Assembly: GCA_017524165.1 (NCBI GenBank)
Contig: JAFWUH010000048.1
Location: 4,359 to 68,358, forward strand
DNA length: 64,000 nucleotides
Source of the DNA: Clostridia bacterium
Lineage (GTDB): Bacteria; Bacillota; Clostridia; Oscillospirales; Acutalibacteraceae
Direction of reading: 5' to 3'
The position numbers and the translations under genes were made by a program. Below are positions 1 through 64,000 of the stretch, one piece after another. Below the pieces are notes generated by a model that worked only from the letters and a program-made list of their open reading frames with translations, had not been told where the DNA came from and did not search any database. Every line of letters starts with the position of its first letter. Position 1 is the stretch's first letter.

Positions 1-2461
1 CCGGCATGACTGTTCCGGGGATTTCCACCATATTCCAAAGATTTCGAATCTCCGGTGCTGCCGAAGTAATTTGATTGCAAGCATTGTACGGTGCAATTGC
101 CATTGGCATTTCACCACTTCTGAAGCGGTTAAACAAATCATAAGAAAGCGGTAAGCCGGTCTCGGTAAACAAGTGCGTCCACTGAGAAAACGCATTTACG
201 GAAACCTGTGTATCCAACAGTGTTTGTGATAAATCATCGGTGAACACACGGCCGCCGTTTTGCATCAGCATCGTATAATACATAGAAACATCCACATTGA
301 TCGGGATACCGACATCCAACTGATGCAAATGCAACTGATTGGCAATATTGACAAACTCGTCCCATGTTTGCGGCACATCTAATCCCAATTCTTCAAAGAT
401 ATCGGTTCGGTAGAACAGCATATTAAAGAGTTGAGAATCGGGCAAACCGTAAACGGCATTTTGCATGCTGTAAGGTACTAAAGCGTCCTCGGTAAACCAA
501 GTGCGCACCGTGTCGAAATCCGAGAAGGAGGACAAATCCAGTAGCGCGCTGCGAACTGCCAGATTGACCGGGATATCCCGTGCTGCCTGAATGGTAAGAT
601 CCGGCGCCTGTCCTGAAAGGAAAGCCTCCACAATGGTGGCGCTGACCAATTTGACGCGTACGCCGATATGATGTTCCGGTGTAAACAAATCATTCGTCAT
701 CTGCCAAAGAACTTCTCCTTGGTCCCGACCGGTACCGAGCCAAATATCCAAGGAGACCATATCTTCGTCTTCGTTAAAACCTAAATTATTATAATCTCTG
801 GTAAAGGAAGCAAAAAATGAAAGGACGGTATGTTTAGCCTTTTGAAAGAAGTTTGCTTTGCCATTCGGCAATTTAGCGTCTTTCCCTGCAAAAATCAAGT
901 AATCGACCTGTAACGGTTGAATCCGGATTTCCCCCGCCCAAGAGGAAATACTGCCGATGTTGCTTTGCCAGGAAGAAAGGCGGAACGGAATAGATTCGGT
1001 ATCCTTGATCATACTGCGTAACTGGACAGCCGCGGTCACCAGGATCGCACTGTCGGCGGTACTGCCGCCTGCCAGTTCACTGATTTTGGCATTGCAAGCC
1101 TCCAACCGGTCGGCGCAGGATTTCAAATTACCGACAAGATCCGGTATTTCTTTGTCAATTTGATAATCACGATACTTATCCGCCGTTGTCGATGTCACCA
1201 TGATGACTGAACGGTAATAATTGTTCATTTCATAGACGATATCGTCAATTTCACGAACGATAGGTGCCAAATCACCCAAAATATTTTCCATCCGCAAGGT
1301 ATGCATGCCCTCAGTGAGATGGAACAAATAAGCATTGCCTTCGGCATCGGAGGGGGTAATGGTTTTCCAACTGTTCGTATAGGGGAACGGAATATCTTCC
1401 GCCTCTGCAAACGGTATTTCACCGTCAATCAAGATCTTTCTTCGGACCGACAAGCCCTTTAACGCATTTTGACGGTAGCGAACTGTCAGCTGATACCAAC
1501 CGTCTTTCGGTGCCTGAACCTGCCATTCTACCCATTGTCCGTGCGAACACCAGGATTCATCAATAACATTGATAACCTGTTTTTTCAAACTTTGCGGAGA
1601 ACAAAGCGGATCGCCCGCTTCACTGGCAGGGCTGATGGTAGAATCGGATTGAAGCGCAATATTCTCCGCCTCAATTTGAATAATTTGATCGTTTTTTCCC
1701 TCTGTATACGCCTGAAGATATTCTTTATAACTGCGTGCCGGTGCAGACGGAAGCAATGAAATTCCGCCGAGAATAAAGCCGTTGTTGCCGGCCTGTTCTA
1801 AAGTCAGGTGATTCAAGCCGCTGTCAAAATAGAAAAGCAAACCGCCGTCATAATCATGATCGGGGTTGGTCAGCTCGCAATGGGTCCAATCGGTATAAAC
1901 AATGCGCCTTGCGGCAAATTCATCCCCGGCAGCAGTTTTAAACGGCTCCGGTGTTTCAGCGATATAATCGTGATATAAGTATAGCCGACCCGCTTGATCA
2001 AACGGTGTGACACCGTTTAGTTTTACAGCGACTTCCTCCGAAGCGACATCCTTATTCAGCGGATAATAATCCACCGCAATGCGATAAAGTCCTGCAACAG
2101 GGACCTCTACCCGGTAGGTGACCGACTCGTTGAAATCCTGAAGCAGCAGAGCATTCTGTCGATTTTGATATTCCGCCAATTGTTCTACCGATTGTGCGGG
2201 GACGGCGGTCTCGAAAGCGCGTGCATCTACCGAAACAGCTTCGGTCGAAAGCGGCAAATCGGTATAAGCGGATAAATAATTGCTGTAATCCACCGGCTTC
2301 TCTTCGGTTATTTTTTCGGCAGGGATCAATGTTGTCTGAACGGTCGGTGCAGCATTCTCTTCTGTTGTTTTGTCGGTATCCGGTGCGGCACAAACCGATG
2401 TTGACAAAGCAACAGCAAGAACGATTGCAAAAGCCGTTCCGCGAAACCATCCTTTATGCAT
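1..2461 (-). CDS. Large extracellular solute-binding protein with N-terminal CBM-like domains (5' part only; C-terminus lies left of the window)
   Basis: Absent from the ORF track because there is no stop codon in the window. Hand translation from the ATG at 2461 (SD GGAGAGGAG upstream) gives MHKGWFRGTAFAIVLAVALS... (signal peptide). The same frame reads AAPEIRNLWNMVEIPGTVMP at nt 2-58 and LLFYRTDIFEELGLDVPQTWDEF at nt 353-421. These match the 959-aa ORF 42183..45062 (FYRTDIFEELNLKAPKTWDEF; NRFRSGEMP in both). I did not check every intervening codon. Confidence 0.75.
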   Translation of the reverse strand, partial: MHKGWFRGTAFAIVLAVALSTSVCAAPDTDKTTEENAAPTVQTTLIPAEKITEEKPVDYSNYLSAYTDLPLSTEAVSVDARAFETAVPAQSVEQLAEYQNRQNALLLQDFNESVTYRVEVPVAGLYRIAVDYYPLNKDVASEEVAVKLNGVTPFDQAGRLYLYHDYIAETPEPFKTAAGDEFAARRIVYTDWTHCELTNPDHDYDGGLLFYFDSGLNHLTLEQAGNNGFILGGISLLPSAPARSYKEYLQAYTEGKNDQIIQIEAENIALQSDSTISPASEAGDPLCSPQSLKKQVINVIDESWCSHGQWVEWQVQAPKDGWYQLTVRYRQNALKGLSVRRKILIDGEIPFAEAEDIPFPYTNSWKTITPSDAEGNAYLFHLTEGMHTLRMENILGDLAPIVREIDDIVYEMNNYYRSVIMVTSTTADKYRDYQIDKEIPDLVGNLKSCADRLEACNAKISELAGGSTADSAILVTAAVQLRSMIKDTESIPFRLSSWQSNIGSISSWAGEIRIQPLQVDYLIFAGKDAKLPNGKANFFQKAKHTVLSFFASFTRDYNNLGFNEDEDMVSLDIWLGTGRDQGEVLWQMTNDLFTPEHHIGVRVKLVSATIVEAFLSGQAPDLTIQAARDIPVNLAVRSALLDLSSFSDFDTVRTWFTEDALVPYSMQNAVYGLPDSQLFNMLFYRTDIFEELGLDVPQTWDEFVNIANQLHLHQLDVGIPINVDVSMYYTMLMQNGGRVFTDDLSQTLLDTQVSVNAFSQWTHLFTETGLPLSYDLFNRFRSGEMPMAIAPYNACNQITSAAPEIRNLWNMVEIPGTVMP

Positions 2462-2655
2462 TCTGCCCACTCCTCTCCATGTAATATTAGTATACCATAA
2501 AGCAACCATTGATGGAAATGATAATTTTTTTCGTTTTATACCATTATTTTTCGGTCTTTTCTTACAAAAATTACGAATTTGCCGGAAATGCCACAATAAA
2601 TCGCTTTGAATCCTTTTTTGCGCAAAAAAATAATATTAATCTAAAGAAAATGGCA

Positions 2656-2684
2656 TTGCTATCCTTTTCGGAATATTCTATAAT
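2656..2684 (+). promoter_or_regulatory. Candidate sigma-A promoter for the GH3 gene
   Basis: TTGCTA (2656-2661), 17-nt spacer, TATAAT (2679-2684), about 28 nt upstream of ATG 2712. SD AAGGAGG at 2698-2704. Confidence 0.35.
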
Positions 2685-2711
2685 GAAAAAAAATCACAAG
2701 GAGGATCGGTT

Positions 2712-4961
2712 ATGTTACCTGTTTATAAGGACGCCTCTCAACCGGTTGAACTTCGCGTAAAAGATCTGCTTTCAAAAATGACCTTGGAAGAAAAAGTCGC
2801 CCAGATGCGGTTGCTCTGCTTGCATGGTACCGACGCCTATAAAACTGCTGACGGAAAACTCAATTTTGATTATTTCAAAGAGCACACCGATGCCTGCGGC
2901 GCTATTTTTAATATCATCGGTTTAACGCTGAAAGAACTGAATGAGATTCGATCCTGGTATATAGAGAATACCCGACTCGGCATTCCACCGTCGATTCATT
3001 CGGAGGGACTTCACGGCGCGATTCATAGGAACGGCACCACTTTTCCGTCCTCTGTCGCAATGGCGGCAAGCTTTGATCGGGATTTGTACCGTAAAGCCGT
3101 CGGCACGATTGGCGACCAGTTGAACGGATTAGGCGTAGATACTGTTTACGCCCCGAATTTGGATGTTTCGCGAGATCCTCGCTGGGGTCGCGTAGAAGAG
3201 CATTACGGCGAAGATCCCTATTTGATTGCTGAGTTTGGCGCCGCCTATGTAGAAGAGGTGCAAAAGCGCGGAATTTCTTCCTGCATCAAGCACTTTGCCG
3301 TCCACAGCGCTCCTGATTCCGGCATTAATTTGGCGCCGGTGCATGAAGGTCGCCGCGAAATTGAATCCATTTATTTATATCCGTTCCGTCAGGTAATAGA
3401 ACGCGCGAAACCGGAGGCGCTGATGCCTGCCTATTCCGAAGAAGACGGAGAACCGCTCCACACTTCTAAGCGTTGGATGCGCCGCATTTTACGAGACCAA
3501 TTGGGTTTTGAAGGATTTACCGTTTCGGATTACGGCGCTCTTTGGATGGTATTAGATATGCACTTTGCCGCCCGGGATGTCAAAGAAGTCGGCATCCGTG
3601 CATTAGAAGCCGGCGTAGATATGGAAGCCCCGGATCAATTTGCTTACGCGAAATGTTTGGAAGAAGCCGTAAAGAATGGCGAAGTTGATGAAGCATTGGT
3701 AGATGAGGCTGTTTCCAGACTCTTGAAACATAAATTTGAGAGCGGTATTTTTGACCGCCCCTACGATGAATCTAAACAACTCACCGCACAAACCGCAGAA
3801 GATGCCGCGTCTATTGCCCGCCAAGTCGCGGAGAATTCGGTTGTCTTGCTGAAAAATGAAAATAAAATTCTGCCTCTTTCCGAAAAGATCGGCAAAATTG
3901 CCGTTATCGGACCGAATGCCGACCGCGTTTCAGTAGGCGGCTATTCCGGCACGATCCACCGGTTTTATCAAAACAGTTTGCGCCGTGCATTGGCGCGGCG
4001 GATTGGATCGGAAAATGTCCTCTATGCAGAGGGTTGCGGTCATACGAAACAGGATCCGACTGATTTGGCAAGTGCTGTTGCGGTTGCCGAACAAGCCGAT
4101 GTGGCGGTATTGGTTTTGGGCGACTGGAACGCCGGATTTGGCGGTGTCGGCGGCGATATCAAAGACTTGAATCATCCCGGCACCTGCGGCGAGGGTTTTG
4201 ATGTCTCTTCCTTGGATCTGCCCGGTGATCAGCAACAGTTGTTAGAGGCTGTTTATCAAACCGGCACCCCGGTTATTTTGATCATGGAATCCGGTCGGCC
4301 CTATGCAATTAAGTGGGCGAAAGAACATGTTTCTGCTATTCTTCAGGCTTGGTATCCTGGCGAAGAAGGCGGCAACGCCCTTTGCCGACTATTGTTCGGC
4401 GATGTCAATCCCTCGGCAAAATTACCGATTTCCTTCCCGCAGTCGGTCGGTCATCTTCCTTGTTATTACAATCATAAACATTCCGCCAAAGGGTTTTACA
4501 AAAAGCCCGGCACGCCAACGGAACCGGGCAGGGATTATGTTTTCTCTTCCCCGGATTCCCTATTTACTTTTGGCGACGGGTTGTCCTATACCGAATTTGA
4601 ATACAGCAATTTAACCGTTTTCCCTGACCCAACTGATGAATTACCGGTCAAAGTGACCGTTACCGTAAGGAATATCGGTGAGCGTTTCGGCGGCGAACCT
4701 GTACTTCTGTTTGTTTCAGATGTTCGTTCCACGATTGCCCCCTATGTAAAACAGTTAAAAGCGTTTGATAAAGTTTTTCTCCAACCGAATGAATCCAAGA
4801 CCGTTTCTTTCACGCTGGGATTTGACGCTTTTTCTCAAATCAACGAGGATTATATTCCCGAGGCAGAAGCCGGAGAATTTATTCTTCAAGTCGGTTCTCA
4901 AAAGGCTTCCTTTATGCTGAAAAAATCAATCCAGAAGCCGGATCGCGCGCTTTCATTCTGA
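2712..4961 (+). CDS. Glycoside hydrolase family 3 beta-glucosidase-like enzyme, cytoplasmic (no signal peptide)
   Basis: 749-aa ORF with SD AAGGAGG 7 nt upstream. GH3-type N-terminus LSKMTLEEKVAQM, and KHFAVHS and GFTVSDYGA (nucleophile-Asp region) motifs. C-terminal beta-sandwich region. Confidence 0.85.
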   Translation: MLPVYKDASQPVELRVKDLLSKMTLEEKVAQMRLLCLHGTDAYKTADGKLNFDYFKEHTDACGAIFNIIGLTLKELNEIRSWYIENTRLGIPPSIHSEGLHGAIHRNGTTFPSSVAMAASFDRDLYRKAVGTIGDQLNGLGVDTVYAPNLDVSRDPRWGRVEEHYGEDPYLIAEFGAAYVEEVQKRGISSCIKHFAVHSAPDSGINLAPVHEGRREIESIYLYPFRQVIERAKPEALMPAYSEEDGEPLHTSKRWMRRILRDQLGFEGFTVSDYGALWMVLDMHFAARDVKEVGIRALEAGVDMEAPDQFAYAKCLEEAVKNGEVDEALVDEAVSRLLKHKFESGIFDRPYDESKQLTAQTAEDAASIARQVAENSVVLLKNENKILPLSEKIGKIAVIGPNADRVSVGGYSGTIHRFYQNSLRRALARRIGSENVLYAEGCGHTKQDPTDLASAVAVAEQADVAVLVLGDWNAGFGGVGGDIKDLNHPGTCGEGFDVSSLDLPGDQQQLLEAVYQTGTPVILIMESGRPYAIKWAKEHVSAILQAWYPGEEGGNALCRLLFGDVNPSAKLPISFPQSVGHLPCYYNHKHSAKGFYKKPGTPTEPGRDYVFSSPDSLFTFGDGLSYTEFEYSNLTVFPDPTDELPVKVTVTVRNIGERFGGEPVLLFVSDVRSTIAPYVKQLKAFDKVFLQPNESKTVSFTLGFDAFSQINEDYIPEAEAGEFILQVGSQKASFMLKKSIQKPDRALSF

Positions 4962-4983
4962 TTTCTGCGAAATAAAACAAAAA

Positions 4984-5016
4984 CCTGCTGAAGCAATTTG
5001 CTTCAGCAGGTTTTTT
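4984..5016. terminator. Bidirectional rho-independent terminator
   Basis: Perfect 11-bp stem CCTGCTGAAGC / GCTTCAGCAGG with a 5-nt loop, then T6 on the plus strand. A-run upstream gives TTTTTGTTTTATTT on the minus strand. Lies between the convergent GH3 gene and the 38-codon ORF. Confidence 0.75.
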
Positions 5017-5021
5017 CAGTT

Positions 5022-5138
5022 TTAGAAGATTGGTGTTTCCTCATCGTCGCCGCCATGCGGACGACTAATGGTAATGATATCTTCTTCTGCTAACTGATCC
5101 ACTGAAATTTCAGGTTCAGAATACTCTTTTCGATTCAT
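5022..5138 (-). CDS. 38-aa acidic small protein (MNRKEYSEPEISVDQLAEEDIITISRPHGGDDEETPIF), unknown function
   Basis: Below the ORF-track size cutoff; found by hand. ATG at 5138 preceded by AGGAGG with an 8-nt spacer. Stop TAA at 5022-5024, 6 nt from the terminator hairpin. Lies 42 nt downstream of the 1548-aa gene. Confidence 0.45.
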   Translation of the reverse strand: MNRKEYSEPEISVDQLAEEDIITISRPHGGDDEETPIF

Positions 5139-5180
5139 ATTTAATTCCTCCTATCTACTGCTTAAATCTCAACCTTAACA

Positions 5181-8100
5181 TTAACCAAGCGGTTCCCAAT
5201 CATCCATTCCTTGATTATTGTATATAGCTTCAAAGTAAGTCTTGGAATTCAAATACAAATTCGTTAAGCGAAGCAAGAGATCGCGCAGATTGTTGCTGAC
5301 GCCGTGACCGCCAACACCATCGTCATAGGTATCCAGGACGCGGCTGACATAACCCAATGCGCTGACATTCAAGCCATCGGAAACAGTCAGTGTCGTTCCG
5401 CCATTTTTGACCTTGATATTGAAGATCGCGTCTAATTTTGCCGGGCAAAGACCGCTGATCTCTACACAGTAGATACTCTTTGAAGCACTATAGACTGTCG
5501 GTGCGCTGACGCTGTAATCAACATTTTCGATCATTCCCGGGGAGCTTACCTGAACCGTCTTCCCGGCAACATCGCCTTGCAGATATACCTTTAAGGAAAT
5601 GCTGGACTGCAAGACTAAGCTGGTACCGTACAGGTAAACCGACTCGCTTCCTTGTTGTCCCTTCGCGGAATCCGGTGTGACCTGAACATTGATTTTGCCA
5701 TCAACGGCAGCATTATACTGGCTATTTCCAACCGACCAAACATTAATATTTCCTTTGTTGGTGCGGTAGGACGGGTCACCGGCTTTAGTAGCACAATCTT
5801 CAAGATTGACATCCGGATAGGTTCCGATATGCTCGCTCGGATCATTATCACCCGGACAAATTGCGTAACCCGGATGCGCGCAGGTACTATCAACTCTGAA
5901 ATAAATCTGTGCGATACGACCGTATTCTAACAGAGCCGTGACCGCTTTCTTTAACTCTTCCGAATAATCTTCAGAAGTTTCATGAGACAAAATCTTTTCG
6001 GCGTATTCCTGAATCGAACCGCCGACAATTTCCTCTTTGACATCACCGTTTTTGAAATACACCGTAACATGTTTCGCCATTTGCGTTGAGGATAACGGCA
6101 ATTGATAGCGCAACAAATTATCACCTTGAGTTATACCGGAAAGGGCAGTCTCTACCCCAGCAATATCGCAATAAAGTTGCTTGCTTTCATTTGAAGTTTT
6201 GTAGTAGAAGTTCATGCCAAGCGAGTTGTTACCGGATTCCGGCAGCAGCGAAACGCTGGTACCGTAATAGTATTCGGTAGCTTCTCCCACCTCGGTGATC
6301 GACGGATTCACGAAAACGCCGGCAGTTGAACTTTCGGAATCCTCACTCCATGATTCAAAACGGATAATTTCGCCTTGTTGTAAAGTGATATTAAAGGCGT
6401 CGAAAGAAACGGTTTCGCTATTTGCAGTCAACTGCTTCGTCGTGCCGTCGGTCGGCCATACCTGCGAACCGTTCCGGGTCACAACGATATTGACCTTCGT
6501 TCCGGCACCGTACTTTTGAATGATCGGACAAGTCACGCTGTAGGTAGCGTCCGCGGGCGCCGTAAAGGTTAATGCGGCACGCTCTTTCGCGTCAGCGGAA
6601 GAAGTCTTGCGGGCATAAAGAACATAACCCTGTGCGGCATAATCGTTGGTAGCCGTCGGACCCGTCCAAACATCAGAAGTATCTGCCTCTTGAGCATAGA
6701 AATTTCTGACATTATTGTTATCAAAAATCTTCATCTGCTGCCATTCCAAATTGGTAGCGGTTGAACGGTAATCAACCGACCAATCCGACTTGGCGAAACT
6801 AAACAGTGCACTACGCCAAGTTCCGCCATACAACGAATACGCAAAGGCGTTGCTGTCAATTTCGTCAGCAACATTGGCATAGGTCGTCTTTTCACCGTCA
6901 AGCGACATGCGGGCAATTTCGACCGTGCCGTAAGTACGGTTAAAATAGGAATATTTCGGATTGCCAAAAACGGTAAATTCCACACGAAGAACATCGCCCT
7001 CATTCAGGTGGAAATTCAACAGCGTCGGAATATCAACCGGATTACCTGCGCTAAAAACGCAGTATCCGTTTTGCGGATTATCGCCGTTCCAGAAGGTCTT
7101 GCCGTTGACGGTAATACGAACACCGTAATCGCAACCCCGTGCTTCTTCAGTATTATTTTCATACAGAATAAATTGCGAATCACTTGCTGACGGACCAAAA
7201 CCGTAGGTTCCGGAATCGGGTGCGGTAAAGGTATACGCCATATCCTGATGGTGCTCCTGGTAAATCACAGGGGAAATAAAGCCACGGTAACCGACATTCT
7301 CATAACGGCTGCCCGTCGGCGCCCAATAGGCAATGTTCGGGTAGGCTAATTCGCCGGATTCTTTGTCATCAATATAATGTAATGACTGACTGTAGTTTAT
7401 TTCATTGGATGAATGCCTGAGCGGGAAATCCTCCCAGCCGTTGTTGTTCCAGTTATCATTCATCTGCACCTTCCAGGGCGAGGTGACAACCGGATCAAAG
7501 AATCTGAATTCCCATGTATTTTGTTCATTTGTCGCAGAAGGGGCTGTCGCCTGATATACCGTTTCAATCTGGCGGTGCATATCGCCAAGACGGTAGGTCT
7601 TGGCATTGGCGCCAAAGGTACTGCGCTCCATCAAACGCATGCGGAAAGAACCGGTAATGCGTGTGAGCCACGGGTCTGAAGACAAAACATCGTTACTGTG
7701 GAATTCCAAACGGAAAATATCGCCCTGATCCAAGACCAAATCTAATTCCGGAATCAGCAACGGATGGTAATAATCAAAGGTGCCGGAATATACCGTTTCT
7801 CCATTGACCGTTGCATTCAGTGTAAACAAGTGCTCGGAAGAACTGATTATCCGGAAAAAGTTATTTTCCGTAGCGCTGCGCACCGCGTTTATAGCATCCG
7901 CACCAAAATGGTACTTGCCGGTTTCGGGCGTTGTAAAGCTGTAAGCGGCGTCACTATTCGGCGAAATGATATTGATCATTTTCTTAGAGCCAAGTGTAAA
8001 ACCAAAGCCGGGATATGCTATAGCGTTTGCATATCCAACATAGAAATGTCCGCTTTCTGTTCCGCCGTCCTCCGGACAAGCAAAACCACCCGCAAAGGTG

Positions 8101-9827
8101 AAATCTTGCCAATTGCCGGCATTCTTGGTCTGTACACGCCAAGGAGAGGTGGAATTGACCGTACCAATGGTATAATTTCCGTTTCCTGCCTCAGGAACAG
8201 CGGCACCGTTGGAGGTAACGGCTTTGATATCATTACAATAAGCCGAAATCGGGTAATTTGACACTGTGGTATCGCCGGATGCAGCGGTCAAATCCATTCT
8301 GAAATTAGTGAAAACGCCATCCAAGTACGCATCTCTGGATTCAAAACAGACGATTTCCACACGAAATACATCGCCCGCTTTTAAATCAAAGGTTTTATTT
8401 TTGAGCATATATAAATGCGATTGGTTGGTAAACTGTGCATAGGCGGTGGTAGTGCAACCATTATTCCAAACCATTTTTCCATTGACGGTGAAACGAACGC
8501 CGAATTTAACTGTATGTTCGCCATCGACGGTGGGATAAGCACCCGGTTTCCACCAAGAGTCGCCTTCTTGTTCCTCACTGCCCAACGGAACAAAGGTATA
8601 GGTTCCGGAGACCGCCGGCTTAAAGGTCAGTGCGGTTTCAAGCGACCAGTTCACACCGTCGGTCAAACCACGGGAAGGAATGACATTTAAGAAACTGTAT
8701 GTGTTGTCTTTATGATACATCATCAACGGGAGGTCAAGGTCGTGGTTCAAAAAATAATCACCGCTGGCCCCCATCGCGCTATTCGTTGCAATTCCTTTAT
8801 TCGTTAGTAAAGTTTGCGTTTGCTCCACCGTACGAGACACAACACCGGTCGGTGCATAGGTTATCCAAGGTGTGGTATTATCTACCGCCGATGCTGCACC
8901 ATCCCAAAAAGAACGGGTATCGGTCAATCTACGGTATTGCAGACTCCACAGCGACTTGGAATTAAAGGCGTTAACGGAAGACCCGCTTTCATTATCCGCT
9001 ACTTCTTTGACATAATCCAAGGGACCGCCAGCTGAAATCATTTCAGTCTCTTCCGGGTCTTCGGGATCTTCAGGATCTCCGCCGGCGTTCGGATTGGATT
9101 GATACAAAACAGCGTCCGCGGAAACGGAAGCAACGGTGTTCCCTTGCGCGTCATACCAAGTAGTCACGCCACCGGCAGACGCAGATGTTGCACCATTCTG
9201 TCCGTAAAAATATCTGTTCGTACCGTTATCAAATTTATATTGGACTAAATAAGGGTTTGTATTTGATGCAAGATAAGAAGCATTAGTTAAAGAGCCTTTA
9301 ACTGAAACAATCTCAACCGTGCTATTTAAACCGCTTACAAGTATATAAATACCAACGGTACTGCCAGATAGCATTGCCGACAATTCATACACGGTATCGG
9401 AAGTAGTAGTATATTGTTCGGATTGAGCAAAAATAGTAAATGTTGCGGATGGTGAAGTGCCTTTTACACCTAATCCAACCTGTGCGTAATTGTTTGAACC
9501 AATATTGGTAACCCTATATTGAATAACCAAAGGAGCCTTTGCAGCGAGGTTTTGTGATGAAATTTTCACATAAGTGGTCGAAGACGGTCCCATATCCGAA
9601 CTTACCGTCGGCGTAATAGAAAAACTATTAGTTCCTGTCGACAAATAATCGCAATTCTTCCTATTTGCGCTATTGGAAGCGTTTGATTTTGCTGTGCTCG
9701 TTACATCATTCGTTATTTCGGTTTGAGTAGCGGCTGCCGAGACAAACAGTCCGCCGAGGCAGGTGAAGAGCGAGAACACCATGGCAACTGCGAGGACGAT
9801 TGCCAACGATTTTTTGAATTTACGCAT
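5181..9827 (-). CDS. 1548-aa secreted repeat protein of unknown function
   Basis: SD AGGAGG 8 nt upstream. Signal peptide MRKFKKSLAIVLAVAMVFSLFTCLGGLFVSAAA. Four tandem modules of about 230 aa. No LPXTG, dockerin or TM anchor seen. Confidence 0.85.
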   Translation of the reverse strand: MRKFKKSLAIVLAVAMVFSLFTCLGGLFVSAAATQTEITNDVTSTAKSNASNSANRKNCDYLSTGTNSFSITPTVSSDMGPSSTTYVKISSQNLAAKAPLVIQYRVTNIGSNNYAQVGLGVKGTSPSATFTIFAQSEQYTTTSDTVYELSAMLSGSTVGIYILVSGLNSTVEIVSVKGSLTNASYLASNTNPYLVQYKFDNGTNRYFYGQNGATSASAGGVTTWYDAQGNTVASVSADAVLYQSNPNAGGDPEDPEDPEETEMISAGGPLDYVKEVADNESGSSVNAFNSKSLWSLQYRRLTDTRSFWDGAASAVDNTTPWITYAPTGVVSRTVEQTQTLLTNKGIATNSAMGASGDYFLNHDLDLPLMMYHKDNTYSFLNVIPSRGLTDGVNWSLETALTFKPAVSGTYTFVPLGSEEQEGDSWWKPGAYPTVDGEHTVKFGVRFTVNGKMVWNNGCTTTAYAQFTNQSHLYMLKNKTFDLKAGDVFRVEIVCFESRDAYLDGVFTNFRMDLTAASGDTTVSNYPISAYCNDIKAVTSNGAAVPEAGNGNYTIGTVNSTSPWRVQTKNAGNWQDFTFAGGFACPEDGGTESGHFYVGYANAIAYPGFGFTLGSKKMINIISPNSDAAYSFTTPETGKYHFGADAINAVRSATENNFFRIISSSEHLFTLNATVNGETVYSGTFDYYHPLLIPELDLVLDQGDIFRLEFHSNDVLSSDPWLTRITGSFRMRLMERSTFGANAKTYRLGDMHRQIETVYQATAPSATNEQNTWEFRFFDPVVTSPWKVQMNDNWNNNGWEDFPLRHSSNEINYSQSLHYIDDKESGELAYPNIAYWAPTGSRYENVGYRGFISPVIYQEHHQDMAYTFTAPDSGTYGFGPSASDSQFILYENNTEEARGCDYGVRITVNGKTFWNGDNPQNGYCVFSAGNPVDIPTLLNFHLNEGDVLRVEFTVFGNPKYSYFNRTYGTVEIARMSLDGEKTTYANVADEIDSNAFAYSLYGGTWRSALFSFAKSDWSVDYRSTATNLEWQQMKIFDNNNVRNFYAQEADTSDVWTGPTATNDYAAQGYVLYARKTSSADAKERAALTFTAPADATYSVTCPIIQKYGAGTKVNIVVTRNGSQVWPTDGTTKQLTANSETVSFDAFNITLQQGEIIRFESWSEDSESSTAGVFVNPSITEVGEATEYYYGTSVSLLPESGNNSLGMNFYYKTSNESKQLYCDIAGVETALSGITQGDNLLRYQLPLSSTQMAKHVTVYFKNGDVKEEIVGGSIQEYAEKILSHETSEDYSEELKKAVTALLEYGRIAQIYFRVDSTCAHPGYAICPGDNDPSEHIGTYPDVNLEDCATKAGDPSYRTNKGNINVWSVGNSQYNAAVDGKINVQVTPDSAKGQQGSESVYLYGTSLVLQSSISLKVYLQGDVAGKTVQVSSPGMIENVDYSVSAPTVYSASKSIYCVEISGLCPAKLDAIFNIKVKNGGTTLTVSDGLNVSALGYVSRVLDTYDDGVGGHGVSNNLRDLLLRLTNLYLNSKTYFEAIYNNQGMDDWEPLG
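6260..9005 (-). repeat. Four tandem protein-level repeats of about 230 aa inside the 1548-aa ORF (approximate bounds)
   Basis: Each unit carries three recurring motifs. (1) SxW-x-[VL]-[QD]: SLWSLQY, SPWRVQT, SPWKVQM, SDWSVDY. (2) A-[YL]-[TS]-F-[TK]-x-P-x-x-G-x-Y: ALTFKPAVSGTY, AYSFTTPETGKY, AYTFTAPDSGTY, ALTFTAPADATY. (3) V-x-[VR]-NG and L-x-x-GD-[VI]-[FLI]-R-[VLF]-E. Confidence 0.7.
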
Positions 9828-9989
9828 GTAAATTACCTCCTGAAAAACTAATCTATTTAAAAATGCGTTGTTTTTTTAACAAGGCGCAGATTTTTCGCAG
9901 ATTGACCGGAAAAGCCAACTTATGCACGAAAGAGCCGGTACGGCGAAATTTTTCGCGACCGACTTTTCAGAGGGGCTTCCCTCACAGAT

Positions 9990-10018
9990 ATTATATCAAA
10001 CGAACAGGATGAAGTCAA
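9990..10018 (-). promoter_or_regulatory. Candidate sigma-A promoter for the 1548-aa gene
   Basis: Minus strand reads TTGACT (10018-10013), 17-nt spacer, TGaTATAAT (extended -10; TATAAT at 9995-9990). Implies a 5' UTR of about 155 nt. Confidence 0.5.
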
Positions 10019-10156
10019 GTGCATAATTACCTTTTTTTATCAAAATTAAGGGATAGTTTTTGTTGAATTTTTATAATTTTTCCGGTCCATTCCCGCCGTA
10101 TGTCGCCTTTTCGTGCGGTACAGGTGTTCTATAAAAATGTGTATTTGGCTGTCCTC

Positions 10157-10753
10157 TCAAAGCCTCGCAACCGCCAAATCCTTTTCCGCTTGCGCGCGGA
10201 TTTGTTCGACTCCTTCCCCGTTCAATGCCGAAAAGGGAATGACGGCAACGCCGTCTGCCGGGGTGCCAAGTTCCGCCCGCATCGCCGAAAGCCGCGCCGC
10301 AAATTCGGTTTTATTCAATTTATCGCACTTGGTCAGCACCACGGTATAGGGAATACCGCTTTGTTGCAGAAAATCCAGCATTGCCCAATCAAATTCGGTA
10401 GGCGGATGGCGCATATCCATCAGCTGAAAGACGCGGACGATCTTTCTGCCGGAGCGAAAATAGGTCTCCATCAAATCCGACCAGCGATCTTTTTCGGCAA
10501 AGGGCACCTTGGCATAGCCGTAGCCCGGCAGATCCACCAAGCGGCATTCGGGCAGGCGGTAAAAATTGACCGTTACGGTCTTGCCCGGCTTACTGCTGAC
10601 CCTTGCCAACGATTTTCGACCGAGCACCCGGTTGATCAGGGAAGATTTCCCGACATTGGATCTGCCCGAAAAGCAGATTTCAGGCAGATCGGAAACCGGC
10701 AACTGGCTTGCGGTGCCGAATGACTGTTCAAAAGTGACCTGCTGCCAGTTCAT
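10157..10753 (-). CDS. engB: Ribosome-biogenesis GTPase EngB/YsxC
   Basis: G1 GRSNVGKSSLIN, G3 DLPGYG, G4 TKCDK. ATGA overlap with the lon stop. lon-ysxC order is typical of Firmicutes. Confidence 0.9.
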   Translation of the reverse strand: MNWQQVTFEQSFGTASQLPVSDLPEICFSGRSNVGKSSLINRVLGRKSLARVSSKPGKTVTVNFYRLPECRLVDLPGYGYAKVPFAEKDRWSDLMETYFRSGRKIVRVFQLMDMRHPPTEFDWAMLDFLQQSGIPYTVVLTKCDKLNKTEFAARLSAMRAELGTPADGVAVIPFSALNGEGVEQIRAQAEKDLAVARL

Positions 10754-13089
10754 GACCGACTCCCCGCCGACCGCAGGGCGCGGTCGATGATCTCCCCGAC
10801 ATGGGAGACCGGCACAAACTGCAGATGCGCCCGCACGGTTTCATCCACTTCATCAATATCGGGCTCATTTTCCTTGGGAATAAAGACGGTGGTCACACCG
10901 CCGCGATACGCCGCCATCGACTTTTCCTTTAAACCGCCGATGGGCAGGACGCATCCGCGGATGGTCACCTCGCCGGTCATGGCAATATCCCGCTTGATTT
11001 CCCGACCGGTCAACGCTGAAATCAAGGCGGTGGTAATGGTCACCCCCGCCGAGGGTCCGTCCTTCGGCACCGCGGCTTCGGTGGCGTGAATATGGATATC
11101 GGTATTTTGATAAAAGGCGGCGTCGATGCCGTACCGTTCGGCATTGGCGCGAACAAAGCTGACCGCCGCTTTTGCCGATTCTTTCATGACATCCCCCAGC
11201 GACCCGGTCAATTCGATCTTACCGGTGCCGGGCATGGCGGCTACCTCCAACTGCATGATCTCGCCGCCGACCGCCGTCCACGCCAGACCGTTGATGAGTC
11301 CGACCTCGTCCTGTGCCGGAATCTGTTCTTTACGGTACCGCTTTTTGCCGAGCAGGGATTCCAAATCGTCCTCGCGGATACGGATCTTTTCCGCTTCCCC
11401 GGCGGCAATTTTTTTCGCTGATTTGGCGCACAGGGAGGCAATCGCGCGCTCCAGTCGGCGCACGCCCGCCTCGCGGGTATAGGAATCAATCAAGCCGTAC
11501 AAGGCGCTGTCGGTCACGGTCAGCTGTTTTTTGGTCAGACCGTGCCGCGCCAGCTCTTTTGCCACCAAATGCCGTTTGGCAATTTGGAATTTTTCTTCGC
11601 GGGTATAGCCCTCCAGCTCAATAATCTCCATTCGGTCTTGCAAGGGCGCCGGAATATCGGCTAAATTATTGGCGGTCATCAAAAAGACGACATGGCTTAA
11701 ATCAAACGGTAATTCGATAAAATTATCGCAGAAGGTGTGGTTTTGTTCCGGGTCTAACACCTCCAGCAACGCCGCCGAGGGGTCGCCGCGATAATCGTTG
11801 CTGACCTTATCAATTTCATCCAACAGCAACAGCGGATTGTTGTTTCCTGCTTGTTTCACCGCCGAAATAATTCTGCCGGGCATGGCGCCGATATAGGTTT
11901 TGCGGTGGCCGCGAATCTCGGCTTCATCGTGCAATCCGCCGAGTGCCACGCGGGCATAACTGCGCCCCATACATTCCGCCACCGTTTTGCCGATAGAGGT
12001 TTTCCCGACGCCGGGCGGTCCGACCAGGCAGAGGATCTGACCGGTGATATCGGGCGAAAGCGCATAAACCGAAAGCATTTCGAGAATGCGTTCCTTGACC
12101 TTTTTCATGCCGTAGAAATCACGATCCAAGATCTTTTCGGCTTTTTCGATATCCACCGTCGCGGCGGAACGCTTGCGCCACGGCAAACATAAACAGGTAT
12201 CCAGCCAGGTGCGGACAACCGTACCGTCATGCGCTCCCTGCGGCATTTTGGAGAGGCGGTTGACCTCTGTGCGGAGCCGTTCTTTGACCGCGTCATCGGC
12301 ATCCAACTGCGCAATGCTTTCATAATAACGGTCGATTTCATCGGCGCTGTCATCGCCGTACAGTTCATCGCTGATGACCCGCATCTGTTCTTTTAAATAA
12401 TACTCGCGTTGGCTATCGTCAATCTGCCGGCGGGTCTGTTCCCCGATTTTATGGTCAATGACGGCGATTTCCCGCTCTTTACTCAACAGCTCCAACAACA
12501 GTTTGGCGCGGGAAACGGGCGAAAGCTGTTCCAAAAGATACTGTTTATCGTCATAGGGCGCCGCAATGCCGTCGGCAATTCGGTCGCAAAGCAGTTCCAA
12601 ATCCGTTTCGGATGCGATCGCCATCATCAATTCGGGCGAAAGGTTCTGCGCGACCTTAGCATAGCGCTCTAATTCATTTTTAATTCGTCGAATCAGGCTT
12701 TCCAAATAAACCGCGCGGCGGTTGACCGGTTTCGGGAAGCAGGGAACAAATTCCCCCACCAAAAAACGATCCTGTACCGAAAGCGAAAGCAATTCGGCAC
12801 GCACCTTTCCTTCGGCAATCACCTTGACCGAACCGTCGGGCAGTTTCAGCAGCTGTCGCACCACGGCAACACAGCCAATTTTATATAAATCTTTTTTGGT
12901 CGGTTCGTCGACCGTCAAATCGCGCTGTGCCACCAAAAGCACCCGCTGATTCTTCCCCATCGCGGCTTCCAGTGCCGCCACCGAGCGGTCGCGACCGGCA
13001 TCAAAGGTTAAAATCGTCCCCGGAAAAGCCACCACACCGCGCATGGCGATGACGGGCAGAGAACGAACTTCGGTATTCAATGTCGGCAT
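10750..13089 (-). CDS. lon: ATP-dependent Lon protease (LonA type)
   Basis: Walker A GPPGVGKTS and catalytic-Ser motif DGPSAGVT. N-terminus MPTLNTEVRSLPVIAMRGVVAFPG. I prefer ATG 13089 (AAGGAG upstream) over the ORF-track TTG at 13128, which overlaps the preceding gene. Confidence 0.9.
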   Translation of the reverse strand: MPTLNTEVRSLPVIAMRGVVAFPGTILTFDAGRDRSVAALEAAMGKNQRVLLVAQRDLTVDEPTKKDLYKIGCVAVVRQLLKLPDGSVKVIAEGKVRAELLSLSVQDRFLVGEFVPCFPKPVNRRAVYLESLIRRIKNELERYAKVAQNLSPELMMAIASETDLELLCDRIADGIAAPYDDKQYLLEQLSPVSRAKLLLELLSKEREIAVIDHKIGEQTRRQIDDSQREYYLKEQMRVISDELYGDDSADEIDRYYESIAQLDADDAVKERLRTEVNRLSKMPQGAHDGTVVRTWLDTCLCLPWRKRSAATVDIEKAEKILDRDFYGMKKVKERILEMLSVYALSPDITGQILCLVGPPGVGKTSIGKTVAECMGRSYARVALGGLHDEAEIRGHRKTYIGAMPGRIISAVKQAGNNNPLLLLDEIDKVSNDYRGDPSAALLEVLDPEQNHTFCDNFIELPFDLSHVVFLMTANNLADIPAPLQDRMEIIELEGYTREEKFQIAKRHLVAKELARHGLTKKQLTVTDSALYGLIDSYTREAGVRRLERAIASLCAKSAKKIAAGEAEKIRIREDDLESLLGKKRYRKEQIPAQDEVGLINGLAWTAVGGEIMQLEVAAMPGTGKIELTGSLGDVMKESAKAAVSFVRANAERYGIDAAFYQNTDIHIHATEAAVPKDGPSAGVTITTALISALTGREIKRDIAMTGEVTIRGCVLPIGGLKEKSMAAYRGGVTTVFIPKENEPDIDEVDETVRAHLQFVPVSHVGEIIDRALRSAGSRS

Positions 13090-13115
13090 TGAAAAATAAT
13101 CTCCTTGTCGGTAAT

Positions 13116-13673
13116 TTACATTGCCCAATACTGCGGATCATACAGCACGATTCCGCAAAGGGCGTTTTCTTGAAACACAAAATTGAGCACATATTCTCCA
13201 AAGGTATAAGAAATGCAGGTGGTATCCTGCGCAAACGGCAGGAAGAAGGTCTCCTCCTCTGTTGCCGGATGTTCCTTGCCTTCATACGCGGAAAGCTGTT
13301 CGGTCACCTCGACCGTCACGCTGTTCTGCGGAAAGCCGAAACCGCCGTCCAAACAGACAATACAGGCAATTCCCTTTTCCTCGTGCCCTTTTTCGTAATA
13401 AAAGCTATACTGATCGGTCGAAATCCGAACGGTTTGTTCCCCCTCGGTCAGGTCATAAAAACCCTCTTCGCCCGCTTCTTCCGCCTTGGCGGACAGATCG
13501 GCTTTCAATTTCTCAATATCCATCCCGAGCCGATATTCGGTTTCCGGAATCTGTCCAAGCTTGGCAAAATATGCCACATCCAAACCGTCTTCCGGTTTCT
13601 TGGCGTCTCTTCCGCAAGCGGTCAGCGCGCAAACAAGCATCAGGCAAAGTCCGACGGCAAATAGTTTTTTCAT
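13116..13673 (-). CDS. Hypothetical lipoprotein
   Basis: MKKLFAVGLCLMLVCALTACGRD has a lipobox (LTAC). 185 aa, no recognisable domain. 4-nt overlap with the pncB stop. Confidence 0.7.
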   Translation of the reverse strand: MKKLFAVGLCLMLVCALTACGRDAKKPEDGLDVAYFAKLGQIPETEYRLGMDIEKLKADLSAKAEEAGEEGFYDLTEGEQTVRISTDQYSFYYEKGHEEKGIACIVCLDGGFGFPQNSVTVEVTEQLSAYEGKEHPATEEETFFLPFAQDTTCISYTFGEYVLNFVFQENALCGIVLYDPQYWAM

Positions 13674-15127
13674 CCTTTTTCTCCTTGTTTAGAAATTTGT
13701 TTCAGCAAATCCTCGCGTTGCTTCCACAGTTTTTCGGACAAGTCCACATAATAGGTGTGCGGTTTTTCAAAGCGCGTTACCTCGTCCCACAAGGAATCGA
13801 CCTGCTTGACGCGGCGCGCACAGATTTCTTTGATTGAGGGCAGTTCATAGACCAGTTTTCCCTTTTCAAATATTTTGGACTGCAATTTGACCGCTACAAA
13901 ATCGGTCACGACCTTGCGTTTCCAGGTATAGACCGGATCAAACAGCTCATACGGTTCGGCATCGTCAATCTTTTCGTCATGCAGTGCAATGACATCGGCG
14001 ATCGCCTTTCCGGTAGCGCGATCATAGAACCGCCACGGAATCTTTACCCCCGGCAGGGTGACCTTTTCCGGATTTTCGCTCACCTTGATTTTCGGGATCA
14101 GCTCGCCGCCGCGCTCAATCGCCGACAGCTTATAAACACCGCCGAAAACCGCCTCGCTCGACGCGGTGATCAGCCGCACGCCGACGCCGAAGCTATCGAC
14201 CTGCGCGCCCTGGAAAATCATATCGCGGATCAGGTATTCATCCAACGAGTTTGACACACAGATTTTACAATCGGGATACCCGGCGTCATCCAACATTTTA
14301 CGCACTTTTTTCGATAAATAGGTAATATCGCCGCTGTCGATACGGATCCCGAGCGGACGAATGCCGCGCGGTTTCAAAACCTCATCAAAAACGCGAATGG
14401 CGTTCGGAATGCCGGAATGCAGTACATTATAGGTATCGACCAGCAACAGACAGCTGTCGGGATACTGTTCGGCATAGGTTTTAAACGCCAAATACTCATC
14501 GTCAAACAACTGCACCCAGCTATGCGCCATCGTTCCGGACGCCTTTACTCCGAAATCCTTGGCGACCTTGACCACCGAAGTGCCGCTGCAACCGGCAATA
14601 ATAGCCGACCGCGCGCCGAAATAGGCGGCGTCATACCCCTGCGCCCGACGGGCGCCGAATTCCATGACCGGCCGTCCCTGTGCCGCGCGGACAATGCGGT
14701 TGGCTTTGGTCATGATGAGCGACTGATGGTTGACGGTCAACAAGACCATGGTTTCGACCATTAACGCCTGCATGATCGGTCCGCGCACCGTAACGATCGG
14801 TTCCTGCGGGAAGATGACCGTGCCCTCCGGCACCGCCCAAACATCGCAGGTAAACTTAAATTCCGCTAAATAATTGATAAAATCCTCCGAAAAGAGGTTT
14901 AACGAACGCAGATAGGCAATATCGTCCGCATCAAAATGCAGATGCTGTAAATAGTCGACCAGTTGCTCTACCCCGCCCATCAGCGCAAAACCGCCCTGAT
15001 CGGGAACCCGGCGGAAAAACATATCAAAATAGGCGATCGTATTACGCCAATCGGTCTCAAAAACACCGTTTGCCATGGTCAGTTCATAAAGATCCATCAA
15101 CATGGTCAAATTTCTTTTATCCTGCAT
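13670..15127 (-). CDS. pncB: Nicotinate phosphoribosyltransferase
   Basis: MQDKRNLTMLMDLYELTMANG N-terminus and SGTMAHSW motif. Start moved to ATG 15127 (GAAAGGAAG SD, 6-nt spacer). The ORF-track start at 15148 is a GTG inside the argS stop region. Confidence 0.85.
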   Translation of the reverse strand: MQDKRNLTMLMDLYELTMANGVFETDWRNTIAYFDMFFRRVPDQGGFALMGGVEQLVDYLQHLHFDADDIAYLRSLNLFSEDFINYLAEFKFTCDVWAVPEGTVIFPQEPIVTVRGPIMQALMVETMVLLTVNHQSLIMTKANRIVRAAQGRPVMEFGARRAQGYDAAYFGARSAIIAGCSGTSVVKVAKDFGVKASGTMAHSWVQLFDDEYLAFKTYAEQYPDSCLLLVDTYNVLHSGIPNAIRVFDEVLKPRGIRPLGIRIDSGDITYLSKKVRKMLDDAGYPDCKICVSNSLDEYLIRDMIFQGAQVDSFGVGVRLITASSEAVFGGVYKLSAIERGGELIPKIKVSENPEKVTLPGVKIPWRFYDRATGKAIADVIALHDEKIDDAEPYELFDPVYTWKRKVVTDFVAVKLQSKIFEKGKLVYELPSIKEICARRVKQVDSLWDEVTRFEKPHTYYVDLSEKLWKQREDLLKQISKQGEKG

Positions 15128-15144
15128 GATAAACTTCCTTTCAG

Positions 15145-16833
15145 TCACATTTTTTCGGGGGCTTCAATTTTCATCAGCGAAAGCACATTACGCAGTACCG
15201 TCGCCGTTGCCACGCAAAGATGAAGGCGTGCCTGCATCAGCGATTCTTCACTGCCTTTCACGCGGCAGGCGTCATAAAACTTATGGAACCGCGTGGCGAC
15301 TTCCACCACATAATGGGTCAGTCGTGCTGGATCATAGGTTTTCGCGGCAGTAATGATTTCATCGGTCAAGCCGCCGAGCAGAAGAATCAGCTCGCGTTCG
15401 GTCGGCTGGCAAAGCAGACCGAATTCCTCCGCCGAGACGGGGCGAAGCGCGATCCCCTCCTCCCCGAGATTTCGCAGTACGCTGCAAATCCGGGCATGGG
15501 CATACTGCACATAGTGGATCGGGTTGGTATTCTTCTCGCTGACCGCCAAATCCAAATCAAAATCGAAGTGACTGTTCGGCTCGCGCAGATTAAAGAAGAA
15601 TCTCGCGGCGTCCACCGGCACTTCCTCCAGCAGAGTCACCAGCGTAATGGCTTTGCCCGAGCGTTTGGAAGCCTTGACCACCTCGCCGTCCCGCACCAGG
15701 CGCACCATCTGCATCAGCACGACATCCAAACGGTCGGCATCGACGCCGAGCGCCGTTAACGCTGCTTTCAGCCGCGGTACATAGCCGTGATGATCCGCAC
15801 CCAAAACATCAATCGCTTTATCGAAACGGCGCACCTCCAATTTATTATAATGATACGCGATATCGGGCACAACATAGGTCGGCACCCCGTTGGCACGCAC
15901 CAAAACAAAATCTTTATCACAACCGAAATCGGTGGCGCGGAACCACAGCGCGCCTTCCTGCTCATAGGTATGTCCGCTTTCCTTCAACCGCTCGATCACC
16001 CGTGCGGTTTCTCCGTTTTGATGCAGGGTACTTTCCCGGAACCAGGTATCATACTCGATCCGGTATTTCCGCAGATCGTCCTGCAATCCCTGAATATTTT
16101 TCGGCAGTGCAAAATCCACCAGCGCCTGACGGCGTTCTTCCTCGCTGACCCCCATCAACGCGTCGCCGTTTTGTTCGGCATACGCTTTTGCATGAGCGAT
16201 GATATCGGCGCCGTGATAGGAATCCTCCGGCATTTCCACGCCGTCACGGAACAACTGCTGATAGCGCAGATCCAGCGACAGCCCGAATTTATTGATTTGA
16301 TTTCCGGCGTCATTAATATAAAACTCGCGTTCGGTATAGAATCCCGCCGCATCCAAAGCCGCCGCCAGACAGTCGCCCAACGCGCCGCCGCGCGCATTGC
16401 CGATATGCATCGGTCCGGTCGGATTAGCGGACACAAACTCCACCAACACGCGTTTGCCCGCACCGTATTGACTGCGGCCGTACCCATCGCCCTTTTCCTC
16501 GATATCCCGCAGAATATCGGTATAATATTTTGCCGCTAAAAAGAAGTTGATAAAACCGGGTCCGGCAATTTCAACCCGCTCAATATAACTATCGGTAATA
16601 TCCATTTGCTCGGTCAAAACCGTTGCAATTGCCCGCGGCGCTTGGTGCAGTTGTCTCGCCCAAACCATCGCGGCGTTGGCGGCATAATCGCCGTGACTGC
16701 GGTCTGCCGGTGCTTCCACCGTGAAATCAGGCAGATCCGTCTGCGGAAAAATTTCCTGCGTCATGGCCTGTCCCGCCGCCGATTTTAAGAGCGATACAAT
16801 TTGCTGTTTAGCTTGTTCTACGATAACTGACAT
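15145..16833 (-). CDS. argS: Arginine--tRNA ligase
   Basis: 562 aa with class-I HIGH-type motif PMHIGNARGG. Length and overall layout are typical of ArgRS. SD AGGAGGA upstream. Confidence 0.95.
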   Translation of the reverse strand: MSVIVEQAKQQIVSLLKSAAGQAMTQEIFPQTDLPDFTVEAPADRSHGDYAANAAMVWARQLHQAPRAIATVLTEQMDITDSYIERVEIAGPGFINFFLAAKYYTDILRDIEEKGDGYGRSQYGAGKRVLVEFVSANPTGPMHIGNARGGALGDCLAAALDAAGFYTEREFYINDAGNQINKFGLSLDLRYQQLFRDGVEMPEDSYHGADIIAHAKAYAEQNGDALMGVSEEERRQALVDFALPKNIQGLQDDLRKYRIEYDTWFRESTLHQNGETARVIERLKESGHTYEQEGALWFRATDFGCDKDFVLVRANGVPTYVVPDIAYHYNKLEVRRFDKAIDVLGADHHGYVPRLKAALTALGVDADRLDVVLMQMVRLVRDGEVVKASKRSGKAITLVTLLEEVPVDAARFFFNLREPNSHFDFDLDLAVSEKNTNPIHYVQYAHARICSVLRNLGEEGIALRPVSAEEFGLLCQPTERELILLLGGLTDEIITAAKTYDPARLTHYVVEVATRFHKFYDACRVKGSEESLMQARLHLCVATATVLRNVLSLMKIEAPEKM

Positions 16834-17267
16834 GTTTTTTTGTCCTCCTGTCGCGCCACGCGAATTTCAATGGTATTTTGGCTTAAAAGCCTGCCCTGAG
16901 AGGCGAGAATATACCCGGCAAAAAACCGTCCGCCGGTTTCGTTCAACCGGTTTTCGACCGTCTCGCCGACAGTTTCAAGCGCCAGCTGTCCCTGCGGTGC
17001 CGGATAAAAGCAAATGTTTTTTTTGCCCTGTTGGATCACCAGGCGGGAAGCCGCCGCGCCGTCACGCAAGACCGAAACCGTGCCGTCCTGTTTCACATAG
17101 ATCTTGGTCTGCACACCCGCCATGCCGAAGCTTTCCGGCTCCTCATAGCAAAGCAGCCATTCCCCGTTCCTCTCCCCAAAACGACCGACCGTCACCGATT
17201 CAATCGTATCGCGTTCGCCGTCCATCATTTGGGTACCGATAATGGTAAAAACCGCGTCGTACATCAT
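16818..17267 (-). CDS. DUF1934 (YwiB-like) beta-barrel protein
   Basis: 149 aa, directly upstream of and overlapping argS by 16 nt, as ywiB-argS is in Bacillus. Sequence (TIIGTQ...DGE...) is consistent with DUF1934. Confidence 0.65.
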   Translation of the reverse strand: MMYDAVFTIIGTQMMDGERDTIESVTVGRFGERNGEWLLCYEEPESFGMAGVQTKIYVKQDGTVSVLRDGAAASRLVIQQGKKNICFYPAPQGQLALETVGETVENRLNETGGRFFAGYILASQGRLLSQNTIEIRVARQEDKKTCQLS

Positions 17268-18082
17268 ATGCCGTTGATATCCACCTGTTCCACCCTGCCG
17301 TCGCAGAGGTCTTCTCCCAACAACACCGAAGCAATTTTACGGAAAGAAGCAGCCTTATCGCTGACATAAAAACGGTGTATGCCGGTTTCCTTGCGATCGG
17401 TCGCCAAACCGAATTTTGCTAATCGTTCCACCACAGCCAACGCCGTCGCCGTACCCATATTGATCAAGGTAACGGCCTCGCCCATCACGCGGTGAATCGC
17501 CTCACTCAAGACCGGAAAATGGGTACAACCCAGGATCACGGTATCGACCTGTGCGTCGATCATCGGTTGCAGATACCGCCGCACCGTCTCCAGCACAACG
17601 GGATCGTCTGCCGAGAACCATCCCTCTTCCACCAGCGGCACAAAAAGCGTCGCGCTGTTTTCCACCACGGTGGCGTCGGGCAACTGTTCCAGAATCTGCC
17701 GACGATGTGCGCCGCTGCGAATGGTCGCCGCCGTGCCAAGCACCCCGATTTTCTTGTTTTTGGTGGCTTTGACCGCCGCCGAAACCGAATGGGACACTAC
17801 TTCCACAAACGGCACCGGTAATCCCTCCGCCGCATCTACCGCCACCGAAGAAACAGTACCGCAGGCCGCAACGATCAGTTTGACATCCTTTTGCAGTAAA
17901 AACCGTTCATCCTCGCGTGCATATTTACAAATGGTCTCCCGACTGCGGGTTCCGTATGGTACCCGGCCGGTATCCCCGAAATAAACAATATCCTCCTGCG
18001 GTAAGAGCTTCACGATTTCTTTAACAACCGTTAAACCGCCGAGTCCCGAATCGAAAATGCCGATGGCGCGTTGATCTCCCAC
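17264..18082 (-). CDS. murI: Glutamate racemase
   Basis: IGIFDSGLGGLTV, and catalytic Cys motifs AACGTVSS and LGCTHFP. GTG start with GAGGTGG SD. Confidence 0.9.
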   Translation of the reverse strand: MGDQRAIGIFDSGLGGLTVVKEIVKLLPQEDIVYFGDTGRVPYGTRSRETICKYAREDERFLLQKDVKLIVAACGTVSSVAVDAAEGLPVPFVEVVSHSVSAAVKATKNKKIGVLGTAATIRSGAHRRQILEQLPDATVVENSATLFVPLVEEGWFSADDPVVLETVRRYLQPMIDAQVDTVILGCTHFPVLSEAIHRVMGEAVTLINMGTATALAVVERLAKFGLATDRKETGIHRFYVSDKAASFRKIASVLLGEDLCDGRVEQVDINGI

Positions 18083-18119
18083 AGTTCCACCTCAAAATCT
18101 TTCGATAATGTTTCATAAT

Positions 18120-18148
18120 ATCATACCATACGACAATCCATTTTGCAA
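18120..18148 (-). promoter_or_regulatory. Candidate promoter of the murI-to-engB housekeeping operon
   Basis: Minus strand reads TTGCAA (18148-18143), 17-nt spacer, TGgTATGAT (TATGAT at 18125-18120). Confidence 0.4.
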
Positions 18149-18216
18149 CCTTTTTATCAAGATTTCCCCCAATTTTCGTCTTTCGGACACAACCCGCTGT
18201 TTTCGGAAACTATTCC

Positions 18217-18245
18217 TTGATTCCCCTGTCGAAAAATGATAAAAT
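18217..18245 (+). promoter_or_regulatory. Candidate promoter of yhaO-yhaN
   Basis: TTGATT (18217-18222), 17-nt spacer ending in TGa, TAAAAT (18240-18245). Confidence 0.35.
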
Positions 18246-18278
18246 AAAGAAAATCCAAGCAACAATGGGAGGAACCCC

Positions 18279-19412
18279 GTGAACGAAATTAAATTTTTAC
18301 ACTGTGCCGACCTTCATCTCGGCGCTTCTTGCTCTTATTTGGGCGCAAAGGCAAAAAAGCGCCGTATGGAGACCTTGCTGACCTTTGAAAAAATCATTGA
18401 TACCGCCCAAGAAAACCGGGTGGATTTTCTGCTGATTGCGGGTGATTTATTGGACAGCAACACGGTCGAAGCCGCATGGATTGACCGCGTTTTTGACGGG
18501 TTTCGGCAGATTCCGGAAATTGAGATTATTTATGCCGCCGGCAATCATGATCCCCTGGATGCAACTTCCCCGTTTCGCACCAAGCTGTTGCCCGATAATG
18601 TGCATATTTTAGGCACCGCGGATACCGTTCTGCATTTCCCGCGTCTGCATACCGATATCTACGGTCGCTCGTTCGGCGAATGTTATTTGACCGGAGAAGA
18701 GCGATTTTCTCTGCCCACCGATCTCAACGCTGTTTCTCTAATGGTACAGCACGGTGATTTTCCCGGCAGTTCGGCGGGAAATTACAATCCTATCACGCCG
18801 GATTTTATCAAAACCAGCGGCATGGATTATATTGCGCTCGGTCACATCCACCAGCGAACCGATTTACAACAGCTCGGCGGCACCGCGTTTAGTTATTGCG
18901 GTTGTCCCGAGGGACAGGGCTTTGACGAATCCGGCGAAAAGGGTGTTTACCTTGGCACCGTTGCAAAAGGAAACTGCTCGTTGCAGTTTATTCCCTTGGC
19001 AAAACGGCGGCACGAACGGATGACGGTCGATATTTCACCCTATGAAACCACCGCCGAAACGGCAACTGCCATTCTGCAAGCCGCGGAATCCCTCTATGGA
19101 GAAGATTATGCGGAAAATCTTTATCGTATTACGCTGACCGGTGCATTAGCTGAAAATCAAGATCTTTCGATGACTGAATTATCCGCTCGACTGAATGATA
19201 TTCTTTACTTTGCCAAGGTGAAAAATCGCACCACCGTCCAAGCGGATTTGGCAGTACTGGCGAACGAGCCGAGTTTAAAGGGAATTTTTGTCCGAAAAAT
19301 GCTGTCAGCGCTTTCGCAGGCAAGCGAAACCGATCGACCAACGGTCGAGGCGGCGTTACAGTTGGGTCTGCGCGCTTTCAGAGGGGAGGTCGACGATTTT
19401 GATACTGAATAA
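18279..19412 (+). CDS. yhaO: SbcD/Mre11-family metallophosphoesterase (YhaO-like DNA repair exonuclease)
   Basis: Phosphoesterase motifs CADLHLG, AGDLLD, AGNHD and GHIH. GTG start after GGGAGGA. Confidence 0.8.
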   Translation: MNEIKFLHCADLHLGASCSYLGAKAKKRRMETLLTFEKIIDTAQENRVDFLLIAGDLLDSNTVEAAWIDRVFDGFRQIPEIEIIYAAGNHDPLDATSPFRTKLLPDNVHILGTADTVLHFPRLHTDIYGRSFGECYLTGEERFSLPTDLNAVSLMVQHGDFPGSSAGNYNPITPDFIKTSGMDYIALGHIHQRTDLQQLGGTAFSYCGCPEGQGFDESGEKGVYLGTVAKGNCSLQFIPLAKRRHERMTVDISPYETTAETATAILQAAESLYGEDYAENLYRITLTGALAENQDLSMTELSARLNDILYFAKVKNRTTVQADLAVLANEPSLKGIFVRKMLSALSQASETDRPTVEAALQLGLRAFRGEVDDFDTE

Positions 19413-21747
19413 AATTCATATTGGCGCTTTTGGAAAACTGGAAGATTATACCCTCGATTTTCAAGACGGATTTCAAATCATCTACGGCGATAACGAGGAC
19501 GGCAAAACCACGCTGATGGTTTTTTTACGCATGATGTTCTACGGCAACAAAGGAAAGCTCGCCCGCAATTACCGAAAAAAGTATCAACCGTGGTCGGGTC
19601 GTACTATGGGTGGCAGTATCTTCTTTACGCAGGACGGTCACCGTTACTGTCTGGAACGGGAATTTCGCGGTTCGGACGCAACCGACCGCGTTACCCTGCG
19701 GGATTTGGATCTCGGAACCGCCGAACATGTCGGCTCGGATATCGGCAGTCGCTTTTTCGGGTTGAGTGCCGGTGCCTTTGAACGAAGCGTATTTATCGGT
19801 CAAAGCGGTGCCCTTGCCGCCGATGCGGAAGCCGAGGGAGAGCTGAACAACCGTCTTTCCAATCTGGCATTGACCGGGGATGAGGATGTGTCCTTTCAAA
19901 CCGTAAACGGTCGCTTGGAAACCGCCGCGCAACACCTGATCTCTCCCCGCCATGTGGGTATTTACGATAAAGGGCTTGCCGAATTAGACGCTCTGCAATC
20001 CCGGTCGGAACAAGCTGCTTTGCTTGCCCGGGAAAAGGAAGAACGGGTGATTCGCTCGGCACAGTTGAAAGACCACCTGACCGGCGTCAAAAAACAGTAC
20101 GAAAAAGTCAAACAAACGGTCGACCGCGAACAAGACTTCAACAATGCTGAAAAACTGCGGGAATATCTTGCGGAAAAAGAACGGCTGGATGAATTAAATC
20201 GCGATTTTCTGTTAGCCGACGGTAAACCGTTTGATGAAATCTTTCTCGGGAAAATCAATTTTTGCCTTGCCAAATATCGCACAGCACAAACCCGTGCCGA
20301 CGAAAAAGCCGCCGAGTGTAATGCCTTAAAAAGGGAAATTGCCTTGATCGAGCAAGCACAGAACGAACCCGGCGAGGGAAAAATAAAGCAATTAGAGGAA
20401 CAGGTTGCAGCACAGCAAAAGGATCTTGCACGGGCAACCGAAAGTCTTCACCGTGCCGAACAAGACAAGCAACAAAAAACAGCCGATTGCGAAGCCGCAA
20501 AAAGCAGAAAAAAACCGTTTCATCCGGTTCTTTTCCTGCTCGGTATCGTGGCAACGGTCGGCGCCGTGATCCTATGGTTTTTTGCCCCCTATGCCGCAAT
20601 TGGATGCGGCACCGCCGCCTTTGTCCTGCTGTTGCTTAGTTTTCTGTTACGGCCTTCCGACCGCAAAAATCTTCTGCGATGTGAACAAGCCCTTTCGGCG
20701 GCACAATTGGCGCTGGCGGAAGCCAAAACCGCCGAAGCACAACAATACAGCAGTTTGACCGAACTGCAACGGCAGTTGACCGAGCTTTCCGCAGCACAGC
20801 ATGCCGATACAGCTGTTTTAAATGAGAAGAAACAACAGTTGGCGGATCGAACAGCTCTGGCGGATACCGCCGCCGATGCCGCCGCCAAACAGGAAACGAT
20901 CCTCTGCGAGCTTTTTGCTCAGTACAAGCCAGCGCAAGACGCCGCCGAAATTGAAGCACTTTTACCGGCGCTGACCGAACAGGTGGAAGCGCAAAAGCAA
21001 TGCAAGCTGAAATTGAAATTTTTAAGCGATGATTTGTCGCATATTTCCTACCAAGATGCCGCAAAAAAATTAGCCGAAATCGGCAATTTCCCGTTTAATG
21101 CCGAGGAATTACAAAAAGCCCATACGGAATTGGCACAGCTAAATGAACAGGGACAGCGATTGACCGCTGAACTGACCGAAATTCTAACCGAACTCCGTAC
21201 CAAATACACGCAAATTCCCCCCACCGATTCGCTTCAGCAAAGGATTGCTGACCTGAAACAACGCTTGAACGAACAGAAAGCATTTTACGATGCCGCTAAG
21301 TACGCACAAAAAATTTTGACGGATAGCTTTGCAGAATTACATCAAAGCTATGGCACCACATTGGAAAGGGAAACTTTACAGCTGTTTTCCCGCTTGACCG
21401 ATGGACGCTATCAAGCCGTTTCGATTTCTCCTTCCCTAACACTCGCCGCTTCGGCAAAGGGTGATTTTGCTTCCCGCGATGCGGATTTATTAAGTCTCGG
21501 AACCGGAGACCAAGCCTATTTAAGCCTACGATTGGCACTTTCGGCTCTTTTATGCAAAGACAACCCGATGCCGATTTTACTGGATGATGTTTTGGCACAG
21601 TATGATGATACACGCGCGGCACAGGCACTTACCGTTTTAAAAGAACAAGCCGCGCATTCACAGATTTTGTTTTTCACCTGTCATCATGCTATTTGTGACA
21701 TGGCTGAACAAAAGGATATTCCTGTGATACATCCGTTTGCTCCATAA
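19399..21747 (+). CDS. yhaN: YhaN-like AAA/SMC-type ATPase with coiled coils and a central hydrophobic hairpin
   Basis: Walker A GDNEDGKTT, signature-like LSLGTGDQ, Walker B ILLDDVLAQYD, long Q/E/A/L-rich coiled-coil regions. Start moved to TTG 19399 (GGGGAGG SD, 9-nt spacer). The ORF-track start at 19288 lies deep inside yhaO. Confidence 0.8.
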   Translation: MILNKIHIGAFGKLEDYTLDFQDGFQIIYGDNEDGKTTLMVFLRMMFYGNKGKLARNYRKKYQPWSGRTMGGSIFFTQDGHRYCLEREFRGSDATDRVTLRDLDLGTAEHVGSDIGSRFFGLSAGAFERSVFIGQSGALAADAEAEGELNNRLSNLALTGDEDVSFQTVNGRLETAAQHLISPRHVGIYDKGLAELDALQSRSEQAALLAREKEERVIRSAQLKDHLTGVKKQYEKVKQTVDREQDFNNAEKLREYLAEKERLDELNRDFLLADGKPFDEIFLGKINFCLAKYRTAQTRADEKAAECNALKREIALIEQAQNEPGEGKIKQLEEQVAAQQKDLARATESLHRAEQDKQQKTADCEAAKSRKKPFHPVLFLLGIVATVGAVILWFFAPYAAIGCGTAAFVLLLLSFLLRPSDRKNLLRCEQALSAAQLALAEAKTAEAQQYSSLTELQRQLTELSAAQHADTAVLNEKKQQLADRTALADTAADAAAKQETILCELFAQYKPAQDAAEIEALLPALTEQVEAQKQCKLKLKFLSDDLSHISYQDAAKKLAEIGNFPFNAEELQKAHTELAQLNEQGQRLTAELTEILTELRTKYTQIPPTDSLQQRIADLKQRLNEQKAFYDAAKYAQKILTDSFAELHQSYGTTLERETLQLFSRLTDGRYQAVSISPSLTLAASAKGDFASRDADLLSLGTGDQAYLSLRLALSALLCKDNPMPILLDDVLAQYDDTRAAQALTVLKEQAAHSQILFFTCHHAICDMAEQKDIPVIHPFAP

Positions 21748-21785
21748 GCAGACACTCATTTAAACAAAGCTTTCCCGACAAAAAG

Positions 21786-21830
21786 AACAGGCAGTTACCG
21801 AAAACGGTAACCGCCTGTTTGTTTTTCTCA
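21786..21830. terminator. Bidirectional terminator between yhaN and the end of operon A
   Basis: 14-bp stem ACAGGCAGTTACCG / CGGTAACCGCCTGT (one mismatch) with loop AAAA, then TTTGTTTTTCTC on the plus strand and TTCTTTTTGTC on the minus strand. Confidence 0.65.
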
Positions 21831-21853
21831 GACCATAAGTCTATGGTTTCGTT

Positions 21854-23812
21854 TTACAGCTTAACAACCTGTGTCCAGCCTTGTGTATTTAATACCGGAT
21901 AATCAACTTTTTCAAAAGAAATGCCAACAAGCAATTTTCTCATGCAAACCAAGTCGTCGGTATCGACTACGCCGGAACCGTCCAAATCAGCAACAGTCTC
22001 ATTGAAGGTAACCGTGTTGTCTGCCAAGTAAGCCTTAAAGCGGAGCAAGTCTTTGATGTCCACTGCATGATCCGCGTTTATATCGCCTTCCTCCAGCGGT
22101 ACAGACGGAATCGCCGCAATGCTGTCGATTCTCAAATAGCCGTTAGGAACGGTAGTGTCAATATAAGCACCGTCGGTAACCTGGAAGGTGAAACTCTTCA
22201 ACTGGGTGAAATCCAAAGCCGAAGCTGCCGCCAAATCCACCGTCATGGTGTACCATCCGGCAGTAGCGGTCTCCTCAACAGCGATATCGTTTAACATATA
22301 ACTATACGATTTGCCGAGGTTATCGGTCAAGGTTGCCTTGATATAATCGGCATAAGCGGTTGAAACTGTTTCCCACATATCCGGATAAGTCGGAGCATTC
22401 ATGAAACGAACCTTCCAGCTTAATCTGCCATGACGGCTGATATTTACCGGATTTTCAAAGGTGTACTTTAACGGACCGATCTTGCAGCTTCCGCCAAATA
22501 CCTGCACGGTGCCGCCGCTGAATCCGTTGGGATTGCTTGTCATATTTTCATGGTCTGCTACACCGTAATAGGTCCAGCCGGAGAGATCAGAACAGTCTTC
22601 GATTACCAGTTCTGCAACTGCCGCATAATCATAACCGTTCGGAGTTACTTTAGCAACGGTGATATTGATATTGTCAAATTTGTAAATTGTATTGGCAAGA
22701 TTGGTATCCCCGGCGCCGTTTTCATTCGTGTAAATAACGAAGGAAGAAATGTTGGTTAAATCCAAGCCGGAATTTTCCAACGAAAGTGCCACATGCCACC
22801 AGCTTGCATCAATATTGGAGAATTCCATATCCAGCAGGGAGAATTTCTTCGTATTGGTGCCGTCGCCCACTTCGACACCGATTTTATCAGAATAGGCTGC
22901 CAAAATATCGGTCATCTGGTCGGTCAGGGCGCCGACGCGCAGTGCCGTCATATCCCACTCCAATGTTTTGTATCCGTCCGCATTAATCGGATCCGCCAAA
23001 TTGTAGGTCAAGCGACGCAAAATACCGTAACCGCCTTCCAACATAACAGCGTTTCCGTTTCTGCCGGAAGAACTGTTGGTAATCGCGGCTGTACCGCTGT
23101 AAACCCAACCGGCGGTGTTTTCGCACGCACACAGCGCAATCGGATCTTTGCCCGGCTCCTGATAACCGGTAGCAACAATGTTATCTAAACGGATAACACC
23201 GTCCGAAACGGTGGATACAGTCGCGCCGTCGGTCGTTGCAAAGTAGAACGCCGTGATCGCACTCTTGTCAAAGGTTCCCATCGGCGTATTGGGAGCATCG
23301 ATTTGGACGCGGAAATGTACCCATTCCGAATTAGTAGCGCTGACTGTTGTAGTCATGGTCGACAGACGGAATACATTATAGTCCGTTGCCGAAGAAGAAA
23401 GCTTTAAGAGCATCTGGTTGTTACCGTTTGTACCGTAAGCCGCCTTGATTTGCTCCCACATGGTACCTGTTCCGCCATTGTTCTTATTTTCATAAAAACG
23501 AACATCCCACTCCAAATATTTGTAGTTGGATAAATCAAGCGGTGTTTCTCCGAAACTTAATGTTACGGTGCGGAAAGCACCGTAGTTTACCGCACAGCCG
23601 ATAGCCGAATCGGAACCGTAACCGTTGTTGTTAACATTTAACGTACCGCCGCCGCCGGTTTTGGTCCAACCGTCCAAAGAGCTGCAGTCATTGACCATTA
23701 ACGGGTCTTCACCAACCGCAGAAACGGTTAAAGCACCTGTGAAAATGGACGCGCAGAGAATTGCCAATGAAAGAGATAATGCCAGGATTTTGCTGAGTTG
23801 AATTGTTTTCAT
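21854..23812 (-). CDS. Secreted protein with three type-A CBM-like modules and a C-terminal dockerin
   Basis: Start moved to ATG 23812 (AGGAGGAAG SD) giving MKTIQLSKILALSLSLAILCASIFTGALTVSA. Three modules begin DCSSLDGW, CENTAGW and DCSDLSGW. Dockerin at the C-terminus. Confidence 0.85.
   Translation of the reverse strand: MKTIQLSKILALSLSLAILCASIFTGALTVSAVGEDPLMVNDCSSLDGWTKTGGGGTLNVNNNGYGSDSAIGCAVNYGAFRTVTLSFGETPLDLSNYKYLEWDVRFYENKNNGGTGTMWEQIKAAYGTNGNNQMLLKLSSSATDYNVFRLSTMTTTVSATNSEWVHFRVQIDAPNTPMGTFDKSAITAFYFATTDGATVSTVSDGVIRLDNIVATGYQEPGKDPIALCACENTAGWVYSGTAAITNSSSGRNGNAVMLEGGYGILRRLTYNLADPINADGYKTLEWDMTALRVGALTDQMTDILAAYSDKIGVEVGDGTNTKKFSLLDMEFSNIDASWWHVALSLENSGLDLTNISSFVIYTNENGAGDTNLANTIYKFDNINITVAKVTPNGYDYAAVAELVIEDCSDLSGWTYYGVADHENMTSNPNGFSGGTVQVFGGSCKIGPLKYTFENPVNISRHGRLSWKVRFMNAPTYPDMWETVSTAYADYIKATLTDNLGKSYSYMLNDIAVEETATAGWYTMTVDLAAASALDFTQLKSFTFQVTDGAYIDTTVPNGYLRIDSIAAIPSVPLEEGDINADHAVDIKDLLRFKAYLADNTVTFNETVADLDGSGVVDTDDLVCMRKLLVGISFEKVDYPVLNTQGWTQVVKL
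21923..22087 (-). other. Type-I-like dockerin module
   Basis: Duplicated Ca-binding loop plus helix: GDINADHAVDIKDLLRFKAYL ... DLDGSGVVDTDDLVCMRKLLVG. Confidence 0.75.
22112..23704 (-). repeat. Three tandem type-A CBM-like modules (protein-level repeat)
   Basis: Each has the shared layout D-C-x-x-x-x-GW ... GYG-x-[LF]-R ... Y-K-x-LEWD ... W-[VW]-H ... [FY]-x-x-x ... [LF]-DN-I. Confidence 0.65.
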
Positions 23813-23834
23813 CGTTCTTCCTCCTATTAAAATT

Positions 23835-26800
23835 TTACAGCCACCACGACTGTGATTGGGAAATATACCCACCGCTTCTCGAATACGGAATAATCCCGAT
23901 ATTGTTCGGCGGCGTGTTTACCGTGAGTTGTTTAACGCTGTCTGCAACCAAACGAATGCGTCCGTTTTTGTTGGTCGTGATTGAAACATTTTTTATCGGC
24001 AAAATAGAACTGGAAAGGTATAAGGAACCGCTGTTTACTTCAGCAATATGCGTTGTTTGTTCCAAATTATAATAGGTCATTTGGCAAACCAAAACCTTTC
24101 CGCCGTCTACTTGAATGGAAGCCGTACGCGGCTGACCCCATGCCTGTGTATTAAAGAGCGCCAGCGTTCCTGTTGCGGTACTGTTCATCACAATATGATG
24201 CATATCATCGGTAGCATTCATTGAAACCAATTCGGCATTGATCATTGCCACGCAATCTATTTCATGAACGACCAAGGCAGTTCTGCATCCGTCAGAACCG
24301 TGTCCGATGAAAACACCGTTGGTGCCGCCTTTCCCTTGTGAACGGAAAACCAATAAATCCTTTCCGCCGTATCCAAAGGTTCCAAGCACATGTTCCGAAG
24401 CATTATCGCCGAAAATCATGGCTTCCAAGGTCAGATTGATGGCATTGTTCAGCGCGTCGGCATTGGTCTCGCTTACGCTCAAAGTCTGGAAGTTTGCCCG
24501 CTTCCAATAATGCGGATTAAACTGAACATTTTCGACCCATCCGTTACTGTCGTTATTGCCGACAAAAATCCCCCTTCTTAACGGAGACCCGCTGACATAA
24601 CTGATATAGTGTCCATCAGACGGATTGGTGCCGAAATCCAACGCATTATACGAATTAATAAATACCGTATTAATCGCCCAGCAGTTTTGTCCGAGACTGC
24701 GTACGGTCCAGGGGTACGGAATAAAGTTTTCATAATTCTGTTCCGGATAGTAAAAACTGATTCCGTTCACGCCGGCGCCTTCTTGCAGGGAGATCAACGG
24801 CGCGGCATTTTCATTGTTTTTGCCCAAGGTGGTGCAAAGAACCGAGCCCGCCACAATCGAATGGGTCGGCACATTATAAATTCCCCGCAGTTCCACCCCG
24901 GTCGGCACGGTTAAGGGAGATGAAATATAGAACTCACCCAACGGGACATAAACCGTTCCGCCCGTTTGCGCGGCGGCGGCTAATGCCGACTGGAAAGCCG
25001 CAGTGGAATCGGTTCCGCTGACTGCGCCGTACTTGGTGACATCATATACATATTTTGAGGTCGGCGTCGGTACCGTGCGCCGATAGGTATGTGTGAAATC
25101 AGCAACCGGAAGATTCAGCGGTGTATCATCCACCAAAACAAATTTTTCCTTTCCGGCAGTCCGGGAGATGTCTTCAATAAACGGGAAGGTACATCCCAAT
25201 ACCGAAACCGATCCGGCATTTTGTTCCACTCGGACATGTTTGGTGTTCTGTGCAAAACTGCACTGCTGCAAACTCAAATTGCCGGCAGTCACCAAAACGG
25301 CATAATTCGTAACATCTTGGCAAGAAAAGTTGGAATTGGTTACTGTTACCTTTCCGTTATCTTGCGAATTCATCACAATCGGACAATTTACACTGCCGGA
25401 AAATGTTAGATTTGCGATCTCAAAACTTGCCATAAACTCCGGCTCAAATAAAAATCCGTTGGTACAGTCGGCAATCGAGACGCCCGTTAAGGCGTATCCG
25501 ATCGCATTGGTATACCGCACATCAAACGCCGTTGTGCAGTCGTGGATCGACAAATCAAATGCCTGACCGTTACTGCCGCGAACACGACCGTCGTCATTGG
25601 TATCAATATATTTTTCAAGCACGATACCACGGCTTACTCCCGAAATATCCACCTGATAAAAATACTCCCAGTCCGAACGCTGGATATAAATTCCGGTGGC
25701 ATTTTCACGGAAATATTGACGAATATTGGCGGCATTCGTTGAACTGACCGGAGAGCAGGAATTCCCGATCAAATATTCCGGGCTGATATGAATGTTTTCC
25801 AGTCTCCCGATATCCGTTACATTATTAATGCGAATCGCTTCATTTAACGAAGAAATATATACATTTTTTAAATAGTGCAATTCACTCCACGCCGTGGCGG
25901 CGTCATAGCCGACGCTGCCGCCCAGGATCGTGAGATTCATAACTGTATAGCTGTCACTGCCGACCGCAGGCAACTCGGCAATCGTCGAGCTGTATTCCGC
26001 CGTCAATCCTTTGGCGGAATCAGGATAGACAATGGTCATATTCCGAATACCGCCGCCGTTTTTTAAATTAAAGAACGGATCGGTGCATTTTGAAATATTT
26101 CCGGTTTGTACCATTAAAATCGTACCGCAACTGGCGGGTGCCGCCTCGTCCGGAGAGCGCCATTCTCCGCGCAACGTCACGCCGCTCGGAATGGTCATCG
26201 GCTTTTCACAGCGATACATGCCGGACGGCAGATATACCACACCGCCGCCCTTTGCTTTGGCGGCGTTTAACGCCCGTTGGATTGCCACAGACGAATCTCT
26301 GCTTAAATTGTTGACCGGTACGGCAAAATCACGCACCGCGTTGTAAATAGCAATGCAAAGCCCGGTACCGTCATCATACTGGAGATCCACCGCTTGCGGC
26401 TCGCCCGCTTTATAGTTTCTTTTTACCGATGCCGGCACATCTTCAACCGAAACAATCGGCGTATTATCCGTAATTTGCCGGATCCCCTGCAATTGATCGG
26501 TTGCCTCTTGCGCCGCGGTTGACGCGTAAATATCGTCCATGGAGATAACATAACCGCCGCACAGATCATCTTCTGAATAAAAGACGGAAGCGTTTCCGTT
26601 ATAATCGGTCGCACAGATATACGCACGGAACGCCAATTTTGTATTGGGTGCAAGCGACGAGAAATAGTGCGACAACGGAAGCACAAAAGCCAGCGTCTCT
26701 GCGTCATTCGGTAATGCATAAACCGTTCCGGCAGAATAATTACCTAAAAGCTTTGCATTGCCGAATTCTACCGGTTCCCCGACAAAGTTGGCGGCAACGC

Positions 26801-27557
26801 CGATCAAATACCCGACTTCCACCAACATGTAGTTATTTTTCAACTGGTCGAATGTCGCCTTTGAAACCGTTGCCATAATACGAACTTCGTCGGTTGCGTT
26901 TTTTTGAAATCCGACAATTTTAGGTGAATAATTGTGATCCATATTGGCGACAAAAGAATCAATTTGACATGTTACCGCCGGAATCGAATTGTTGAATCCG
27001 TTGGTTTCACAAACCGCCACACCAACAGCGGTAATCCTTGTTAAATCCAGCCCTACGCAATCGGAAAGGCGCACGATACCGTGATACCATCCGTTTGCGG
27101 TCACAGTAAAGTTTATTTTCTTTTGCGGGAATTTATACTCTCTTCCTGCCGCATCTTTCAAGACAAAGCAAAAAGTATCTTTATAAGCATTCCGGACATC
27201 GGGAAACAAATCGGTTTGTCCGCTTTTGGAAAAAATACGCATGTCCCAATCAATACGGTCAAATTCCGTCAAATCGCTTGCCGCGAAAGAATAGGTTAAC
27301 CGTCGAACAGAACCGTAACCGGCTGTAACCTCCAGACCCGTTCCGTCTGTTCCCTCCACGCTGTAATCTATCTCGCTGTTTCCGCGGTACTGCCAACCGG
27401 AAGTACAGTCGGACAGCACCAACTGCTTTGCAGCGGCAGAAACGGAAGCAAACGGCATCGTGACCGCCAGCAAAACAACGGCAAGCAAAACCGAGAAGAA
27501 CCGTATGGAAAAAGAATACCTTTTCTCATTCATACCGATCTTATTATCTTTTTCCAT
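23835..27557 (-). CDS. Secreted 1240-aa enzyme: one type-A CBM-like module, a beta-sandwich, and two tandem right-handed beta-helix domains (Pectate_lyase_3 type, GH55-like architecture)
   Basis: Signal peptide ...FFSVLLAVVLLAVTMPFASVSAAA. Two copies of the beta-helix N-cap signature: SSVAIQRALNAAKAKGGGVVYLPSGMYRCEKPMTIPSGVTLRGEW and YDVTKYGAVSGTDSTAAFQSALAAAAQTGGTVYVPLGEFYISSPLTVPTGVELRG. Paralog of ORF 53520..56327. Confidence 0.8.
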   Translation of the reverse strand: MEKDNKIGMNEKRYSFSIRFFSVLLAVVLLAVTMPFASVSAAAKQLVLSDCTSGWQYRGNSEIDYSVEGTDGTGLEVTAGYGSVRRLTYSFAASDLTEFDRIDWDMRIFSKSGQTDLFPDVRNAYKDTFCFVLKDAAGREYKFPQKKINFTVTANGWYHGIVRLSDCVGLDLTRITAVGVAVCETNGFNNSIPAVTCQIDSFVANMDHNYSPKIVGFQKNATDEVRIMATVSKATFDQLKNNYMLVEVGYLIGVAANFVGEPVEFGNAKLLGNYSAGTVYALPNDAETLAFVLPLSHYFSSLAPNTKLAFRAYICATDYNGNASVFYSEDDLCGGYVISMDDIYASTAAQEATDQLQGIRQITDNTPIVSVEDVPASVKRNYKAGEPQAVDLQYDDGTGLCIAIYNAVRDFAVPVNNLSRDSSVAIQRALNAAKAKGGGVVYLPSGMYRCEKPMTIPSGVTLRGEWRSPDEAAPASCGTILMVQTGNISKCTDPFFNLKNGGGIRNMTIVYPDSAKGLTAEYSSTIAELPAVGSDSYTVMNLTILGGSVGYDAATAWSELHYLKNVYISSLNEAIRINNVTDIGRLENIHISPEYLIGNSCSPVSSTNAANIRQYFRENATGIYIQRSDWEYFYQVDISGVSRGIVLEKYIDTNDDGRVRGSNGQAFDLSIHDCTTAFDVRYTNAIGYALTGVSIADCTNGFLFEPEFMASFEIANLTFSGSVNCPIVMNSQDNGKVTVTNSNFSCQDVTNYAVLVTAGNLSLQQCSFAQNTKHVRVEQNAGSVSVLGCTFPFIEDISRTAGKEKFVLVDDTPLNLPVADFTHTYRRTVPTPTSKYVYDVTKYGAVSGTDSTAAFQSALAAAAQTGGTVYVPLGEFYISSPLTVPTGVELRGIYNVPTHSIVAGSVLCTTLGKNNENAAPLISLQEGAGVNGISFYYPEQNYENFIPYPWTVRSLGQNCWAINTVFINSYNALDFGTNPSDGHYISYVSGSPLRRGIFVGNNDSNGWVENVQFNPHYWKRANFQTLSVSETNADALNNAINLTLEAMIFGDNASEHVLGTFGYGGKDLLVFRSQGKGGTNGVFIGHGSDGCRTALVVHEIDCVAMINAELVSMNATDDMHHIVMNSTATGTLALFNTQAWGQPRTASIQVDGGKVLVCQMTYYNLEQTTHIAEVNSGSLYLSSSILPIKNVSITTNKNGRIRLVADSVKQLTVNTPPNNIGIIPYSRSGGYISQSQSWWL

Positions 27558-27578
27558 GCACTTTCCCCTTTTTTTACA

Positions 27579-29651
27579 TTATTTTGTTTGCAAAAAAACA
27601 AATTGATGACCGTATAAAACGCCATCCGAAAAACCGCCGGAAGCGTAAGCCTTTTTAAATGCTGTGTTGACTTCATATTCATACGGTGTATGGTTAATGA
27701 TCAACATTCCGTTTTCAAACGGTATGCGTTCAATATTGCGCTCCACACCGTCCGAAAGCTTTAAATCCTCTGTGAACCATTTTTCAACCGGTGTACGACG
27801 AATCATGGTCAAGGGATACTGTGCCTGTCTGCCATAAGCCACCGGCACCGGCTTTTGGGCGCGTTCGCAATAGCATCGACCGAAATCAATGCCGGAGACA
27901 TAGACCTGTCCTTTGCCGATTTTCTTGCATCCGAGTGCCGTCAAACCGTCGCTGCAGTAAGGTGCAAGGGTCTCTACGCCTTTAAAACTCATAAAGCGTT
28001 CCGAAAACTCGGTCACTTCTTCTTCAAAGATAAAGGAATCCGATTTATGCGGCACCGCGGTAATTCCAAAGATTTCATGTAACCCGCAGGTCGCGCCTGC
28101 CAAAACCGTTCCGCCGTTTTCGACATAGTGTTTCAATGCCGTTTCCAACGAAGCATCGGGCAGGTAAGCATAGAACGGATCACTCGGCAGGACGATCAGT
28201 TGATAGTCTGCCAGCGTCTGTTCGCTAATCTGTGAACGATCCAAAATATCCGGGTTGATACCCAGATCTGCCAACTGCTGATAATGACCTAAAAGGTCGT
28301 TACGGCTGGCACGGAACAAGGCGTCATCTATACGACGGTTATCCATTGTAAAAGAGGCGTAAGGAAACACGATTGCCGCCTTTTTATCGGCAATACGCTT
28401 GCCGGAAACCTGACGAACCTCAGCAAACCAATCCAGTGCCTTTTTCACCGATTGCTTCCGGTTTTTCTCCCACTTGCCGAAATTGCCGCCGTCATCCAAA
28501 CCGCTGTAACCGTAGAAAAACATATCGGTTGCACCGGCGCCGTAACAGGAGGCAATGGACTCTGCCGGCGTGACATAAGCGTAAATATCATTGTATAAAT
28601 AGCGACCGAGGAAAAGTCCCGCAACCGGATCTTTTCCGTTACAGGCACTGCGTAAAATCGAGTTCTCGCAGGATACGGCATAGCAGTTTGCTTCCCCGTA
28701 AGCGTCGGCGGGCAGGGTGTAAAAAGAGGGCGAATCCAAATATTTTGCCAAACGCCACAAATCCAAGCCGCGCTCGCTGATCTCCACCCAGTCGGTCATA
28801 TAATACTTCCATTGTGACAGGCAGTCATATAAAAAGATTCCGGGCAGTTCTTTTCGCACCTGATCGGTGAGTTTTGCATAGAATTCTTCCATATAATCCT
28901 GTCGGAAAAGCATATTGTCGCGGTGCATCAGCATCCGCGGCGTCGGTTGGGCGGCTTTGTAATCCTCCGCCGTCATGACCGGCCAAAGATCGGTCATAGA
29001 CAACGCTTCAAAGCTTTCCGCCGTCCATCCGTAGGTTTGATTCAGCGCCCCAATCGTTTGATAGCGACACTGTAACCAATCCAGATATACCGCTTTCCCA
29101 TCTTCGTCAAAGGATGGGAAAATAGCGGGACTGTGATAAAAATAACAGGGAATCTTTTCGTTGCCGTTTTCATCGACGGCCTTCGCCGCCGCTTCTTTCG
29201 CCAATTTACGGTAAAGATTTACCGTGTGATCGGTCATGGCACGAATCTGTTCCTCATCCCACATACGGTAGCCGCGAAACGGCTTGCCGTCGCGATCGGT
29301 CACCGGACGAATAAAGTCGGGCGCGCTGTCGCGAATGTGCGGATAGAGGTTATCCCCGTTATAAAACAAGGTCAAGAAGTTGATACCCATGCCGTTTTCA
29401 GCACATTTTTCCACCATAAAGCGTTGCATGGCAACATAATCCGATTCTGTCCCGTTTTGGAAAAAGTCTGTAAAATCTTCCCACAGTTTGGAATCCAGAA
29501 TAATGGAATTGAAGCCCATGTCCGCAATCTCTTTCATGCCTTCGCAAACCAACTCCCGGTTGGAATGATAAGGTTCAAAAAAGTTGCCGAACCAAAGGGA
29601 AAAATGAGGTCTTTGTTTTCCTTCGGAACATTTTTCTTGACTGAAAAGCAT
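27579..29651 (-). CDS. Cytoplasmic GH42-like (clan GH-A TIM-barrel plus amidotransferase-like trimerisation-type domain) putative glycosidase
   Basis: No signal peptide. MKEIADMGFNSIILDSKLWEDF and YLDWLQCRYQTIGALNQTYGW resemble the GH42 N-terminal barrel. The C-terminal segment AAIVFPYASF...YQLIVLPSDPF...ENGGTVLAG resembles the GH42 middle domain. Family call is tentative. Confidence 0.5.
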   Translation of the reverse strand: MLFSQEKCSEGKQRPHFSLWFGNFFEPYHSNRELVCEGMKEIADMGFNSIILDSKLWEDFTDFFQNGTESDYVAMQRFMVEKCAENGMGINFLTLFYNGDNLYPHIRDSAPDFIRPVTDRDGKPFRGYRMWDEEQIRAMTDHTVNLYRKLAKEAAAKAVDENGNEKIPCYFYHSPAIFPSFDEDGKAVYLDWLQCRYQTIGALNQTYGWTAESFEALSMTDLWPVMTAEDYKAAQPTPRMLMHRDNMLFRQDYMEEFYAKLTDQVRKELPGIFLYDCLSQWKYYMTDWVEISERGLDLWRLAKYLDSPSFYTLPADAYGEANCYAVSCENSILRSACNGKDPVAGLFLGRYLYNDIYAYVTPAESIASCYGAGATDMFFYGYSGLDDGGNFGKWEKNRKQSVKKALDWFAEVRQVSGKRIADKKAAIVFPYASFTMDNRRIDDALFRASRNDLLGHYQQLADLGINPDILDRSQISEQTLADYQLIVLPSDPFYAYLPDASLETALKHYVENGGTVLAGATCGLHEIFGITAVPHKSDSFIFEEEVTEFSERFMSFKGVETLAPYCSDGLTALGCKKIGKGQVYVSGIDFGRCYCERAQKPVPVAYGRQAQYPLTMIRRTPVEKWFTEDLKLSDGVERNIERIPFENGMLIINHTPYEYEVNTAFKKAYASGGFSDGVLYGHQFVFLQTK

Positions 29652-29661
29652 AAGTATTACC

Positions 29662-32223
29662 TCACTTCAACAGTAATGTCTTGATCTCTTTCGGAGAGAA
29701 TTGAAGCGTAACGGTTTGTGCGGTTACCGCCATCGGGGCACCGGTCGCTTCTTCCAGCAAATTCGCTTCGCAAACCGTCGTCAATCCCTGCGGCAGACGC
29801 AGGGAAACGGCGTTTTCGGTCTCGCGCAAATTGTAAAGACGCAAAACGAGCTGATCGCTGTGATCCGCTTTCTTAAAAGCGGTATTCCAAACACCGCTGC
29901 CGTCGATCGAGAACAAGCCGTTTTCAAATGATCCGTCACAGACCTCCGGATGGCGGATCTGATGCGTATACAGATCCCCCGAAGCAAACTGCAATGCCGA
30001 AATTTCAAATTGCTCAAACTCATCGGCGGCGCCGACATAAATCTCATACGCCGCGGTATTTACACCCTTGCATTGTGCGTCAGGCGTCGGGAAATCGCCC
30101 CAGTCGCCTAACTGATCCACACAACGAAGCAGATTCAGGCAAAGCGTATTACTGCCGTCACGCAACACCTCATATTCATACAGCGCGCGTGTGCCGATCA
30201 ACAGGGAATCAGTACTTCCCTGCAATCCGACAAAGCTCTGTGCTCTTTGTTCGTTGGTCGGCCATTTCCACGCCGGACGGGTTGCAATCGTACGGCGCAC
30301 CACATCAAACTGACCGTGTGCCAAAACATCGGATGTGTCGATTTGATTACGGAAAATTGCTCTCAAACGGTGACACTCACTGGCGTTATCCATTTGAACC
30401 GAAACCGCGATTTTACGGCTGAATTTTGTCAGCGTAACCTCAGTTTTAATGCCAAACGGCACCTTCTTGTCACTGTAACAATTTTGTTTACGGTCGAAAC
30501 TTTCAGGCAAAAGCAATTCCTGCGCAATGCCGAAAGTGACGAAATCTTTACCGACATGTTCCACCGTGATCTCGGCTTTTTTGCCCTCGGTGGTCACGGC
30601 TTCACCGCCGTTGCCTTTATAGAGATACTCATCCCCGATATCGGCGGTGTCTTCATAAATATTCAAGCCGTCATAGACCTTGCCGGTCTTTTTATCGGTG
30701 ACGGTCAGACTGCCGTCCTCTTTGATTTGCAATGCAATCCATTCATTTTCGGCACCCTGTGCGGTATGCGCCATCTTTTCAAGATCGGCTTTCGGTACGG
30801 TTGCATAGTAAACACGGTAACCGAACGCCGGAACATCTTGCGCCGCAAAGCGGAAGATATAACGGTTGACATACTGCACCACGCGGAACGCATCATCCGG
30901 TAAAGTATAGGTAAAGGTATGCGGGAACACCTGCGGATTTTCAGCAACTGTATTGCCGTTTTCATCCACCAGGACCAAAGATTCACAACCGTCTTCTTCC
31001 GGCACATCGACCACCGCCGTCACGATATCGGAGCGGCAATAAGCCGTTTGGTTAAAGACAGCCACAGGATAACCGTTATCGGTCTTTACCGACAACTTCT
31101 GCGCTACAACAGCCACCGATTCATCAATCATGGAGGTAGCACCCTCAATGACTTCGCCGAAACGAGTCATCATATCGCTGTGCACGATATCAACGCTGCA
31201 CCCGCAAATTGAGTCATGCGCATGGTTTTCCAACAGGTGTTTCCAACTGAATTTCAGATAATCGGACGGATAGTCCGCACCGAACAGATACGCTGTCGCG
31301 CCAAACGGTTCGGCGAGGCGTTCTAAGGTGTTCTGTGCCGTCCAATTCTTTTGTTTTAAATAGATTCGGGAACTTGCGGTCGAAATCAACAAACTGATTC
31401 CCGCGGTATTTTGACCGGTCATTTCTTCCGCAACCACCGGATATTGATCCTGATTCTTCTTAATCTCGTTGATATAATCGGTCAAATTACTGTGAATGAA
31501 GCACACATTGTCATCGGTCACCGCGTTTAATGCTTGCAACGCTTCGCCGAGATCCAACTGAACCGGCTGATGGTCACTGCCGTTCATGCCGAGGTAGCAT
31601 CCGCCGCTTTTAGAAGCGTTACGGAAGGCACCCAACATTTTATCGGCGCGCGCTTTTGCCTCTTGCTCGTTGCAGGGAAGCTCAGCGGCATTATTGTACC
31701 ACGGTGTGAAATGACCGCCAACCACCCGACTGCCGTCGGGTGACTGCCAAATGATTTCCGCTGTGTTTTCTACCCCTCGGCCGAAAACAACAGCATCGAT
31801 CCCGCACTTCTTGAAAATTTGCGGCATCTGCGAAATATTACCAAAGCTGTCAGGAAGGTAGCCGATTTTCTGGACTTCTACCCCAAAATCGGCTCCTGTT
31901 TGCATCCCTAACACCATATTGCGGACATTGGCTTCATCACTGGTCAGAAATTCATCCTGTAACACATACCACGGTCCCACTTTGATCCTGCCGGCGTCGA
32001 TCAACCTTTTCAAGCGTTCCCACATATAGGGCTTGATCTTCAGGTAATCTTCCAGCACAATCATCTGTCCGTCGAGGTGATAAAACTTGTATTCCGGATC
32101 CTGTTCCATTTTCTCAATCAACGCATCCATCAATTTGATCAAACGGAAACGATGTTTTTCAAAAGACATATACCACTCTCGATCCCAATGGGAGTGCGGT
32201 ACAACATGGATAATTTCTTTCAT
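29662..32223 (-). CDS. GH38 alpha-mannosidase (MngB/SpGH38-like), cytoplasmic
   Basis: N-terminal metal-site motif VVPHSHWDREWY, then GPWYVLQDEF and LPDSFG. 853 aa, no signal peptide. Confidence 0.85.
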   Translation of the reverse strand: MKEIIHVVPHSHWDREWYMSFEKHRFRLIKLMDALIEKMEQDPEYKFYHLDGQMIVLEDYLKIKPYMWERLKRLIDAGRIKVGPWYVLQDEFLTSDEANVRNMVLGMQTGADFGVEVQKIGYLPDSFGNISQMPQIFKKCGIDAVVFGRGVENTAEIIWQSPDGSRVVGGHFTPWYNNAAELPCNEQEAKARADKMLGAFRNASKSGGCYLGMNGSDHQPVQLDLGEALQALNAVTDDNVCFIHSNLTDYINEIKKNQDQYPVVAEEMTGQNTAGISLLISTASSRIYLKQKNWTAQNTLERLAEPFGATAYLFGADYPSDYLKFSWKHLLENHAHDSICGCSVDIVHSDMMTRFGEVIEGATSMIDESVAVVAQKLSVKTDNGYPVAVFNQTAYCRSDIVTAVVDVPEEDGCESLVLVDENGNTVAENPQVFPHTFTYTLPDDAFRVVQYVNRYIFRFAAQDVPAFGYRVYYATVPKADLEKMAHTAQGAENEWIALQIKEDGSLTVTDKKTGKVYDGLNIYEDTADIGDEYLYKGNGGEAVTTEGKKAEITVEHVGKDFVTFGIAQELLLPESFDRKQNCYSDKKVPFGIKTEVTLTKFSRKIAVSVQMDNASECHRLRAIFRNQIDTSDVLAHGQFDVVRRTIATRPAWKWPTNEQRAQSFVGLQGSTDSLLIGTRALYEYEVLRDGSNTLCLNLLRCVDQLGDWGDFPTPDAQCKGVNTAAYEIYVGAADEFEQFEISALQFASGDLYTHQIRHPEVCDGSFENGLFSIDGSGVWNTAFKKADHSDQLVLRLYNLRETENAVSLRLPQGLTTVCEANLLEEATGAPMAVTAQTVTLQFSPKEIKTLLLK

Positions 32224-32245
32224 ACAATTCCCAATCCTAACTTAT

Positions 32246-33670
32246 TTATCTTCTGGAGTTGATGACTTCGTCAATCAAGGTCTGTACGGCTTCCTTACCG
32301 GAATTGATAATGGTTGCCGCGTCAGCGTTCGGGTCACGGGCGATCGGCTTAAAGATCGCCGTAATGGTCTGTGCTTCAAAGCTCTTATCAATACGGCTGT
32401 ACATAAAGACCGGGTCATAGATCAAATTCGGTAAAATGTATTTGCCGAGAACCTCTGCCGATTCATCGTCGCGATAATAAAGCGCGGCAATTTCATCCTG
32501 CCATACATCCAATTCACTGTAGGAAGTAGCGGCAAGCGCTTCCAAAATCAAACCGGTTGCTTCCGGATTGTCGATCGAGCTCGGCACGCAGACGATCGGG
32601 GTGTTGTGGTCGATCGCACTGTAGTACTGTTTTACATCCGGGCCCATCGGAATCGGCACAAAGCCGAAGTCATCCTTCATTTCACGCAGCGCCTGACCGC
32701 GGGTAGTCAGGTTGATGTAGAAGGTGATCTGACCGTTGATAAACATATCGGTGCAGAGTGAGGAGTCACCGCCGCCATAGTAGTAAGCACCCGGAGCGGA
32801 GAACATGCTCTTTAATTTGGTTAAGGTCGGGATAACATTTTCATCGGTCATCGCATAACGGACAAAACCGTTGTCATCAATATCAAACATGTTCAAGCCG
32901 TTGGCAAGATAGAACGCGGTGATACCGCCGTCCAAACCACCGGTAATGGACCAGATATCGTTGTCATCAAAGGTAGCGTCGCTGTTGCTGTCTTTCATAG
33001 CGCCGTTGACCAATGTAGCAAAATGTTCCCAATCCCACTTGTTTTCTTCTAACAGTTTATAGGGGTCTTCCAAGCCGAGCTCGGAAATTAAACGCTTGTT
33101 GAAATACAGACCGAAACCGTGTGTTGACGGATTGGCAAATGCCGCTGAACCACCGAAACGCTCGCCGGTCGGCAGTGCCACGGTATCGTCATAAAGCTTC
33201 AGCCAATGATCTTGCTTGAAGTCGACATGCGGCAATGTAGCCATATCATAGAGATATTCGCCGACAGAAAGTTTGCCGTAGGTGAACAGCGTGACATCCA
33301 TGATGTCCGCAACTTTTTCGCCCGACATGATGATCGGATACATTTCATCATAGAAACTGGTCGGATCATAATACTCGTACGAAATGGTGCAGTTGAACTT
33401 TTTCTCGATAGCCTTGTTGCGCGCCAGGATGGCGTCGGAAAGCTCGGAAGCGCCGGCTTCCATGTTCGGACGGTCGTCACTGCTGTAGTAGCAAGCTTCC
33501 GCAATGACGAAATTATAGCCTTCCAGGTCTACATCGGGCATTTTGTTCAGGTATTCAAACCCGGATGCTTTTCCGCTTTTGCCACCTTTGCCGCCTTCGC
33601 CGCCGCAACCGCATAAAACCGTTGTCAGCAATACGGCGCAGATAAGTAAACTGATAATTCTTTTTTTCAT
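32246..33670 (-). CDS. ABC transporter extracellular solute-binding lipoprotein (CUT1 type)
   Basis: MKKRIISLLICAVLLTTVLCGCGG lipobox, AGGAGG SD, 474 aa, directly downstream of a permease pair. Confidence 0.8.
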   Translation of the reverse strand: MKKRIISLLICAVLLTTVLCGCGGEGGKGGKSGKASGFEYLNKMPDVDLEGYNFVIAEACYYSSDDRPNMEAGASELSDAILARNKAIEKKFNCTISYEYYDPTSFYDEMYPIIMSGEKVADIMDVTLFTYGKLSVGEYLYDMATLPHVDFKQDHWLKLYDDTVALPTGERFGGSAAFANPSTHGFGLYFNKRLISELGLEDPYKLLEENKWDWEHFATLVNGAMKDSNSDATFDDNDIWSITGGLDGGITAFYLANGLNMFDIDDNGFVRYAMTDENVIPTLTKLKSMFSAPGAYYYGGGDSSLCTDMFINGQITFYINLTTRGQALREMKDDFGFVPIPMGPDVKQYYSAIDHNTPIVCVPSSIDNPEATGLILEALAATSYSELDVWQDEIAALYYRDDESAEVLGKYILPNLIYDPVFMYSRIDKSFEAQTITAIFKPIARDPNADAATIINSGKEAVQTLIDEVINSRR

Positions 33671-33718
33671 GAGATAACCTCCTGTTTATTGATACTCTTT
33701 CCAGAGTAATTTCAACTG

Positions 33719-34660
33719 TTAACCGACGATACCGCTGCGTTCAATACCCTGAATCAGCTTGCGTTGGAAAATTAAGTAGAAGATGAAAATGGGCAGAATG
33801 ATCATGACGACCGCGGTATTCTGCATAACCGAGGACATCATAGTCCCGTTGGAAATCGACTCGGTCGCAATGGCGGTAACCTTGTTCAGGATCATCGGCA
33901 ACACCGTCATACTGCGGTTAAACAGTCCCGAGTAGAAGGTATCTGTCCATTGCCATGCAAACGAAAGCAAGAATACCGAAATCAACATAGATTTCGACAG
34001 CGGAATCATAATTTCAAAGAATGCACGAATGGGATTACATCCGTCCACCCAAGCCGCCTCGTTTAATTCCTGCGGTACACCCTTAAAGAACTGACGGAAA
34101 ACAAAGATGTATAAACCGTTTTTCAGTCCCAAAGCGGTCGCCGAAAGAATGGTCGAGGGCAAAATGGTCTCCACAAACTTCACTTTGCCAACGCCCAGCA
34201 GTCCCAGGATACCGAAAATATCAAAATAGCGGAACTTCATGTACATTGCAAGATAAAGCGTTTGCGGCGGAATAACGATGGTAAACACCGACATCAAAAA
34301 GAAGAAGTTTCTGCCGCGGAATTTAAACTTTGCAAAACCGTATCCGACCATACAGCAGGTAAAGGTCTGCAAGGTGGCGCACAGCGTCGAGATCAACAAA
34401 GAGTTGCCGAACGCCGGCAAATAACCGCCGTATTTAAAGACGCGTTTGACATTGTCCAGCGTCGGATTCAACGGAACCATCCATACGGTTGGATTCTGCA
34501 AATCAGACGGGCTCATAAACATAGCGGATATTTTTTGCAGGAAGGGCGAAATAATGACATAGCAAAGTCCCAACAACAGGATAAATCTGAAAATTGCCCA
34601 AACGATTTCGGATATGGCGGGCAGTTTTAACGCTCGTTGTTTTGGATTCTTTTTTTTCAA
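33719..34660 (-). CDS. Carbohydrate ABC transporter permease (MalG-like)
   Basis: EAA loop NEAAWVDGCNPIRAFFEIMIPLSKS, six hydrophobic segments. Start moved to TTG 34660 (AAGGGGG SD, 8-nt spacer), which removes a 47-nt overlap with the upstream gene. Confidence 0.85.
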   Translation of the reverse strand: MKKKNPKQRALKLPAISEIVWAIFRFILLLGLCYVIISPFLQKISAMFMSPSDLQNPTVWMVPLNPTLDNVKRVFKYGGYLPAFGNSLLISTLCATLQTFTCCMVGYGFAKFKFRGRNFFFLMSVFTIVIPPQTLYLAMYMKFRYFDIFGILGLLGVGKVKFVETILPSTILSATALGLKNGLYIFVFRQFFKGVPQELNEAAWVDGCNPIRAFFEIMIPLSKSMLISVFLLSFAWQWTDTFYSGLFNRSMTVLPMILNKVTAIATESISNGTMMSSVMQNTAVVMIILPIFIFYLIFQRKLIQGIERSGIVG

Positions 34661-34673
34661 ACTGCTCACCCCC

Positions 34674-35612
34674 TTAATCTCTTTCCTGATAGAAGGTAAA
34701 GCGATAGCAAATAAATGCAACCACCCCTAAAATCACCATAACCAAAGCAAGATAGAGCCATGCCATTGCCGAGGACGCACTGTAATTCATTTTACTGAAC
34801 GCCACATCGTCGATCAACGCCATGATTTGGTTATCCGAGCGTGTAAATCCGTCAATTACCGTGTAGATAATGTTGACTAAAATGATCGGGCTTAACAGCG
34901 GAACGGTGATCTTCCAGAAAGATTCCCAACCGTTGGCGCCCTCTACCCGGGCAGACTCGTAAACCGCGGGCGAAATGCCCTGCAAGCCGGAGAGGAACAG
35001 AATGATCTGTACGCCCGAATAGTTTACCACACTGTAAATGTTGTTGACTAAATTGACGATATAATCGACCGCTTCGGTCGGGATGTACATCTCTTGCAGC
35101 ATGATTTTGACATTGGAAATATCAAAGCCGCCTGCCGTTAATGTGGCGCCTGTTTCAATACCGGCGGCACTGCCCATGCTCTCCAAAACGGCGTTGGACA
35201 TATCGGCCTTCAAGACAATACCGGTCGCCATAACAACAGGCAGGAAGAAGATGGCACGGAACAGTCCGCGCGCCGGCATTTTTTGGTTTAAAATAACGGC
35301 AATAAACAGACTGAAAATAATAATCGCAGGGCTTTGTAACAACAGGTTGCCCACCAGAGAGACCGTGTCCCGCACGAAAGTAGCATGGGTGAAAAGCGCG
35401 TATTTGTAACTGGAAAGTCCGACAAAGCTCAACTCATATCCGCTGTTGCCAAGCTTAATATCATTCAAACTGAACCAGAATGAATTGGCAATGATCGAAA
35501 CATAAATCAGCAAGAAACCAATCACAAACGGAGCAATGAAAAACCAGCCGTACAACCCGTTTTTACGGGTTAATGCGCCTTCTTTTATTTTCTTTTTTGC
35601 ATCTTTTTTCAT
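34674..35612 (-). CDS. Carbohydrate ABC transporter permease (MalF-like)
   Basis: EAA loop YESARVEGANGWESFWKITVPLLSP, multi-TM. ATGA overlap with the upstream gene. Confidence 0.85.
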   Translation of the reverse strand: MKKDAKKKIKEGALTRKNGLYGWFFIAPFVIGFLLIYVSIIANSFWFSLNDIKLGNSGYELSFVGLSSYKYALFTHATFVRDTVSLVGNLLLQSPAIIIFSLFIAVILNQKMPARGLFRAIFFLPVVMATGIVLKADMSNAVLESMGSAAGIETGATLTAGGFDISNVKIMLQEMYIPTEAVDYIVNLVNNIYSVVNYSGVQIILFLSGLQGISPAVYESARVEGANGWESFWKITVPLLSPIILVNIIYTVIDGFTRSDNQIMALIDDVAFSKMNYSASSAMAWLYLALVMVILGVVAFICYRFTFYQERD

Positions 35613-38200
35613 TGCGCACTCCCCCGTTCTGCACGATAGTAACCGTTAGCCGGTACCGTTATTCCATCCGCTTCAATATCGGTTGCGTTATAATTGACAT
35701 AAACAGCCGTTGACGAAGCATAAACGGTTTTGAAAACGCCGTCTGCGACCTGACTGTGGTCAATGATCGGTTCCGCGGCAAGATCGCCGACCGCCTTTTG
35801 CACTTCCTGATAACATTCGACGATACGATCCTTCCATGTACCGTAATCGACCGAATACGCATTGGCAAAATCGGTAGATTTTAAGATCTCGGCATTTTCA
35901 TAAGCAAGTTCAAAGTAAAGTCCCGAACCATTTTCGATGGCTTTCAGCACCTCGGCGCGATAATTGCCCGAAAGATTCACTGCCTTGGTAGTATAATGAA
36001 CCTTTCCGTGCAAGACCATCGGTAAAAACGGAATCGCATAATCCGCGTCGGTGTAGCCGCTTGCGCTTAACGGTAGGTCGATAATTTGCGCAGCCGATTC
36101 ATAACAGTAACGGTTGCCGCCGTCTACCATCAAGCGGTACTCTTTCGACGCACTGCTCAAAACCTCTTGGGCATAGCGCTGTGCGATATCACGATTGACG
36201 CCGTTTTTCGCGTTTTTGTTACTGTTCAGATTGTTGCCCATGGTCGACAGGGACAATCCCTTGATACCGAGTTTCTGATAAGAAGTATCAAACTTCTTGA
36301 AGAATTGCAGCATCACTTCCGGGCGAAGCGCATATTTGAACGCCTTGCCGTTGACCAAGCCGGAACTGAAACGAATTTTCGTAAATCCGGCATAGGTTTT
36401 ATCCAGCATTCTGCCGGTATCTCCGGAAGCATTAAAGGCATCGAACATACCGTTACTACCGACATAAACCATATCGGCATCCATGTATAGTCCGATATTC
36501 TTTTCCTCCAATTGTTTGTTCAGCTTTTTCAGCGCTGATTTTCCGCCCAACGCCTTTTGAACCGAAGCGTCGGTATAGGCGCGTCCGGCAAGACCGTTCT
36601 TCGACCAGCCAATGTACCGCAAATCCAGCGCTTCAACGCCTTTTTCGGTCATTTCATCCGAGATAATACCGGCATCCTTAAAGGTGGTCAACGGAATCTG
36701 CCGTTTTACCGGCACAAACAGGATCTGATCCTGATAACGAACCGTGCCGTATAATCCCAACACCAACCGTAATGCCGCGTCATCCGTCTCTTTCAGGTTC
36801 AAGCTGTCACGGTAATATGCCGCCATTTGCGGATAACCCGCACCTGCATCCAAAAGCGCATACCGTATGCGGTAGGTTCCTTCGTAGCGGGATTTTTCAG
36901 AAAGTGTCCAGGAATATTTGGTATTGACATCCTTGTATTCAAAGCTGTCATAATCACTGTAGGCAAAGGATACGCCGACACGGGCATAACAGCTGGTGTT
37001 GCCGCCGGAGCTCACCACGATATCACCCATGGCTGCACCGTCTTCCACGATAGCAAACAAGCTGCCGGAAGGCGATACCATACCGAAAACAGGGATGGTC
37101 GCCGTCATTAATTTTTCGTAGCCGGCGTTATAGGATAATGCCCGGTCATAACCGTAAATCGGAATACGGACATCATTGCCGAGTTTGGTTCCCTGACTGT
37201 TGAAGCCAATCACAGCACCGCTGCCGTCGGGTACGACCGCATATCCGTCCTGCGTGCAGTCCGCCGCCGCAAAGTACTCCAATATACCGATTTCAAGTAA
37301 TTGGAAATGGCTGTCGTCATACTTGATTAAAGAGGTCGGAACGCTGACAGATAGCTCGCCGTTACTTAATTCGTATCGCACGCTGATTTCAAAGCGCGGA
37401 TTGACGCTTTCAGTTTCGGAAGCGCCGACCGTTTTTAAGTCGCGATCCATATCGTCAAAGGTATATCCGCCTTCGGCTAAATAGCCCTCCAACTCCGCCA
37501 TTTCGTTTTCGGTGACCTGCTTTAACACATAAATCGGCATTTCATCAATGACAGGGAATTTTTCCCGAATCAATTCAATTTGATTTTCAGGTGTTTTCTC
37601 GGCGTCATACAATTTGTAAAATGCCTTCATTCTGGTCTGTTGACGCTTGGAAAGTTGTTCGAGGACTTTATCAAAGCTATCCGTCGGCATGGCGGCAGGT
37701 AAAAGCGTACGCTGTTCCGCACGACCGATCACCATGTCGACCTGAACCCCGTTCTCCAGCCGTTTCAAGGTGTATTGACCTTTCGCAATACACTCGTTAA
37801 AGCTGAAGATCTCCGCAATATTTTGCTGTGCGTTCATATAGGTCAAGTGCAATTGAGAAGCAATTTTTACTTTTTGCGTCTCCACCGATTTGCTGTCTGC
37901 AGCCAGATTCCACGGTGTGGAGAAATACAAACCGCTGTCGGATTGCAAAGCAATATCGCAGGTAGCCGGGTCAAAATACAATCGGTTTTTGCCGTCAGCG
38001 GCGACTTCGGTCATCTGTGACAACCGTTGCTCAGCCGATTCATAAGCGGTAATGGACGATGCAAAACTGTCAACCTTCCACTCCTTGCCGTCGTTGTTCG
38101 CAAACGGTTCATAGGATATTTTGAGCTGTGCCGCTGACGAACAACCGCAAAGGAAAACCGCAATGAGAAGGAATGCAGTTATTATTCGAATTTTTTTCAT
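35609..38200 (-). CDS. 863-aa lipoprotein, DUF5696-like (uncharacterised, possibly glycosidase-like)
   Basis: Lipobox MKKIRIITAFLLIAVFLCGCSS and GGGGGAG SD. Segments VVPDGSGAVIGF and AIPFLPMVLHGKVHY recall the DUF5696 family. This is from memory, not verified. Confidence 0.55.
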   Translation of the reverse strand: MKKIRIITAFLLIAVFLCGCSSAAQLKISYEPFANNDGKEWKVDSFASSITAYESAEQRLSQMTEVAADGKNRLYFDPATCDIALQSDSGLYFSTPWNLAADSKSVETQKVKIASQLHLTYMNAQQNIAEIFSFNECIAKGQYTLKRLENGVQVDMVIGRAEQRTLLPAAMPTDSFDKVLEQLSKRQQTRMKAFYKLYDAEKTPENQIELIREKFPVIDEMPIYVLKQVTENEMAELEGYLAEGGYTFDDMDRDLKTVGASETESVNPRFEISVRYELSNGELSVSVPTSLIKYDDSHFQLLEIGILEYFAAADCTQDGYAVVPDGSGAVIGFNSQGTKLGNDVRIPIYGYDRALSYNAGYEKLMTATIPVFGMVSPSGSLFAIVEDGAAMGDIVVSSGGNTSCYARVGVSFAYSDYDSFEYKDVNTKYSWTLSEKSRYEGTYRIRYALLDAGAGYPQMAAYYRDSLNLKETDDAALRLVLGLYGTVRYQDQILFVPVKRQIPLTTFKDAGIISDEMTEKGVEALDLRYIGWSKNGLAGRAYTDASVQKALGGKSALKKLNKQLEEKNIGLYMDADMVYVGSNGMFDAFNASGDTGRMLDKTYAGFTKIRFSSGLVNGKAFKYALRPEVMLQFFKKFDTSYQKLGIKGLSLSTMGNNLNSNKNAKNGVNRDIAQRYAQEVLSSASKEYRLMVDGGNRYCYESAAQIIDLPLSASGYTDADYAIPFLPMVLHGKVHYTTKAVNLSGNYRAEVLKAIENGSGLYFELAYENAEILKSTDFANAYSVDYGTWKDRIVECYQEVQKAVGDLAAEPIIDHSQVADGVFKTVYASSTAVYVNYNATDIEADGITVPANGYYRAERGSAQ

Positions 38201-38217
38201 GTTGCACTCCCCCTACT

Positions 38218-40383
38218 CTATAGTCTGAATGTAATTTCGTTGTAAATGTTGCTGAACATGGATATCATTTGACCGATCAAGTTGACAAACAACATCATTA
38301 AGAAGACAATGATGATCATGCCAACCAGGGTCAATGCCACGGTGATCACATTCGTGCCGAATTGATAGTCGTGTGTGGAAAGAACGGCACAGAATAACAG
38401 GAACGCCGCCCACAAATAACCTACCGTAAAGAAAAAGTTCACAAACATCAATTCGTTATGTGTTACAAAGTTACTGAGTATCGTGGCAGGGATCGTGAAG
38501 AAGACGATCGGCATCAATGCGTAGCAAGAGGCAATATAAATATCCTTCAAACCGCCTTCGCCGTACATCAAGCTGGTTAAGCACCAGTTGGAAATGCACC
38601 AGATTGCCACAACGCCCAGGATCACAACCAAAGTCAAAAATAAATTGGAATCATTTTCCGGTTGACCGGTATAAATATAACCCAGTCCGACTGTACGGAA
38701 CAACAGCGAAACAATCACCAAAGCAAGAATCGTGTTTGCGCCGCGAATACTGCCGCGTTTGGATCGCTTTAATTCCCAGAAGCCGTCAAACGGATGGAAA
38801 ATCACATGGAATACATACATAAACTCCTGTGCAAAGGTGCGTTTGGCATCCCGTTGCATCGGTGTTTTTTTATTGAATTTATTTGCAAACTTAAAGAATG
38901 AGCTGACACCGAAGCAGATCAACACGATTACGATCGGGATCAATAAGATCCAGTTGCCCAAAAGCTGCCGACGGTATTCGGAATAAGCCAAAGAGTAGTT
39001 TTCCACATCGTTGGCAAGCTTGTAGTAATACATGGCTTCCTTGTACTTGCCTTGACGCACCATTGCGGTACCGATGCCGACATTGGCAAGGTCAAAGTTT
39101 GCGTTTTCTAAGAGGATTTGCTCATAAACGGGAACTACTTCCTCGTATTTCCGGTTATCAGACAACCGAATGGCTTCCTGTACCAGACTGCCGTAGCCGG
39201 TCGGAGAGAAGACCGTGATTTTTCCGGAGTTGGCGTCTAATGCAATCAGATTTTTTTCGGCGTCATATTCTACTGCGGCAAGTTGACGGAAGGTACCCAT
39301 TTGGTATCCCGAGCCGCCAAAAGCATAGAGCAGATTGCCGTTACTGTCATAGGTAAACAGCTTTCCGCGCTTCTGATCGGCAAGCGTATAAACCCCGTTG
39401 GGTCCGACCGCGACATCCACGATGCTGGACGGACCGTAAAAAATGTCGGTGTTGGTAGCATTTCCGTCGGTCGATAATGAAATTTCAACATCACCGGCAG
39501 GCGGATAGGCACCGCCGCGCACCAAAACATCTTTACCGCTGGAATTCAATTTTTTGATCATCGCATAGCGGTTATCGGTACTTCTGGAAGCAATGGTTTG
39601 AACGACCGCATTAATATTGGAATAGGTCGCTGTTACATATAAAAATCCTTTTTCATCAATGGTGATGTTGTTGTAGTTCGTCGGAACATAACTTAAGGTA
39701 CGCTTTTTCTGTTCTTTGGTCAAAAATTTACGCCAAAGTTTATCAATGACCGAAACCGTAACCTTCTGTGCACCGATAAAGGTGGAGAAATTTCCTTTGT
39801 CATCTAAAGCAACCACACCGTAGGTATTACCGGCTGAAACAATATAAACTCTGCCGGCACGGTCGACCGAAATCTTGATCGGAATATAGGAAAAATCCTC
39901 CGGCAACAGACTGGATTCCGGCTTTTTGATCACGCGGACACAGGTCAAATCCTTGGAAAAAACATAAATGTTGATGCCGGTCGAATCGGCAACATAAAGC
40001 GTGTCATCCTCGGTCATAAACAGTCCCGTCGGACGGGTCAACGCATAATCGACGCCGTCCAAAGAAAATTGTGTAAGCACACGGACCGAAGACAAATCTT
40101 TACTGATCACGACAACCCTTGCATTACCGGTATCGGCAACATAGATATTGCCTTCACTGTCTAAACAAAGGTCTTCCGCCGATGTAAATTGATTCAGCCC
40201 GAAGTCCCCCGCGGCAATCACCTTATTCGGCGTGTAGGCATGCGGTGATTCCACCGGATCGCCGTCAAAATTATAGACATAGGTCGAATAAGGAACATTA
40301 TCCGAAGCAGAGGCCGTTAAGGTCAATGACAGAATGAATGTCAAAGCCAAAATAAATGCTGAAAGTTTTTTGATGATTTTCAC
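38218..40383 (-). CDS. Membrane protein: signal peptide, NHL-repeat beta-propeller, TPR-like segment, C-terminal Yip1-type multi-TM domain
   Basis: GTG start. NHL-like blades GNIYVADTGNARVVVI, TLYVADSTGINIYVF, GRVYIVSAGNTYGVVALD, GFLYVTAT, GVYTLADQKRGKLFTYD, NLIALDANSGKITVF. TPR-like MVRQGKYKEAMYYYKLA. One TM (aa 478-497) then about 5 TM segments in aa 520-721. Confidence 0.7.
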   Translation of the reverse strand: MKIIKKLSAFILALTFILSLTLTASASDNVPYSTYVYNFDGDPVESPHAYTPNKVIAAGDFGLNQFTSAEDLCLDSEGNIYVADTGNARVVVISKDLSSVRVLTQFSLDGVDYALTRPTGLFMTEDDTLYVADSTGINIYVFSKDLTCVRVIKKPESSLLPEDFSYIPIKISVDRAGRVYIVSAGNTYGVVALDDKGNFSTFIGAQKVTVSVIDKLWRKFLTKEQKKRTLSYVPTNYNNITIDEKGFLYVTATYSNINAVVQTIASRSTDNRYAMIKKLNSSGKDVLVRGGAYPPAGDVEISLSTDGNATNTDIFYGPSSIVDVAVGPNGVYTLADQKRGKLFTYDSNGNLLYAFGGSGYQMGTFRQLAAVEYDAEKNLIALDANSGKITVFSPTGYGSLVQEAIRLSDNRKYEEVVPVYEQILLENANFDLANVGIGTAMVRQGKYKEAMYYYKLANDVENYSLAYSEYRRQLLGNWILLIPIVIVLICFGVSSFFKFANKFNKKTPMQRDAKRTFAQEFMYVFHVIFHPFDGFWELKRSKRGSIRGANTILALVIVSLLFRTVGLGYIYTGQPENDSNLFLTLVVILGVVAIWCISNWCLTSLMYGEGGLKDIYIASCYALMPIVFFTIPATILSNFVTHNELMFVNFFFTVGYLWAAFLLFCAVLSTHDYQFGTNVITVALTLVGMIIIVFLMMLFVNLIGQMISMFSNIYNEITFRL

Positions 40384-40405
40384 ATTCTCCCTCTTTTCCT
40401 TCTGT

Positions 40406-41272
40406 CTAATCTTTCATGCCCGAAGTAGCGAGTGTTTCCACGATCTGAGATTGCGTAAATACGAACAAAATGATCGGTACCATCATCATCAAGACCGTCG
40501 CCGCCGCAGAAGCGCCCACACGGGTAACACCGCCTGCCAAAACCTGATGCAACGCATAGTTCAACGGTTTCAAATCCTCACGGTAAATATAGTTGGTATC
40601 GCTTAAATTCCACAGTCCCTGGAAAGAGAATATAATCAAGGTCAACCATGCGGGGCGAACCATCGGCATAACAATGGTGAAAAAGATGCGATATTCATTT
40701 GCACCCTCGATTCGTGCCGCTTCCAAAATACCGTCGGGAACCATTTGCTCGACGAACTGTTTCATCAAATACAGTCCCAAGGAAGAACCGAATGCCGGCA
40801 CCACCAACGCCGCCAACGAATCGATCCATCCGATTTTCGACATGATAATAAAGTTCGGAATAGCCGTAACGGTGGTATTGAACATTAAGGAAAGGACAAC
40901 CAAATTGAAAATGAAGTTTTTCCCGCGGAATTTGAATTTACAAATTGCATAGGCGCACATGGAAGACAAAACCACATGACCGCCGGTACCGACAATCGAC
41001 ACAAACAAGGTATTGCCGACATAGCGGGAAAACGGAATCAACGAGTCATCCAAAATGGAAAACAAATCTTTAAAGTTTTTAAAGGTGGGATTTGCCGCAA
41101 AAAAGCGCGGCGGGTAAACCCATAATTCATCGGCCGGTTTTAACGAAGTGGAAATGGCGTAAATCATCGGCAACGCCATAAAAGAGCCGAAGAGGAAGAG
41201 AAACAGCGCAATGCAGATATCTCCGCCCAAAGAACGGTTTAAACGGTGAGTATGTAATTTCATTTTTTTCAT
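40406..41272 (-). CDS. Carbohydrate ABC transporter permease (MalG-like)
   Basis: EAA loop LEAARIEGANEYRIFFTIVMPMVRP, multi-TM. Confidence 0.85.
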   Translation of the reverse strand: MKKMKLHTHRLNRSLGGDICIALFLFLFGSFMALPMIYAISTSLKPADELWVYPPRFFAANPTFKNFKDLFSILDDSLIPFSRYVGNTLFVSIVGTGGHVVLSSMCAYAICKFKFRGKNFIFNLVVLSLMFNTTVTAIPNFIIMSKIGWIDSLAALVVPAFGSSLGLYLMKQFVEQMVPDGILEAARIEGANEYRIFFTIVMPMVRPAWLTLIIFSFQGLWNLSDTNYIYREDLKPLNYALHQVLAGGVTRVGASAAATVLMMMVPIILFVFTQSQIVETLATSGMKD

Positions 41273-41273
41273 C

Positions 41274-42170
41274 TTACGAACCCACCTTTGAAATAATTTT
41301 ACGAATAACCATGTTGCTTAATACCATGATGATAAACAGCACGGTTGCAATGGCGGAAGCATAACCCAATTCGTATTTGGTATTACCGTAATCCTGCAAG
41401 TGGTTGAGGATGGTATGCGCCGCATAGTTGGTGGACGGGAATCCGCACAACTGCGTGACAATGGTGCCGACGCCGAACGCCGCGGTAATACTCAAAACCG
41501 CACTCAAGAGCATCTGCGGACGCATAAGCGGCATCGTCACATACCAAAGCTCCTGCCAACGGTTGGTCACACCGTCAATAGCGCTGGCTTCGTAATAGGA
41601 TTTATCGACGCCTTGGAAACCGGCGATAAAGGTCAGAAAGCTGGTTCCCAAGCTACTCCATAAGGAAACGATGGCGACGATGGTCAAAATATACTTTTCA
41701 TCCTTCAACCAAATAATCGGACTGGAGATAAAGCCCATATTCATCAGGAAACCGTTCAAATAACCGTAGGCGTCACCGCTGAATACAGCTCTCCAAACCA
41801 GGTACATGTTACCCGAAATAGACGGCGCATAGAAAATCAAGGTGACAATGGCTCTGCCTACGGGTTTTAACTCGTTGATAAACCACGCAAACAAAAGGCA
41901 AAGCAGATAACCGATCGGTCCTGTTATCAATGCCAGAATAAAGGTATTGCCGATAGATTTAATAAAGATATCATCCTGCAAGAACAAGCGCGTATAGTTG
42001 GATAATCCGATAAATCCGGGCATTTCCAACATATTGAAGTCGGTAAAACTCAATAAAATCGAAATCAAAACCGGCAGAACGGTAAAGACACAAAAAATGG
42101 AAAAATACGGCAAAACAAAGGTCCACGCAACAATGCCGTGATGATTAAATTTGCTTTTATTTTTACGCAT
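41274..42170 (-). CDS. Carbohydrate ABC transporter permease (MalF-like)
   Basis: EAA loop YEASAIDGVTNRWQELWYVTMPLMRP, multi-TM. AAGGAG SD. Confidence 0.85.
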   Translation of the reverse strand: MRKNKSKFNHHGIVAWTFVLPYFSIFCVFTVLPVLISILLSFTDFNMLEMPGFIGLSNYTRLFLQDDIFIKSIGNTFILALITGPIGYLLCLLFAWFINELKPVGRAIVTLIFYAPSISGNMYLVWRAVFSGDAYGYLNGFLMNMGFISSPIIWLKDEKYILTIVAIVSLWSSLGTSFLTFIAGFQGVDKSYYEASAIDGVTNRWQELWYVTMPLMRPQMLLSAVLSITAAFGVGTIVTQLCGFPSTNYAAHTILNHLQDYGNTKYELGYASAIATVLFIIMVLSNMVIRKIISKVGS

Positions 42171-42182
42171 TTATTTCACTCC

Positions 42183-45056
42183 TTACCTATCAAATCCGAA
42201 TTCTTTGCGCTTTCTGGTGATTTCCTGGTTGATCATCTCAACCTGGGTCATCAAAGCGGCAGAGGGTTCCTTGCCGTCGGCATAAACAGAGGCAAACGCA
42301 AAGTCGATCGCACGCGCCGTGTAGTAACCGCCCGGAATTTCCGGTGTTCCTTGCAGGGCTGCAATTTGCTTCTGCAATGCAGTGTACTCATCGTTGGTCC
42401 AGGACATACTGCCCATTGCATTCAGGTTGGCAGTCGCTTGTTTTGCCGCCGCGCCCAAAACGCTTTCAACTTCTACCGCATAACGGCTTTGTGTAGCATC
42501 CGAAGTGACCCAACGGATGAATTCCCAAGACTTTTTACGGTCTTTCGCATCCTTCAGCATCATGATGCCGGTGCTGGCAGCCGGAGAAGTATAGTTGATT
42601 GAACCATCCGGTTGACGGGTGCCGGGCACCGGTTCCATTTTCCAAAGTCCCTTGATTTCGGAGGCAAAAATCGTCAACTGGTTGTAGGTCGGATACTCAA
42701 CAATGCCCAGCGGCATTTCCCCGCTTCTGAAACGGTTGGCAAAGTCATAGTCTACCGGGAAACGGTACAAGGTAAAGAGCTCCGACATTTTTTCAAAGCA
42801 TTCCACATTCAAATCCTGCGACATCGCGCTGGCGGTCAATTCTTTATTATAAACGGTGCCGCCCTGCTGATACAGGAACAGTTCCAATCCATACAGATTC
42901 AGGTTGGAAACAACTGCCGTTTTGGCATTGATCGGGAAACCGATATCCAACTTCTGCTGTTGCAGTTCCCAGGTGACTTCATAAAACTCGTCCCAGGTTT
43001 TGGGTGCTTTCAAATTCAGTTCCTCAAAAATATCGGTACGGTAGAACATCATTAAGAAAGACATGGTCTCCGGAATGGCGTAAACACTGTTATTAAAGGT
43101 AAAGGGTTCCATTGCAGCGGGATGGAATCGGCCGACAACCTCGTCAAAGCCCTCCATCTTGCTCAAGTCGACCGCCGCGGAACGAATCGCAAAGTCGATC
43201 GGGATGTGGGAAGCCAAATTCATTGCAACATCCGGACCCGTACCGGCTAACGCCGACGGCAACAGCGCCGTTGCGGCAACCAACAACACATTTACTTTAA
43301 TGCCGGTTTCCGGCGTAAAGGATTGTTCGGTCAACTTCTGCATGATCTGACTTTGTTCACGACCGTTGATCATCCAAACGGTTACGACATTATTGTTCGC
43401 GTAATCTTCCTCGGAGATCTCGGTAGCAAATGATTGATAATCAGCAAAATAACTTAAGACAAAAACCTTGATTTTAAACCACAGATTGCGGAAGAAAGAA
43501 TCCCCTGCATGCGGCACTTTACTTCCCTGCGGCACAAAATAAATTCGGTCGATATCCATCGGCTGAATCATGATGCCTTGTAGCCAGGTGCCCAACGCCG
43601 AGAGGTTATCTTTATAGGTAGAGAACAATTCGGAAATCAATTCCGGATCTTTTTCGATCTGTTTGAGAATAATGATAATTTTTCCGATGGTGTTGGTAAA
43701 ATCACCCTTGACATCGGTTAAAGCTTGCAATCTGTCAATTGCATTTTGAAGTTCGGTCGCCTGTTTTTGGAAATCCTTTAAAACATCCGGGATCAACTTT
43801 TCAAAACCGTAATCACGGTAAATATCCGGGTCGGGTCCCGTGATCATCAAAATTCGACGGTAGTCGATATTTAAGGAAGCAAGCGATTTCTGAACCTTTT
43901 CGATCACTTCTGCCATATCGCCCAAGACAATTTCCATTTTGACGGTATGTTTTCCTTTTTCCAAATAGAAAAGATACGGTTTGTCTTCTTCGCCGATCGG
44001 CTGAACCGTCCAGGAGTTTGCATATTTAAAACGCAGTCTGGAGGCTTCCTCAAACGGACAAACATCGTCAATATAAAGCTTTCTCGAAACAAAACCGCCA
44101 TCGTAAGAATCCTGCTTGAAACGCGGTGCAATTTCGTATGTACCGGTTTCCGGAACATCCACTTCCCAGGTGATCCACTGTCCGACCGCAGACCATTTGT
44201 CGCCGCTGATCACATTGAGTCGGTTTTGCAACGGATCTTGCGGATAGGTTGCAGAGGAACTTCTGTCGGTCGTCGGATAAATCGTAAAGGACGATTTTTC
44301 AACGGCGTCTTCCGCTTCGACCGTAAGGATCTCTTTGCCGGATCCTGCAGCGGGATGTTGCTTTTGATAGTCCGCGTAGGAAATCAGCGTTTCTTCCGGG
44401 AAAAACCGCAGTTGGCAGACTTCCAACAATTCCTTATTGGCTTCTAAAGAAACTGTATGTGTTCCCTCGCTGAGATAAATACCCAAATTGCCCGAAACAT
44501 AACTGTTTGCATCATGTAAGTAATAGTTTAATCTTCTCGGCTTTTCTATTTGTTCCGGCATGACATCATTGCCGCGGGAATCAACCTTGATCTCGCCATC
44601 CTCAAACACGCGGGAAAACTCGATGAACCGCGCTTCATCAAACGGAACCGCACCGTCAATAGACAAGGTTCTCTCGATCGCGCCGTTTTTGGACGGTGTC
44701 GGGAAGTATTCTATCTCCAGCTGATAATAACCGGCTGAAGGCACCGAAAACTGCCAAGTAACCGTGCTGTCACTGCCGGTCTGCACCGTGCCGTCGGCGC
44801 TACCTGTAACCGTGCCGGTCGACGCGATGAAACTGCCGCCGGGGATGATGATTTCACCTTGAGCCGCCGGCTTCTCCCCAATTGTCGCACGATAATTGGT
44901 ATAGTCAAATTCCCGGCTTTCAGCAATCCCGGTTACATCTATACCGGTACTTTCCCCTGTCGGCTCATCTGCCAACGCCGGCATACAGGAAATGCTCATC
45001 ACCATTGCAAGACTTAACGCAAACAGTCGAATCCCATGGTTTTTCCCTGTTTTCAT
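42183..45056 (-). CDS. 957-aa extracellular solute-binding protein with two N-terminal CBM6/35-like beta-sandwich domains
   Basis: Start moved to the second ATG (45056; GGAGG with a 7-nt spacer) because the first ATG is only 1 nt from the SD. Signal peptide MKTGKNHGIRLFALSLAMVMSISCMPALA. Two units with W-x-[FV]-x-VP-x-[AT]G-x-Y-[QE]-[LI] and R-x-L-x-ID-[GD]. The C-terminal half is a family-1 SBP (paralog of 1..2461). Confidence 0.8.
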   Translation of the reverse strand: MKTGKNHGIRLFALSLAMVMSISCMPALADEPTGESTGIDVTGIAESREFDYTNYRATIGEKPAAQGEIIIPGGSFIASTGTVTGSADGTVQTGSDSTVTWQFSVPSAGYYQLEIEYFPTPSKNGAIERTLSIDGAVPFDEARFIEFSRVFEDGEIKVDSRGNDVMPEQIEKPRRLNYYLHDANSYVSGNLGIYLSEGTHTVSLEANKELLEVCQLRFFPEETLISYADYQKQHPAAGSGKEILTVEAEDAVEKSSFTIYPTTDRSSSATYPQDPLQNRLNVISGDKWSAVGQWITWEVDVPETGTYEIAPRFKQDSYDGGFVSRKLYIDDVCPFEEASRLRFKYANSWTVQPIGEEDKPYLFYLEKGKHTVKMEIVLGDMAEVIEKVQKSLASLNIDYRRILMITGPDPDIYRDYGFEKLIPDVLKDFQKQATELQNAIDRLQALTDVKGDFTNTIGKIIIILKQIEKDPELISELFSTYKDNLSALGTWLQGIMIQPMDIDRIYFVPQGSKVPHAGDSFFRNLWFKIKVFVLSYFADYQSFATEISEEDYANNNVVTVWMINGREQSQIMQKLTEQSFTPETGIKVNVLLVAATALLPSALAGTGPDVAMNLASHIPIDFAIRSAAVDLSKMEGFDEVVGRFHPAAMEPFTFNNSVYAIPETMSFLMMFYRTDIFEELNLKAPKTWDEFYEVTWELQQQKLDIGFPINAKTAVVSNLNLYGLELFLYQQGGTVYNKELTASAMSQDLNVECFEKMSELFTLYRFPVDYDFANRFRSGEMPLGIVEYPTYNQLTIFASEIKGLWKMEPVPGTRQPDGSINYTSPAASTGIMMLKDAKDRKKSWEFIRWVTSDATQSRYAVEVESVLGAAAKQATANLNAMGSMSWTNDEYTALQKQIAALQGTPEIPGGYYTARAIDFAFASVYADGKEPSAALMTQVEMINQEITRKRKEFGFDR

Positions 45057-45071
45057 TGTCATGCCTCCTAT

Positions 45072-45083
45072 TTTGTATTATTA
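45072..45083 (+). promoter_or_regulatory. Copy of shared element (TTTGTATTATTa, 11/12) in the operon A leader
   Basis: Read directly from the sequence. Lies between the predicted operon A promoter and the SBP start codon. Confidence 0.4.
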
Positions 45084-45144
45084 TTGATATTATTTTTTTA
45101 TTATGCAAATAAAGTATACCATGTTTCAATAAAAATTTCAACAT

Positions 45145-45174
45145 ATTATACGAAATATTTTTAAAAAAAAGCAA
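45145..45174 (-). promoter_or_regulatory. Candidate sigma-A promoter of operon A
   Basis: Minus strand reads TTGCTT (45174-45169), 18-nt spacer containing a T run, TATAAT (45150-45145). Confidence 0.5.
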
Positions 45175-45196
45175 TAGTTTTTTAAAAATTTTGTTT

Positions 45197-45208
45197 TTTG
45201 TATTATTT
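45197..45208 (+). promoter_or_regulatory. Copy of shared element TTTGTATTATTT (exact)
   Basis: Lies between the divergent -35 boxes of operon A and the regulator gene. Confidence 0.45.
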
Positions 45209-45243
45209 TTTTGTTTTTTTGTAACAAATATTTTTTCGACTCA

Positions 45244-45272
45244 TTGACAAATCATTTAAAAAATTGTATTAT
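45244..45272 (+). promoter_or_regulatory. Candidate sigma-A promoter of the regulator gene
   Basis: TTGACA (45244-45249), 17-nt spacer, TATTAT (45267-45272). The -10 overlaps aTTGTATTAT (45263-45272), a 9/12 copy of the shared element. Confidence 0.55.
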
Positions 45273-45331
45273 ATAAATGTAATCCATCTTAAAGAGGAGG
45301 GAGAATCGGCGTTACGCCGTTTAAAATTACC

Positions 45332-46417
45332 ATGCCTTATACCGGAAAAAAACTCGCCATCGTGCAAACATATCTTTTAGATTATATTCGCGCCCATTCA
45401 TTGACTGTCGGCGCTAAACTTCCTACCGAGAAAGAAATGATGGAACATACCGGCGTCAGCCGAGTCACGCTTCGCCGTTCGTTGGCAAATATGCAGGATG
45501 AAAAACTGATTTACAGTGTTCAAGGTTCCGGCTACTTTGTCGGTGACGGTTGCGATGCGTTGCGCGTCGATACCATCCCGTTGATCATTTCCTATAATCA
45601 TGAAAACTCAAAAATCCTGAACATTGTTCATGGGGCACAATCCTATCTGGAAAAGCACCATTGTCAATTGGATCTTCGCATTTCCAAGAAAAATTCCGAA
45701 ATTGAGAAGCAGACGCTCGAACAGCTTTATCAGGAAGGGTACCGCTGTGCGATCGTTTTTCCGGTTTCCAGTGAAGAAAATGCGGACTTTTACTTTGAGA
45801 TGATACAAAAGGGGATGCACCTTGTCTTTATTGACCGTAAACCGAAAGGACTTTCCTGCTGTAATCTGGTAACTTGCGATAACATGACCGGCGGATACCT
45901 TGCAACAAAACACTTGATCGAACAAGGACACCGCAACATTGTTGCTTTCGGCTTAGAACCGTTGGAACATATCTCCGCCGTTTCGGAACGGTATGCCGGT
46001 TATCGCCGCGCTCTGAAAGAACACGGTATACCCGAACCGCCAAAAAGTTATTACTACGCACAATACCGTAAATATAATGAAGATATTGAAGCAATTCTGA
46101 ATCCTGAAAACAGGATCACCGCTGTGTTTGCCATCAATGATCATGCAGCGGTTGATATTGCCACGCACGCCTACGAACACGGTCTGAAGGTGCCCGACAG
46201 CTTAGCTGTTATCGGTTTTGATAACCTCGATATCACAGCAGTTTTTTCTCCGCATCTTTCGACCATTGACCAACCATTTACGCAATTAGGTGAAGTTTCG
46301 GCGAAGCTTGCCTACAAAATTTTGACCCATGCCGTTCAGGGATTTACCCAACGCGTGTTACCCGTTAAATTGATTATCCGTGAGTCAACACAGAGAAAAT
46401 TTTCGCTTTTCCGTTAA
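45332..46417 (+). CDS. AraR-like transcriptional regulator: GntR-type winged HTH fused to a LacI/PBP1-type sugar-binding domain
   Basis: N-terminus LPTEKEMMEHTGVSRVTLRRSLANMQDEKLIYSVQGSGYFV (GntR wHTH). C-terminal part AVFAINDHAAVDIATHA...LAVIGFDN (LacI-family effector domain). Divergent from operon A. Confidence 0.8.
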   Translation: MPYTGKKLAIVQTYLLDYIRAHSLTVGAKLPTEKEMMEHTGVSRVTLRRSLANMQDEKLIYSVQGSGYFVGDGCDALRVDTIPLIISYNHENSKILNIVHGAQSYLEKHHCQLDLRISKKNSEIEKQTLEQLYQEGYRCAIVFPVSSEENADFYFEMIQKGMHLVFIDRKPKGLSCCNLVTCDNMTGGYLATKHLIEQGHRNIVAFGLEPLEHISAVSERYAGYRRALKEHGIPEPPKSYYYAQYRKYNEDIEAILNPENRITAVFAINDHAAVDIATHAYEHGLKVPDSLAVIGFDNLDITAVFSPHLSTIDQPFTQLGEVSAKLAYKILTHAVQGFTQRVLPVKLIIRESTQRKFSLFR

Positions 46418-46441
46418 ACCGATCTCGAACATTAAAAGCCA

Positions 46442-46485
46442 AGCGGTTGTCATCCTTTATGGATGACAACCGCTCTTTATTTTTT
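46442..46485. terminator. Bidirectional terminator between the regulator gene and the end of operon B
   Basis: Perfect 14-bp stem AGCGGTTGTCATCC / GGATGACAACCGCT with loop TTTAT, then CTTTATTTTTT on the plus strand and TTGGCTTTTAAT on the minus strand. Confidence 0.75.
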
Positions 46486-46490
46486 ACCAA

Positions 46491-49400
46491 TTACTCTTTT
46501 TTCTTTTTGAAGAGTAAAAAGCCAAGCACGCCGGCCGCAATCACGGTTACGCCCAAAGCGATTCCGGTCGCAATGACCGCGCGAACCAAGCCCTTCGGGA
46601 ATGCCGATAAGGCCTCGGCACGAAGACCGCCGTTCAACTTATTACCGACATTCTTGCCCGGCACGACGCTGCCGCCGATGCTGATGGTTTGACCGCCGGT
46701 TGCGGTTGCACTCTGTACCCCTGCTGTGGTGACCTGCAGATTATCCAGATTGATGACGCAATCCGGAGATCCGGGCTCTGCGCCGATGAAGTAGATACGG
46801 AAATAATTCATTGCTTTGTTATTCAGTCCGCCGCGCGCCTGATTCTGCGGTTTATCCAAATTAAAGCAGAAATGGTACCATTTATTTCCAACATCGCCGG
46901 CATTGAAATCTGCCGCCAGTTCGGGGCAAGCCGTCAGGATGGTAGACTTCATGTAACGGTTGGACTCAACATCGCAGGTGCCCGAGGAGGTCAATTCGAC
47001 CATCCATCCGGTTGTCGTGTTAAGGAAGGTAATATCCGAAAGGAACAGATCGAATTGCAGATAGTGATAATCCGAAATATCAATCGGCTTTGCCGGACGG
47101 TAAACGAGTTCTTTCAGAATACCGTTCTTCGCCGTAACGGTAATGGAAGCGTCACCCTCGGTTTTATTGTTTTTATCCGGCATAACTTCCTGACCGGAAG
47201 CCGACCAACCCGCCGCGCTGTCCGCGTTGTTGATGATCAGGTAATCCTTGGTACGGATCACATCGGGTTGTTTCTCACCCTTTGTGAATTTCATGTTATC
47301 AAACTTCACGGTGTAATCCGGCGTACCCTCTTTTACTTGAACAGAGTAGAAACGGAAATAGTCAAATCCGGTCTTATCCAAACCGCCCTTGACAGAAGCG
47401 TGCGGACGATCCAGATTCAGCTTGAAGTGATACCACTTGTTTCCGCCCTTGCCGCTTTCAACATCATCCGCAAACGAGGGGGAAGCTTCCAACATGGACG
47501 ACTTGGTGTACCGGTTGGATTCCTTGTCACAAACCCCGGCGGAGGTCAACTCAAACATGGTGCCCTCGCAGGCTTTAAACCAAGACAAATGAGAGAAGAA
47601 GACATCGAATTCCAAATACTGATAATCCGAAATATCCAACGCTGCTTTCGGTTCGAAAGAAATTTGCTTTAATACGCCGCCTTTAGCAACTGCGGAAATA
47701 GAACTGTTTCCTTCTGTTTTTTGTGCAAAATCCATGGAAACGGTCGTTCCGGAGGCTTTCCAGCAGGAGTCAGTTTCGGCATTGGTCATCCACACCGAGT
47801 TATCGTCGATCTTCTTACCGTAGGAAAGATCCGGAGAAATCACATTGCCGCCATTGTTGCCCTCTCCATTGGTGCCTTCGCGGGTAAACTTCATATTATC
47901 CAAGCGAACATCAAAATCTGATGTAGTTTGCGGAGCGCCGATCGCGAAGAAGCGGAAATAGTTCAATTTTTGGGCATTCAAACCACCGCGTGCGGTTGTT
48001 TGCGGAGCAGCCAATTTCAATTTAACATGATACCAGCCCGGTTGCGTAGAACCTGCCACACCTGCCGAATAGAGTTCCGGCACATTGTCGCGCAGATAAC
48101 CCTTCATATAACGGTTGGATTCGTTATCCGAAGATCCGGAAGAGGTCAACTCGAACATGATGCTTTCCGAAGTATTGAACCATTCCATATTTGAAGTATA
48201 TAAATCAAATTCCAAATAATCGTAGGAAGAGACATCTAACGAAGTACCCGGAGAATAGACCAACTGCTTCAACACACCCTTCGGTGCCGTAGTACCGACA
48301 GAGGCTTTTCCCTGTGTAAAGAGCGCGGTATCGTTTTGAACGGTAGAGCCGGAAGAACTCCAACCGTTTTTATTTTCAGCATCGTTGAACCACATATTGC
48401 CGTTTTTATCCAAGCTTCCCGGCGTGGTATCTTCGATCGCCTCGGCATACACATCCGTTTCACTGCCGGGTGTCGGCAATGTATCGGCACGCAAGGTCAT
48501 TGCGTCAAAGAGCACGATACCATTTTGATTATCCTCTACGCAGATTTGTAAATCCGCCAAGGTCTTCAAAATCGTAGTACTGTCGGGCAAAACCTTGCCC
48601 TCTGCATTCACCAAACGCTTGAAGTTAAAGGTGTATTGCTGATAGTCGCCGGCGTTGATTTCATAAGCCGTTGACAGCGAAGATCCGGTCACCGCGGTTG
48701 CATAGAAGGTTTCGCCTCCCGCAACCAGTCGAACCGACAGTTTCTTCGCGCGAACATCCGGGTTCTTCGCATAAAGCGAAATACCGGTATAGTGCTGATA
48801 CTGTTTGATCATTCCGCCGTAGTTCAAGACCGGCGCGAGCACTGCGGTGTCTGTACCGCTGATCTCATAGGAGAGTTTTGCCGCGGCAATACCCTCATAA
48901 CGGCTTTCCGCATCGGCTGTAACAACCGCATTCGCAGAAGTGCTGAAGGTCGGCTTGAATCCGGCGTCCAAAGAAGTCAACGCTTCCCATGTTGTGGCAC
49001 TGTCGCAGTAGCCCCAATCGGTTGAAAGATCATAGATTGACGCCACTTTGTCACTGCGATAAGGAACTGCAGGAATGCCCAACGAGTTTGCCAAATTGGC
49101 AACCATGTTGAAGGAGGACCATGCATAGGTCACCGCAACCGGTGCGGCAACGGCGTCACTCCAAACCTCTACGGTATTCGGCGAGGTGATCTTGGCATTT
49201 GCTTTGACAAAAACGCGGGAAGCGTCCGCAACAGCAAAGCCATGCAAGGTATCAGATGAATCATTGATCTTTAAGGTGTCGCCGACATTCTTAAAGGTCA
49301 AAACCGCTTTGTTGCCGTTCATTTGAACCGAAGCAACACTCGGTGCGGTAAATCCGTCGGCATTGCCGACGCCGTATACCCCGGCAAGTACCGCCGCCGC

Positions 49401-52400
49401 AAAACGGTCGGCAACATCTTTCTTGCTGTTGGGGTGGATCGGGTCGGGGTTATTGATCGGTGGATCTTTATATTGCAGGGACAAATCGTAAATCGGGATT
49501 TGGATCAACTTCGAGGATGATTTTTCGGCAACACGATTCAACATTTCAGCAAAGGTTGCCAAAACCGTAGTATAATCGTTTGCACGGATGCTGGCGTTGT
49601 TATAGGGCGCCAGATGTGCACAGACAAACGGCATATTACCGTTTTCAAAGCCGAAAAGTTTGCTGTAAGAGTCGATCAATCCGTCTAACGCATATTCATA
49701 GAAAGTATTATACCCGTCTTCGTCGGCATACTTGACATTGCTTTCGCCCTGATACCAAAGGACGCCGCTGATTTCCACACCGGCAAGCGGCGCGATTTTC
49801 GCGTTAAATAAGGTAGTCAAATAGGTCCAGTTAGAGGTCGTTTGATCCAACTGTTCCGCGGTTTTATAGATACCGCGACTCTGCAGAACGCTCTTGACCT
49901 GCGGCGTATTTTCAATAACCTCCCGCGGCATCCACGATTCAATGACCGATGCGCCCTTGGCGGTATTGAGGAACCCGACCGGGACATTCAACTGTTGCTG
50001 CAGTTCTAAAGACATATAATAGGCAATTGCGGAGATATATTTTACATCGACCGCGTTGGAGCCGTCCGCCCACTTGGCGCCTTCAATTTCACGAACCGGA
50101 GAAGAAGGCAGAATCGCCGTTACACCGCCCGGAACCAACGGAATATCAAAGAAGCGTACCTTTTCATTGAGCGGGATCAGAGAATAATCGTAATCCTTGA
50201 TCGTTTGCAACACGAAATATTCCATGTTGGACTGACCTGCGGCAAGCCACAATTCACCGATCAGAATATTCTCGATCGTTTCGGTCAATTTATCTTCGAC
50301 ATAAATTTTAATGGTATACGGGGTATACCCACCGGCGCGAGCAGCAAAAGCCAAAGAGAAACTGCCATCGCTCTGTGAAACGGTATTGACTGTCTCCAAA
50401 ACATTTGTGCCGTCCGACAATTCGGCTTTAATATTCTGTCCCGCCGTCTCCACATTACCGAAAACATTCATCGGCTTGTTTTGTTGGAACATCATGCCGT
50501 TGCTGAAGTAGGAAGAAACGATATGTTCCTCTTTCAAATTGGTGATCGCAATATCTTCAATGCGGACATTAAAGGTATCATCACCCGCGGCACGGCTGTA
50601 GAAACGGAAATAATTAATGTTGGCAAGATTCAAGCCGTTATCGTTCGCCGCATTGGAAATCAACAACTTTAAGTTGTTCCAACCGGACTTCAAGCCGAGC
50701 TTCGGCACCGACCAGTTAGCTTCCTGCTTATCGCAATTTCCCGAGGAGGTCAATTCGATCTGACCTTCATTGGTGAATTCCAGAATATTGTCACTACCGT
50801 CGGTGTTTTCAATATAAATCCGCATGGTCAAATACAGTTCATTCTTCTGATAAGCTGATAAATCCAGCGAGAACTGGTTCAGCACAAAGGAGAAGGTGCC
50901 GGTAGTATTGTTCTTCTGCATACTGCCCGGGATCTGCCAAACGCCCTCCTGCGATACCTCGGACGGCTGACCTTCGCTCAAAACCGCAATGACATTGTCA
51001 ATTTTAAAGATGGCATCCGGCAAGGTGGTATCCAACGGTGTAGTCGGCAGTGTATAGAAACAGAAGGTCTTGAAGTTAGTCAAATTGACCTTGCTGTCAG
51101 ACGGCACTTCCACCGATGCATGATACCAGTTGTTCCCGCTTTCGGTGATGGTCATATCCGAAAGGGTGAACCGTTCGGTCTGACTGCCGTCACCGATTTC
51201 AACGCCGATATAGTTTTCATAAGACGATTGGATGGCGTCCCACATTTTAAAGGAAGCGTCATTATTTTTAAAGCATTGAAAATCAAATTCAAACTGATGG
51301 TATTTGGATAGATCCAAACCGGAAGTATCGGTATAAGTTAATTTTCTCAACGCGCCGTAACCGGTGTAAACATAAACCGAATTTCCGTTCAAACCGGAGG
51401 TGTTCAGTTGCATATTCGCCGCATTGCCCGAATAAGACCAACCATCCAACGAATTACAGTCACTGACGGTAATGGATTCGTCCACCACCACATTTTCCTT
51501 ATCAAAATGCGCTACCAAATTATCCAAACGATAGATCGCCGTATTGACCGACTGATCTAATGTTGCCGTCGTATTCGTATAAACCGAGAACGAAGCAAAT
51601 TTAGAAAGATCAAGCTTTCCGGTTGAGGAAGTGGGATCCAAAGCGTTGATGGAAACATGATACCAACAATTTCCAAGTGCTTCCACCTTCCACTTGTTCA
51701 AACCGTAGGTGGCGGTCACGGTACCGTCGGAAATTTCGACTGCGATTTTATCGCTGTATGCCGCTGTGACCTCACTCCACATATCGTAGGCAGTGTCGTT
51801 CTGCTTCATACACATCATGTCAAATTCCAAGGTGTTATATTTAGACAGATCGACCTTATCCGAAAAGGTCATTTTACGCAATGCGCCGTAACCGGTATAA
51901 ATATTAATGGCACTATTGGTCATACCGTTGGTAGAAATGCCGACATTTCCAATGTTGCCGCCGTATCCCCAGCCGGTCAGATCCTCACACTGAGAAAGAA
52001 CCAAATCGTCCGTTTCCTGCGGAACTTCGGGTTCCTCCTCTTCGGAACGAAGGTTGTGCGCCACAATGTTATCCAGACGAAGGTGACCGTTGCGTACCGA
52101 AGCGCTGACTCCGCCATCTTTGGTGGAAAAATGGAAAACGGTCATTTTGGTCATATCAAAACTGCCGGTTGTGCTCGACGGATCGTCCAAATTGATCGAG
52201 AAATGATACCACAACGGGCTTTCGGTATTCTGCGCCACCGTCATTTTAGACAGACGGTAAACATTATAATCCGTTGCAGAAGAACCGATTTTGACATAAA
52301 CATCGTCATTATAAGTGGTCTTGATTTCATCCCACATACCGGCATTACCGCCCGTGTGCATCATAACATCCCATTCGATGTTCTGATAGGGAGAAATATC

Positions 52401-52655
52401 TAACGGCGTTGCCGCAGTGTAATCGCAATCGCGAAAGGCGCCACTGTTGATATCGCAGGCTATGGCACTGCCGGTGCGGCCGTTCGCATTGATTGCCAAA
52501 TTATTGCCGGAGGTTTTGGTCCATCCGGTTAAATTTTCACAATCACTGATAGTTAATGTATTCGGCAAATCATCCGTTGCCCATGCAGGGATCATGGTGA
52601 GCCCGGACAGAACAATGGCAATTGCACAAATAATCGCTATGACTCTTTTATTCAT
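46491..52655 (-). CDS. 2054-aa cell-surface multi-module protein: signal peptide, 3 type-A modules, 1 type-C module, SASA/DUF303-type SGNH esterase, further beta-sandwiches, 3 type-B modules, C-terminal TM anchor
   Basis: AGGAGG SD. Signal peptide MNKRVIAIICAIAIVLSGLTMIPAWA. Esterase motifs GELWLAAGQSNMEY, LWYQGESN and DPIHP. C-terminal LVRAVIATGIALGVTVIAAGVLGFLLFKKKKE. Confidence 0.85.
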   Translation of the reverse strand: MNKRVIAIICAIAIVLSGLTMIPAWATDDLPNTLTISDCENLTGWTKTSGNNLAINANGRTGSAIACDINSGAFRDCDYTAATPLDISPYQNIEWDVMMHTGGNAGMWDEIKTTYNDDVYVKIGSSATDYNVYRLSKMTVAQNTESPLWYHFSINLDDPSSTTGSFDMTKMTVFHFSTKDGGVSASVRNGHLRLDNIVAHNLRSEEEEPEVPQETDDLVLSQCEDLTGWGYGGNIGNVGISTNGMTNSAINIYTGYGALRKMTFSDKVDLSKYNTLEFDMMCMKQNDTAYDMWSEVTAAYSDKIAVEISDGTVTATYGLNKWKVEALGNCWYHVSINALDPTSSTGKLDLSKFASFSVYTNTTATLDQSVNTAIYRLDNLVAHFDKENVVVDESITVSDCNSLDGWSYSGNAANMQLNTSGLNGNSVYVYTGYGALRKLTYTDTSGLDLSKYHQFEFDFQCFKNNDASFKMWDAIQSSYENYIGVEIGDGSQTERFTLSDMTITESGNNWYHASVEVPSDSKVNLTNFKTFCFYTLPTTPLDTTLPDAIFKIDNVIAVLSEGQPSEVSQEGVWQIPGSMQKNNTTGTFSFVLNQFSLDLSAYQKNELYLTMRIYIENTDGSDNILEFTNEGQIELTSSGNCDKQEANWSVPKLGLKSGWNNLKLLISNAANDNGLNLANINYFRFYSRAAGDDTFNVRIEDIAITNLKEEHIVSSYFSNGMMFQQNKPMNVFGNVETAGQNIKAELSDGTNVLETVNTVSQSDGSFSLAFAARAGGYTPYTIKIYVEDKLTETIENILIGELWLAAGQSNMEYFVLQTIKDYDYSLIPLNEKVRFFDIPLVPGGVTAILPSSPVREIEGAKWADGSNAVDVKYISAIAYYMSLELQQQLNVPVGFLNTAKGASVIESWMPREVIENTPQVKSVLQSRGIYKTAEQLDQTTSNWTYLTTLFNAKIAPLAGVEISGVLWYQGESNVKYADEDGYNTFYEYALDGLIDSYSKLFGFENGNMPFVCAHLAPYNNASIRANDYTTVLATFAEMLNRVAEKSSSKLIQIPIYDLSLQYKDPPINNPDPIHPNSKKDVADRFAAAVLAGVYGVGNADGFTAPSVASVQMNGNKAVLTFKNVGDTLKINDSSDTLHGFAVADASRVFVKANAKITSPNTVEVWSDAVAAPVAVTYAWSSFNMVANLANSLGIPAVPYRSDKVASIYDLSTDWGYCDSATTWEALTSLDAGFKPTFSTSANAVVTADAESRYEGIAAAKLSYEISGTDTAVLAPVLNYGGMIKQYQHYTGISLYAKNPDVRAKKLSVRLVAGGETFYATAVTGSSLSTAYEINAGDYQQYTFNFKRLVNAEGKVLPDSTTILKTLADLQICVEDNQNGIVLFDAMTLRADTLPTPGSETDVYAEAIEDTTPGSLDKNGNMWFNDAENKNGWSSSGSTVQNDTALFTQGKASVGTTAPKGVLKQLVYSPGTSLDVSSYDYLEFDLYTSNMEWFNTSESIMFELTSSGSSDNESNRYMKGYLRDNVPELYSAGVAGSTQPGWYHVKLKLAAPQTTARGGLNAQKLNYFRFFAIGAPQTTSDFDVRLDNMKFTREGTNGEGNNGGNVISPDLSYGKKIDDNSVWMTNAETDSCWKASGTTVSMDFAQKTEGNSSISAVAKGGVLKQISFEPKAALDISDYQYLEFDVFFSHLSWFKACEGTMFELTSAGVCDKESNRYTKSSMLEASPSFADDVESGKGGNKWYHFKLNLDRPHASVKGGLDKTGFDYFRFYSVQVKEGTPDYTVKFDNMKFTKGEKQPDVIRTKDYLIINNADSAAGWSASGQEVMPDKNNKTEGDASITVTAKNGILKELVYRPAKPIDISDYHYLQFDLFLSDITFLNTTTGWMVELTSSGTCDVESNRYMKSTILTACPELAADFNAGDVGNKWYHFCFNLDKPQNQARGGLNNKAMNYFRIYFIGAEPGSPDCVINLDNLQVTTAGVQSATATGGQTISIGGSVVPGKNVGNKLNGGLRAEALSAFPKGLVRAVIATGIALGVTVIAAGVLGFLLFKKKKE
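46728..48407 (-). repeat. Three tandem type-B CBM-like modules (about 175 aa each)
   Basis: Shared motifs GVLKQ-[LI], S-x-Y-x-YLEFD, MFELTS-[SA]-G-x-x-D-x-ESNRY-x-K, WYH-[VF]-K, NYFR-[FI]/DYFRFY and DNMKFT. Confidence 0.7.
49371..50267 (-). other. SASA/DUF303-type (sialate O-acetylesterase-like, SGNH) carbohydrate esterase domain
   Basis: GQSNM encoded at 50223-50237 (checked against the nucleotides). LWYQGESN. D-P-I-H (DxxH) near the domain end. Confidence 0.7.
50979..52556 (-). repeat. Three tandem type-A CBM-like modules
   Basis: Modules begin DCENLTGW, QCEDLTGW and DCNSLDGW. They share TGYGALRK-[ML]-T, DLSKY-x-x-[LF]-EFD, WYH and [IY]-[YF]-[RK]-[LI]-DN-[LV]-[VI]-A. Confidence 0.7.
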
Positions 52656-52670
52656 TTTGTCCTCCTACCC

Positions 52671-53501
52671 TCACGAGCGTTTATTCTTACGAACAAACAA
52701 GATAATCATCACAACAATGACAGCCACAACAACCGCTGATACAGCAATTTCAACAATCAGGAGTGTTTTCAACTGACCGCTCAGCGCCGCGTTGGTGTCT
52801 TCTCTTTTTACCACATAAACGCTGGCTTCCTCTGACTCTTTCGTGTTCTCTGTTTTACTGGCATCCTTTTCTTCCTCTTCAACCGCCGGTTTATAGTTAG
52901 AAGGATTATTGGTAAAACGCATATTGTCGATACGAACGGTATAATCCGGCGTCGTGGTGATCGGATCTACCGTATAAAAACGGAAGTAGTTAAAATTGGC
53001 TTTATCTAATTTTCCGTTTGCCGTTCCCTGCGGGTTATCCAATTCAAATACAAAGTGCCACCAGTTTTGCCGGTCTTCGATCGAACCGGTTGAGAACAGA
53101 TTCTTCAACACTTTTTTCATGTAACGGTTGGATTCCTTATCGCAGGTGCCCGAGGAGGTCAACTCAAACATGACCGAACCGCACTCGGTAAACCAGGTGA
53201 TATCGCTGAAATAAATATCAAATTCCAAATAGGAATACTTGGAAGCGTCCAACGGACTTTCCGGTGTATAAACCAGCTGGTTCAACTTGCCGTTGATGGC
53301 TGTTGCGCCAATCGAACCGGTTCCCTCGGTGCAATTTGATCCGTCGGTTTCCAACGCATCCATACCCTGACTGTTTGCCGCCCAATTGGCGGAACTGTCG
53401 CAATTATTTACGATCAGATCATCGGTACCCTCGGCAAATGCCGGCATACCGAGTGAAAAGATCAGGAGTATCACAGTTAAAAATACCGTAAACTGTTTCA
53501 T
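52671..53501 (-). CDS. 276-aa surface protein: signal peptide, one type-B CBM-like module, acidic linker, C-terminal TM anchor
   Basis: GGAGGAAAAA SD. Signal peptide MKQFTVFLTVILLIFSLGMPAFA. Module motifs KYSYLEFD, MFELTSSGTCDKESNRYMK, NWWHF, NYFRFY and DNMRFT. TM LLIVEIAVSAVVVAVIVVMIILFV followed by RKNKRS (nt 52692-52763). Confidence 0.85.
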   Translation of the reverse strand: MKQFTVFLTVILLIFSLGMPAFAEGTDDLIVNNCDSSANWAANSQGMDALETDGSNCTEGTGSIGATAINGKLNQLVYTPESPLDASKYSYLEFDIYFSDITWFTECGSVMFELTSSGTCDKESNRYMKKVLKNLFSTGSIEDRQNWWHFVFELDNPQGTANGKLDKANFNYFRFYTVDPITTTPDYTVRIDNMRFTNNPSNYKPAVEEEEKDASKTENTKESEEASVYVVKREDTNAALSGQLKTLLIVEIAVSAVVVAVIVVMIILFVRKNKRS

Positions 53502-53519
53502 TTGTTTTTCCTCCGAAAC

Positions 53520-56327
53520 TCAGGACCACCAGGTTGCATTTTCGGTAACCTTGGCGCCGGTGTTTTTCATGGTGATCTTTGCGCCGTCGACCGGTGCCAT
53601 AAAGGCAAGCTCCTGACGGCAAATATTGGCATTCAACATAACTTTCGCACCGTTTTCCGCACGAACCTGACAGGCCTTGGGCGGCAACATAACCGATCCG
53701 TAATACACTTCGCCGCCGGTTGCCGTTAACAGATACGGCGTGCTGTCCATGTTGAAATAAGAAAGCTGACTGATGACCAATCTGCCACCGCACATTTTAA
53801 TGGATTCCGGTTTCGGTTGCGCCCACATCATGGAGTTGTAAAGAGCTACGGTACCGCGTACCGATTCCTTCATCAAAATGTGGTTCATATCCTTGTCGCC
53901 GTTCATGGAAACCAATTCTGCATTGATAAATTCGACCACATCGGCGTCCTCTACTACCAAAGCGTTTCGGCATCCGTCCGAGCCGTGACCGATCACGGTA
54001 CTGTTCAAACCGCCCTTGCCCTGTGAAACGAGGACCAACAAACGATTCGCGCCGTAAGCGAAGTTTCCTAACATATGTTCAGATTTGTTATCGCCGAAAA
54101 TGAAAACATCGAGGGTCTCGTTGATGACATTATTCAATTCGGTTTCTCCGGTAGCCGGTTTTTGGGAAAGCGCCGCGCGTTTCCAGTAGTGCGGGTTGAA
54201 CTGACAGTTTTCCACCCATCCGTTGCTGTCATTATTGCCGACAAACATGCCTTTGACCAACGGTGCGCCACTGCAATAATTGATGTAGTGTCCCGCCGAA
54301 GGATTGGTTGCAAAATCCATGGCCTGATAAGAGTTAATGAAAACGCTGTTGATCGCCCAGCAGTTTTTACCCAAAGAACGAACGGTCCACGGATACGGAA
54401 TGAAATCGGTATAAGACTGTTCCGGATAGTAGAACGAAATGCCGTTGATACCGGAGCCCTCCTGCAAGCTGACAAACGGCTCGCCGTTGGCATTGCCTTT
54501 GCCAAGGGTGGTAAAGATGACCGAACCCTTGGTTACACTGTGCGTCGGTACATTGTAGACGCCGCGCAATTCCACACCGGTCGGAATAACCAGATTTTTA
54601 TTGACGGTATATTCCCCGCCCGGGACATAAACGATACCGCCTGTTTTTTCCGCGGCGGCGATCGCGTCCAAAAATGCCTGTGTACTGTCCGCACCGCTCT
54701 TGGCGCCAAAATCCACAACATTGTAAACATTGGTGGAAGAGGCGGTCGGGATACTGCGGCGATAAACATGCAATCTTCCGCTTGTTACCGGCAGATTCAA
54801 CGGTGTATGATCAATTTTTACAAAGGATGCTTTGTAACTGTCATATTTAATGTCCGGCTTGTTACCGTCGAAGGTACAACCCATGATCGAAAGACCGCCG
54901 CATTCTTCGGAGAATTGAAGATGCTTGGACTTTCCTGCAAAGGAGCATTGCTGAACGCTGGCACTGCCCTTATACATAGTAAAGGCGTAGTTGCCTTGTT
55001 TCCAATCGGAAAAATGACTGTTTAATACGGTCAAATGTCCGGTGCCGTGACAAGCAAACTGTTGTTTGATCGTACCCGAAACGGTCAGATTCTGGAAATC
55101 ACAGCTTGCCGTAAATCCCGCGTTCAGCAAAACGCCGAAAGCACATTTATCGGTTCCCTTAATATTGATATCACTGAACACACAACCGATATCGTTGGTG
55201 GCTTGAATATCAATACCGATATTACAATCGTTCAAATTCACATTACAGTACTGTGCGTTGGCAGCTCTCTTTTCATTATTAAAGATTTGACGGATCGCAC
55301 AGTAAATGCCGTCGGCATGGAAATCGTAAATATATTCCCAGTCGGAACGCTGCATCCAAAGACCGACCGCATAATTAAACATATAATCACGCAAAACAGC
55401 GTCGTCTTCCTTGCTGAACGGGAACATGGTATTTTTCAAATAATAATCAGGTGAAAGATGAATGCCTTCCAAACGACCGATATCGGTAACATTATCAATC
55501 ATGATCGCGTTATTGAAGGCTGTAATATAGAGGTTTTTCAGATAGTGCAATTCACTCCAGGAAACATTGCCCTGATAGCCGTTCCAACAACCTGCGATGG
55601 TGGTATTCATCACGGTGAAGCTATCACCGCCGGCCTCTTGAATGGTCGCCGGATATTTTGCAACCTCTTCCGCCGTCTGGTCGGGGTAGATAATGGTCAC
55701 ATTACGCAATCCGGAGCCTGCCGCCATCTTGATAAAGGGCGAACCGCTTTCTCTGCCGCGGAATTTGCTCTTGACCACCATCACCGTGCCGCAGCTGCCG
55801 ACCGGCGCTTCGTCCGGGCTGACCCATTCCCCGCGCAGAGTGACACCGGCAGGAATCTGGAAGGTGTTTTCACAGAGGTAAATGCCTTCGGGCATATATA
55901 CCACGCCGCCGCCCGCTGCCGAGGCTTTCATCAAGGCGCGCTGAATGGCGGAGGTTGCATCCTTGGTGCCGTCAATGCAAGCATTGAAGTCTTCCACCAC
56001 ATTGTAAATTGCCACGCAAACGCCGGTGCCGTCATCATATTGAACATCCACGGCATACGGTTCACCGGCTTTTCTCTTGCCCGCTTCTGCTTTTTTCGGA
56101 AGGATTACCGGCGTGTCATCGTCGATAAAATTCAATCCGGAAAGGAATTCGTTACCTTGAATGTTCTCCGGTACGGCGACCTTATTTACCGCTTCGGTCG
56201 GATAGGCAAAGCTATGCTTTAAATTACCGAACGATATTGTCTGTTTTTGCTGTTTCTCTCCACAGCCGCCGAGAACACTCACCAGTAGGACTACGCATAA
56301 AATCAGGACTGATAATCTGATTTTCAT
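53520..56327 (-). CDS. 935-aa lipoprotein with two tandem right-handed beta-helix domains (paralog of 23835..27557)
   Basis: Lipobox LLVSVLGGCGEKQ. TSAIQRALMKASAAGGGVVYMPEGIYLCENTFQIPAGVTLRGEW and YNVVDFGAKSGADSTQAFLDAIAAAEKTGGIVYVPGGEYTVNKNLVIPTGVELRG. Long blocks near-identical to the paralog (FIPYPWTVRSLGKNCWAINSVFINSY, VGNNDSNGWVENCQFNPHYWKRA). Confidence 0.8.
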   Translation of the reverse strand: MKIRLSVLILCVVLLVSVLGGCGEKQQKQTISFGNLKHSFAYPTEAVNKVAVPENIQGNEFLSGLNFIDDDTPVILPKKAEAGKRKAGEPYAVDVQYDDGTGVCVAIYNVVEDFNACIDGTKDATSAIQRALMKASAAGGGVVYMPEGIYLCENTFQIPAGVTLRGEWVSPDEAPVGSCGTVMVVKSKFRGRESGSPFIKMAAGSGLRNVTIIYPDQTAEEVAKYPATIQEAGGDSFTVMNTTIAGCWNGYQGNVSWSELHYLKNLYITAFNNAIMIDNVTDIGRLEGIHLSPDYYLKNTMFPFSKEDDAVLRDYMFNYAVGLWMQRSDWEYIYDFHADGIYCAIRQIFNNEKRAANAQYCNVNLNDCNIGIDIQATNDIGCVFSDINIKGTDKCAFGVLLNAGFTASCDFQNLTVSGTIKQQFACHGTGHLTVLNSHFSDWKQGNYAFTMYKGSASVQQCSFAGKSKHLQFSEECGGLSIMGCTFDGNKPDIKYDSYKASFVKIDHTPLNLPVTSGRLHVYRRSIPTASSTNVYNVVDFGAKSGADSTQAFLDAIAAAEKTGGIVYVPGGEYTVNKNLVIPTGVELRGVYNVPTHSVTKGSVIFTTLGKGNANGEPFVSLQEGSGINGISFYYPEQSYTDFIPYPWTVRSLGKNCWAINSVFINSYQAMDFATNPSAGHYINYCSGAPLVKGMFVGNNDSNGWVENCQFNPHYWKRAALSQKPATGETELNNVINETLDVFIFGDNKSEHMLGNFAYGANRLLVLVSQGKGGLNSTVIGHGSDGCRNALVVEDADVVEFINAELVSMNGDKDMNHILMKESVRGTVALYNSMMWAQPKPESIKMCGGRLVISQLSYFNMDSTPYLLTATGGEVYYGSVMLPPKACQVRAENGAKVMLNANICRQELAFMAPVDGAKITMKNTGAKVTENATWWS

Positions 56328-56337
56328 CTGCTACACC

Positions 56338-59301
56338 TCATTTATTTGATTCAATTTGAAACGAATGAATTTCAAAAGGACGGTAATCGGTTTCGTCGGT
56401 TACCCGTTCTTCCTTTTCTTCGCAAAGATTGCAACGGTATACGGTCTCGCCGTCTAATCCGTTCAGCTTTGCCTTGGTACGGCGACCGGTCGCCTCGTAG
56501 GTACGAACAACCAATCCGTCGGAATTTTCCGCCTTTTTCACGCCGTCAATAATAACATTATCGGCGCTGATCGAAAGATAGCTGTGTGCGGTCTCTCCGT
56601 CGCCGACGGCAACCTCGCACATCTGCGGCTCGGTGTTGAAGCAAGCCGCGGCACGAACGGTTTGCAACAGCGAAGCCTCTGCATCCGAATAAATGCCGTA
56701 ACGGAAGGTTTGTTTGCCGAAATCCAAATCGGTTGCCGGATAATTGGTGCCGCGCAGGGCATTCAATTCAATGACATTGTCCTCCACGCCGTATCCGTAC
56801 TTGCAATCGTTCAAGAGTGCAAAGTTCAAGCCGGTTTCGGACAGGGCGATCCAACGATGCGCCGCCATCTCAATTTGTGCCTGCTGTTCGGTCGTGTTGT
56901 TGCGCGTCGAACGCTTGACCGTACCGAATTGCGTTTCACAACGCACATCATCCGAATCAATTACCGTATGAAAGGCAATTCGGAGCATTTTGTGCATTTC
57001 ATGCCAATCAACATCGGCTTTTACTTCCAACACGCGATCATTCGGTCCGAGTGAAAGTGAAAGCACCATATCCGAAGTGCCGTAATGATATTTCTGTATC
57101 ACCGTGACGCCGCAAGGTCCGACCTCGGTACGACTTTCCACCAACGGCACACGATCCGGCGTCTGATTGCGGTAATCGTACTGCAAATTCCACGCGTTTT
57201 CCATATCGTCATAAATATAGAGGATATTGGACGGACCGTTCAACAACTCCCTGCCGATTTCTTTATTGTAAATACTTTGAATACTACCGTCTTCAGCCAA
57301 GGTAACCTTTACATAAGCGTTTTCCAATGCCGTCATGTCGGATCGAACGGTTTCACCCGCCAAGTCGACCACCGCATATCCCATCGGCGGCAAGGTTACG
57401 GTCATCATACCTTCATCGGATTCCACCGTGTATTCACGCGCAAAGGAGAGCGTATTGAAAATCGCCGCCGGACGCTTTTGCGCCGGAACGGAAATCTGCT
57501 TTGCCAATACTGAAACCGCTTCATCGCGCAACGCTTTTGTCTCTTCATAGAGTGCTTGATAGCGTTCTAAACATTCATTGTAGACCCGTTGAATGGAAGA
57601 ACCGGGTAAAATATCATGGAATTGATACAACAGGACTTCTTTCCAAATTCTTTCAAAGTCCTCCGCCGGATAAGCAAACCCGGCTTCCCGATGGGCTATT
57701 GCGGCAAAAAATTCCGCATCACGCAAGGTTTTTTCCATCAGTCGGTTGTAGTATTTATTTCTCGCTGCCGAGGTGTAAACGCCCAAATGGCGTTCCAAAT
57801 ACATTTCATCCGCCCAAACCGGCAGTTCGTCGGCGCGTTCTTTTAAGCGTTCAAAGAAGTCTGCCATTTTACCCGGTGTGATGGGGCACAGTCCCGGCAA
57901 ATTGCGTTCACGCTTTAAATATTCCAGATGGGAAGGACTCGGTCCGCCGCCGCCGTCACCAATGCCGAACGGCAACAGCGCTTCGCCAAATTGACCGTTT
58001 TGCGCCAAACGGCGGGTTGCCCGCCGTACCGAGCGTGCCGTACCTTCGCTGACATAACTGCCTTCCGGCGGCATATGTACCAAAACTTCGGAGCCGTCGA
58101 TTCCCTTCCAACGGAAGTTGGTATACGGGAAATCGTTGATCAGATTCCAAGACATTTTGATCGTTGCAAAGTATTCAATACCCGCTTTGCGGAAGATCTG
58201 CGGCAAAGCCGCCGAATAGCCGAAGGTGTCCGGCGTCCAGACATAGTTGGTACGCTGACCGAATTCTTTCTGCCAAAAAGCATTTCCGTAGAGGATCTGA
58301 CGAACGACCGACTCGCCCGAAATGAGGTTTAGATCCGGTTCTACCCAAACGCCGCCCAGCAATTCCCAGCGACCGTCAGCAATGGTTTTTTTTACTTTTG
58401 CGTACAAATCCGGATGATCTTCCTTCACCCAATCGTACAACTGGGGCTGACTGGCACCGAAGAGATAATCCGGATAACGGTTCATCAATTCCAATGCGGT
58501 TGCGAAGGTTCTGGCACCCTTTCTTCGGGTTTCACGAAGCGGCCACAGCCACGCCAGGTCAATGTGCGCATGACCGAACGCCGTCAACGAAACAGCGGGA
58601 TTTTCACCGCCCTGCATTGCCAATCTTTTGCCGGTGATCTCAAGACATTTTTTCATTTCACTCTCATCGAAATGAATTAATTCTTTCCGGCATTGACTTA
58701 ATACATTTAAAATTTCATATTTGATCGGATCCTCGTTCGGCGTGTTTTCCGCCTGAACCAGTAAGACGATCATATCATAAAAAAGTGTTCTTGCAATGTC
58801 ATTACAGCTGGCTAAAAAGGCTTCTTTGATTCTGCCGTTTTCTTTCAGATTTCCGGTCAGATCGTTACAGCCGGCGTCCATCCAAAAATCAACCGGATCA
58901 CCGCCTTGAGCAGCTTCCTTAAACTGAATGATTCTTTTGCCGGGATTTCCCATCGCACGGTCGAAGGTGGAGTTGACATTTGTCACTCCGCGAAGGGGAC
59001 ATCCGCTATCGTCATAAATCAGACCCTCACCGTTGATATCAATGACATAAACGATCTTTTTGCCCTTTGCCTCTTCCGGCACTCTGCCGGTGAAATGAAA
59101 CCATGCACAGTCAAAAAGCTCGCCCCAGGATTCACCGACCTGAACCTTGCGATATTCGCCCGTTGTCCGTTGTGCAAAGGGAATCGGTTCTTTTGATTTG
59201 TATATTTCAATATCCAAATCCGAAACCTTTGTGTACACGCGGTTTTTTACCCGTTGCACGCAATTCCGCAGATTTTCAAACACGTATTTTTCATTAAACA
59301 T
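56338..59301 (-). CDS. GH38 alpha-mannosidase (Ams1/MngB-like long form), cytoplasmic
   Basis: FGHAHIDLAWLWPLRETRRKGARTF, GGVWVEPD and TPDTFGYSAALPQI. Start moved to ATG 59301 (MFNEKYVF...; GGAGGA SD, 7-nt spacer). The ORF-track start at 59322 is a TTG with no SD. Confidence 0.85.
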   Translation of the reverse strand: MFNEKYVFENLRNCVQRVKNRVYTKVSDLDIEIYKSKEPIPFAQRTTGEYRKVQVGESWGELFDCAWFHFTGRVPEEAKGKKIVYVIDINGEGLIYDDSGCPLRGVTNVNSTFDRAMGNPGKRIIQFKEAAQGGDPVDFWMDAGCNDLTGNLKENGRIKEAFLASCNDIARTLFYDMIVLLVQAENTPNEDPIKYEILNVLSQCRKELIHFDESEMKKCLEITGKRLAMQGGENPAVSLTAFGHAHIDLAWLWPLRETRRKGARTFATALELMNRYPDYLFGASQPQLYDWVKEDHPDLYAKVKKTIADGRWELLGGVWVEPDLNLISGESVVRQILYGNAFWQKEFGQRTNYVWTPDTFGYSAALPQIFRKAGIEYFATIKMSWNLINDFPYTNFRWKGIDGSEVLVHMPPEGSYVSEGTARSVRRATRRLAQNGQFGEALLPFGIGDGGGGPSPSHLEYLKRERNLPGLCPITPGKMADFFERLKERADELPVWADEMYLERHLGVYTSAARNKYYNRLMEKTLRDAEFFAAIAHREAGFAYPAEDFERIWKEVLLYQFHDILPGSSIQRVYNECLERYQALYEETKALRDEAVSVLAKQISVPAQKRPAAIFNTLSFAREYTVESDEGMMTVTLPPMGYAVVDLAGETVRSDMTALENAYVKVTLAEDGSIQSIYNKEIGRELLNGPSNILYIYDDMENAWNLQYDYRNQTPDRVPLVESRTEVGPCGVTVIQKYHYGTSDMVLSLSLGPNDRVLEVKADVDWHEMHKMLRIAFHTVIDSDDVRCETQFGTVKRSTRNNTTEQQAQIEMAAHRWIALSETGLNFALLNDCKYGYGVEDNVIELNALRGTNYPATDLDFGKQTFRYGIYSDAEASLLQTVRAAACFNTEPQMCEVAVGDGETAHSYLSISADNVIIDGVKKAENSDGLVVRTYEATGRRTKAKLNGLDGETVYRCNLCEEKEERVTDETDYRPFEIHSFQIESNK

Positions 59302-59339
59302 CTTTTCGTCCTCCATGCCCAACGAATTTTGTTTTATAA

Positions 59340-59351
59340 AAATAATACAAA
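59340..59351 (-). promoter_or_regulatory. Copy of shared element TTTGTATTATTT (exact, minus strand) in the operon B leader
   Basis: The plus strand reads AAATAATACAAA. Lies about 23-34 nt downstream of the predicted operon B transcription start. Confidence 0.45.
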
Positions 59352-59380
59352 TACAATGTGTCCAGCTTATTTTTCACGCT

Positions 59381-59409
59381 ATTATATCATATTACAAAAA
59401 TATTGTCAA
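59381..59409 (-). promoter_or_regulatory. Consensus sigma-A promoter of operon B
   Basis: Minus strand reads TTGACA (59409-59404), 17-nt spacer, TGaTATAAT (TATAAT at 59386-59381). Confidence 0.6.
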
Positions 59410-59448
59410 CAAAATGAAGAACATTTTTGGCGATTTTTCAAAAAGTTA

Positions 59449-59477
59449 TTGCAATAAAAAGGATGATGTGTTATAAT
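59449..59477 (+). promoter_or_regulatory. Near-consensus sigma-A promoter of the FAD-oxidoreductase gene
   Basis: TTGCAA (59449-59454), 17-nt spacer, TGtTATAAT (TATAAT at 59472-59477). Confidence 0.6.
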
Positions 59478-59486
59478 ATAGAAAAA

Positions 59487-59498
59487 TTTGTATTATTT
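59487..59498 (+). promoter_or_regulatory. Copy of shared element TTTGTATTATTT (exact)
   Basis: Starts 10 nt after the -10 box of the oxidoreductase promoter, an operator-like position around +4 to +15. Confidence 0.45.
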
Positions 59499-59507
59499 GG
59501 TGATTCT

Positions 59508-60812
59508 ATGAAAATTTCTTATGAAAAAAGTATCCCGGTAAAGTACGAAACGGATGTCTTTGTTGCCGGCGGCGGACCTGCCGGTGTTGCGGCGGCATAC
59601 ACTGCGGCAAAGAACGGTGCTTCTGTTTTTTTGGCAGAAACATTCGGCGCGTTTGGCGGTGCCGGCGTTCATGCCTTGGTGCCGGCATTCATGCAGTTCG
59701 GTGACGGCGTTAATTTTTTGGCAGGGGATGTCGGGCATTATGTCCGCGATTTTCTCCGCGAAAATGCCCCCGAAGAGTATAAAAAATTCTGTCCTGACAG
59801 TATTCCGGTGGAAGTCTTAAAGCTCTGCTACGATAAAATGTTGGTCGAAGCCGGCGTGCAGTTTGAGTTTTTTTCCCCTGTTTCCGATGTCATTGCCGAA
59901 AACGGACATATTCAGTATGTCATCTGTGCCGCAAAGGGCGGCAGTTATGCCGTTAAAGCCAAAACCTTTATCGATTGTACCGGTGACGGCGATCTTGCCG
60001 CACTTGCCGGTGCAGAATTTGCTAAAGGTGATGAAAACGGCGATATGATGGCGGCAACGCTTTGCGCTCTATGGAACGGTATTGATTGGAAAAATGTTGT
60101 CCGCCCTGACAGCCGTCGGCTGGACGACGCCTTTGCCGATAAGATCTTTACCAACGAGGACCGTCACCTTCCCGGCATCTGGCCGATCAGTACCTCGACC
60201 GGCGGTTCCAATGCCGGACATGTTTATGATATCGACGGTACGACCGCTGAATCCCTGACCAGAGGAATGATCGAGGGAAGAAAACAACTTCTTGAATATC
60301 GTAAATACTATAAAGAGTATCTTTCGGGCTATGAAAATTCCGAGCCGGTTATCAGCGGAACCCAAATCGGTGTTCGCGAGACCAGACGGATTATCGGCGA
60401 TTATATTTTAACTGTTGATGACTTTCTCAACCGTTCCAGTTTTGAAGATGAAATCGGTCGTTATGCATACCCGATTGATATTCACTCCGGCAAAAATTCT
60501 TCGGCAGGATATGCTGAATATGCTAAAAAATTTGCGGAACTGCGTTACAAAAAAGGCGAAAGCTACGGCATCCCCTACCGTTCACTTTTAGTGAAAGGTA
60601 TCGACAATTTATTGACCGCCGGCCGTTGTATCTCGGCAGACCGTTCGATGCAGGCTTCGGTTCGTGTAATGCCCTGCTGCTTTATTACCGGTCAAGCCGC
60701 CGGCACTGCCGCCGCTTTGGCGCAAGATAAAAACGGTGAAACACGGGCGATTGATATACAACAACTTCGCGCCGTGCTGAAAGAAAACGGTGGATTTATT
60801 CAAGACAGATAA
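59508..60812 (+). CDS. FAD-dependent oxidoreductase (FAD_oxidored/PF12831-like), cytoplasmic
   Basis: Start moved to ATG 59508 (MKISYEKSIPVKYETDVFVAGGGPAGVAAAYTAAKNG, dinucleotide-binding GGGPAG). DCTGDGDLA motif. About 434 aa. Confidence 0.75.
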   Translation: MKISYEKSIPVKYETDVFVAGGGPAGVAAAYTAAKNGASVFLAETFGAFGGAGVHALVPAFMQFGDGVNFLAGDVGHYVRDFLRENAPEEYKKFCPDSIPVEVLKLCYDKMLVEAGVQFEFFSPVSDVIAENGHIQYVICAAKGGSYAVKAKTFIDCTGDGDLAALAGAEFAKGDENGDMMAATLCALWNGIDWKNVVRPDSRRLDDAFADKIFTNEDRHLPGIWPISTSTGGSNAGHVYDIDGTTAESLTRGMIEGRKQLLEYRKYYKEYLSGYENSEPVISGTQIGVRETRRIIGDYILTVDDFLNRSSFEDEIGRYAYPIDIHSGKNSSAGYAEYAKKFAELRYKKGESYGIPYRSLLVKGIDNLLTAGRCISADRSMQASVRVMPCCFITGQAAGTAAALAQDKNGETRAIDIQQLRAVLKENGGFIQDR

Positions 60813-60821
60813 AAATAATTT

Positions 60822-60870
60822 CTTTATAAAAAAAGCAAGAGCGGCACCATCCTTTCGGATGACGCCGCCC
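60822..60870 (-). terminator. Terminator for the convergent SASA/dockerin gene (may also stop plus-strand transcription)
   Basis: 12-bp stem GCGGCACCATCC / GGATGACGCCGC (2-nt internal mismatch) with loop TTTC. The minus strand continues CTTGCTTTTTTTAT. No T run on the plus strand. Confidence 0.5.
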
Positions 60871-60893
60871 TTATTGAAAAAATGGGACATCAA

Positions 60894-63800
60894 TTAAGAA
60901 GCGTAACCACTCATAACCCTCTTCATGTGAACCAAGCCACGAACATCCAAAGAAGATTCATTATCATTGCGCTTTGCAGCTTCAAAGAAGTATCCCTGCA
61001 ACGAATTATTGCCAAGCAAGTGCTGACGGAAGCGAACCAGGTCGGTTGCGCCGCGAACACCGTCGCCGTCCAGATCACCGTAAACGATGGCGTAAACGGT
61101 CTTGGTACCGTTGCTTGCATAGTCGCCGGTACCAATTGCGGCACCTGCCGCCAAAGCGGTATTGCCACGATAGACGGTTACCGAGGAGGCAAATCCATTT
61201 GCCGAAAGGAACTGCGAAATGGTCTGACCAAGCGTTGCTTTTACCGAAAGAATTTCGGTTGCAATTGCAGTACCGAGACGAATATCATCCAAGTGGATCG
61301 TACCGGCTGTGTTAACAGTAAACTTCAACACATTGGAGTTGACGGCGGTTAAGGCGTTCGCCGCGGAAACAGCTGTAGTTCCGGCAGCGGTTGTCTTTAA
61401 GTTGGTCAAATCAAAGGTGTAGGTGGTAAATCCGCTGTTTGCCGGCAAAGTAACGGTTGTAGCGCCGTCTGTAGTGCAGACAAAGTAGCTGGAATTGCTG
61501 ATATTCAAAGAGAAGGTCTTCGCGGTATTATCATCGTTCTTAACCTTTACAGACAAGTATCTGTAGTTGCCGAGTTTGTTTGCCAACATGGTCTTCAGAC
61601 CGAGTACCGGGCCCACTGCGGCGGTTCCGCTGGAGGATACAACCTTTACAGAAGAATTACCCTGCGCCTTGACGCCGGTATCAAATGTAACGGTAGCGGT
61701 ACCGGATTTCTTATCCCATGTTGCAACACTTTCGCCTTTGCAGTTTGCGCCGGCGCTGGTGTTGTCAGCGATCCAAATGGTCGAATGATCCGCATTCATC
61801 CAGTCGTTGTCACCGACATGAACCGATGCAACTTCATCCGAACGGAACGGAACGACCGGCAAACCGAAGGAATTCTTCAGGTTCGCGTTCATATTGAACG
61901 AACTGAACGCATAAGCGACTGCAACCGGATTGTTGATCAACGGGCTGTAAACTTCAACCGTATCGTTGGCAATGATCTGAGCATAGGCATTACCGAAGAC
62001 ACGGTCACTGCCGCAGATGGTAAAGCCTTCCAAGTCGGAATTTACATCGCGCAAAGACAAGCCGGAGCCGACATTGTCAAATTTCACACGGATCTTATTG
62101 CCAACAACCGTCATGCTCTTGAAGGTGGCGGCGGCGAATCCGGGAGTGCCCTGATTATAGAATTTGCTCAAAATAGCAGCGGCAAAATTCTTTCCAACCG
62201 GCTCTTTTGTGCGCGGGTGGATCGGGAAGTTATCCGAGCAATATTCCAAAGACTGGTCATAAATCGGAATCTGAACCATCGAATTCGGATGAGCGGCGCA
62301 TGCTTTAGACATGGCTTCGGACAACATCGGAATGGTAACATCAAAGTCATTTGCACGAACATTGTTGTAGTTATACGGTGCAATGTGGGCAAAGACAAAC
62401 GGCATATCGCCGGCGTTAAAGTTAAAGAGAACGCCCCAATCTTCTGCCATCTGTTTTAAGGCCGCTTCATAGAAGCTGTTGGTTCCGTTTGTGTCGGCAT
62501 ACTTGATATTGCTTTCGCCCTGATACCAGAGAACGCCGGCAATATTCATACCGCCAAGCGGCGCCAATTTGGAGTTGTAAAGTGCTGTCATACTGTTCCA
62601 GTTACCGGCAACCGCCATTTGCTGTTCGGTGCGATACAAGCCTTTTTTCTGCAAGATACTCTTAACAGTTGCATTGTTTTCGATGCTTTCGCGGGACATC
62701 CAGGTTTCAATAACCGAGCTGCCGCGGCTGACATTCAGGAAACCGACCGGGACATTTAAGGTCTTACGCAGTTCTAAAGCGGTGTAGTATGCAACCGCAG
62801 AAGAATAAATAACATTGGTAAAGGTGCTGCCGTCTGTCCAGTGAACTTCACGCATCTGCGCCGAAGAAGCACTGGTATCAGGTTCAACATCATAATACGG
62901 TGTCGCAGCAATGGTGCTGTTTGTGCCGCCCGGAACAGAGGGTTCCATCATGACGCGGATATATTGGTCTGCTAAATTTTTAGATGTAAACTCAGCCATT
63001 CTGCCGGCAAGATTTGTTGCTTCAAAAGAAGTACCGAGGAAGTATTCCATGTTGGACTGACCGGAAGCTAACCACAGTTCACCGATCAAAATGTTGCCGA
63101 TTTCTTTAACCACAGTACCGTCCATCAATACTTTAATAGAATAGTTATCATAGCTACCGGCACGGGCAGGTAATTTTACTTCCCAATTGCCGTCCGTGTC
63201 AACGGTGGTGTTGGCAGAGCTTACCAGCGTATTTGCTTTGTAAAGCTCAACTCTCACGGTAGAGCCGGTGCCACCCACACCCCAGAGGTTCATGGTCTTG
63301 TTCTGCTGGAACATCATGTTATCGGCAAAGAAGGACGGCATGACTGCTTTTTCCTTCTCATTCGTGAGATACATCTGTTCTACGCGAACGGTGTAAACAT
63401 CGGTATTGCCCGAAACCGGATTCAGATAAAAACGCATATAATTGACATCCGAAAGGGACAAGCCGTTATCATTGCTCGCGCTATCCAAAGCCAGATAAAG
63501 ATTGTTCCAACCGTCATGCAGATTCAATTTACCCAAAGACCAGTTTGCTTCATTTACATCCGAACCGCCCGAGCTGGTCAATTCTAACTGACCGCCGGAA
63601 AGCAGATTGCCGGTCTGACCGGGATTGGTCTTGTTCTCAATATAGATCTTTGCAACCAACCAAAGCGTGCTCTTGGTATATGCGGAAAGATCATAGGAGA
63701 ATGTATTCGAGCAAACATAGTTTGCGCTGGTGATGGTTTTCTCGTTCGGAGAATCAATCAAATTCCATTTCTGCGGTCCCGAAACAACAACGGTCTGTTT

Positions 63801-64000
63801 CTTGGTGGAAGCACAGAGGTTATCAATACCCATAAAGCCGTTAGCAACATCGCTGTTAATTGTGGTGCCTTGCGGGCAAACGGCAATGGTGAAGGTGGTT
63901 AACGCACTCGGATTAAAGCCGTTGTCCTGCGTAAAGGTATCCAGGTTGACCGCCATTTTGTACCAAGCGGCGGAAGAAGAGGAAACGACCAATTTGTCTA
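60894..64000 (-). CDS. Surface multi-module protein (N-terminus beyond the right window edge): type-A module end, type-C module, SASA/DUF303 esterase, beta-sandwiches, C-terminal dockerin. Paralog of the central part of 46491..52655
   Basis: The frame stays open to nt 64000. GQLELTSSGGSDVNEANW, VNYMRFY, GELWLASGQSNMEYF (GQSNM at 63048-63062), LWYQGESN, and dockerin GDLDGDGVRGATDLVRFRQHLLG. Confidence 0.85.
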   Translation of the reverse strand, partial: DKLVVSSSSAAWYKMAVNLDTFTQDNGFNPSALTTFTIAVCPQGTTINSDVANGFMGIDNLCASTKKQTVVVSGPQKWNLIDSPNEKTITSANYVCSNTFSYDLSAYTKSTLWLVAKIYIENKTNPGQTGNLLSGGQLELTSSGGSDVNEANWSLGKLNLHDGWNNLYLALDSASNDNGLSLSDVNYMRFYLNPVSGNTDVYTVRVEQMYLTNEKEKAVMPSFFADNMMFQQNKTMNLWGVGGTGSTVRVELYKANTLVSSANTTVDTDGNWEVKLPARAGSYDNYSIKVLMDGTVVKEIGNILIGELWLASGQSNMEYFLGTSFEATNLAGRMAEFTSKNLADQYIRVMMEPSVPGGTNSTIAATPYYDVEPDTSASSAQMREVHWTDGSTFTNVIYSSAVAYYTALELRKTLNVPVGFLNVSRGSSVIETWMSRESIENNATVKSILQKKGLYRTEQQMAVAGNWNSMTALYNSKLAPLGGMNIAGVLWYQGESNIKYADTNGTNSFYEAALKQMAEDWGVLFNFNAGDMPFVFAHIAPYNYNNVRANDFDVTIPMLSEAMSKACAAHPNSMVQIPIYDQSLEYCSDNFPIHPRTKEPVGKNFAAAILSKFYNQGTPGFAAATFKSMTVVGNKIRVKFDNVGSGLSLRDVNSDLEGFTICGSDRVFGNAYAQIIANDTVEVYSPLINNPVAVAYAFSSFNMNANLKNSFGLPVVPFRSDEVASVHVGDNDWMNADHSTIWIADNTSAGANCKGESVATWDKKSGTATVTFDTGVKAQGNSSVKVVSSSGTAAVGPVLGLKTMLANKLGNYRYLSVKVKNDDNTAKTFSLNISNSSYFVCTTDGATTVTLPANSGFTTYTFDLTNLKTTAAGTTAVSAANALTAVNSNVLKFTVNTAGTIHLDDIRLGTAIATEILSVKATLGQTISQFLSANGFASSVTVYRGNTALAAGAAIGTGDYASNGTKTVYAIVYGDLDGDGVRGATDLVRFRQHLLGNNSLQGYFFEAAKRNDNESSLDVRGLVHMKRVMSGYAS
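60906..61079 (-). other. Dockerin module (second repeat degenerate)
   Basis: GDLDGDGVRGATDLVRFRQHLL ... RNDNESSLDVRGLVHMKRVM. Confidence 0.65.
62157..63092 (-). other. SASA/DUF303-type SGNH esterase domain
   Basis: GQSNMEYF, GVLWYQGESN and FPIHP, collinear with the esterase domain of the 2054-aa protein. Confidence 0.7.

Follow-up and report, generated by a model that had tools for sequence, protein, structure and literature searches.

Among described carbohydrate-binding modules (CBMs), the best structural neighbour of the two modules modelled here is CBM11 from Clostridium thermocellum Lic26A-Cel5E (1v0a, 6r3m, 6r31), which like them is a beta-jelly-roll of about 170 residues and a non-catalytic part of a surface or cellulosomal enzyme of a Clostridia bacterium. 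Identity to CBM11 is only 14-16%, however, with an rmsd of about 5 Å, and whereas the CBM11 ligand is mixed-linkage beta-glucan, nothing in the module locus indicates such a substrate. By sequence, the sole named CBM families reached at E values of 6e-4 to 0.014 are CBM28 (3acf, 1uww) and CBM30 (1wmx, 1wzx, 2c24; PF21582). These have the '[YF]L.FD.Y' and C-terminal 'LDNI[RK]F' strands in common with the module family (Foldseek TM 0.48-0.57), but their matches to the family profile are marginal and partial (55-100 residues) and, judged from printed alignments, they lack the N-terminal DC..GW motif of the modules.

The closest functional analogy is the xyloglucan-binding domain of SGBP-B (PF18329; 6d2y, 7k44), a non-catalytic surface glycan-binding protein of a polysaccharide utilisation locus. 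SGBP-B proteins are Bacteroidota lipoproteins with Ig-like stalks, whereas the module carriers are Gram-positive, are anchored by a membrane helix or a dockerin, and have many tandem copies. In the xanthan locus of Ruminococcaceae UCG13, RuGH5a contains three tandem CBMs that are all needed for activity on the polymer, and the same locus encodes two GH38s and two carbohydrate esterases (bioRxiv 10.1101/2021.06.02.446819). RuGH5a resembles the module carriers as a surface enzyme of an uncultured member of the Ruminococcaceae with tandem non-catalytic modules, and it serves as a working analogy. The window, by which we mean the whole stretch of 64,000 nucleotides that was analysed, contains none of the GH5, PL8, GH88 and GH94 genes of the UCG13 locus, and xanthan is therefore not indicated.

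Recurring modules in surface proteins

We built a profile HMM from seven complete type-A copies and ran it against all six-frame open reading frames (ORFs) of the window; "type A" and "type B" are used here as labels within the module family and not for functional classes of CBMs. The seven seed copies scored between E = 3e-60 and 5e-70, as expected by construction, and a partial copy at the right edge, which was outside the seed, was matched at E = 1.4e-8 over C-terminal HMM positions 109-167. Unrelated ORFs of the window gave nothing below E = 0.3, and chance is therefore far from sufficient to explain the recurrence. The modules are about 170 residues long, and pairwise identities among the window copies are 22-47%, which indicates old paralogues rather than recent DNA repeats. 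All genes of module carriers lie on the minus strand. The largest carrier is a 2054-aa surface esterase (ORF 46491..52655), with the following features:

52050..52565, minus strand: type-A module 1, aa 31-202 (HMM E 7e-66, seed member)
51501..52016, minus strand: type-A module 2, aa 214-385 (HMM E 3e-67), modelled copy
50976..51479, minus strand: type-A module 3, aa 393-560 (HMM E 5e-70)
50541..50969, minus strand: general-family 'ELTSSG' module, aa 563-705 (general-family HMM E 1e-30, seed member)
49596..50255, minus strand: predicted SASA-type (PF03629) carbohydrate O-acetylesterase domain, aa 801-1020 (Pfam E 2.1e-8)
47871..48404, minus strand: type-B module 1, aa 1418-1595 (type-A HMM E 3e-11, match aa 1426-1591)
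47268..47798, minus strand: type-B module 2, aa 1620-1796 (type-A HMM E 1.2e-12, match aa 1627-1792), modelled copy
46707..47258, minus strand: type-B module 3, aa 1800-1983 (type-A HMM E 1.6e-12, match aa 1807-1979)
46494..46592, minus strand: C-terminal hydrophobic membrane anchor followed by KKKKE, read from the translation

The three N-terminal modules agree with the first-pass annotation, which had placed three tandem modules of this ORF at 50979..52556. The SASA domain scores 34.5 bits against a Pfam cut-off of 24.8 and is the predicted catalytic cargo of the protein. Between it and the type-A array sits the 'ELTSSG' module, which scores only E = 1.5 with the type-A HMM and has no match in Pfam. 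Type-B module 1 carries a FELTSSGxxDxESNRY insertion and is matched by the general-family HMM at E = 2.5e-39. The remaining copies are found in four other proteins:

52902..53432, minus strand: single type-B module of a 276-aa ORF, 52671..53501 (type-A HMM E 8e-16)
23162..23707, minus strand: type-A module 1 of a dockerin protein, ORF 21854..23872 (HMM E 3e-60)
22652..23155, minus strand: type-A module 2 of the dockerin protein (HMM E 9e-64)
22133..22615, minus strand: type-A module 3 of the dockerin protein (HMM E 2.5e-66)
21932..22087, minus strand: type I dockerin, aa 596-647, of this non-catalytic three-module protein (PF00404, E 2.8e-6)
26934..27431, minus strand: single N-terminal type-A module, aa 43-208, of a beta-helix protein (HMM E 4.5e-63)
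63807..64000, minus strand: type-A module truncated by the window edge, C-terminal third only (HMM E 1.4e-8, non-seed)
63384..63776, minus strand: general-family 'ELTSSG' module of the edge esterase, aa ~78-212 (general-family HMM E 2e-26, seed member)

Two of the five carriers are thus SASA-type O-acetylesterases; the others are a glycanase or lyase of the beta-helix type, a dockerin protein with three modules and no catalytic domain, and a minimal anchored protein with one module. The last of these, the 276-aa protein, consists of a signal peptide, the module, an acidic linker and a membrane anchor, and its gene lies directly upstream of that of the big esterase, an arrangement kept in loci L002 and L003. 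In the dockerin protein, module 1 shares 47% identity with its counterpart, module 1, in the 2054-aa protein, and a homologue fragment (P0002) spans module 3 and the dockerin. The remainder of the 1240-aa beta-helix protein (23835..27557) matches PF12708 in two stretches (E 2.4e-20). The edge ORF (60894..>64000) is SASA esterase/dockerin-like; its orthologue P0014 has three N-terminal type-A modules, a SASA domain and a dockerin, and the two have FAD-oxidoreductase and GH38 neighbours in common.

The first-pass annotation had described modules that recur with a conserved order of motifs, at least eight times in four proteins. Both the HMM, through the edge copy at E = 1.4e-8, and the alignments uphold the recurrence and the motif order, and the positions given earlier are confirmed for the three copies of the dockerin protein (22133..23707) and for the one copy of the beta-helix protein (26934..27431). 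The eight copies were recovered, but the count was too low: a further four, more divergent, are matched by the type-A HMM, of which the 276-aa ORF contains one and the C-terminal part of the 2054-aa protein the other three, and the wider-family profile adds two distant 'ELTSSG' modules, in the 2054-aa and edge proteins (both profile seeds), for five carriers rather than four. The placement on surface proteins also stands, with a signal peptide visible in four of the five carriers (the fifth is truncated by the window edge) and a membrane anchor or dockerin likewise in four of five.

The alignments show the motifs in the order D-C-x-x-L-x-G-W, GYGALR, LE[FW]D, W[YW]H, LDN. Only C10, G15, W16, G31, Y87 and W118 are invariant across the seven copies, and GYGALRK is found in only part of them; each 170-aa module has about ten conserved aromatic residues.

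Comparison with named families

The modules had been described as not belonging to a recognised CBM family, and searches of Pfam, NCBIfam and the PDB returned no strong CBM match. Whole carrier proteins gave no module match in Pfam at E <= 0.1, isolated window modules gave nothing in Pfam at E <= 0.01, NCBIfam produced only noise, and the type-A-only profile of seven copies matched no PDB sequence. The literature search found no description of the family. A broader profile of 84 family sequences reached CBM28 3acf (E 6e-4), CBM30 (7e-4), CBM27 (0.026) and SGBP-B (0.056) in the PDB. The CBM28 matches (6e-4 for 3acf and 0.014 for 1uww) are marginal and cover about 100-150 residues, and the CBM30 match extends across 55 residues only. 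These links to CBM28 and CBM30 are driven by the general 'ELTSSG' members and by none of the window's own copies, and the CBM28 similarity is of the kind expected from kinship within a superfamily and not from membership of one family. LEFD and LDN-I, two of the five signature motifs, also occur in CBM28 (3acf: YLTFDFY, LDNIRFE) and are superfamily fold motifs; the conserved motifs may be mostly fold-determining and not ligand-contacting.

Membership of three named families was considered and rejected. CBM11 (Pfam CBM_11) was matched neither by the four proteins searched at E <= 0.1 nor by the 84 modules at E <= 0.01, and it was absent from both PDB profile searches. CBM30 (PF21582) was matched by no window copy and by only 3 of the 84 module instances, all distant relatives. 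SGBP_B_XBD (PF18329) was matched by none of the 13 window modules and by 7 of the 84 instances, one of which reaches 29.3 bits (cut-off 26.4) across its C-terminal 100 residues.

No named family matches the window copies, but type A is not isolated. Type A aligns with a larger general family (hhalign probability 99.5%, E 7e-23, 154 columns) and with type B (hhalign E 3e-25), and the general-family HMM matches the window type-A copies at E = 1e-16 to 1e-3. The general family has the motif string CDxxGW…LEFDxY…ELTSSGxxDxxE…GWNH…DN, whereas type A itself lacks ELTSSGxxDxxE. An exhaustive HMMER search of 1.84 billion representatives returned 283 proteins at E <= 1e-3 and 121 at E <= 1e-10, with up to 10-15 module copies each; type-A copies were present in only 28 of the best 151 matched proteins. 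On these profile comparisons, type A is a narrow, derived sub-branch that has lost the ELTSSGxxDxxE motif. The larger family to which it belongs goes essentially unannotated and occurs on surface proteins of Clostridia, among them surface enzymes from uncultured bacteria of the rumen. In a set of 55 full-length relatives, dockerin was the commonest partner domain (10), and recognisable enzyme domains were few: PF12708 (2), SASA (2) and GxGYxYP (1). This pattern of dockerins with few recognisable enzyme domains fits binding proteins.

Predicted fold

AlphaFold models of type-A module 2 and type-B module 2 of the 2054-aa protein (pLDDT 94.9 and 90.9) are almost all beta, the former with about 13 strands and one short helix. 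The best Foldseek match was CBM11 for both: 1v0a at E = 7e-5 and TM 0.57 for type A, and E = 2.5e-6 with TM 0.57-0.59 for type B. Both models then matched CBM28/30/22/29/16/8, the laminarin-binding CBM X584 and CBM-like domains of glycoside hydrolases, with a probability of 1.0. The modules are thus predicted to adopt a beta-jelly-roll CBM-like fold of the galactose-binding-domain-like superfamily, in agreement with their initial reading as CBM-like. The Foldseek lists also contain non-glycan jelly-rolls, namely MAM (8a28), the EphA ligand-binding domain, reelin, a virus turret and a complex I assembly factor, so the fold alone is no proof of sugar binding.

Type A CBMs in the functional sense have a planar face of aligned aromatics, a flat platform for crystalline surfaces. 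The original "Type-A" description is not supported in that sense: CBM1, 2, 3, 5 and 10 are absent from the top 50 Foldseek matches of both models, and because the best structural neighbours are all type-B cleft binders, the predicted structures do not support a flat crystalline-surface binder.

Locus context and orthologues

The window encodes two GH38 alpha-mannosidases, two acetylesterases, two beta-helix enzymes, a GH42-like protein, a GH3 and two ABC importers. In orthologous esterases, the number of type-A copies varies from 1 to 6, a range typical of CBM arrays. Modules at the same array position are 64-77% identical between species, whereas those at different positions are 31-41% identical. 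Module 1 of the 2054-aa protein, for instance, is 64% and 63% identical to the first modules of orthologues P0004 and P0003, and module 3 is 72% identical to module 3 of P0004. This position-wise conservation between species, which exceeds that among paralogues within a protein, suggests that one copy cannot simply replace another and that they may bind distinct epitopes.

Discussion

Our results point to the modules being, more likely than not, non-catalytic beta-jelly-roll domains of the carbohydrate-binding-module kind that form a derived sub-branch of a larger family. Their most likely role is non-catalytic glycan binding, with both the ligand and the binding itself putative; the dedication to the locus substrate that the first-pass annotation suggested is likewise hypothetical. 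In this uncultured rumen bacterium of the Oscillospiraceae/Ruminococcaceae, the tandem arrays follow immediately on the signal peptide of secreted proteins, and four of the five carriers have an anchor or dockerin as a means of tethering. Each module would bind a stretch of the polysaccharide degraded by the locus. That polysaccharide is probably an acetylated, mannose-containing heteroglycan, given the GH38s, acetylesterases, beta-helix enzymes, GH42-like protein, GH3 and ABC importers. Binding would take place in a cleft on one sheet, in the manner of type-B CBMs, and tandem copies would add avidity and keep the substrate at the cell surface beside the enzymes. The catalysis-free proteins would then be Gram-positive counterparts of surface glycan-binding proteins.

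A different relationship, in which the modules belong as strongly diverged members to a CBM family already in CAZy, be it CBM11, 28 or 30 or a recent one with neither Pfam model nor structure, seems unlikely. The expanded profile does reach CBM28 and CBM30 in the PDB (E ~6e-4), LDNIRF at the C-terminus is common to CBM28, and Pfam CBM30 is found in 7 of the 55 full-length relatives, with faint matches on P0025 and P0029. However, the window copies reach no Pfam or NCBIfam model even at E = 0.1-1, the type-A-only profile lacks a PDB match, the TM to the best solved CBM is only 0.57, and NCBI names these proteins only 'hypothetical', 'dockerin…' or 'sialate O-acetylesterase'.

We also regard it as rather improbable that the modules are inert spacers, that is, a beta-sandwich stalk that projects catalytic domains from the membrane or through the envelope and has no specific ligand. 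Such a stalk would account for arrays that separate the catalytic domain from the signal peptide or the membrane anchor, including the three type-B copies directly before the anchor of the 2054-aa protein, for the free variation in orthologue copy number and for giant relatives that have 10-15 copies and no enzyme domain. Yet the type-A arrays lie at the anchor-distal end, where no stalk is needed, and modules also occur on dockerin proteins and singly on the 276-aa protein. Spacers are usually Ig- or Fn3-like and about 90 aa long, in contrast to 170-aa jelly-rolls with about ten conserved aromatics, and position-specific conservation between species argues for position-specific function. Protein-protein or cell-cell adhesion, as by MAM, ephrin-receptor or cohesin-like jelly-rolls, in a surface complex or in attachment to rumen microbes, is very unlikely. 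Although MAM, EphA, reelin and the viral turret have Foldseek E values similar to those of the CBMs, and some relatives have cohesin or dockerin domains, CBMs are the top-ranked matches and the majority, sequence-level links lead solely to CBM28, CBM30, CBM27 and SGBP-B, carbohydrate esterases and glycanases encoded in sugar-import loci carry the modules, and dockerins already supply a protein-protein function.

Within the preferred reading of glycan-binding modules, a bolder version is possible but doubtful: types A and B might constitute a new CBM family specific to rumen Oscillospiraceae, for an acetylated polysaccharide that contains alpha-mannosides and has no known binding module. The positional paralogues would read different epitopes, and the 276-aa and three-module dockerin proteins would be the first Gram-positive equivalents of the Bacteroidota surface glycan-binding proteins for this substrate. 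If the binding is real, a CBM family would be added, and probably also its larger parent family, for which >500 module instances were detected. These modules now escape Pfam and NCBI annotation, and rumen and gut Clostridia MAGs list their carriers as 'hypothetical protein'; the expected gain would be incremental for CAZyme annotation and not a conceptual surprise. Since the modules recur in loci that combine GH38, beta-helix, GH42-like and acetylesterase genes, they could help to identify, and to probe, the target glycan. A distant 3075-aa member of the family again has PF12708, GH38, GH42, GH3 and ABC genes as its neighbours.

Recurrent modules on five surface proteins

The interval 50979..52556 falls within a minus-strand open reading frame (ORF; 46491..52655) that encodes a 2054-amino acid esterase, one of five module-bearing proteins in the window. 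We call modules of the kind listed in the first-pass annotation type A, a local name, and those with the insertion FELTSSGxCDxESNRY type B.

Module-bearing proteins and positions of their type-B and ELTSSG modules (window coordinates)
46491..52655, minus strand: 2054-aa protein; N-terminal signal peptide (translation); three modules of ~170 aa (aa 31-202, 214-385 and 393-560; translation); a shorter module with the motif ELTSSGNCDKQE; SASA-type acetylesterase domain (PF03629; aa 801-1020; Pfam E 2e-8); ~400 aa without assignment; three more modules of ~175 aa; C-terminal hydrophobic membrane anchor (translation)
21854..23872: three modules, then a type I dockerin
23835..27557: 1240-aa protein; one N-terminal module, the remainder matching the pectate-lyase-like beta-helix PF12708 twice
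60894..>64000: edge esterase; C-terminal third of a module at the right edge, then an ELTSSG module, SASA and a dockerin-like C-terminus
52671..53501: 276-aa protein; signal peptide, one module, acidic linker and membrane anchor
46707..48404 and 52902..53432, minus strand: four type-B copies with the insertion FELTSSGxCDxESNRY
50541..50969 and 63384..63776, minus strand: shorter "ELTSSG…GWNN" modules of the general family, without a Pfam model

A hidden Markov model (HMM) seeded with the seven complete copies was used to scan every ORF in the six reading frames of the window. It recovered the edge fragment, which lay outside the seed (E 1.4e-8), three extra C-terminal copies in the 2054-aa protein (E 3e-11, 1.2e-12 and 1.6e-12) and the copy in the 276-aa ORF (E 8e-16), and no unrelated window ORF scored better than E 0.3. 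Together with the translations, these matches confirm the recurrent module reported by the first-pass annotation. Its estimate of at least eight copies in four proteins holds for the copies that it listed, but the true count is higher: seven complete and one partial type-A copies, four type-B copies and two distant ELTSSG modules, in five proteins.

The four type-B copies align over their full length with the seven type-A copies, which have a short helix (DMWxxIxxAY) at the site of the insertion. Three of them directly precede the membrane anchor of the 2054-aa protein, and the fourth makes up the entire ectodomain of the 276-aa protein. In both esterases, the type-A array is followed by the "ELTSSG…GWNN" module and then by the SASA domain. 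Pairwise amino acid identity among copies is only 22-47%, which rules out recent tandem duplication at the DNA level and indicates that the copies are old protein paralogues. Every carrier whose N-terminus lies inside the window has a signal peptide, and four of the five have a membrane anchor or a dockerin.

Two further features of these proteins were noted. In both esterases, a very divergent beta-sandwich-like region lies downstream of SASA; the general-family HMM scores it at E 1.4e-3 in the edge protein (61266..61763, minus strand; aa ~746-911), whereas its counterpart in the 2054-aa protein (aa ~1217-1314) has no significant score. When its start is called mechanically, at a GTG, the dockerin-protein ORF overlaps the 3' end of the beta-helix gene (23812..23872, minus strand); in the database, this protein (P0006, 652 aa) begins instead at an internal ATG (MKTIQLSK…), the likelier of the two starts.

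Relation to named families and predicted fold

The motif set had not been recognized as a named family, and our searches bear this out for the window copies. Pfam gave no match at E<=0.1 to the modules within whole proteins and none at E<=0.01 to the isolated window copies (84 module instances run), NCBIfam yielded nothing but noise, well short of its cut-offs, and no PDB sequence matched the seven-copy type-A profile better than E 0.45, with chance matches such as titin and lipocalin. Thus, a strong match to a characterized carbohydrate-binding module (CBM), which by the first-pass annotation would have refuted its reading, is absent from all three resources. NCBI names the carriers "hypothetical protein", "dockerin type I repeat-containing protein" or "sialate O-acetylesterase". 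Among the 84 instances, seven reached the Pfam model SGBP_B_XBD and three reached CBM30. When ten modules were taken singly, nine had no Pfam match even at E<=1 (apart from a chance ParB_C match for one of them), and the remaining one matched SGBP_B_XBD at 29.3 bits, above the cut-off of 26.4.

A family profile built from the 84 sequences reached several solved CBMs in the PDB: CBM28 (3acf, E 6e-4; 1uww, E 0.014), CBM30 (1wmx/2c24, E 7e-4), CBM27 (1pmh, E 0.026) and the Bacteroidota surface glycan-binding protein SGBP-B (6d2y, E 0.056). The strands LEFD and LDN-I are common to the module family and CBM28 (YLTFDFY and LDNIRFE in the latter); therefore, two of the five motifs proposed as a signature are fold motifs of the superfamily.

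The structure prediction suggested in the first-pass annotation gave a CBM-like beta-jelly-roll. With an alignment of the 11 window copies only, AlphaFold2 modeled module 2 with a mean pLDDT of 94.9 and a pTM of 0.89, as ~13 strands and one short helix. Conserved positions, in the numbering of module 2, are W16, Y43, Y51, Y60, W65, W80, Y87, W118, H120, R163 and D165. A type-B module was modeled with a pLDDT of 90.9. In Foldseek searches of the PDB, CBM11 (1v0a, 6r3m) ranked first for both models (E 7e-5 and 2.5e-6; TM 0.57-0.59), followed by CBM16, CBM22, CBM28, CBM29, CBM30, CBM8 and the laminarin-binding CBM X584, and by CBM-like domains of GH50 agarases, endo-beta-N-acetylglucosaminidases and a chondroitinase. 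Jelly-rolls that do not bind glycans score similarly, including MAM, the Eph-receptor ligand-binding domain, reelin, a haloarchaeal virus turret and a complex I assembly factor. The models securely predict a beta-jelly-roll of the CBM kind that is distant from every solved family, and by the same models the modules are members of the well-known beta-jelly-roll CBM superfamily. The structural neighbors are cleft-binding (type B) CBMs, and "Type-A" is accordingly unsupported as a functional class, although harmless as a local name.

A rare branch of a larger family

A word-indexed search with the profile of the seven copies yielded just two homologues, each of them a protein fragment from this or a sister genome. 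When 1.84 billion cluster representatives were searched exhaustively with HMMER, the alignment of all 11 window copies matched 283 proteins at E<=1e-3, 121 at E<=1e-10 and 31 at E<=1e-30. Rescanning the best 151 of the 283 yielded 460 module instances; single proteins have as many as 10-15, typically beginning directly after the signal peptide. Scoring with the type-A and sub-family HMMs separated three tiers: type A (58 instances, confined to 28 of the 151 representatives), type B (26 instances, usually on type-A-bearing proteins) and a general family (507 instances among the top matches) with the consensus CDxxxGW … LEFDxYxSD … ELTSSGxxDxxE … GWNH … NYFRxY … DN. After the groups were realigned independently, profile-profile comparison matched type A to the general family with 99.5% probability (E 7e-23, 154 columns), type A to type B at E 3e-25 and type B to the general family at E 3e-43. 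Given these tiers and matches, type A is, at the level of sequence, a rare derived branch of a much larger and almost unannotated family.

Among 55 full-length relatives, dockerin is the commonest partner domain (10), followed by cohesin, PF12708 and SASA (2 each), and only a few have a recognizable enzyme domain, which is the pattern expected of binding or adhesion proteins. One distant relative from another genome, a 3075-aa protein of ~12-15 general-family modules (locus L013, 8001..17228; GCA_947627285.1), is encoded among genes for a PF12708 beta-helix, GH38, GH42, GH3 and ABC transporters; the window has the same set of enzymes, which hints at a shared substrate. Two other loci encode giant general-family proteins of 2381 aa (L014, 425..7570) and 1963 aa (L015, 536..6427) upstream of a conserved gene pair for lipoprotein diacylglyceryl transferase (LGT) and an Rce1-like/CPBP protease; the pair adjoins the giant gene in L015, and two unannotated ORFs intervene in L014.

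Array variation in orthologous loci

With the whole 2054-aa protein as query, orthologous loci were found in rumen metagenome-assembled genomes of Oscillospiraceae SIG601 (L002, 67% identity), Ruminococcaceae RUG14768 (L001, ~53%) and Ruminococcaceae RUG11203 (L003, ~54%). The small one-module gene is kept directly upstream of the esterase in L002 and L003. Across the orthologous esterases of L006, L002, L001 and L003, the number of N-terminal type-A copies ranges from one to six: six in P0003, which has a GntR/LacI regulator neighbor as in the window, three in P0004 (L002), ~2 in L001 and one in L003. Modules at the same position in the window protein and P0004 are 64%, 77% and 72% identical, whereas different positions within one protein are only 31-41% identical, which argues from sequence that the array positions are not interchangeable. 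In the edge-protein orthologue P0014, three type-A modules are combined with SASA and a dockerin, and the gene for P0014 adjoins an FAD-oxidoreductase and GH38 in an arrangement identical to the window; thus, the truncated edge gene probably has a comparable array at its start, beyond the window.

Possible function of the modules

In glycan-import loci, the modules share polypeptides with carbohydrate esterases and beta-helix enzymes. We lean toward a model in which they bind the polysaccharide attacked by the locus, acting as cleft-type array modules of surface proteins. Binding would occur in a cleft, as in type-B CBMs, and the arrays could provide avidity and perhaps recognition of several epitopes. 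The non-catalytic dockerin protein and the 276-aa anchored protein would then act as surface glycan-binding proteins.

Alternatively, the modules could be inert spacers, as might be imagined for arrays whose length varies between orthologues; with position-specific conservation alongside that variation, we regard this as improbable. Adhesion between proteins would fit the partner domains of the full-length relatives and the non-glycan jelly-rolls among the structural matches, but the top-ranked structural matches are CBMs, and we consider this idea the least probable of those weighed here. It is also unlikely, if slightly less so than the spacer reading, that the modules belong to a named CAZy family invisible to Pfam or PDB, a question of naming rather than of mechanism. 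Judged against Pfam, NCBIfam and PDB, the glycan-binding modules that we favor are a candidate new CBM family, or a sub-family of an undescribed parent family. We found no prior description of them in the literature on new rumen or Oscillospiraceae CBMs, on DUF5696 or on combinations of GH38, acetylesterase and dockerin. The modules would not surprise a CAZyme specialist; they are useful for annotating Clostridia of the rumen and gut, and they offer a lead to the substrate of the locus.

Locus context

Two adjacent sugar-utilization clusters extend from ~21.8 kb to the right window edge.

Components of the two clusters
Two GH38 alpha-mannosidases
One GH42-like protein
Two PF12708 beta-helix proteins
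Two SASA esterases
Two ABC importers with binding proteins
One GntR/LacI-type regulator
35609..38200, minus strand: DUF5696 protein, 863 aa (E 2e-155)
38218..40383, minus strand: NHL/Yip1 membrane protein, 721 aa
59427..60812, plus strand: FAD-dependent oxidoreductase (PF12831, E 3e-101)

A GH3 gene lies further left (2712..4961). From the enzyme set only, we would guess that the substrate is an acetylated, mannose-containing heteroglycan. The xanthan locus of R. UCG13 likewise has two GH38s and two esterases (bioRxiv 10.1101/2021.06.02.446819), but GH5, PL8, GH88 and GH94 are absent from the window, and a xanthan locus was set aside on this basis. A full-text search found no paper mentioning DUF5696.

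Several other proteins of the window deserve mention. A 1548-aa ORF (5181..9827, minus strand) has only a sub-threshold PA14 match and no copy of the module family. The 959-aa solute-binding protein (42183..45062, minus strand) has its SBP_bac_1 domain only from aa 572, and its N-terminal extension has sub-threshold CBM35/Golvesin-like matches, so that it may carry glycan-capture domains of its own. The FAD-dependent oxidoreductase lies between GH38 and the edge esterase, an arrangement kept in the related locus L009. Finally, the NHL/Yip1 protein, which combines NHL/beta-propeller repeats with a C-terminal Yip1 domain and lies between the two ABC-permease pairs, is an unusual component for a sugar-import operon.

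Follow-up and report, generated by a model that had tools for sequence, protein, structure and literature searches.

The window analysed here, that is, the whole 64-kb stretch of DNA, contains a candidate repressor gene, two long operons and a gene for an FAD-dependent oxidoreductase, arranged around two divergent intergenic regions. The candidate repressor (45332-46417, plus strand) combines a GntR winged-helix domain with a LacI/GalR-type sugar-binding domain. Divergent from it lies operon A (about 21854 to 45062, minus strand), a run of same-strand genes separated by small gaps, which encodes a 959-aa solute-binding protein with a CBM-like region, four ABC permeases, an NHL/Yip1 protein, a DUF5696 protein (a literature search on this domain found nothing), a GH38 enzyme distinct from that of operon B, a GH42-like protein, a pectate-lyase-fold protein and a dockerin protein. 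Operon B (46491-59301, minus strand) comprises the genes for a GH38 alpha-mannosidase (56338-59301, with its ATG at 59301), a second pectate-lyase-fold protein (53520-56327), a 276-aa protein (52671-53501) and a 2054-aa protein with a SASA-esterase domain (46491-52655), all on the minus strand. On its other side, the second divergent region is bordered by the monocistronic gene for the FAD-dependent oxidoreductase (PF12831; 59508-60812, plus strand, ATG at 59508), which is followed by a terminator at 60836-60873. A further SASA-domain gene occupies positions 60894-63992 on the minus strand. Examination of ORFs between 21.8 and 64 kb turned up no second regulator gene, and ara genes are absent from the flanking operons.

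The two divergent spacers are short and AT-rich (269 nt and 21% GC between operon A and the regulator gene; 206 nt and 26% GC between the GH38 and oxidoreductase genes), and each is predicted to contain a pair of promoters. The predicted operon B promoter (59409-59381, minus strand) reads TTGACA-17-TATAAT, a 12/12 match with a TG extension, and both its TTGACA and its TATAAT are conserved in relatives. TG extensions are also present in the predicted promoters of the oxidoreductase gene (59449-59477, plus strand; TTGCAA-17-TATAAT) and of operon A (45113-45141, minus strand; TTGAAA-17-TATACT); direct reading of the relatives at the place equivalent to the latter gives TTGCAA-17-TATAAT. The predicted regulator promoter is located at 45244-45272 on the plus strand (TTGACA-17-TATTAT).

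Repeated boxes in the two divergent spacers

The first-pass annotation of this DNA had reported one and the same 12-mer at 59340-59351 (minus strand) and 59487-59498 (plus strand), together with a third copy near operon A, and these exact matches were verified. The 12-mer TTTGTATTATTT is found in three copies, two of them in the GH38/oxidoreductase spacer and the third, at 45197-45208 on the plus strand, in the operon A/regulator spacer; no further exact copy is present in the 64-kb window, for which whole-window shuffles predict 0.05 copies. Because AT-rich spacers call for a stricter test than such shuffles provide, we used as a null model 2000 shuffles of the two AT-rich intergenic regions only (475 nt), with the dinucleotide content preserved. 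A 12-mer at two copies arose in 664 of the 2000 spacer-only shuffles, whereas any 12-mer at three non-overlapping copies was seen in just four, in agreement with the earlier claim that three such 12-mers are unlikely by chance.

The 9-nt core of the repeat, TTGTATTAT, is found five times without mismatch, at 45073, 45198, 45264 and 59488 on the plus strand and at 59342 on the minus strand, against 0.47 expected. Outside the two divergent intergenic regions it has no copy in the 64-kb window, and the other spacers of the window are free of boxes. One box (45073-45081, plus strand; TTTGTATTATTA, with one mismatch to the 12-mer) lies in the operon A leader, where it adjoins the ribosome-binding site of the solute-binding protein gene. 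The third exact 12-mer is placed between the operon A and regulator promoters, approximately 46 nt upstream of the regulator -35 element, and the box at 45264-45272 (plus strand) falls on the regulator's -10 element, TATTAT, where it represents a probable autoregulation site.

In the leader of operon B, the box at 59340-59352 (minus strand) contains the 12-mer within the 13-mer ATTTGTATTATTT, with the core at 59342-59350. On the predicted transcript it extends over approximately +23 to +35, and the promoter coordinates place the 12-mer at approximately +24 to +35; together, the copies at 59340 and 59487 constitute a perfect 13-nt inverted repeat (AAATAATACAAAT / ATTTGTATTATTT). At a distance of 4 nt from this exact, inverted box, a degenerate plus-strand box with one mismatch, TTGTTTTAT (59329-59337), adjoins the GH38 ribosome-binding site, resulting in a head-to-head pair, TTGTtTTAT-aaaa-ATAATACAA. 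The oxidoreductase box (59487-59498, core 59488-59496, plus strand) follows the -10 element and precedes the GGTGA ribosome-binding site, starting 10 nt after the former, at approximately +3 to +12 of the predicted transcript. Thus, the promoter coordinates reproduce the distances at which the boxes had previously been placed relative to the operon B and oxidoreductase promoters. 

Conservation across related genomes

Each of the two spacers was compared in nine genomes. The regulator/operon A comparison included the window, L002 and L083-L089, and the GH38/oxidoreductase comparison the window, L002/L103, L094, L095/L088, L090, L091, L092, L096 and L097. The compared genomes are Oscillospiraceae/Ruminococcaceae metagenome-assembled genomes that span 38-63% GC, with coding-sequence identities of 48-82%. 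Across the nine genomes, the boxes hold orthologous positions within spacer DNA that has otherwise diverged, although these sites are not independent observations because the genomes are related. Conservation upstream of orthologous operons is the property on which the first-pass annotation had made its proposal depend, and the element proved to be conserved there in all nine genomes.

In the regulator/operon A spacer, every genome contains one to four exact copies of TTGTATTAT along with one-mismatch copies, and the exact boxes are on the regulator-sense strand throughout. The operon A leader box next to the ribosome-binding site of the solute-binding protein gene occupies the same position in 9/9 genomes (in L086, its sequence is TTGTATCAT), and the stretch ahead of the regulator -35 element likewise carries one or two boxes at a recurring position. 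A box on the regulator -10 element is present, exactly or with one mismatch, in seven of the nine genomes (six of the eight relatives), L087 and L089 being those without it; part of the conservation of the 45264 box could reflect promoter function, given that it overlaps the -10 hexamer. Upstream of the regulator promoter, the nine-genome comparison also reveals box pairs 20-21 bp apart.

The oxidoreductase box starts 9-10 nt after the -10 element in 9/9 genomes and reads TTGTATTA followed by T, A or C. In an alignment of the oxidoreductase promoter from seven genomes, the invariant positions are the TTG of the -35 element, most of TGnTATAAT, and AAAnTTGTATTA; the block AAAtTTGTATTA is invariant, whereas the neighbouring AT-rich spacer varies. 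The leader box of operon B at 59340-59352 has equivalents in the eight other genomes. There, the GH38 leader typically contains two direct plus-strand boxes 12 bp apart (6/9 genomes); in L002, the boxes are 23 bp apart, and L088/L095 has a single box. The window itself is the remaining exception, with the degenerate plus-strand box standing where the relatives have the first box of their direct pair, followed by the inverted exact box. The oxidoreductase box is solitary. Accordingly, the inverted orientation of the two 12-mers described earlier is real in the window but peculiar to it, the operon B boxes of the relatives being direct and on the other strand. Distances from the leader boxes to the oxidoreductase box fall into clusters of 137-138, 145-150 and 159-161 bp; since spacer lengths are inherited, this clustering is not independent evidence for looping.

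The boxes are strongly enriched in the two spacer types. Across 15 loci, 42 exact copies of TTGTATTA are found in 4.1 kb of these spacers versus 14 in 307 kb elsewhere, a 224-fold higher density in the spacers, for which base composition predicts 1.2 copies. The 63% GC genome L002 has kept four exact boxes where about 0.6 one-mismatch matches would be expected. For a control scan, the oxidoreductase was searched against GTDB species representatives, which returned 70 loci. Boxes upstream of the oxidoreductase gene were present only in the five loci with a divergent GH38 neighbour, in which the oxidoreductase is at least 71% identical, and in none of the approximately 60 loci with 41-68% identical homologues and no GH38 neighbour. 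Judged by this positional conservation, the enrichment in the spacers and the absence from control loci, the boxes are a conserved, cluster-specific cis-element. The positional conservation in nine genomes and the box-free control loci also support the proposal, put forward from the repeats of a single sequence, that operon A, operon B, the oxidoreductase and the regulator belong to one regulon.

What is conserved, however, is a shorter unit than the 12-mer initially singled out. Although the 12-mer is a genuine repeat, the conserved unit is a 9-11-nt box with the core TTGTATTA(T) and the extended 11-nt form ATTTGTATTAT. Among the 42 exact-core sites, A is found at -2 in 37, T at -1 in 32 and T at +8 in 36; downstream of ATTTGTATTAT, nothing is conserved in these sites, and no dyad partner was detected. 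In particular, a CNA/ACAA partner at a spacing of 5-8 nt is lacking across the 42 sites, only the left half, ATTTGTA, being conserved. By its sequence, then, the box is not the palindrome expected of a GntR/AraR dimer, and several boxes are solitary; both points tell against the reading of the boxes as operators of such a dimer.

The adjacent regulator and known systems

The product of the regulator gene has a GntR-type winged helix-turn-helix domain at its N-terminus (PF00392, E=8e-13, residues 13-70), for which the best match among solved structures is the N-terminal domain of Bacillus subtilis AraR on DNA (4EGY, E=2e-9). The C-terminal part is of the LacI/GalR type (PF13377, E=6e-30; PF00532, E=3.5e-19) and is matched by the C-terminal domain of AraR (3TB6, E=5e-19). 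From these domain matches, the regulator is a protein of AraR architecture, assignable to the AraR subfamily of the GntR family. Its orthologues are found in about 40 clusters at 48-71% identity, with a sharp boundary beyond which identity is at most 41%; AraR-architecture relatives outside the orthologue group are approximately 25-41% identical over the full length. In all nine genomes, the regulator gene is divergent from operon A. Two more specific assignments were considered and rejected. The protein is not the arabinose repressor proper, which is ruled out by the half-site-only motif without the ATTTGTACGTACAAAT palindrome and by the lack of ara genes, nor is it a FarR/MngR protein of the HutC subfamily, considering that its C-terminal domain is LacI-type and its similarity to MngR is confined to residues 24-72.

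The motif itself is not new: by sequence match, it is of the known FarR/MngR operator type. The Escherichia coli FarR/MngR operator is described as direct repeats of TGTATTAWTT (PMC4494728), which is fitted by TGTATTATTT, contained in the 12-mer. Direct inspection of E. coli K-12 showed that the mngR-mngA spacer holds an exact copy of TTTGTATTATTT and shares 18 consecutive nucleotides, ATTGTATTTGTATTATTT, with positions 59340-59357 of the window. MngR represses mngAB, of which mngB encodes a GH38 alpha-mannosidase (PMC12842492). The two systems have in common a divergent arrangement of regulator and target genes and a GH38 alpha-mannosidase among the targets. The likeness extends to the recognition helix and the wing, which read SRVT and QGSG, respectively, in both regulators, unlike the SRHT and QGGG of AraR. 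By contrast, the effector domain is HutC-type in MngR but LacI/GalR-type in the window regulator; the DNA-binding domains of the two are only 39-41% identical; E. coli mngB and the window GH38 share 22% identity and are not orthologues; transport depends on the PTS in the E. coli system and on ABC systems in the window cluster; and the boxes are spaced by approximately 11 bp in E. coli compared to 12, 21, 45 and 66 bp in the system described here. The DNA-binding domain of the regulator scores 52 bits with AraR versus 44 bits with MngR, and because it is no closer to MngR than to AraR, the match to the MngR operator rests on a few residues.

In the AraR structures, R41 reads the G of the T/A-N-G core, the wing residue Q61 reads the adjacent A/T, E30 and R45 position R41, and H42 makes water-mediated contacts to the central CG of the operator ATTTGTACGTACAAAT (PMC3592433). 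The contacting residues E30, R41, T43, R45, Q61 and G62 (contacts according to PMC3592433) are conserved in the regulator, and 21 of its orthologues show no variation at E33, R44, T46, R48 and G65 and almost none at Q64. Val takes the place of AraR His42, in keeping with a box that has the AraR half-site ATTTGTA without the central CG or the other half. Indeed, the first 7 nt of ATTTGTATTAT, ATTTGTA, are the same as the consensus half-site of AraR (PMC3592433). Beyond the shared GntR wHTH and LacI/GalR-type domains and this half-site, both systems have several operators per promoter region, with one on the regulator's own promoter. Whereas the operators of AraR are 16-bp palindromes, ATTTGTACGTACAAAT, the window cluster has one half-site followed by TTAT, mostly in direct repeats, and whereas AraR controls genes for the uptake and catabolism of arabinose, with L-arabinose as effector, the predicted targets in the window are genes for mannosidases and the utilization of complex glycans. 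AraR is a repressor that is released by sugar, and the relative orientation of its monomers follows operator spacing (PMC3592433).

As a weak control for the link between recognition residues and operator, we inspected 80 unrelated LacI/AraR-like loci, which include no orthologues of the regulator. The 13 GntR-type N-terminal matches among them (in 12 loci) carry SRY/I/T/Q/A/HT but never SRVT, and TTGTATTA is found upstream of 1 of the 13. A strict AraR-palindrome pattern returned nothing in these control loci, and a residue-to-operator correlation was not established by this set.

A further related site has been described in Streptococcus mutans, where the GntR family protein StsR (SMU.1193) yields a DNase I footprint on its own promoter at TATAATTGTATTATA (PMC6340165). 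The footprinted sequence contains the exact 9-mer TTGTATTAT and shares 12 nt with AATTGTATTATA (45262-45273), the region of the probable autoregulatory box in the window. StsR is linked to sugar-transporter genes, as in the case of the window cluster. The differences are that StsR, according to its authors, influences many sugar-transporter operons, with 188 genes changed in the mutant, and that its site was read by the authors as a 15-bp palindrome (PMC6340165).

Candidate binder and predicted regulon

Taken together, the 12-mers are probably copies of an 11-nt operator, ATTTGTATTAT, bound by a GntR-type repressor, most likely the product of the gene at 45332-46417. The adjacent regulator is favoured as the binder because GntR winged helices bind such sequences, it is the sole local candidate, and its recognition residues match. 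The main residual alternative is that the boxes are operators of another GntR-family protein encoded elsewhere, either HutC-type and similar to MngR or StsR, or global, with the adjacent protein binding otherwise. In favour of such an unlinked binder, the two binders of this type of site that are documented by experiment, FarR/MngR (PMC4494728) and StsR (PMC6340165), are not of AraR architecture, and our inspection was confined to the 64 kb of the genome that the window covers. However, in these 64 kb and in approximately 250 kb of related loci, hardly any boxes are found outside the two spacers of the cluster, the promoter of the adjacent regulator has a box in most related genomes, and the adjacent regulator, the only one encoded in the cluster, shares SRVT and QGSG with MngR. 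We accordingly consider an unlinked binder unlikely.

The remaining alternatives dispense with a specific DNA-binding repressor and fare worse. That the repeats are promoter-related AT-rich sequences, such as -10-like TATTAT or UP-like tracts, is suggested by the TATTAT within TTGTATTAT, which is the predicted regulator -10 element at 45264, by the promoter scan that also pairs the 45073 box with a TTGTCA at 17 nt, and by the 21-26% GC of the spacers. Such a reading would account only for the TATTAT of the 45264 box. Yet neither the invariant G nor the A-T beside it belongs to a -10 or extended -10 (TGn) element, the majority of boxes follow a -10 element or adjoin a ribosome-binding site and lack a -35 partner, the TTGTCA partner of the 45073 box is absent in the relatives, the other spacers of the window have no boxes, and the box stays fixed while the AT-rich sequence beside it varies, all of which renders a mere promoter signature quite improbable. 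Slightly less probable still is an element that acts in mRNA leaders, as a site for a protein or sRNA or as a structure controlling translation. Three of the boxes do lie in 5' leaders near ribosome-binding sites, and the head-to-head pair in the operon B leader of the window can fold as a weak hairpin, but the orientation of the box relative to the transcripts varies, being antisense for operon A and for operon B in most relatives and sense for the oxidoreductase; at the regulator promoter, part of the box is not transcribed at all. Furthermore, there is no Rfam match, the leader folds no better than shuffled sequence (z = -1.0), and the hairpin arrangement is not conserved. As for chance repetition in low-complexity AT-rich DNA, the composition of the spacers and the frequency of two-copy 12-mers in the shuffles lend it initial plausibility, but the rarity of three copies, the excess of exact 9-mers and, above all, boxes at orthologous positions in a genome of 63% GC reduce its probability to almost nothing; it is refuted by the comparative data.

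If the adjacent GntR-type repressor is indeed the binder, it would, without its sugar ligand, occupy the -10 element of its own gene, the DNA directly past the oxidoreductase start site and, in operons A and B, the transcribed leader, blocking the binding or the progress of RNA polymerase by occlusion or as a roadblock. A glycan-derived sugar would then bind to the LacI-type domain and release the repressor, so that the whole cluster is induced. We infer autorepression and repression of operons A and B and of the oxidoreductase gene, relieved by sugar, because all boxes overlap or sit downstream of predicted core promoters and because AraR and MngR are both repressors. The identity of the binder, the repression, the ligand and any cooperation between boxes or DNA looping are thus read from sequence and from these precedents. 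Judging by the genes of the cluster, the ligand is likely to derive from a glycan that contains alpha-mannosides. The 12-bp direct pairs, the spacings of 20-21, 45 and 66 bp and the head-to-head pair are compatible with flexibly tethered DNA-binding heads.

A broader scenario can be offered only tentatively, and we would sooner doubt it than adopt it, namely, that one GntR specificity (ATTTGTATTAT together with SRVT/QGSG) has remained coupled to GH38 alpha-mannosidase loci across phyla, with the sensor domain swapped between the HutC and LacI types, and that tethered heads read half-sites in either orientation, possibly with looping. If this were the case, tethered heads on half-sites would explain both the direct pairs of the relatives and the head-to-head pair of the window, and a dimer of AraR architecture might loop between boxes 137-161 bp apart across divergent promoters.

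Overall, the system appears to be a repressor-operator system familiar in kind and apparently undescribed for this lineage, which involves no new mechanism. It provides a testable regulon of approximately 37 kb for an uncultured rumen/gut Oscillospiraceae lineage, predicted to consist of two ABC-transporter/glycoside-hydrolase operons, the FAD oxidoreductase gene and the regulator gene itself. Such a regulon would tie the DUF5696 protein, the NHL-Yip1 protein, the 276-aa protein and the PF12831 oxidoreductase to one inducible pathway for alpha-mannosides or complex glycans, which may be of use in the annotation of an uncharacterised glycan-utilisation cluster. For the small AraR subfamily, the regulator would represent a second functional type. 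The use of a FarR/MngR-type box outside the HutC subfamily would, in addition, help to refine the rules by which operators are predicted from regulators.

Regulator and operon A

In the public gene call (P0001), the regulator, a GntR winged-helix protein with a LacI-type domain and the candidate binder of the boxes, is 351 aa long and starts at 45362, 10 codons after 45332. The ATG at 45332 (MPYTGKKL...) is kept in orthologues (L001 and L002), and on this conservation the correct form is probably the 361-aa protein starting at 45332. A strong, GC-rich terminator-like hairpin with T-runs on both sides (46441-46475), apparently bidirectional, lies between the regulator and the end of operon B.

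Operon A (21854-45062, minus strand; ~23 kb, 13 genes) looks like a single transcription unit, and neither boxes nor obvious promoters were seen in its interior. It encodes two sets of ABC permeases, a 959-aa solute-binding protein with a CBM35/Golvesin-like region at its N-terminal side, an NHL-repeat/Yip1 membrane fusion, a DUF5696 protein, a second GH38 enzyme and a dockerin protein. Elsewhere in the window, a 1548-aa ORF (5181-9827, minus strand) had no Pfam match at E<=1e-5.

Downstream of the oxidoreductase gene

Two relatives have a gene for an aldo-keto reductase directly after that for the oxidoreductase (L091, 7323-8312; L092, 7327-8319), and the two genes probably share an operon there. 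In the window, the oxidoreductase gene is followed not by an aldo-keto reductase gene but by a second strong, GC-rich, bidirectional terminator-like hairpin flanked by T-runs (60836-60873) and a convergent gene for a 1032-aa SASA-domain protein. In L090, a relative with 56% GC, a mobile-element-like gene block (7790-13314), including DUF6744, DUF3854 and Rad52/22, lies 3' of the oxidoreductase gene, suggesting that the cluster ends on its right side in a variable region.

GH38 leader boxes compared with relatives and with the E. coli mngR-mngA spacer

The GH38 leader of the window carries a head-to-head box pair (59329-59350), whereas in six relatives the two boxes of this leader are direct repeats on the opposite strand, 12 bp apart (compared in L094, 7818-7838; L092, 5819-5839; and L096, 7819-7839). 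Judging from this difference in arrangement, one of the boxes seems to have been either inverted or formed anew in the lineage of the window. In one relative (L088, 16290-17021, and L095, 7088-7810), the GH38 gene adjoining the oxidoreductase is cut down to a 243-aa N-terminal remnant comprising only the Ams1-like_1st domain; despite this reduction, it keeps the box in the leader as well as the one at the oxidoreductase gene.

The mngR-mngA spacer of E. coli K-12 (L164, 2126-2143), which contains the operator region of the MngR repressor, matches window positions 59340-59357 (minus strand) over 18 nt, ATTGTATTTGTATTATTT. Within this common stretch, two boxes overlap at the same 6-nt offset in both sequences. 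Such a match between an Oscillospiraceae spacer and that of E. coli presumably reflects the same binding specificity reached by convergence rather than common descent.
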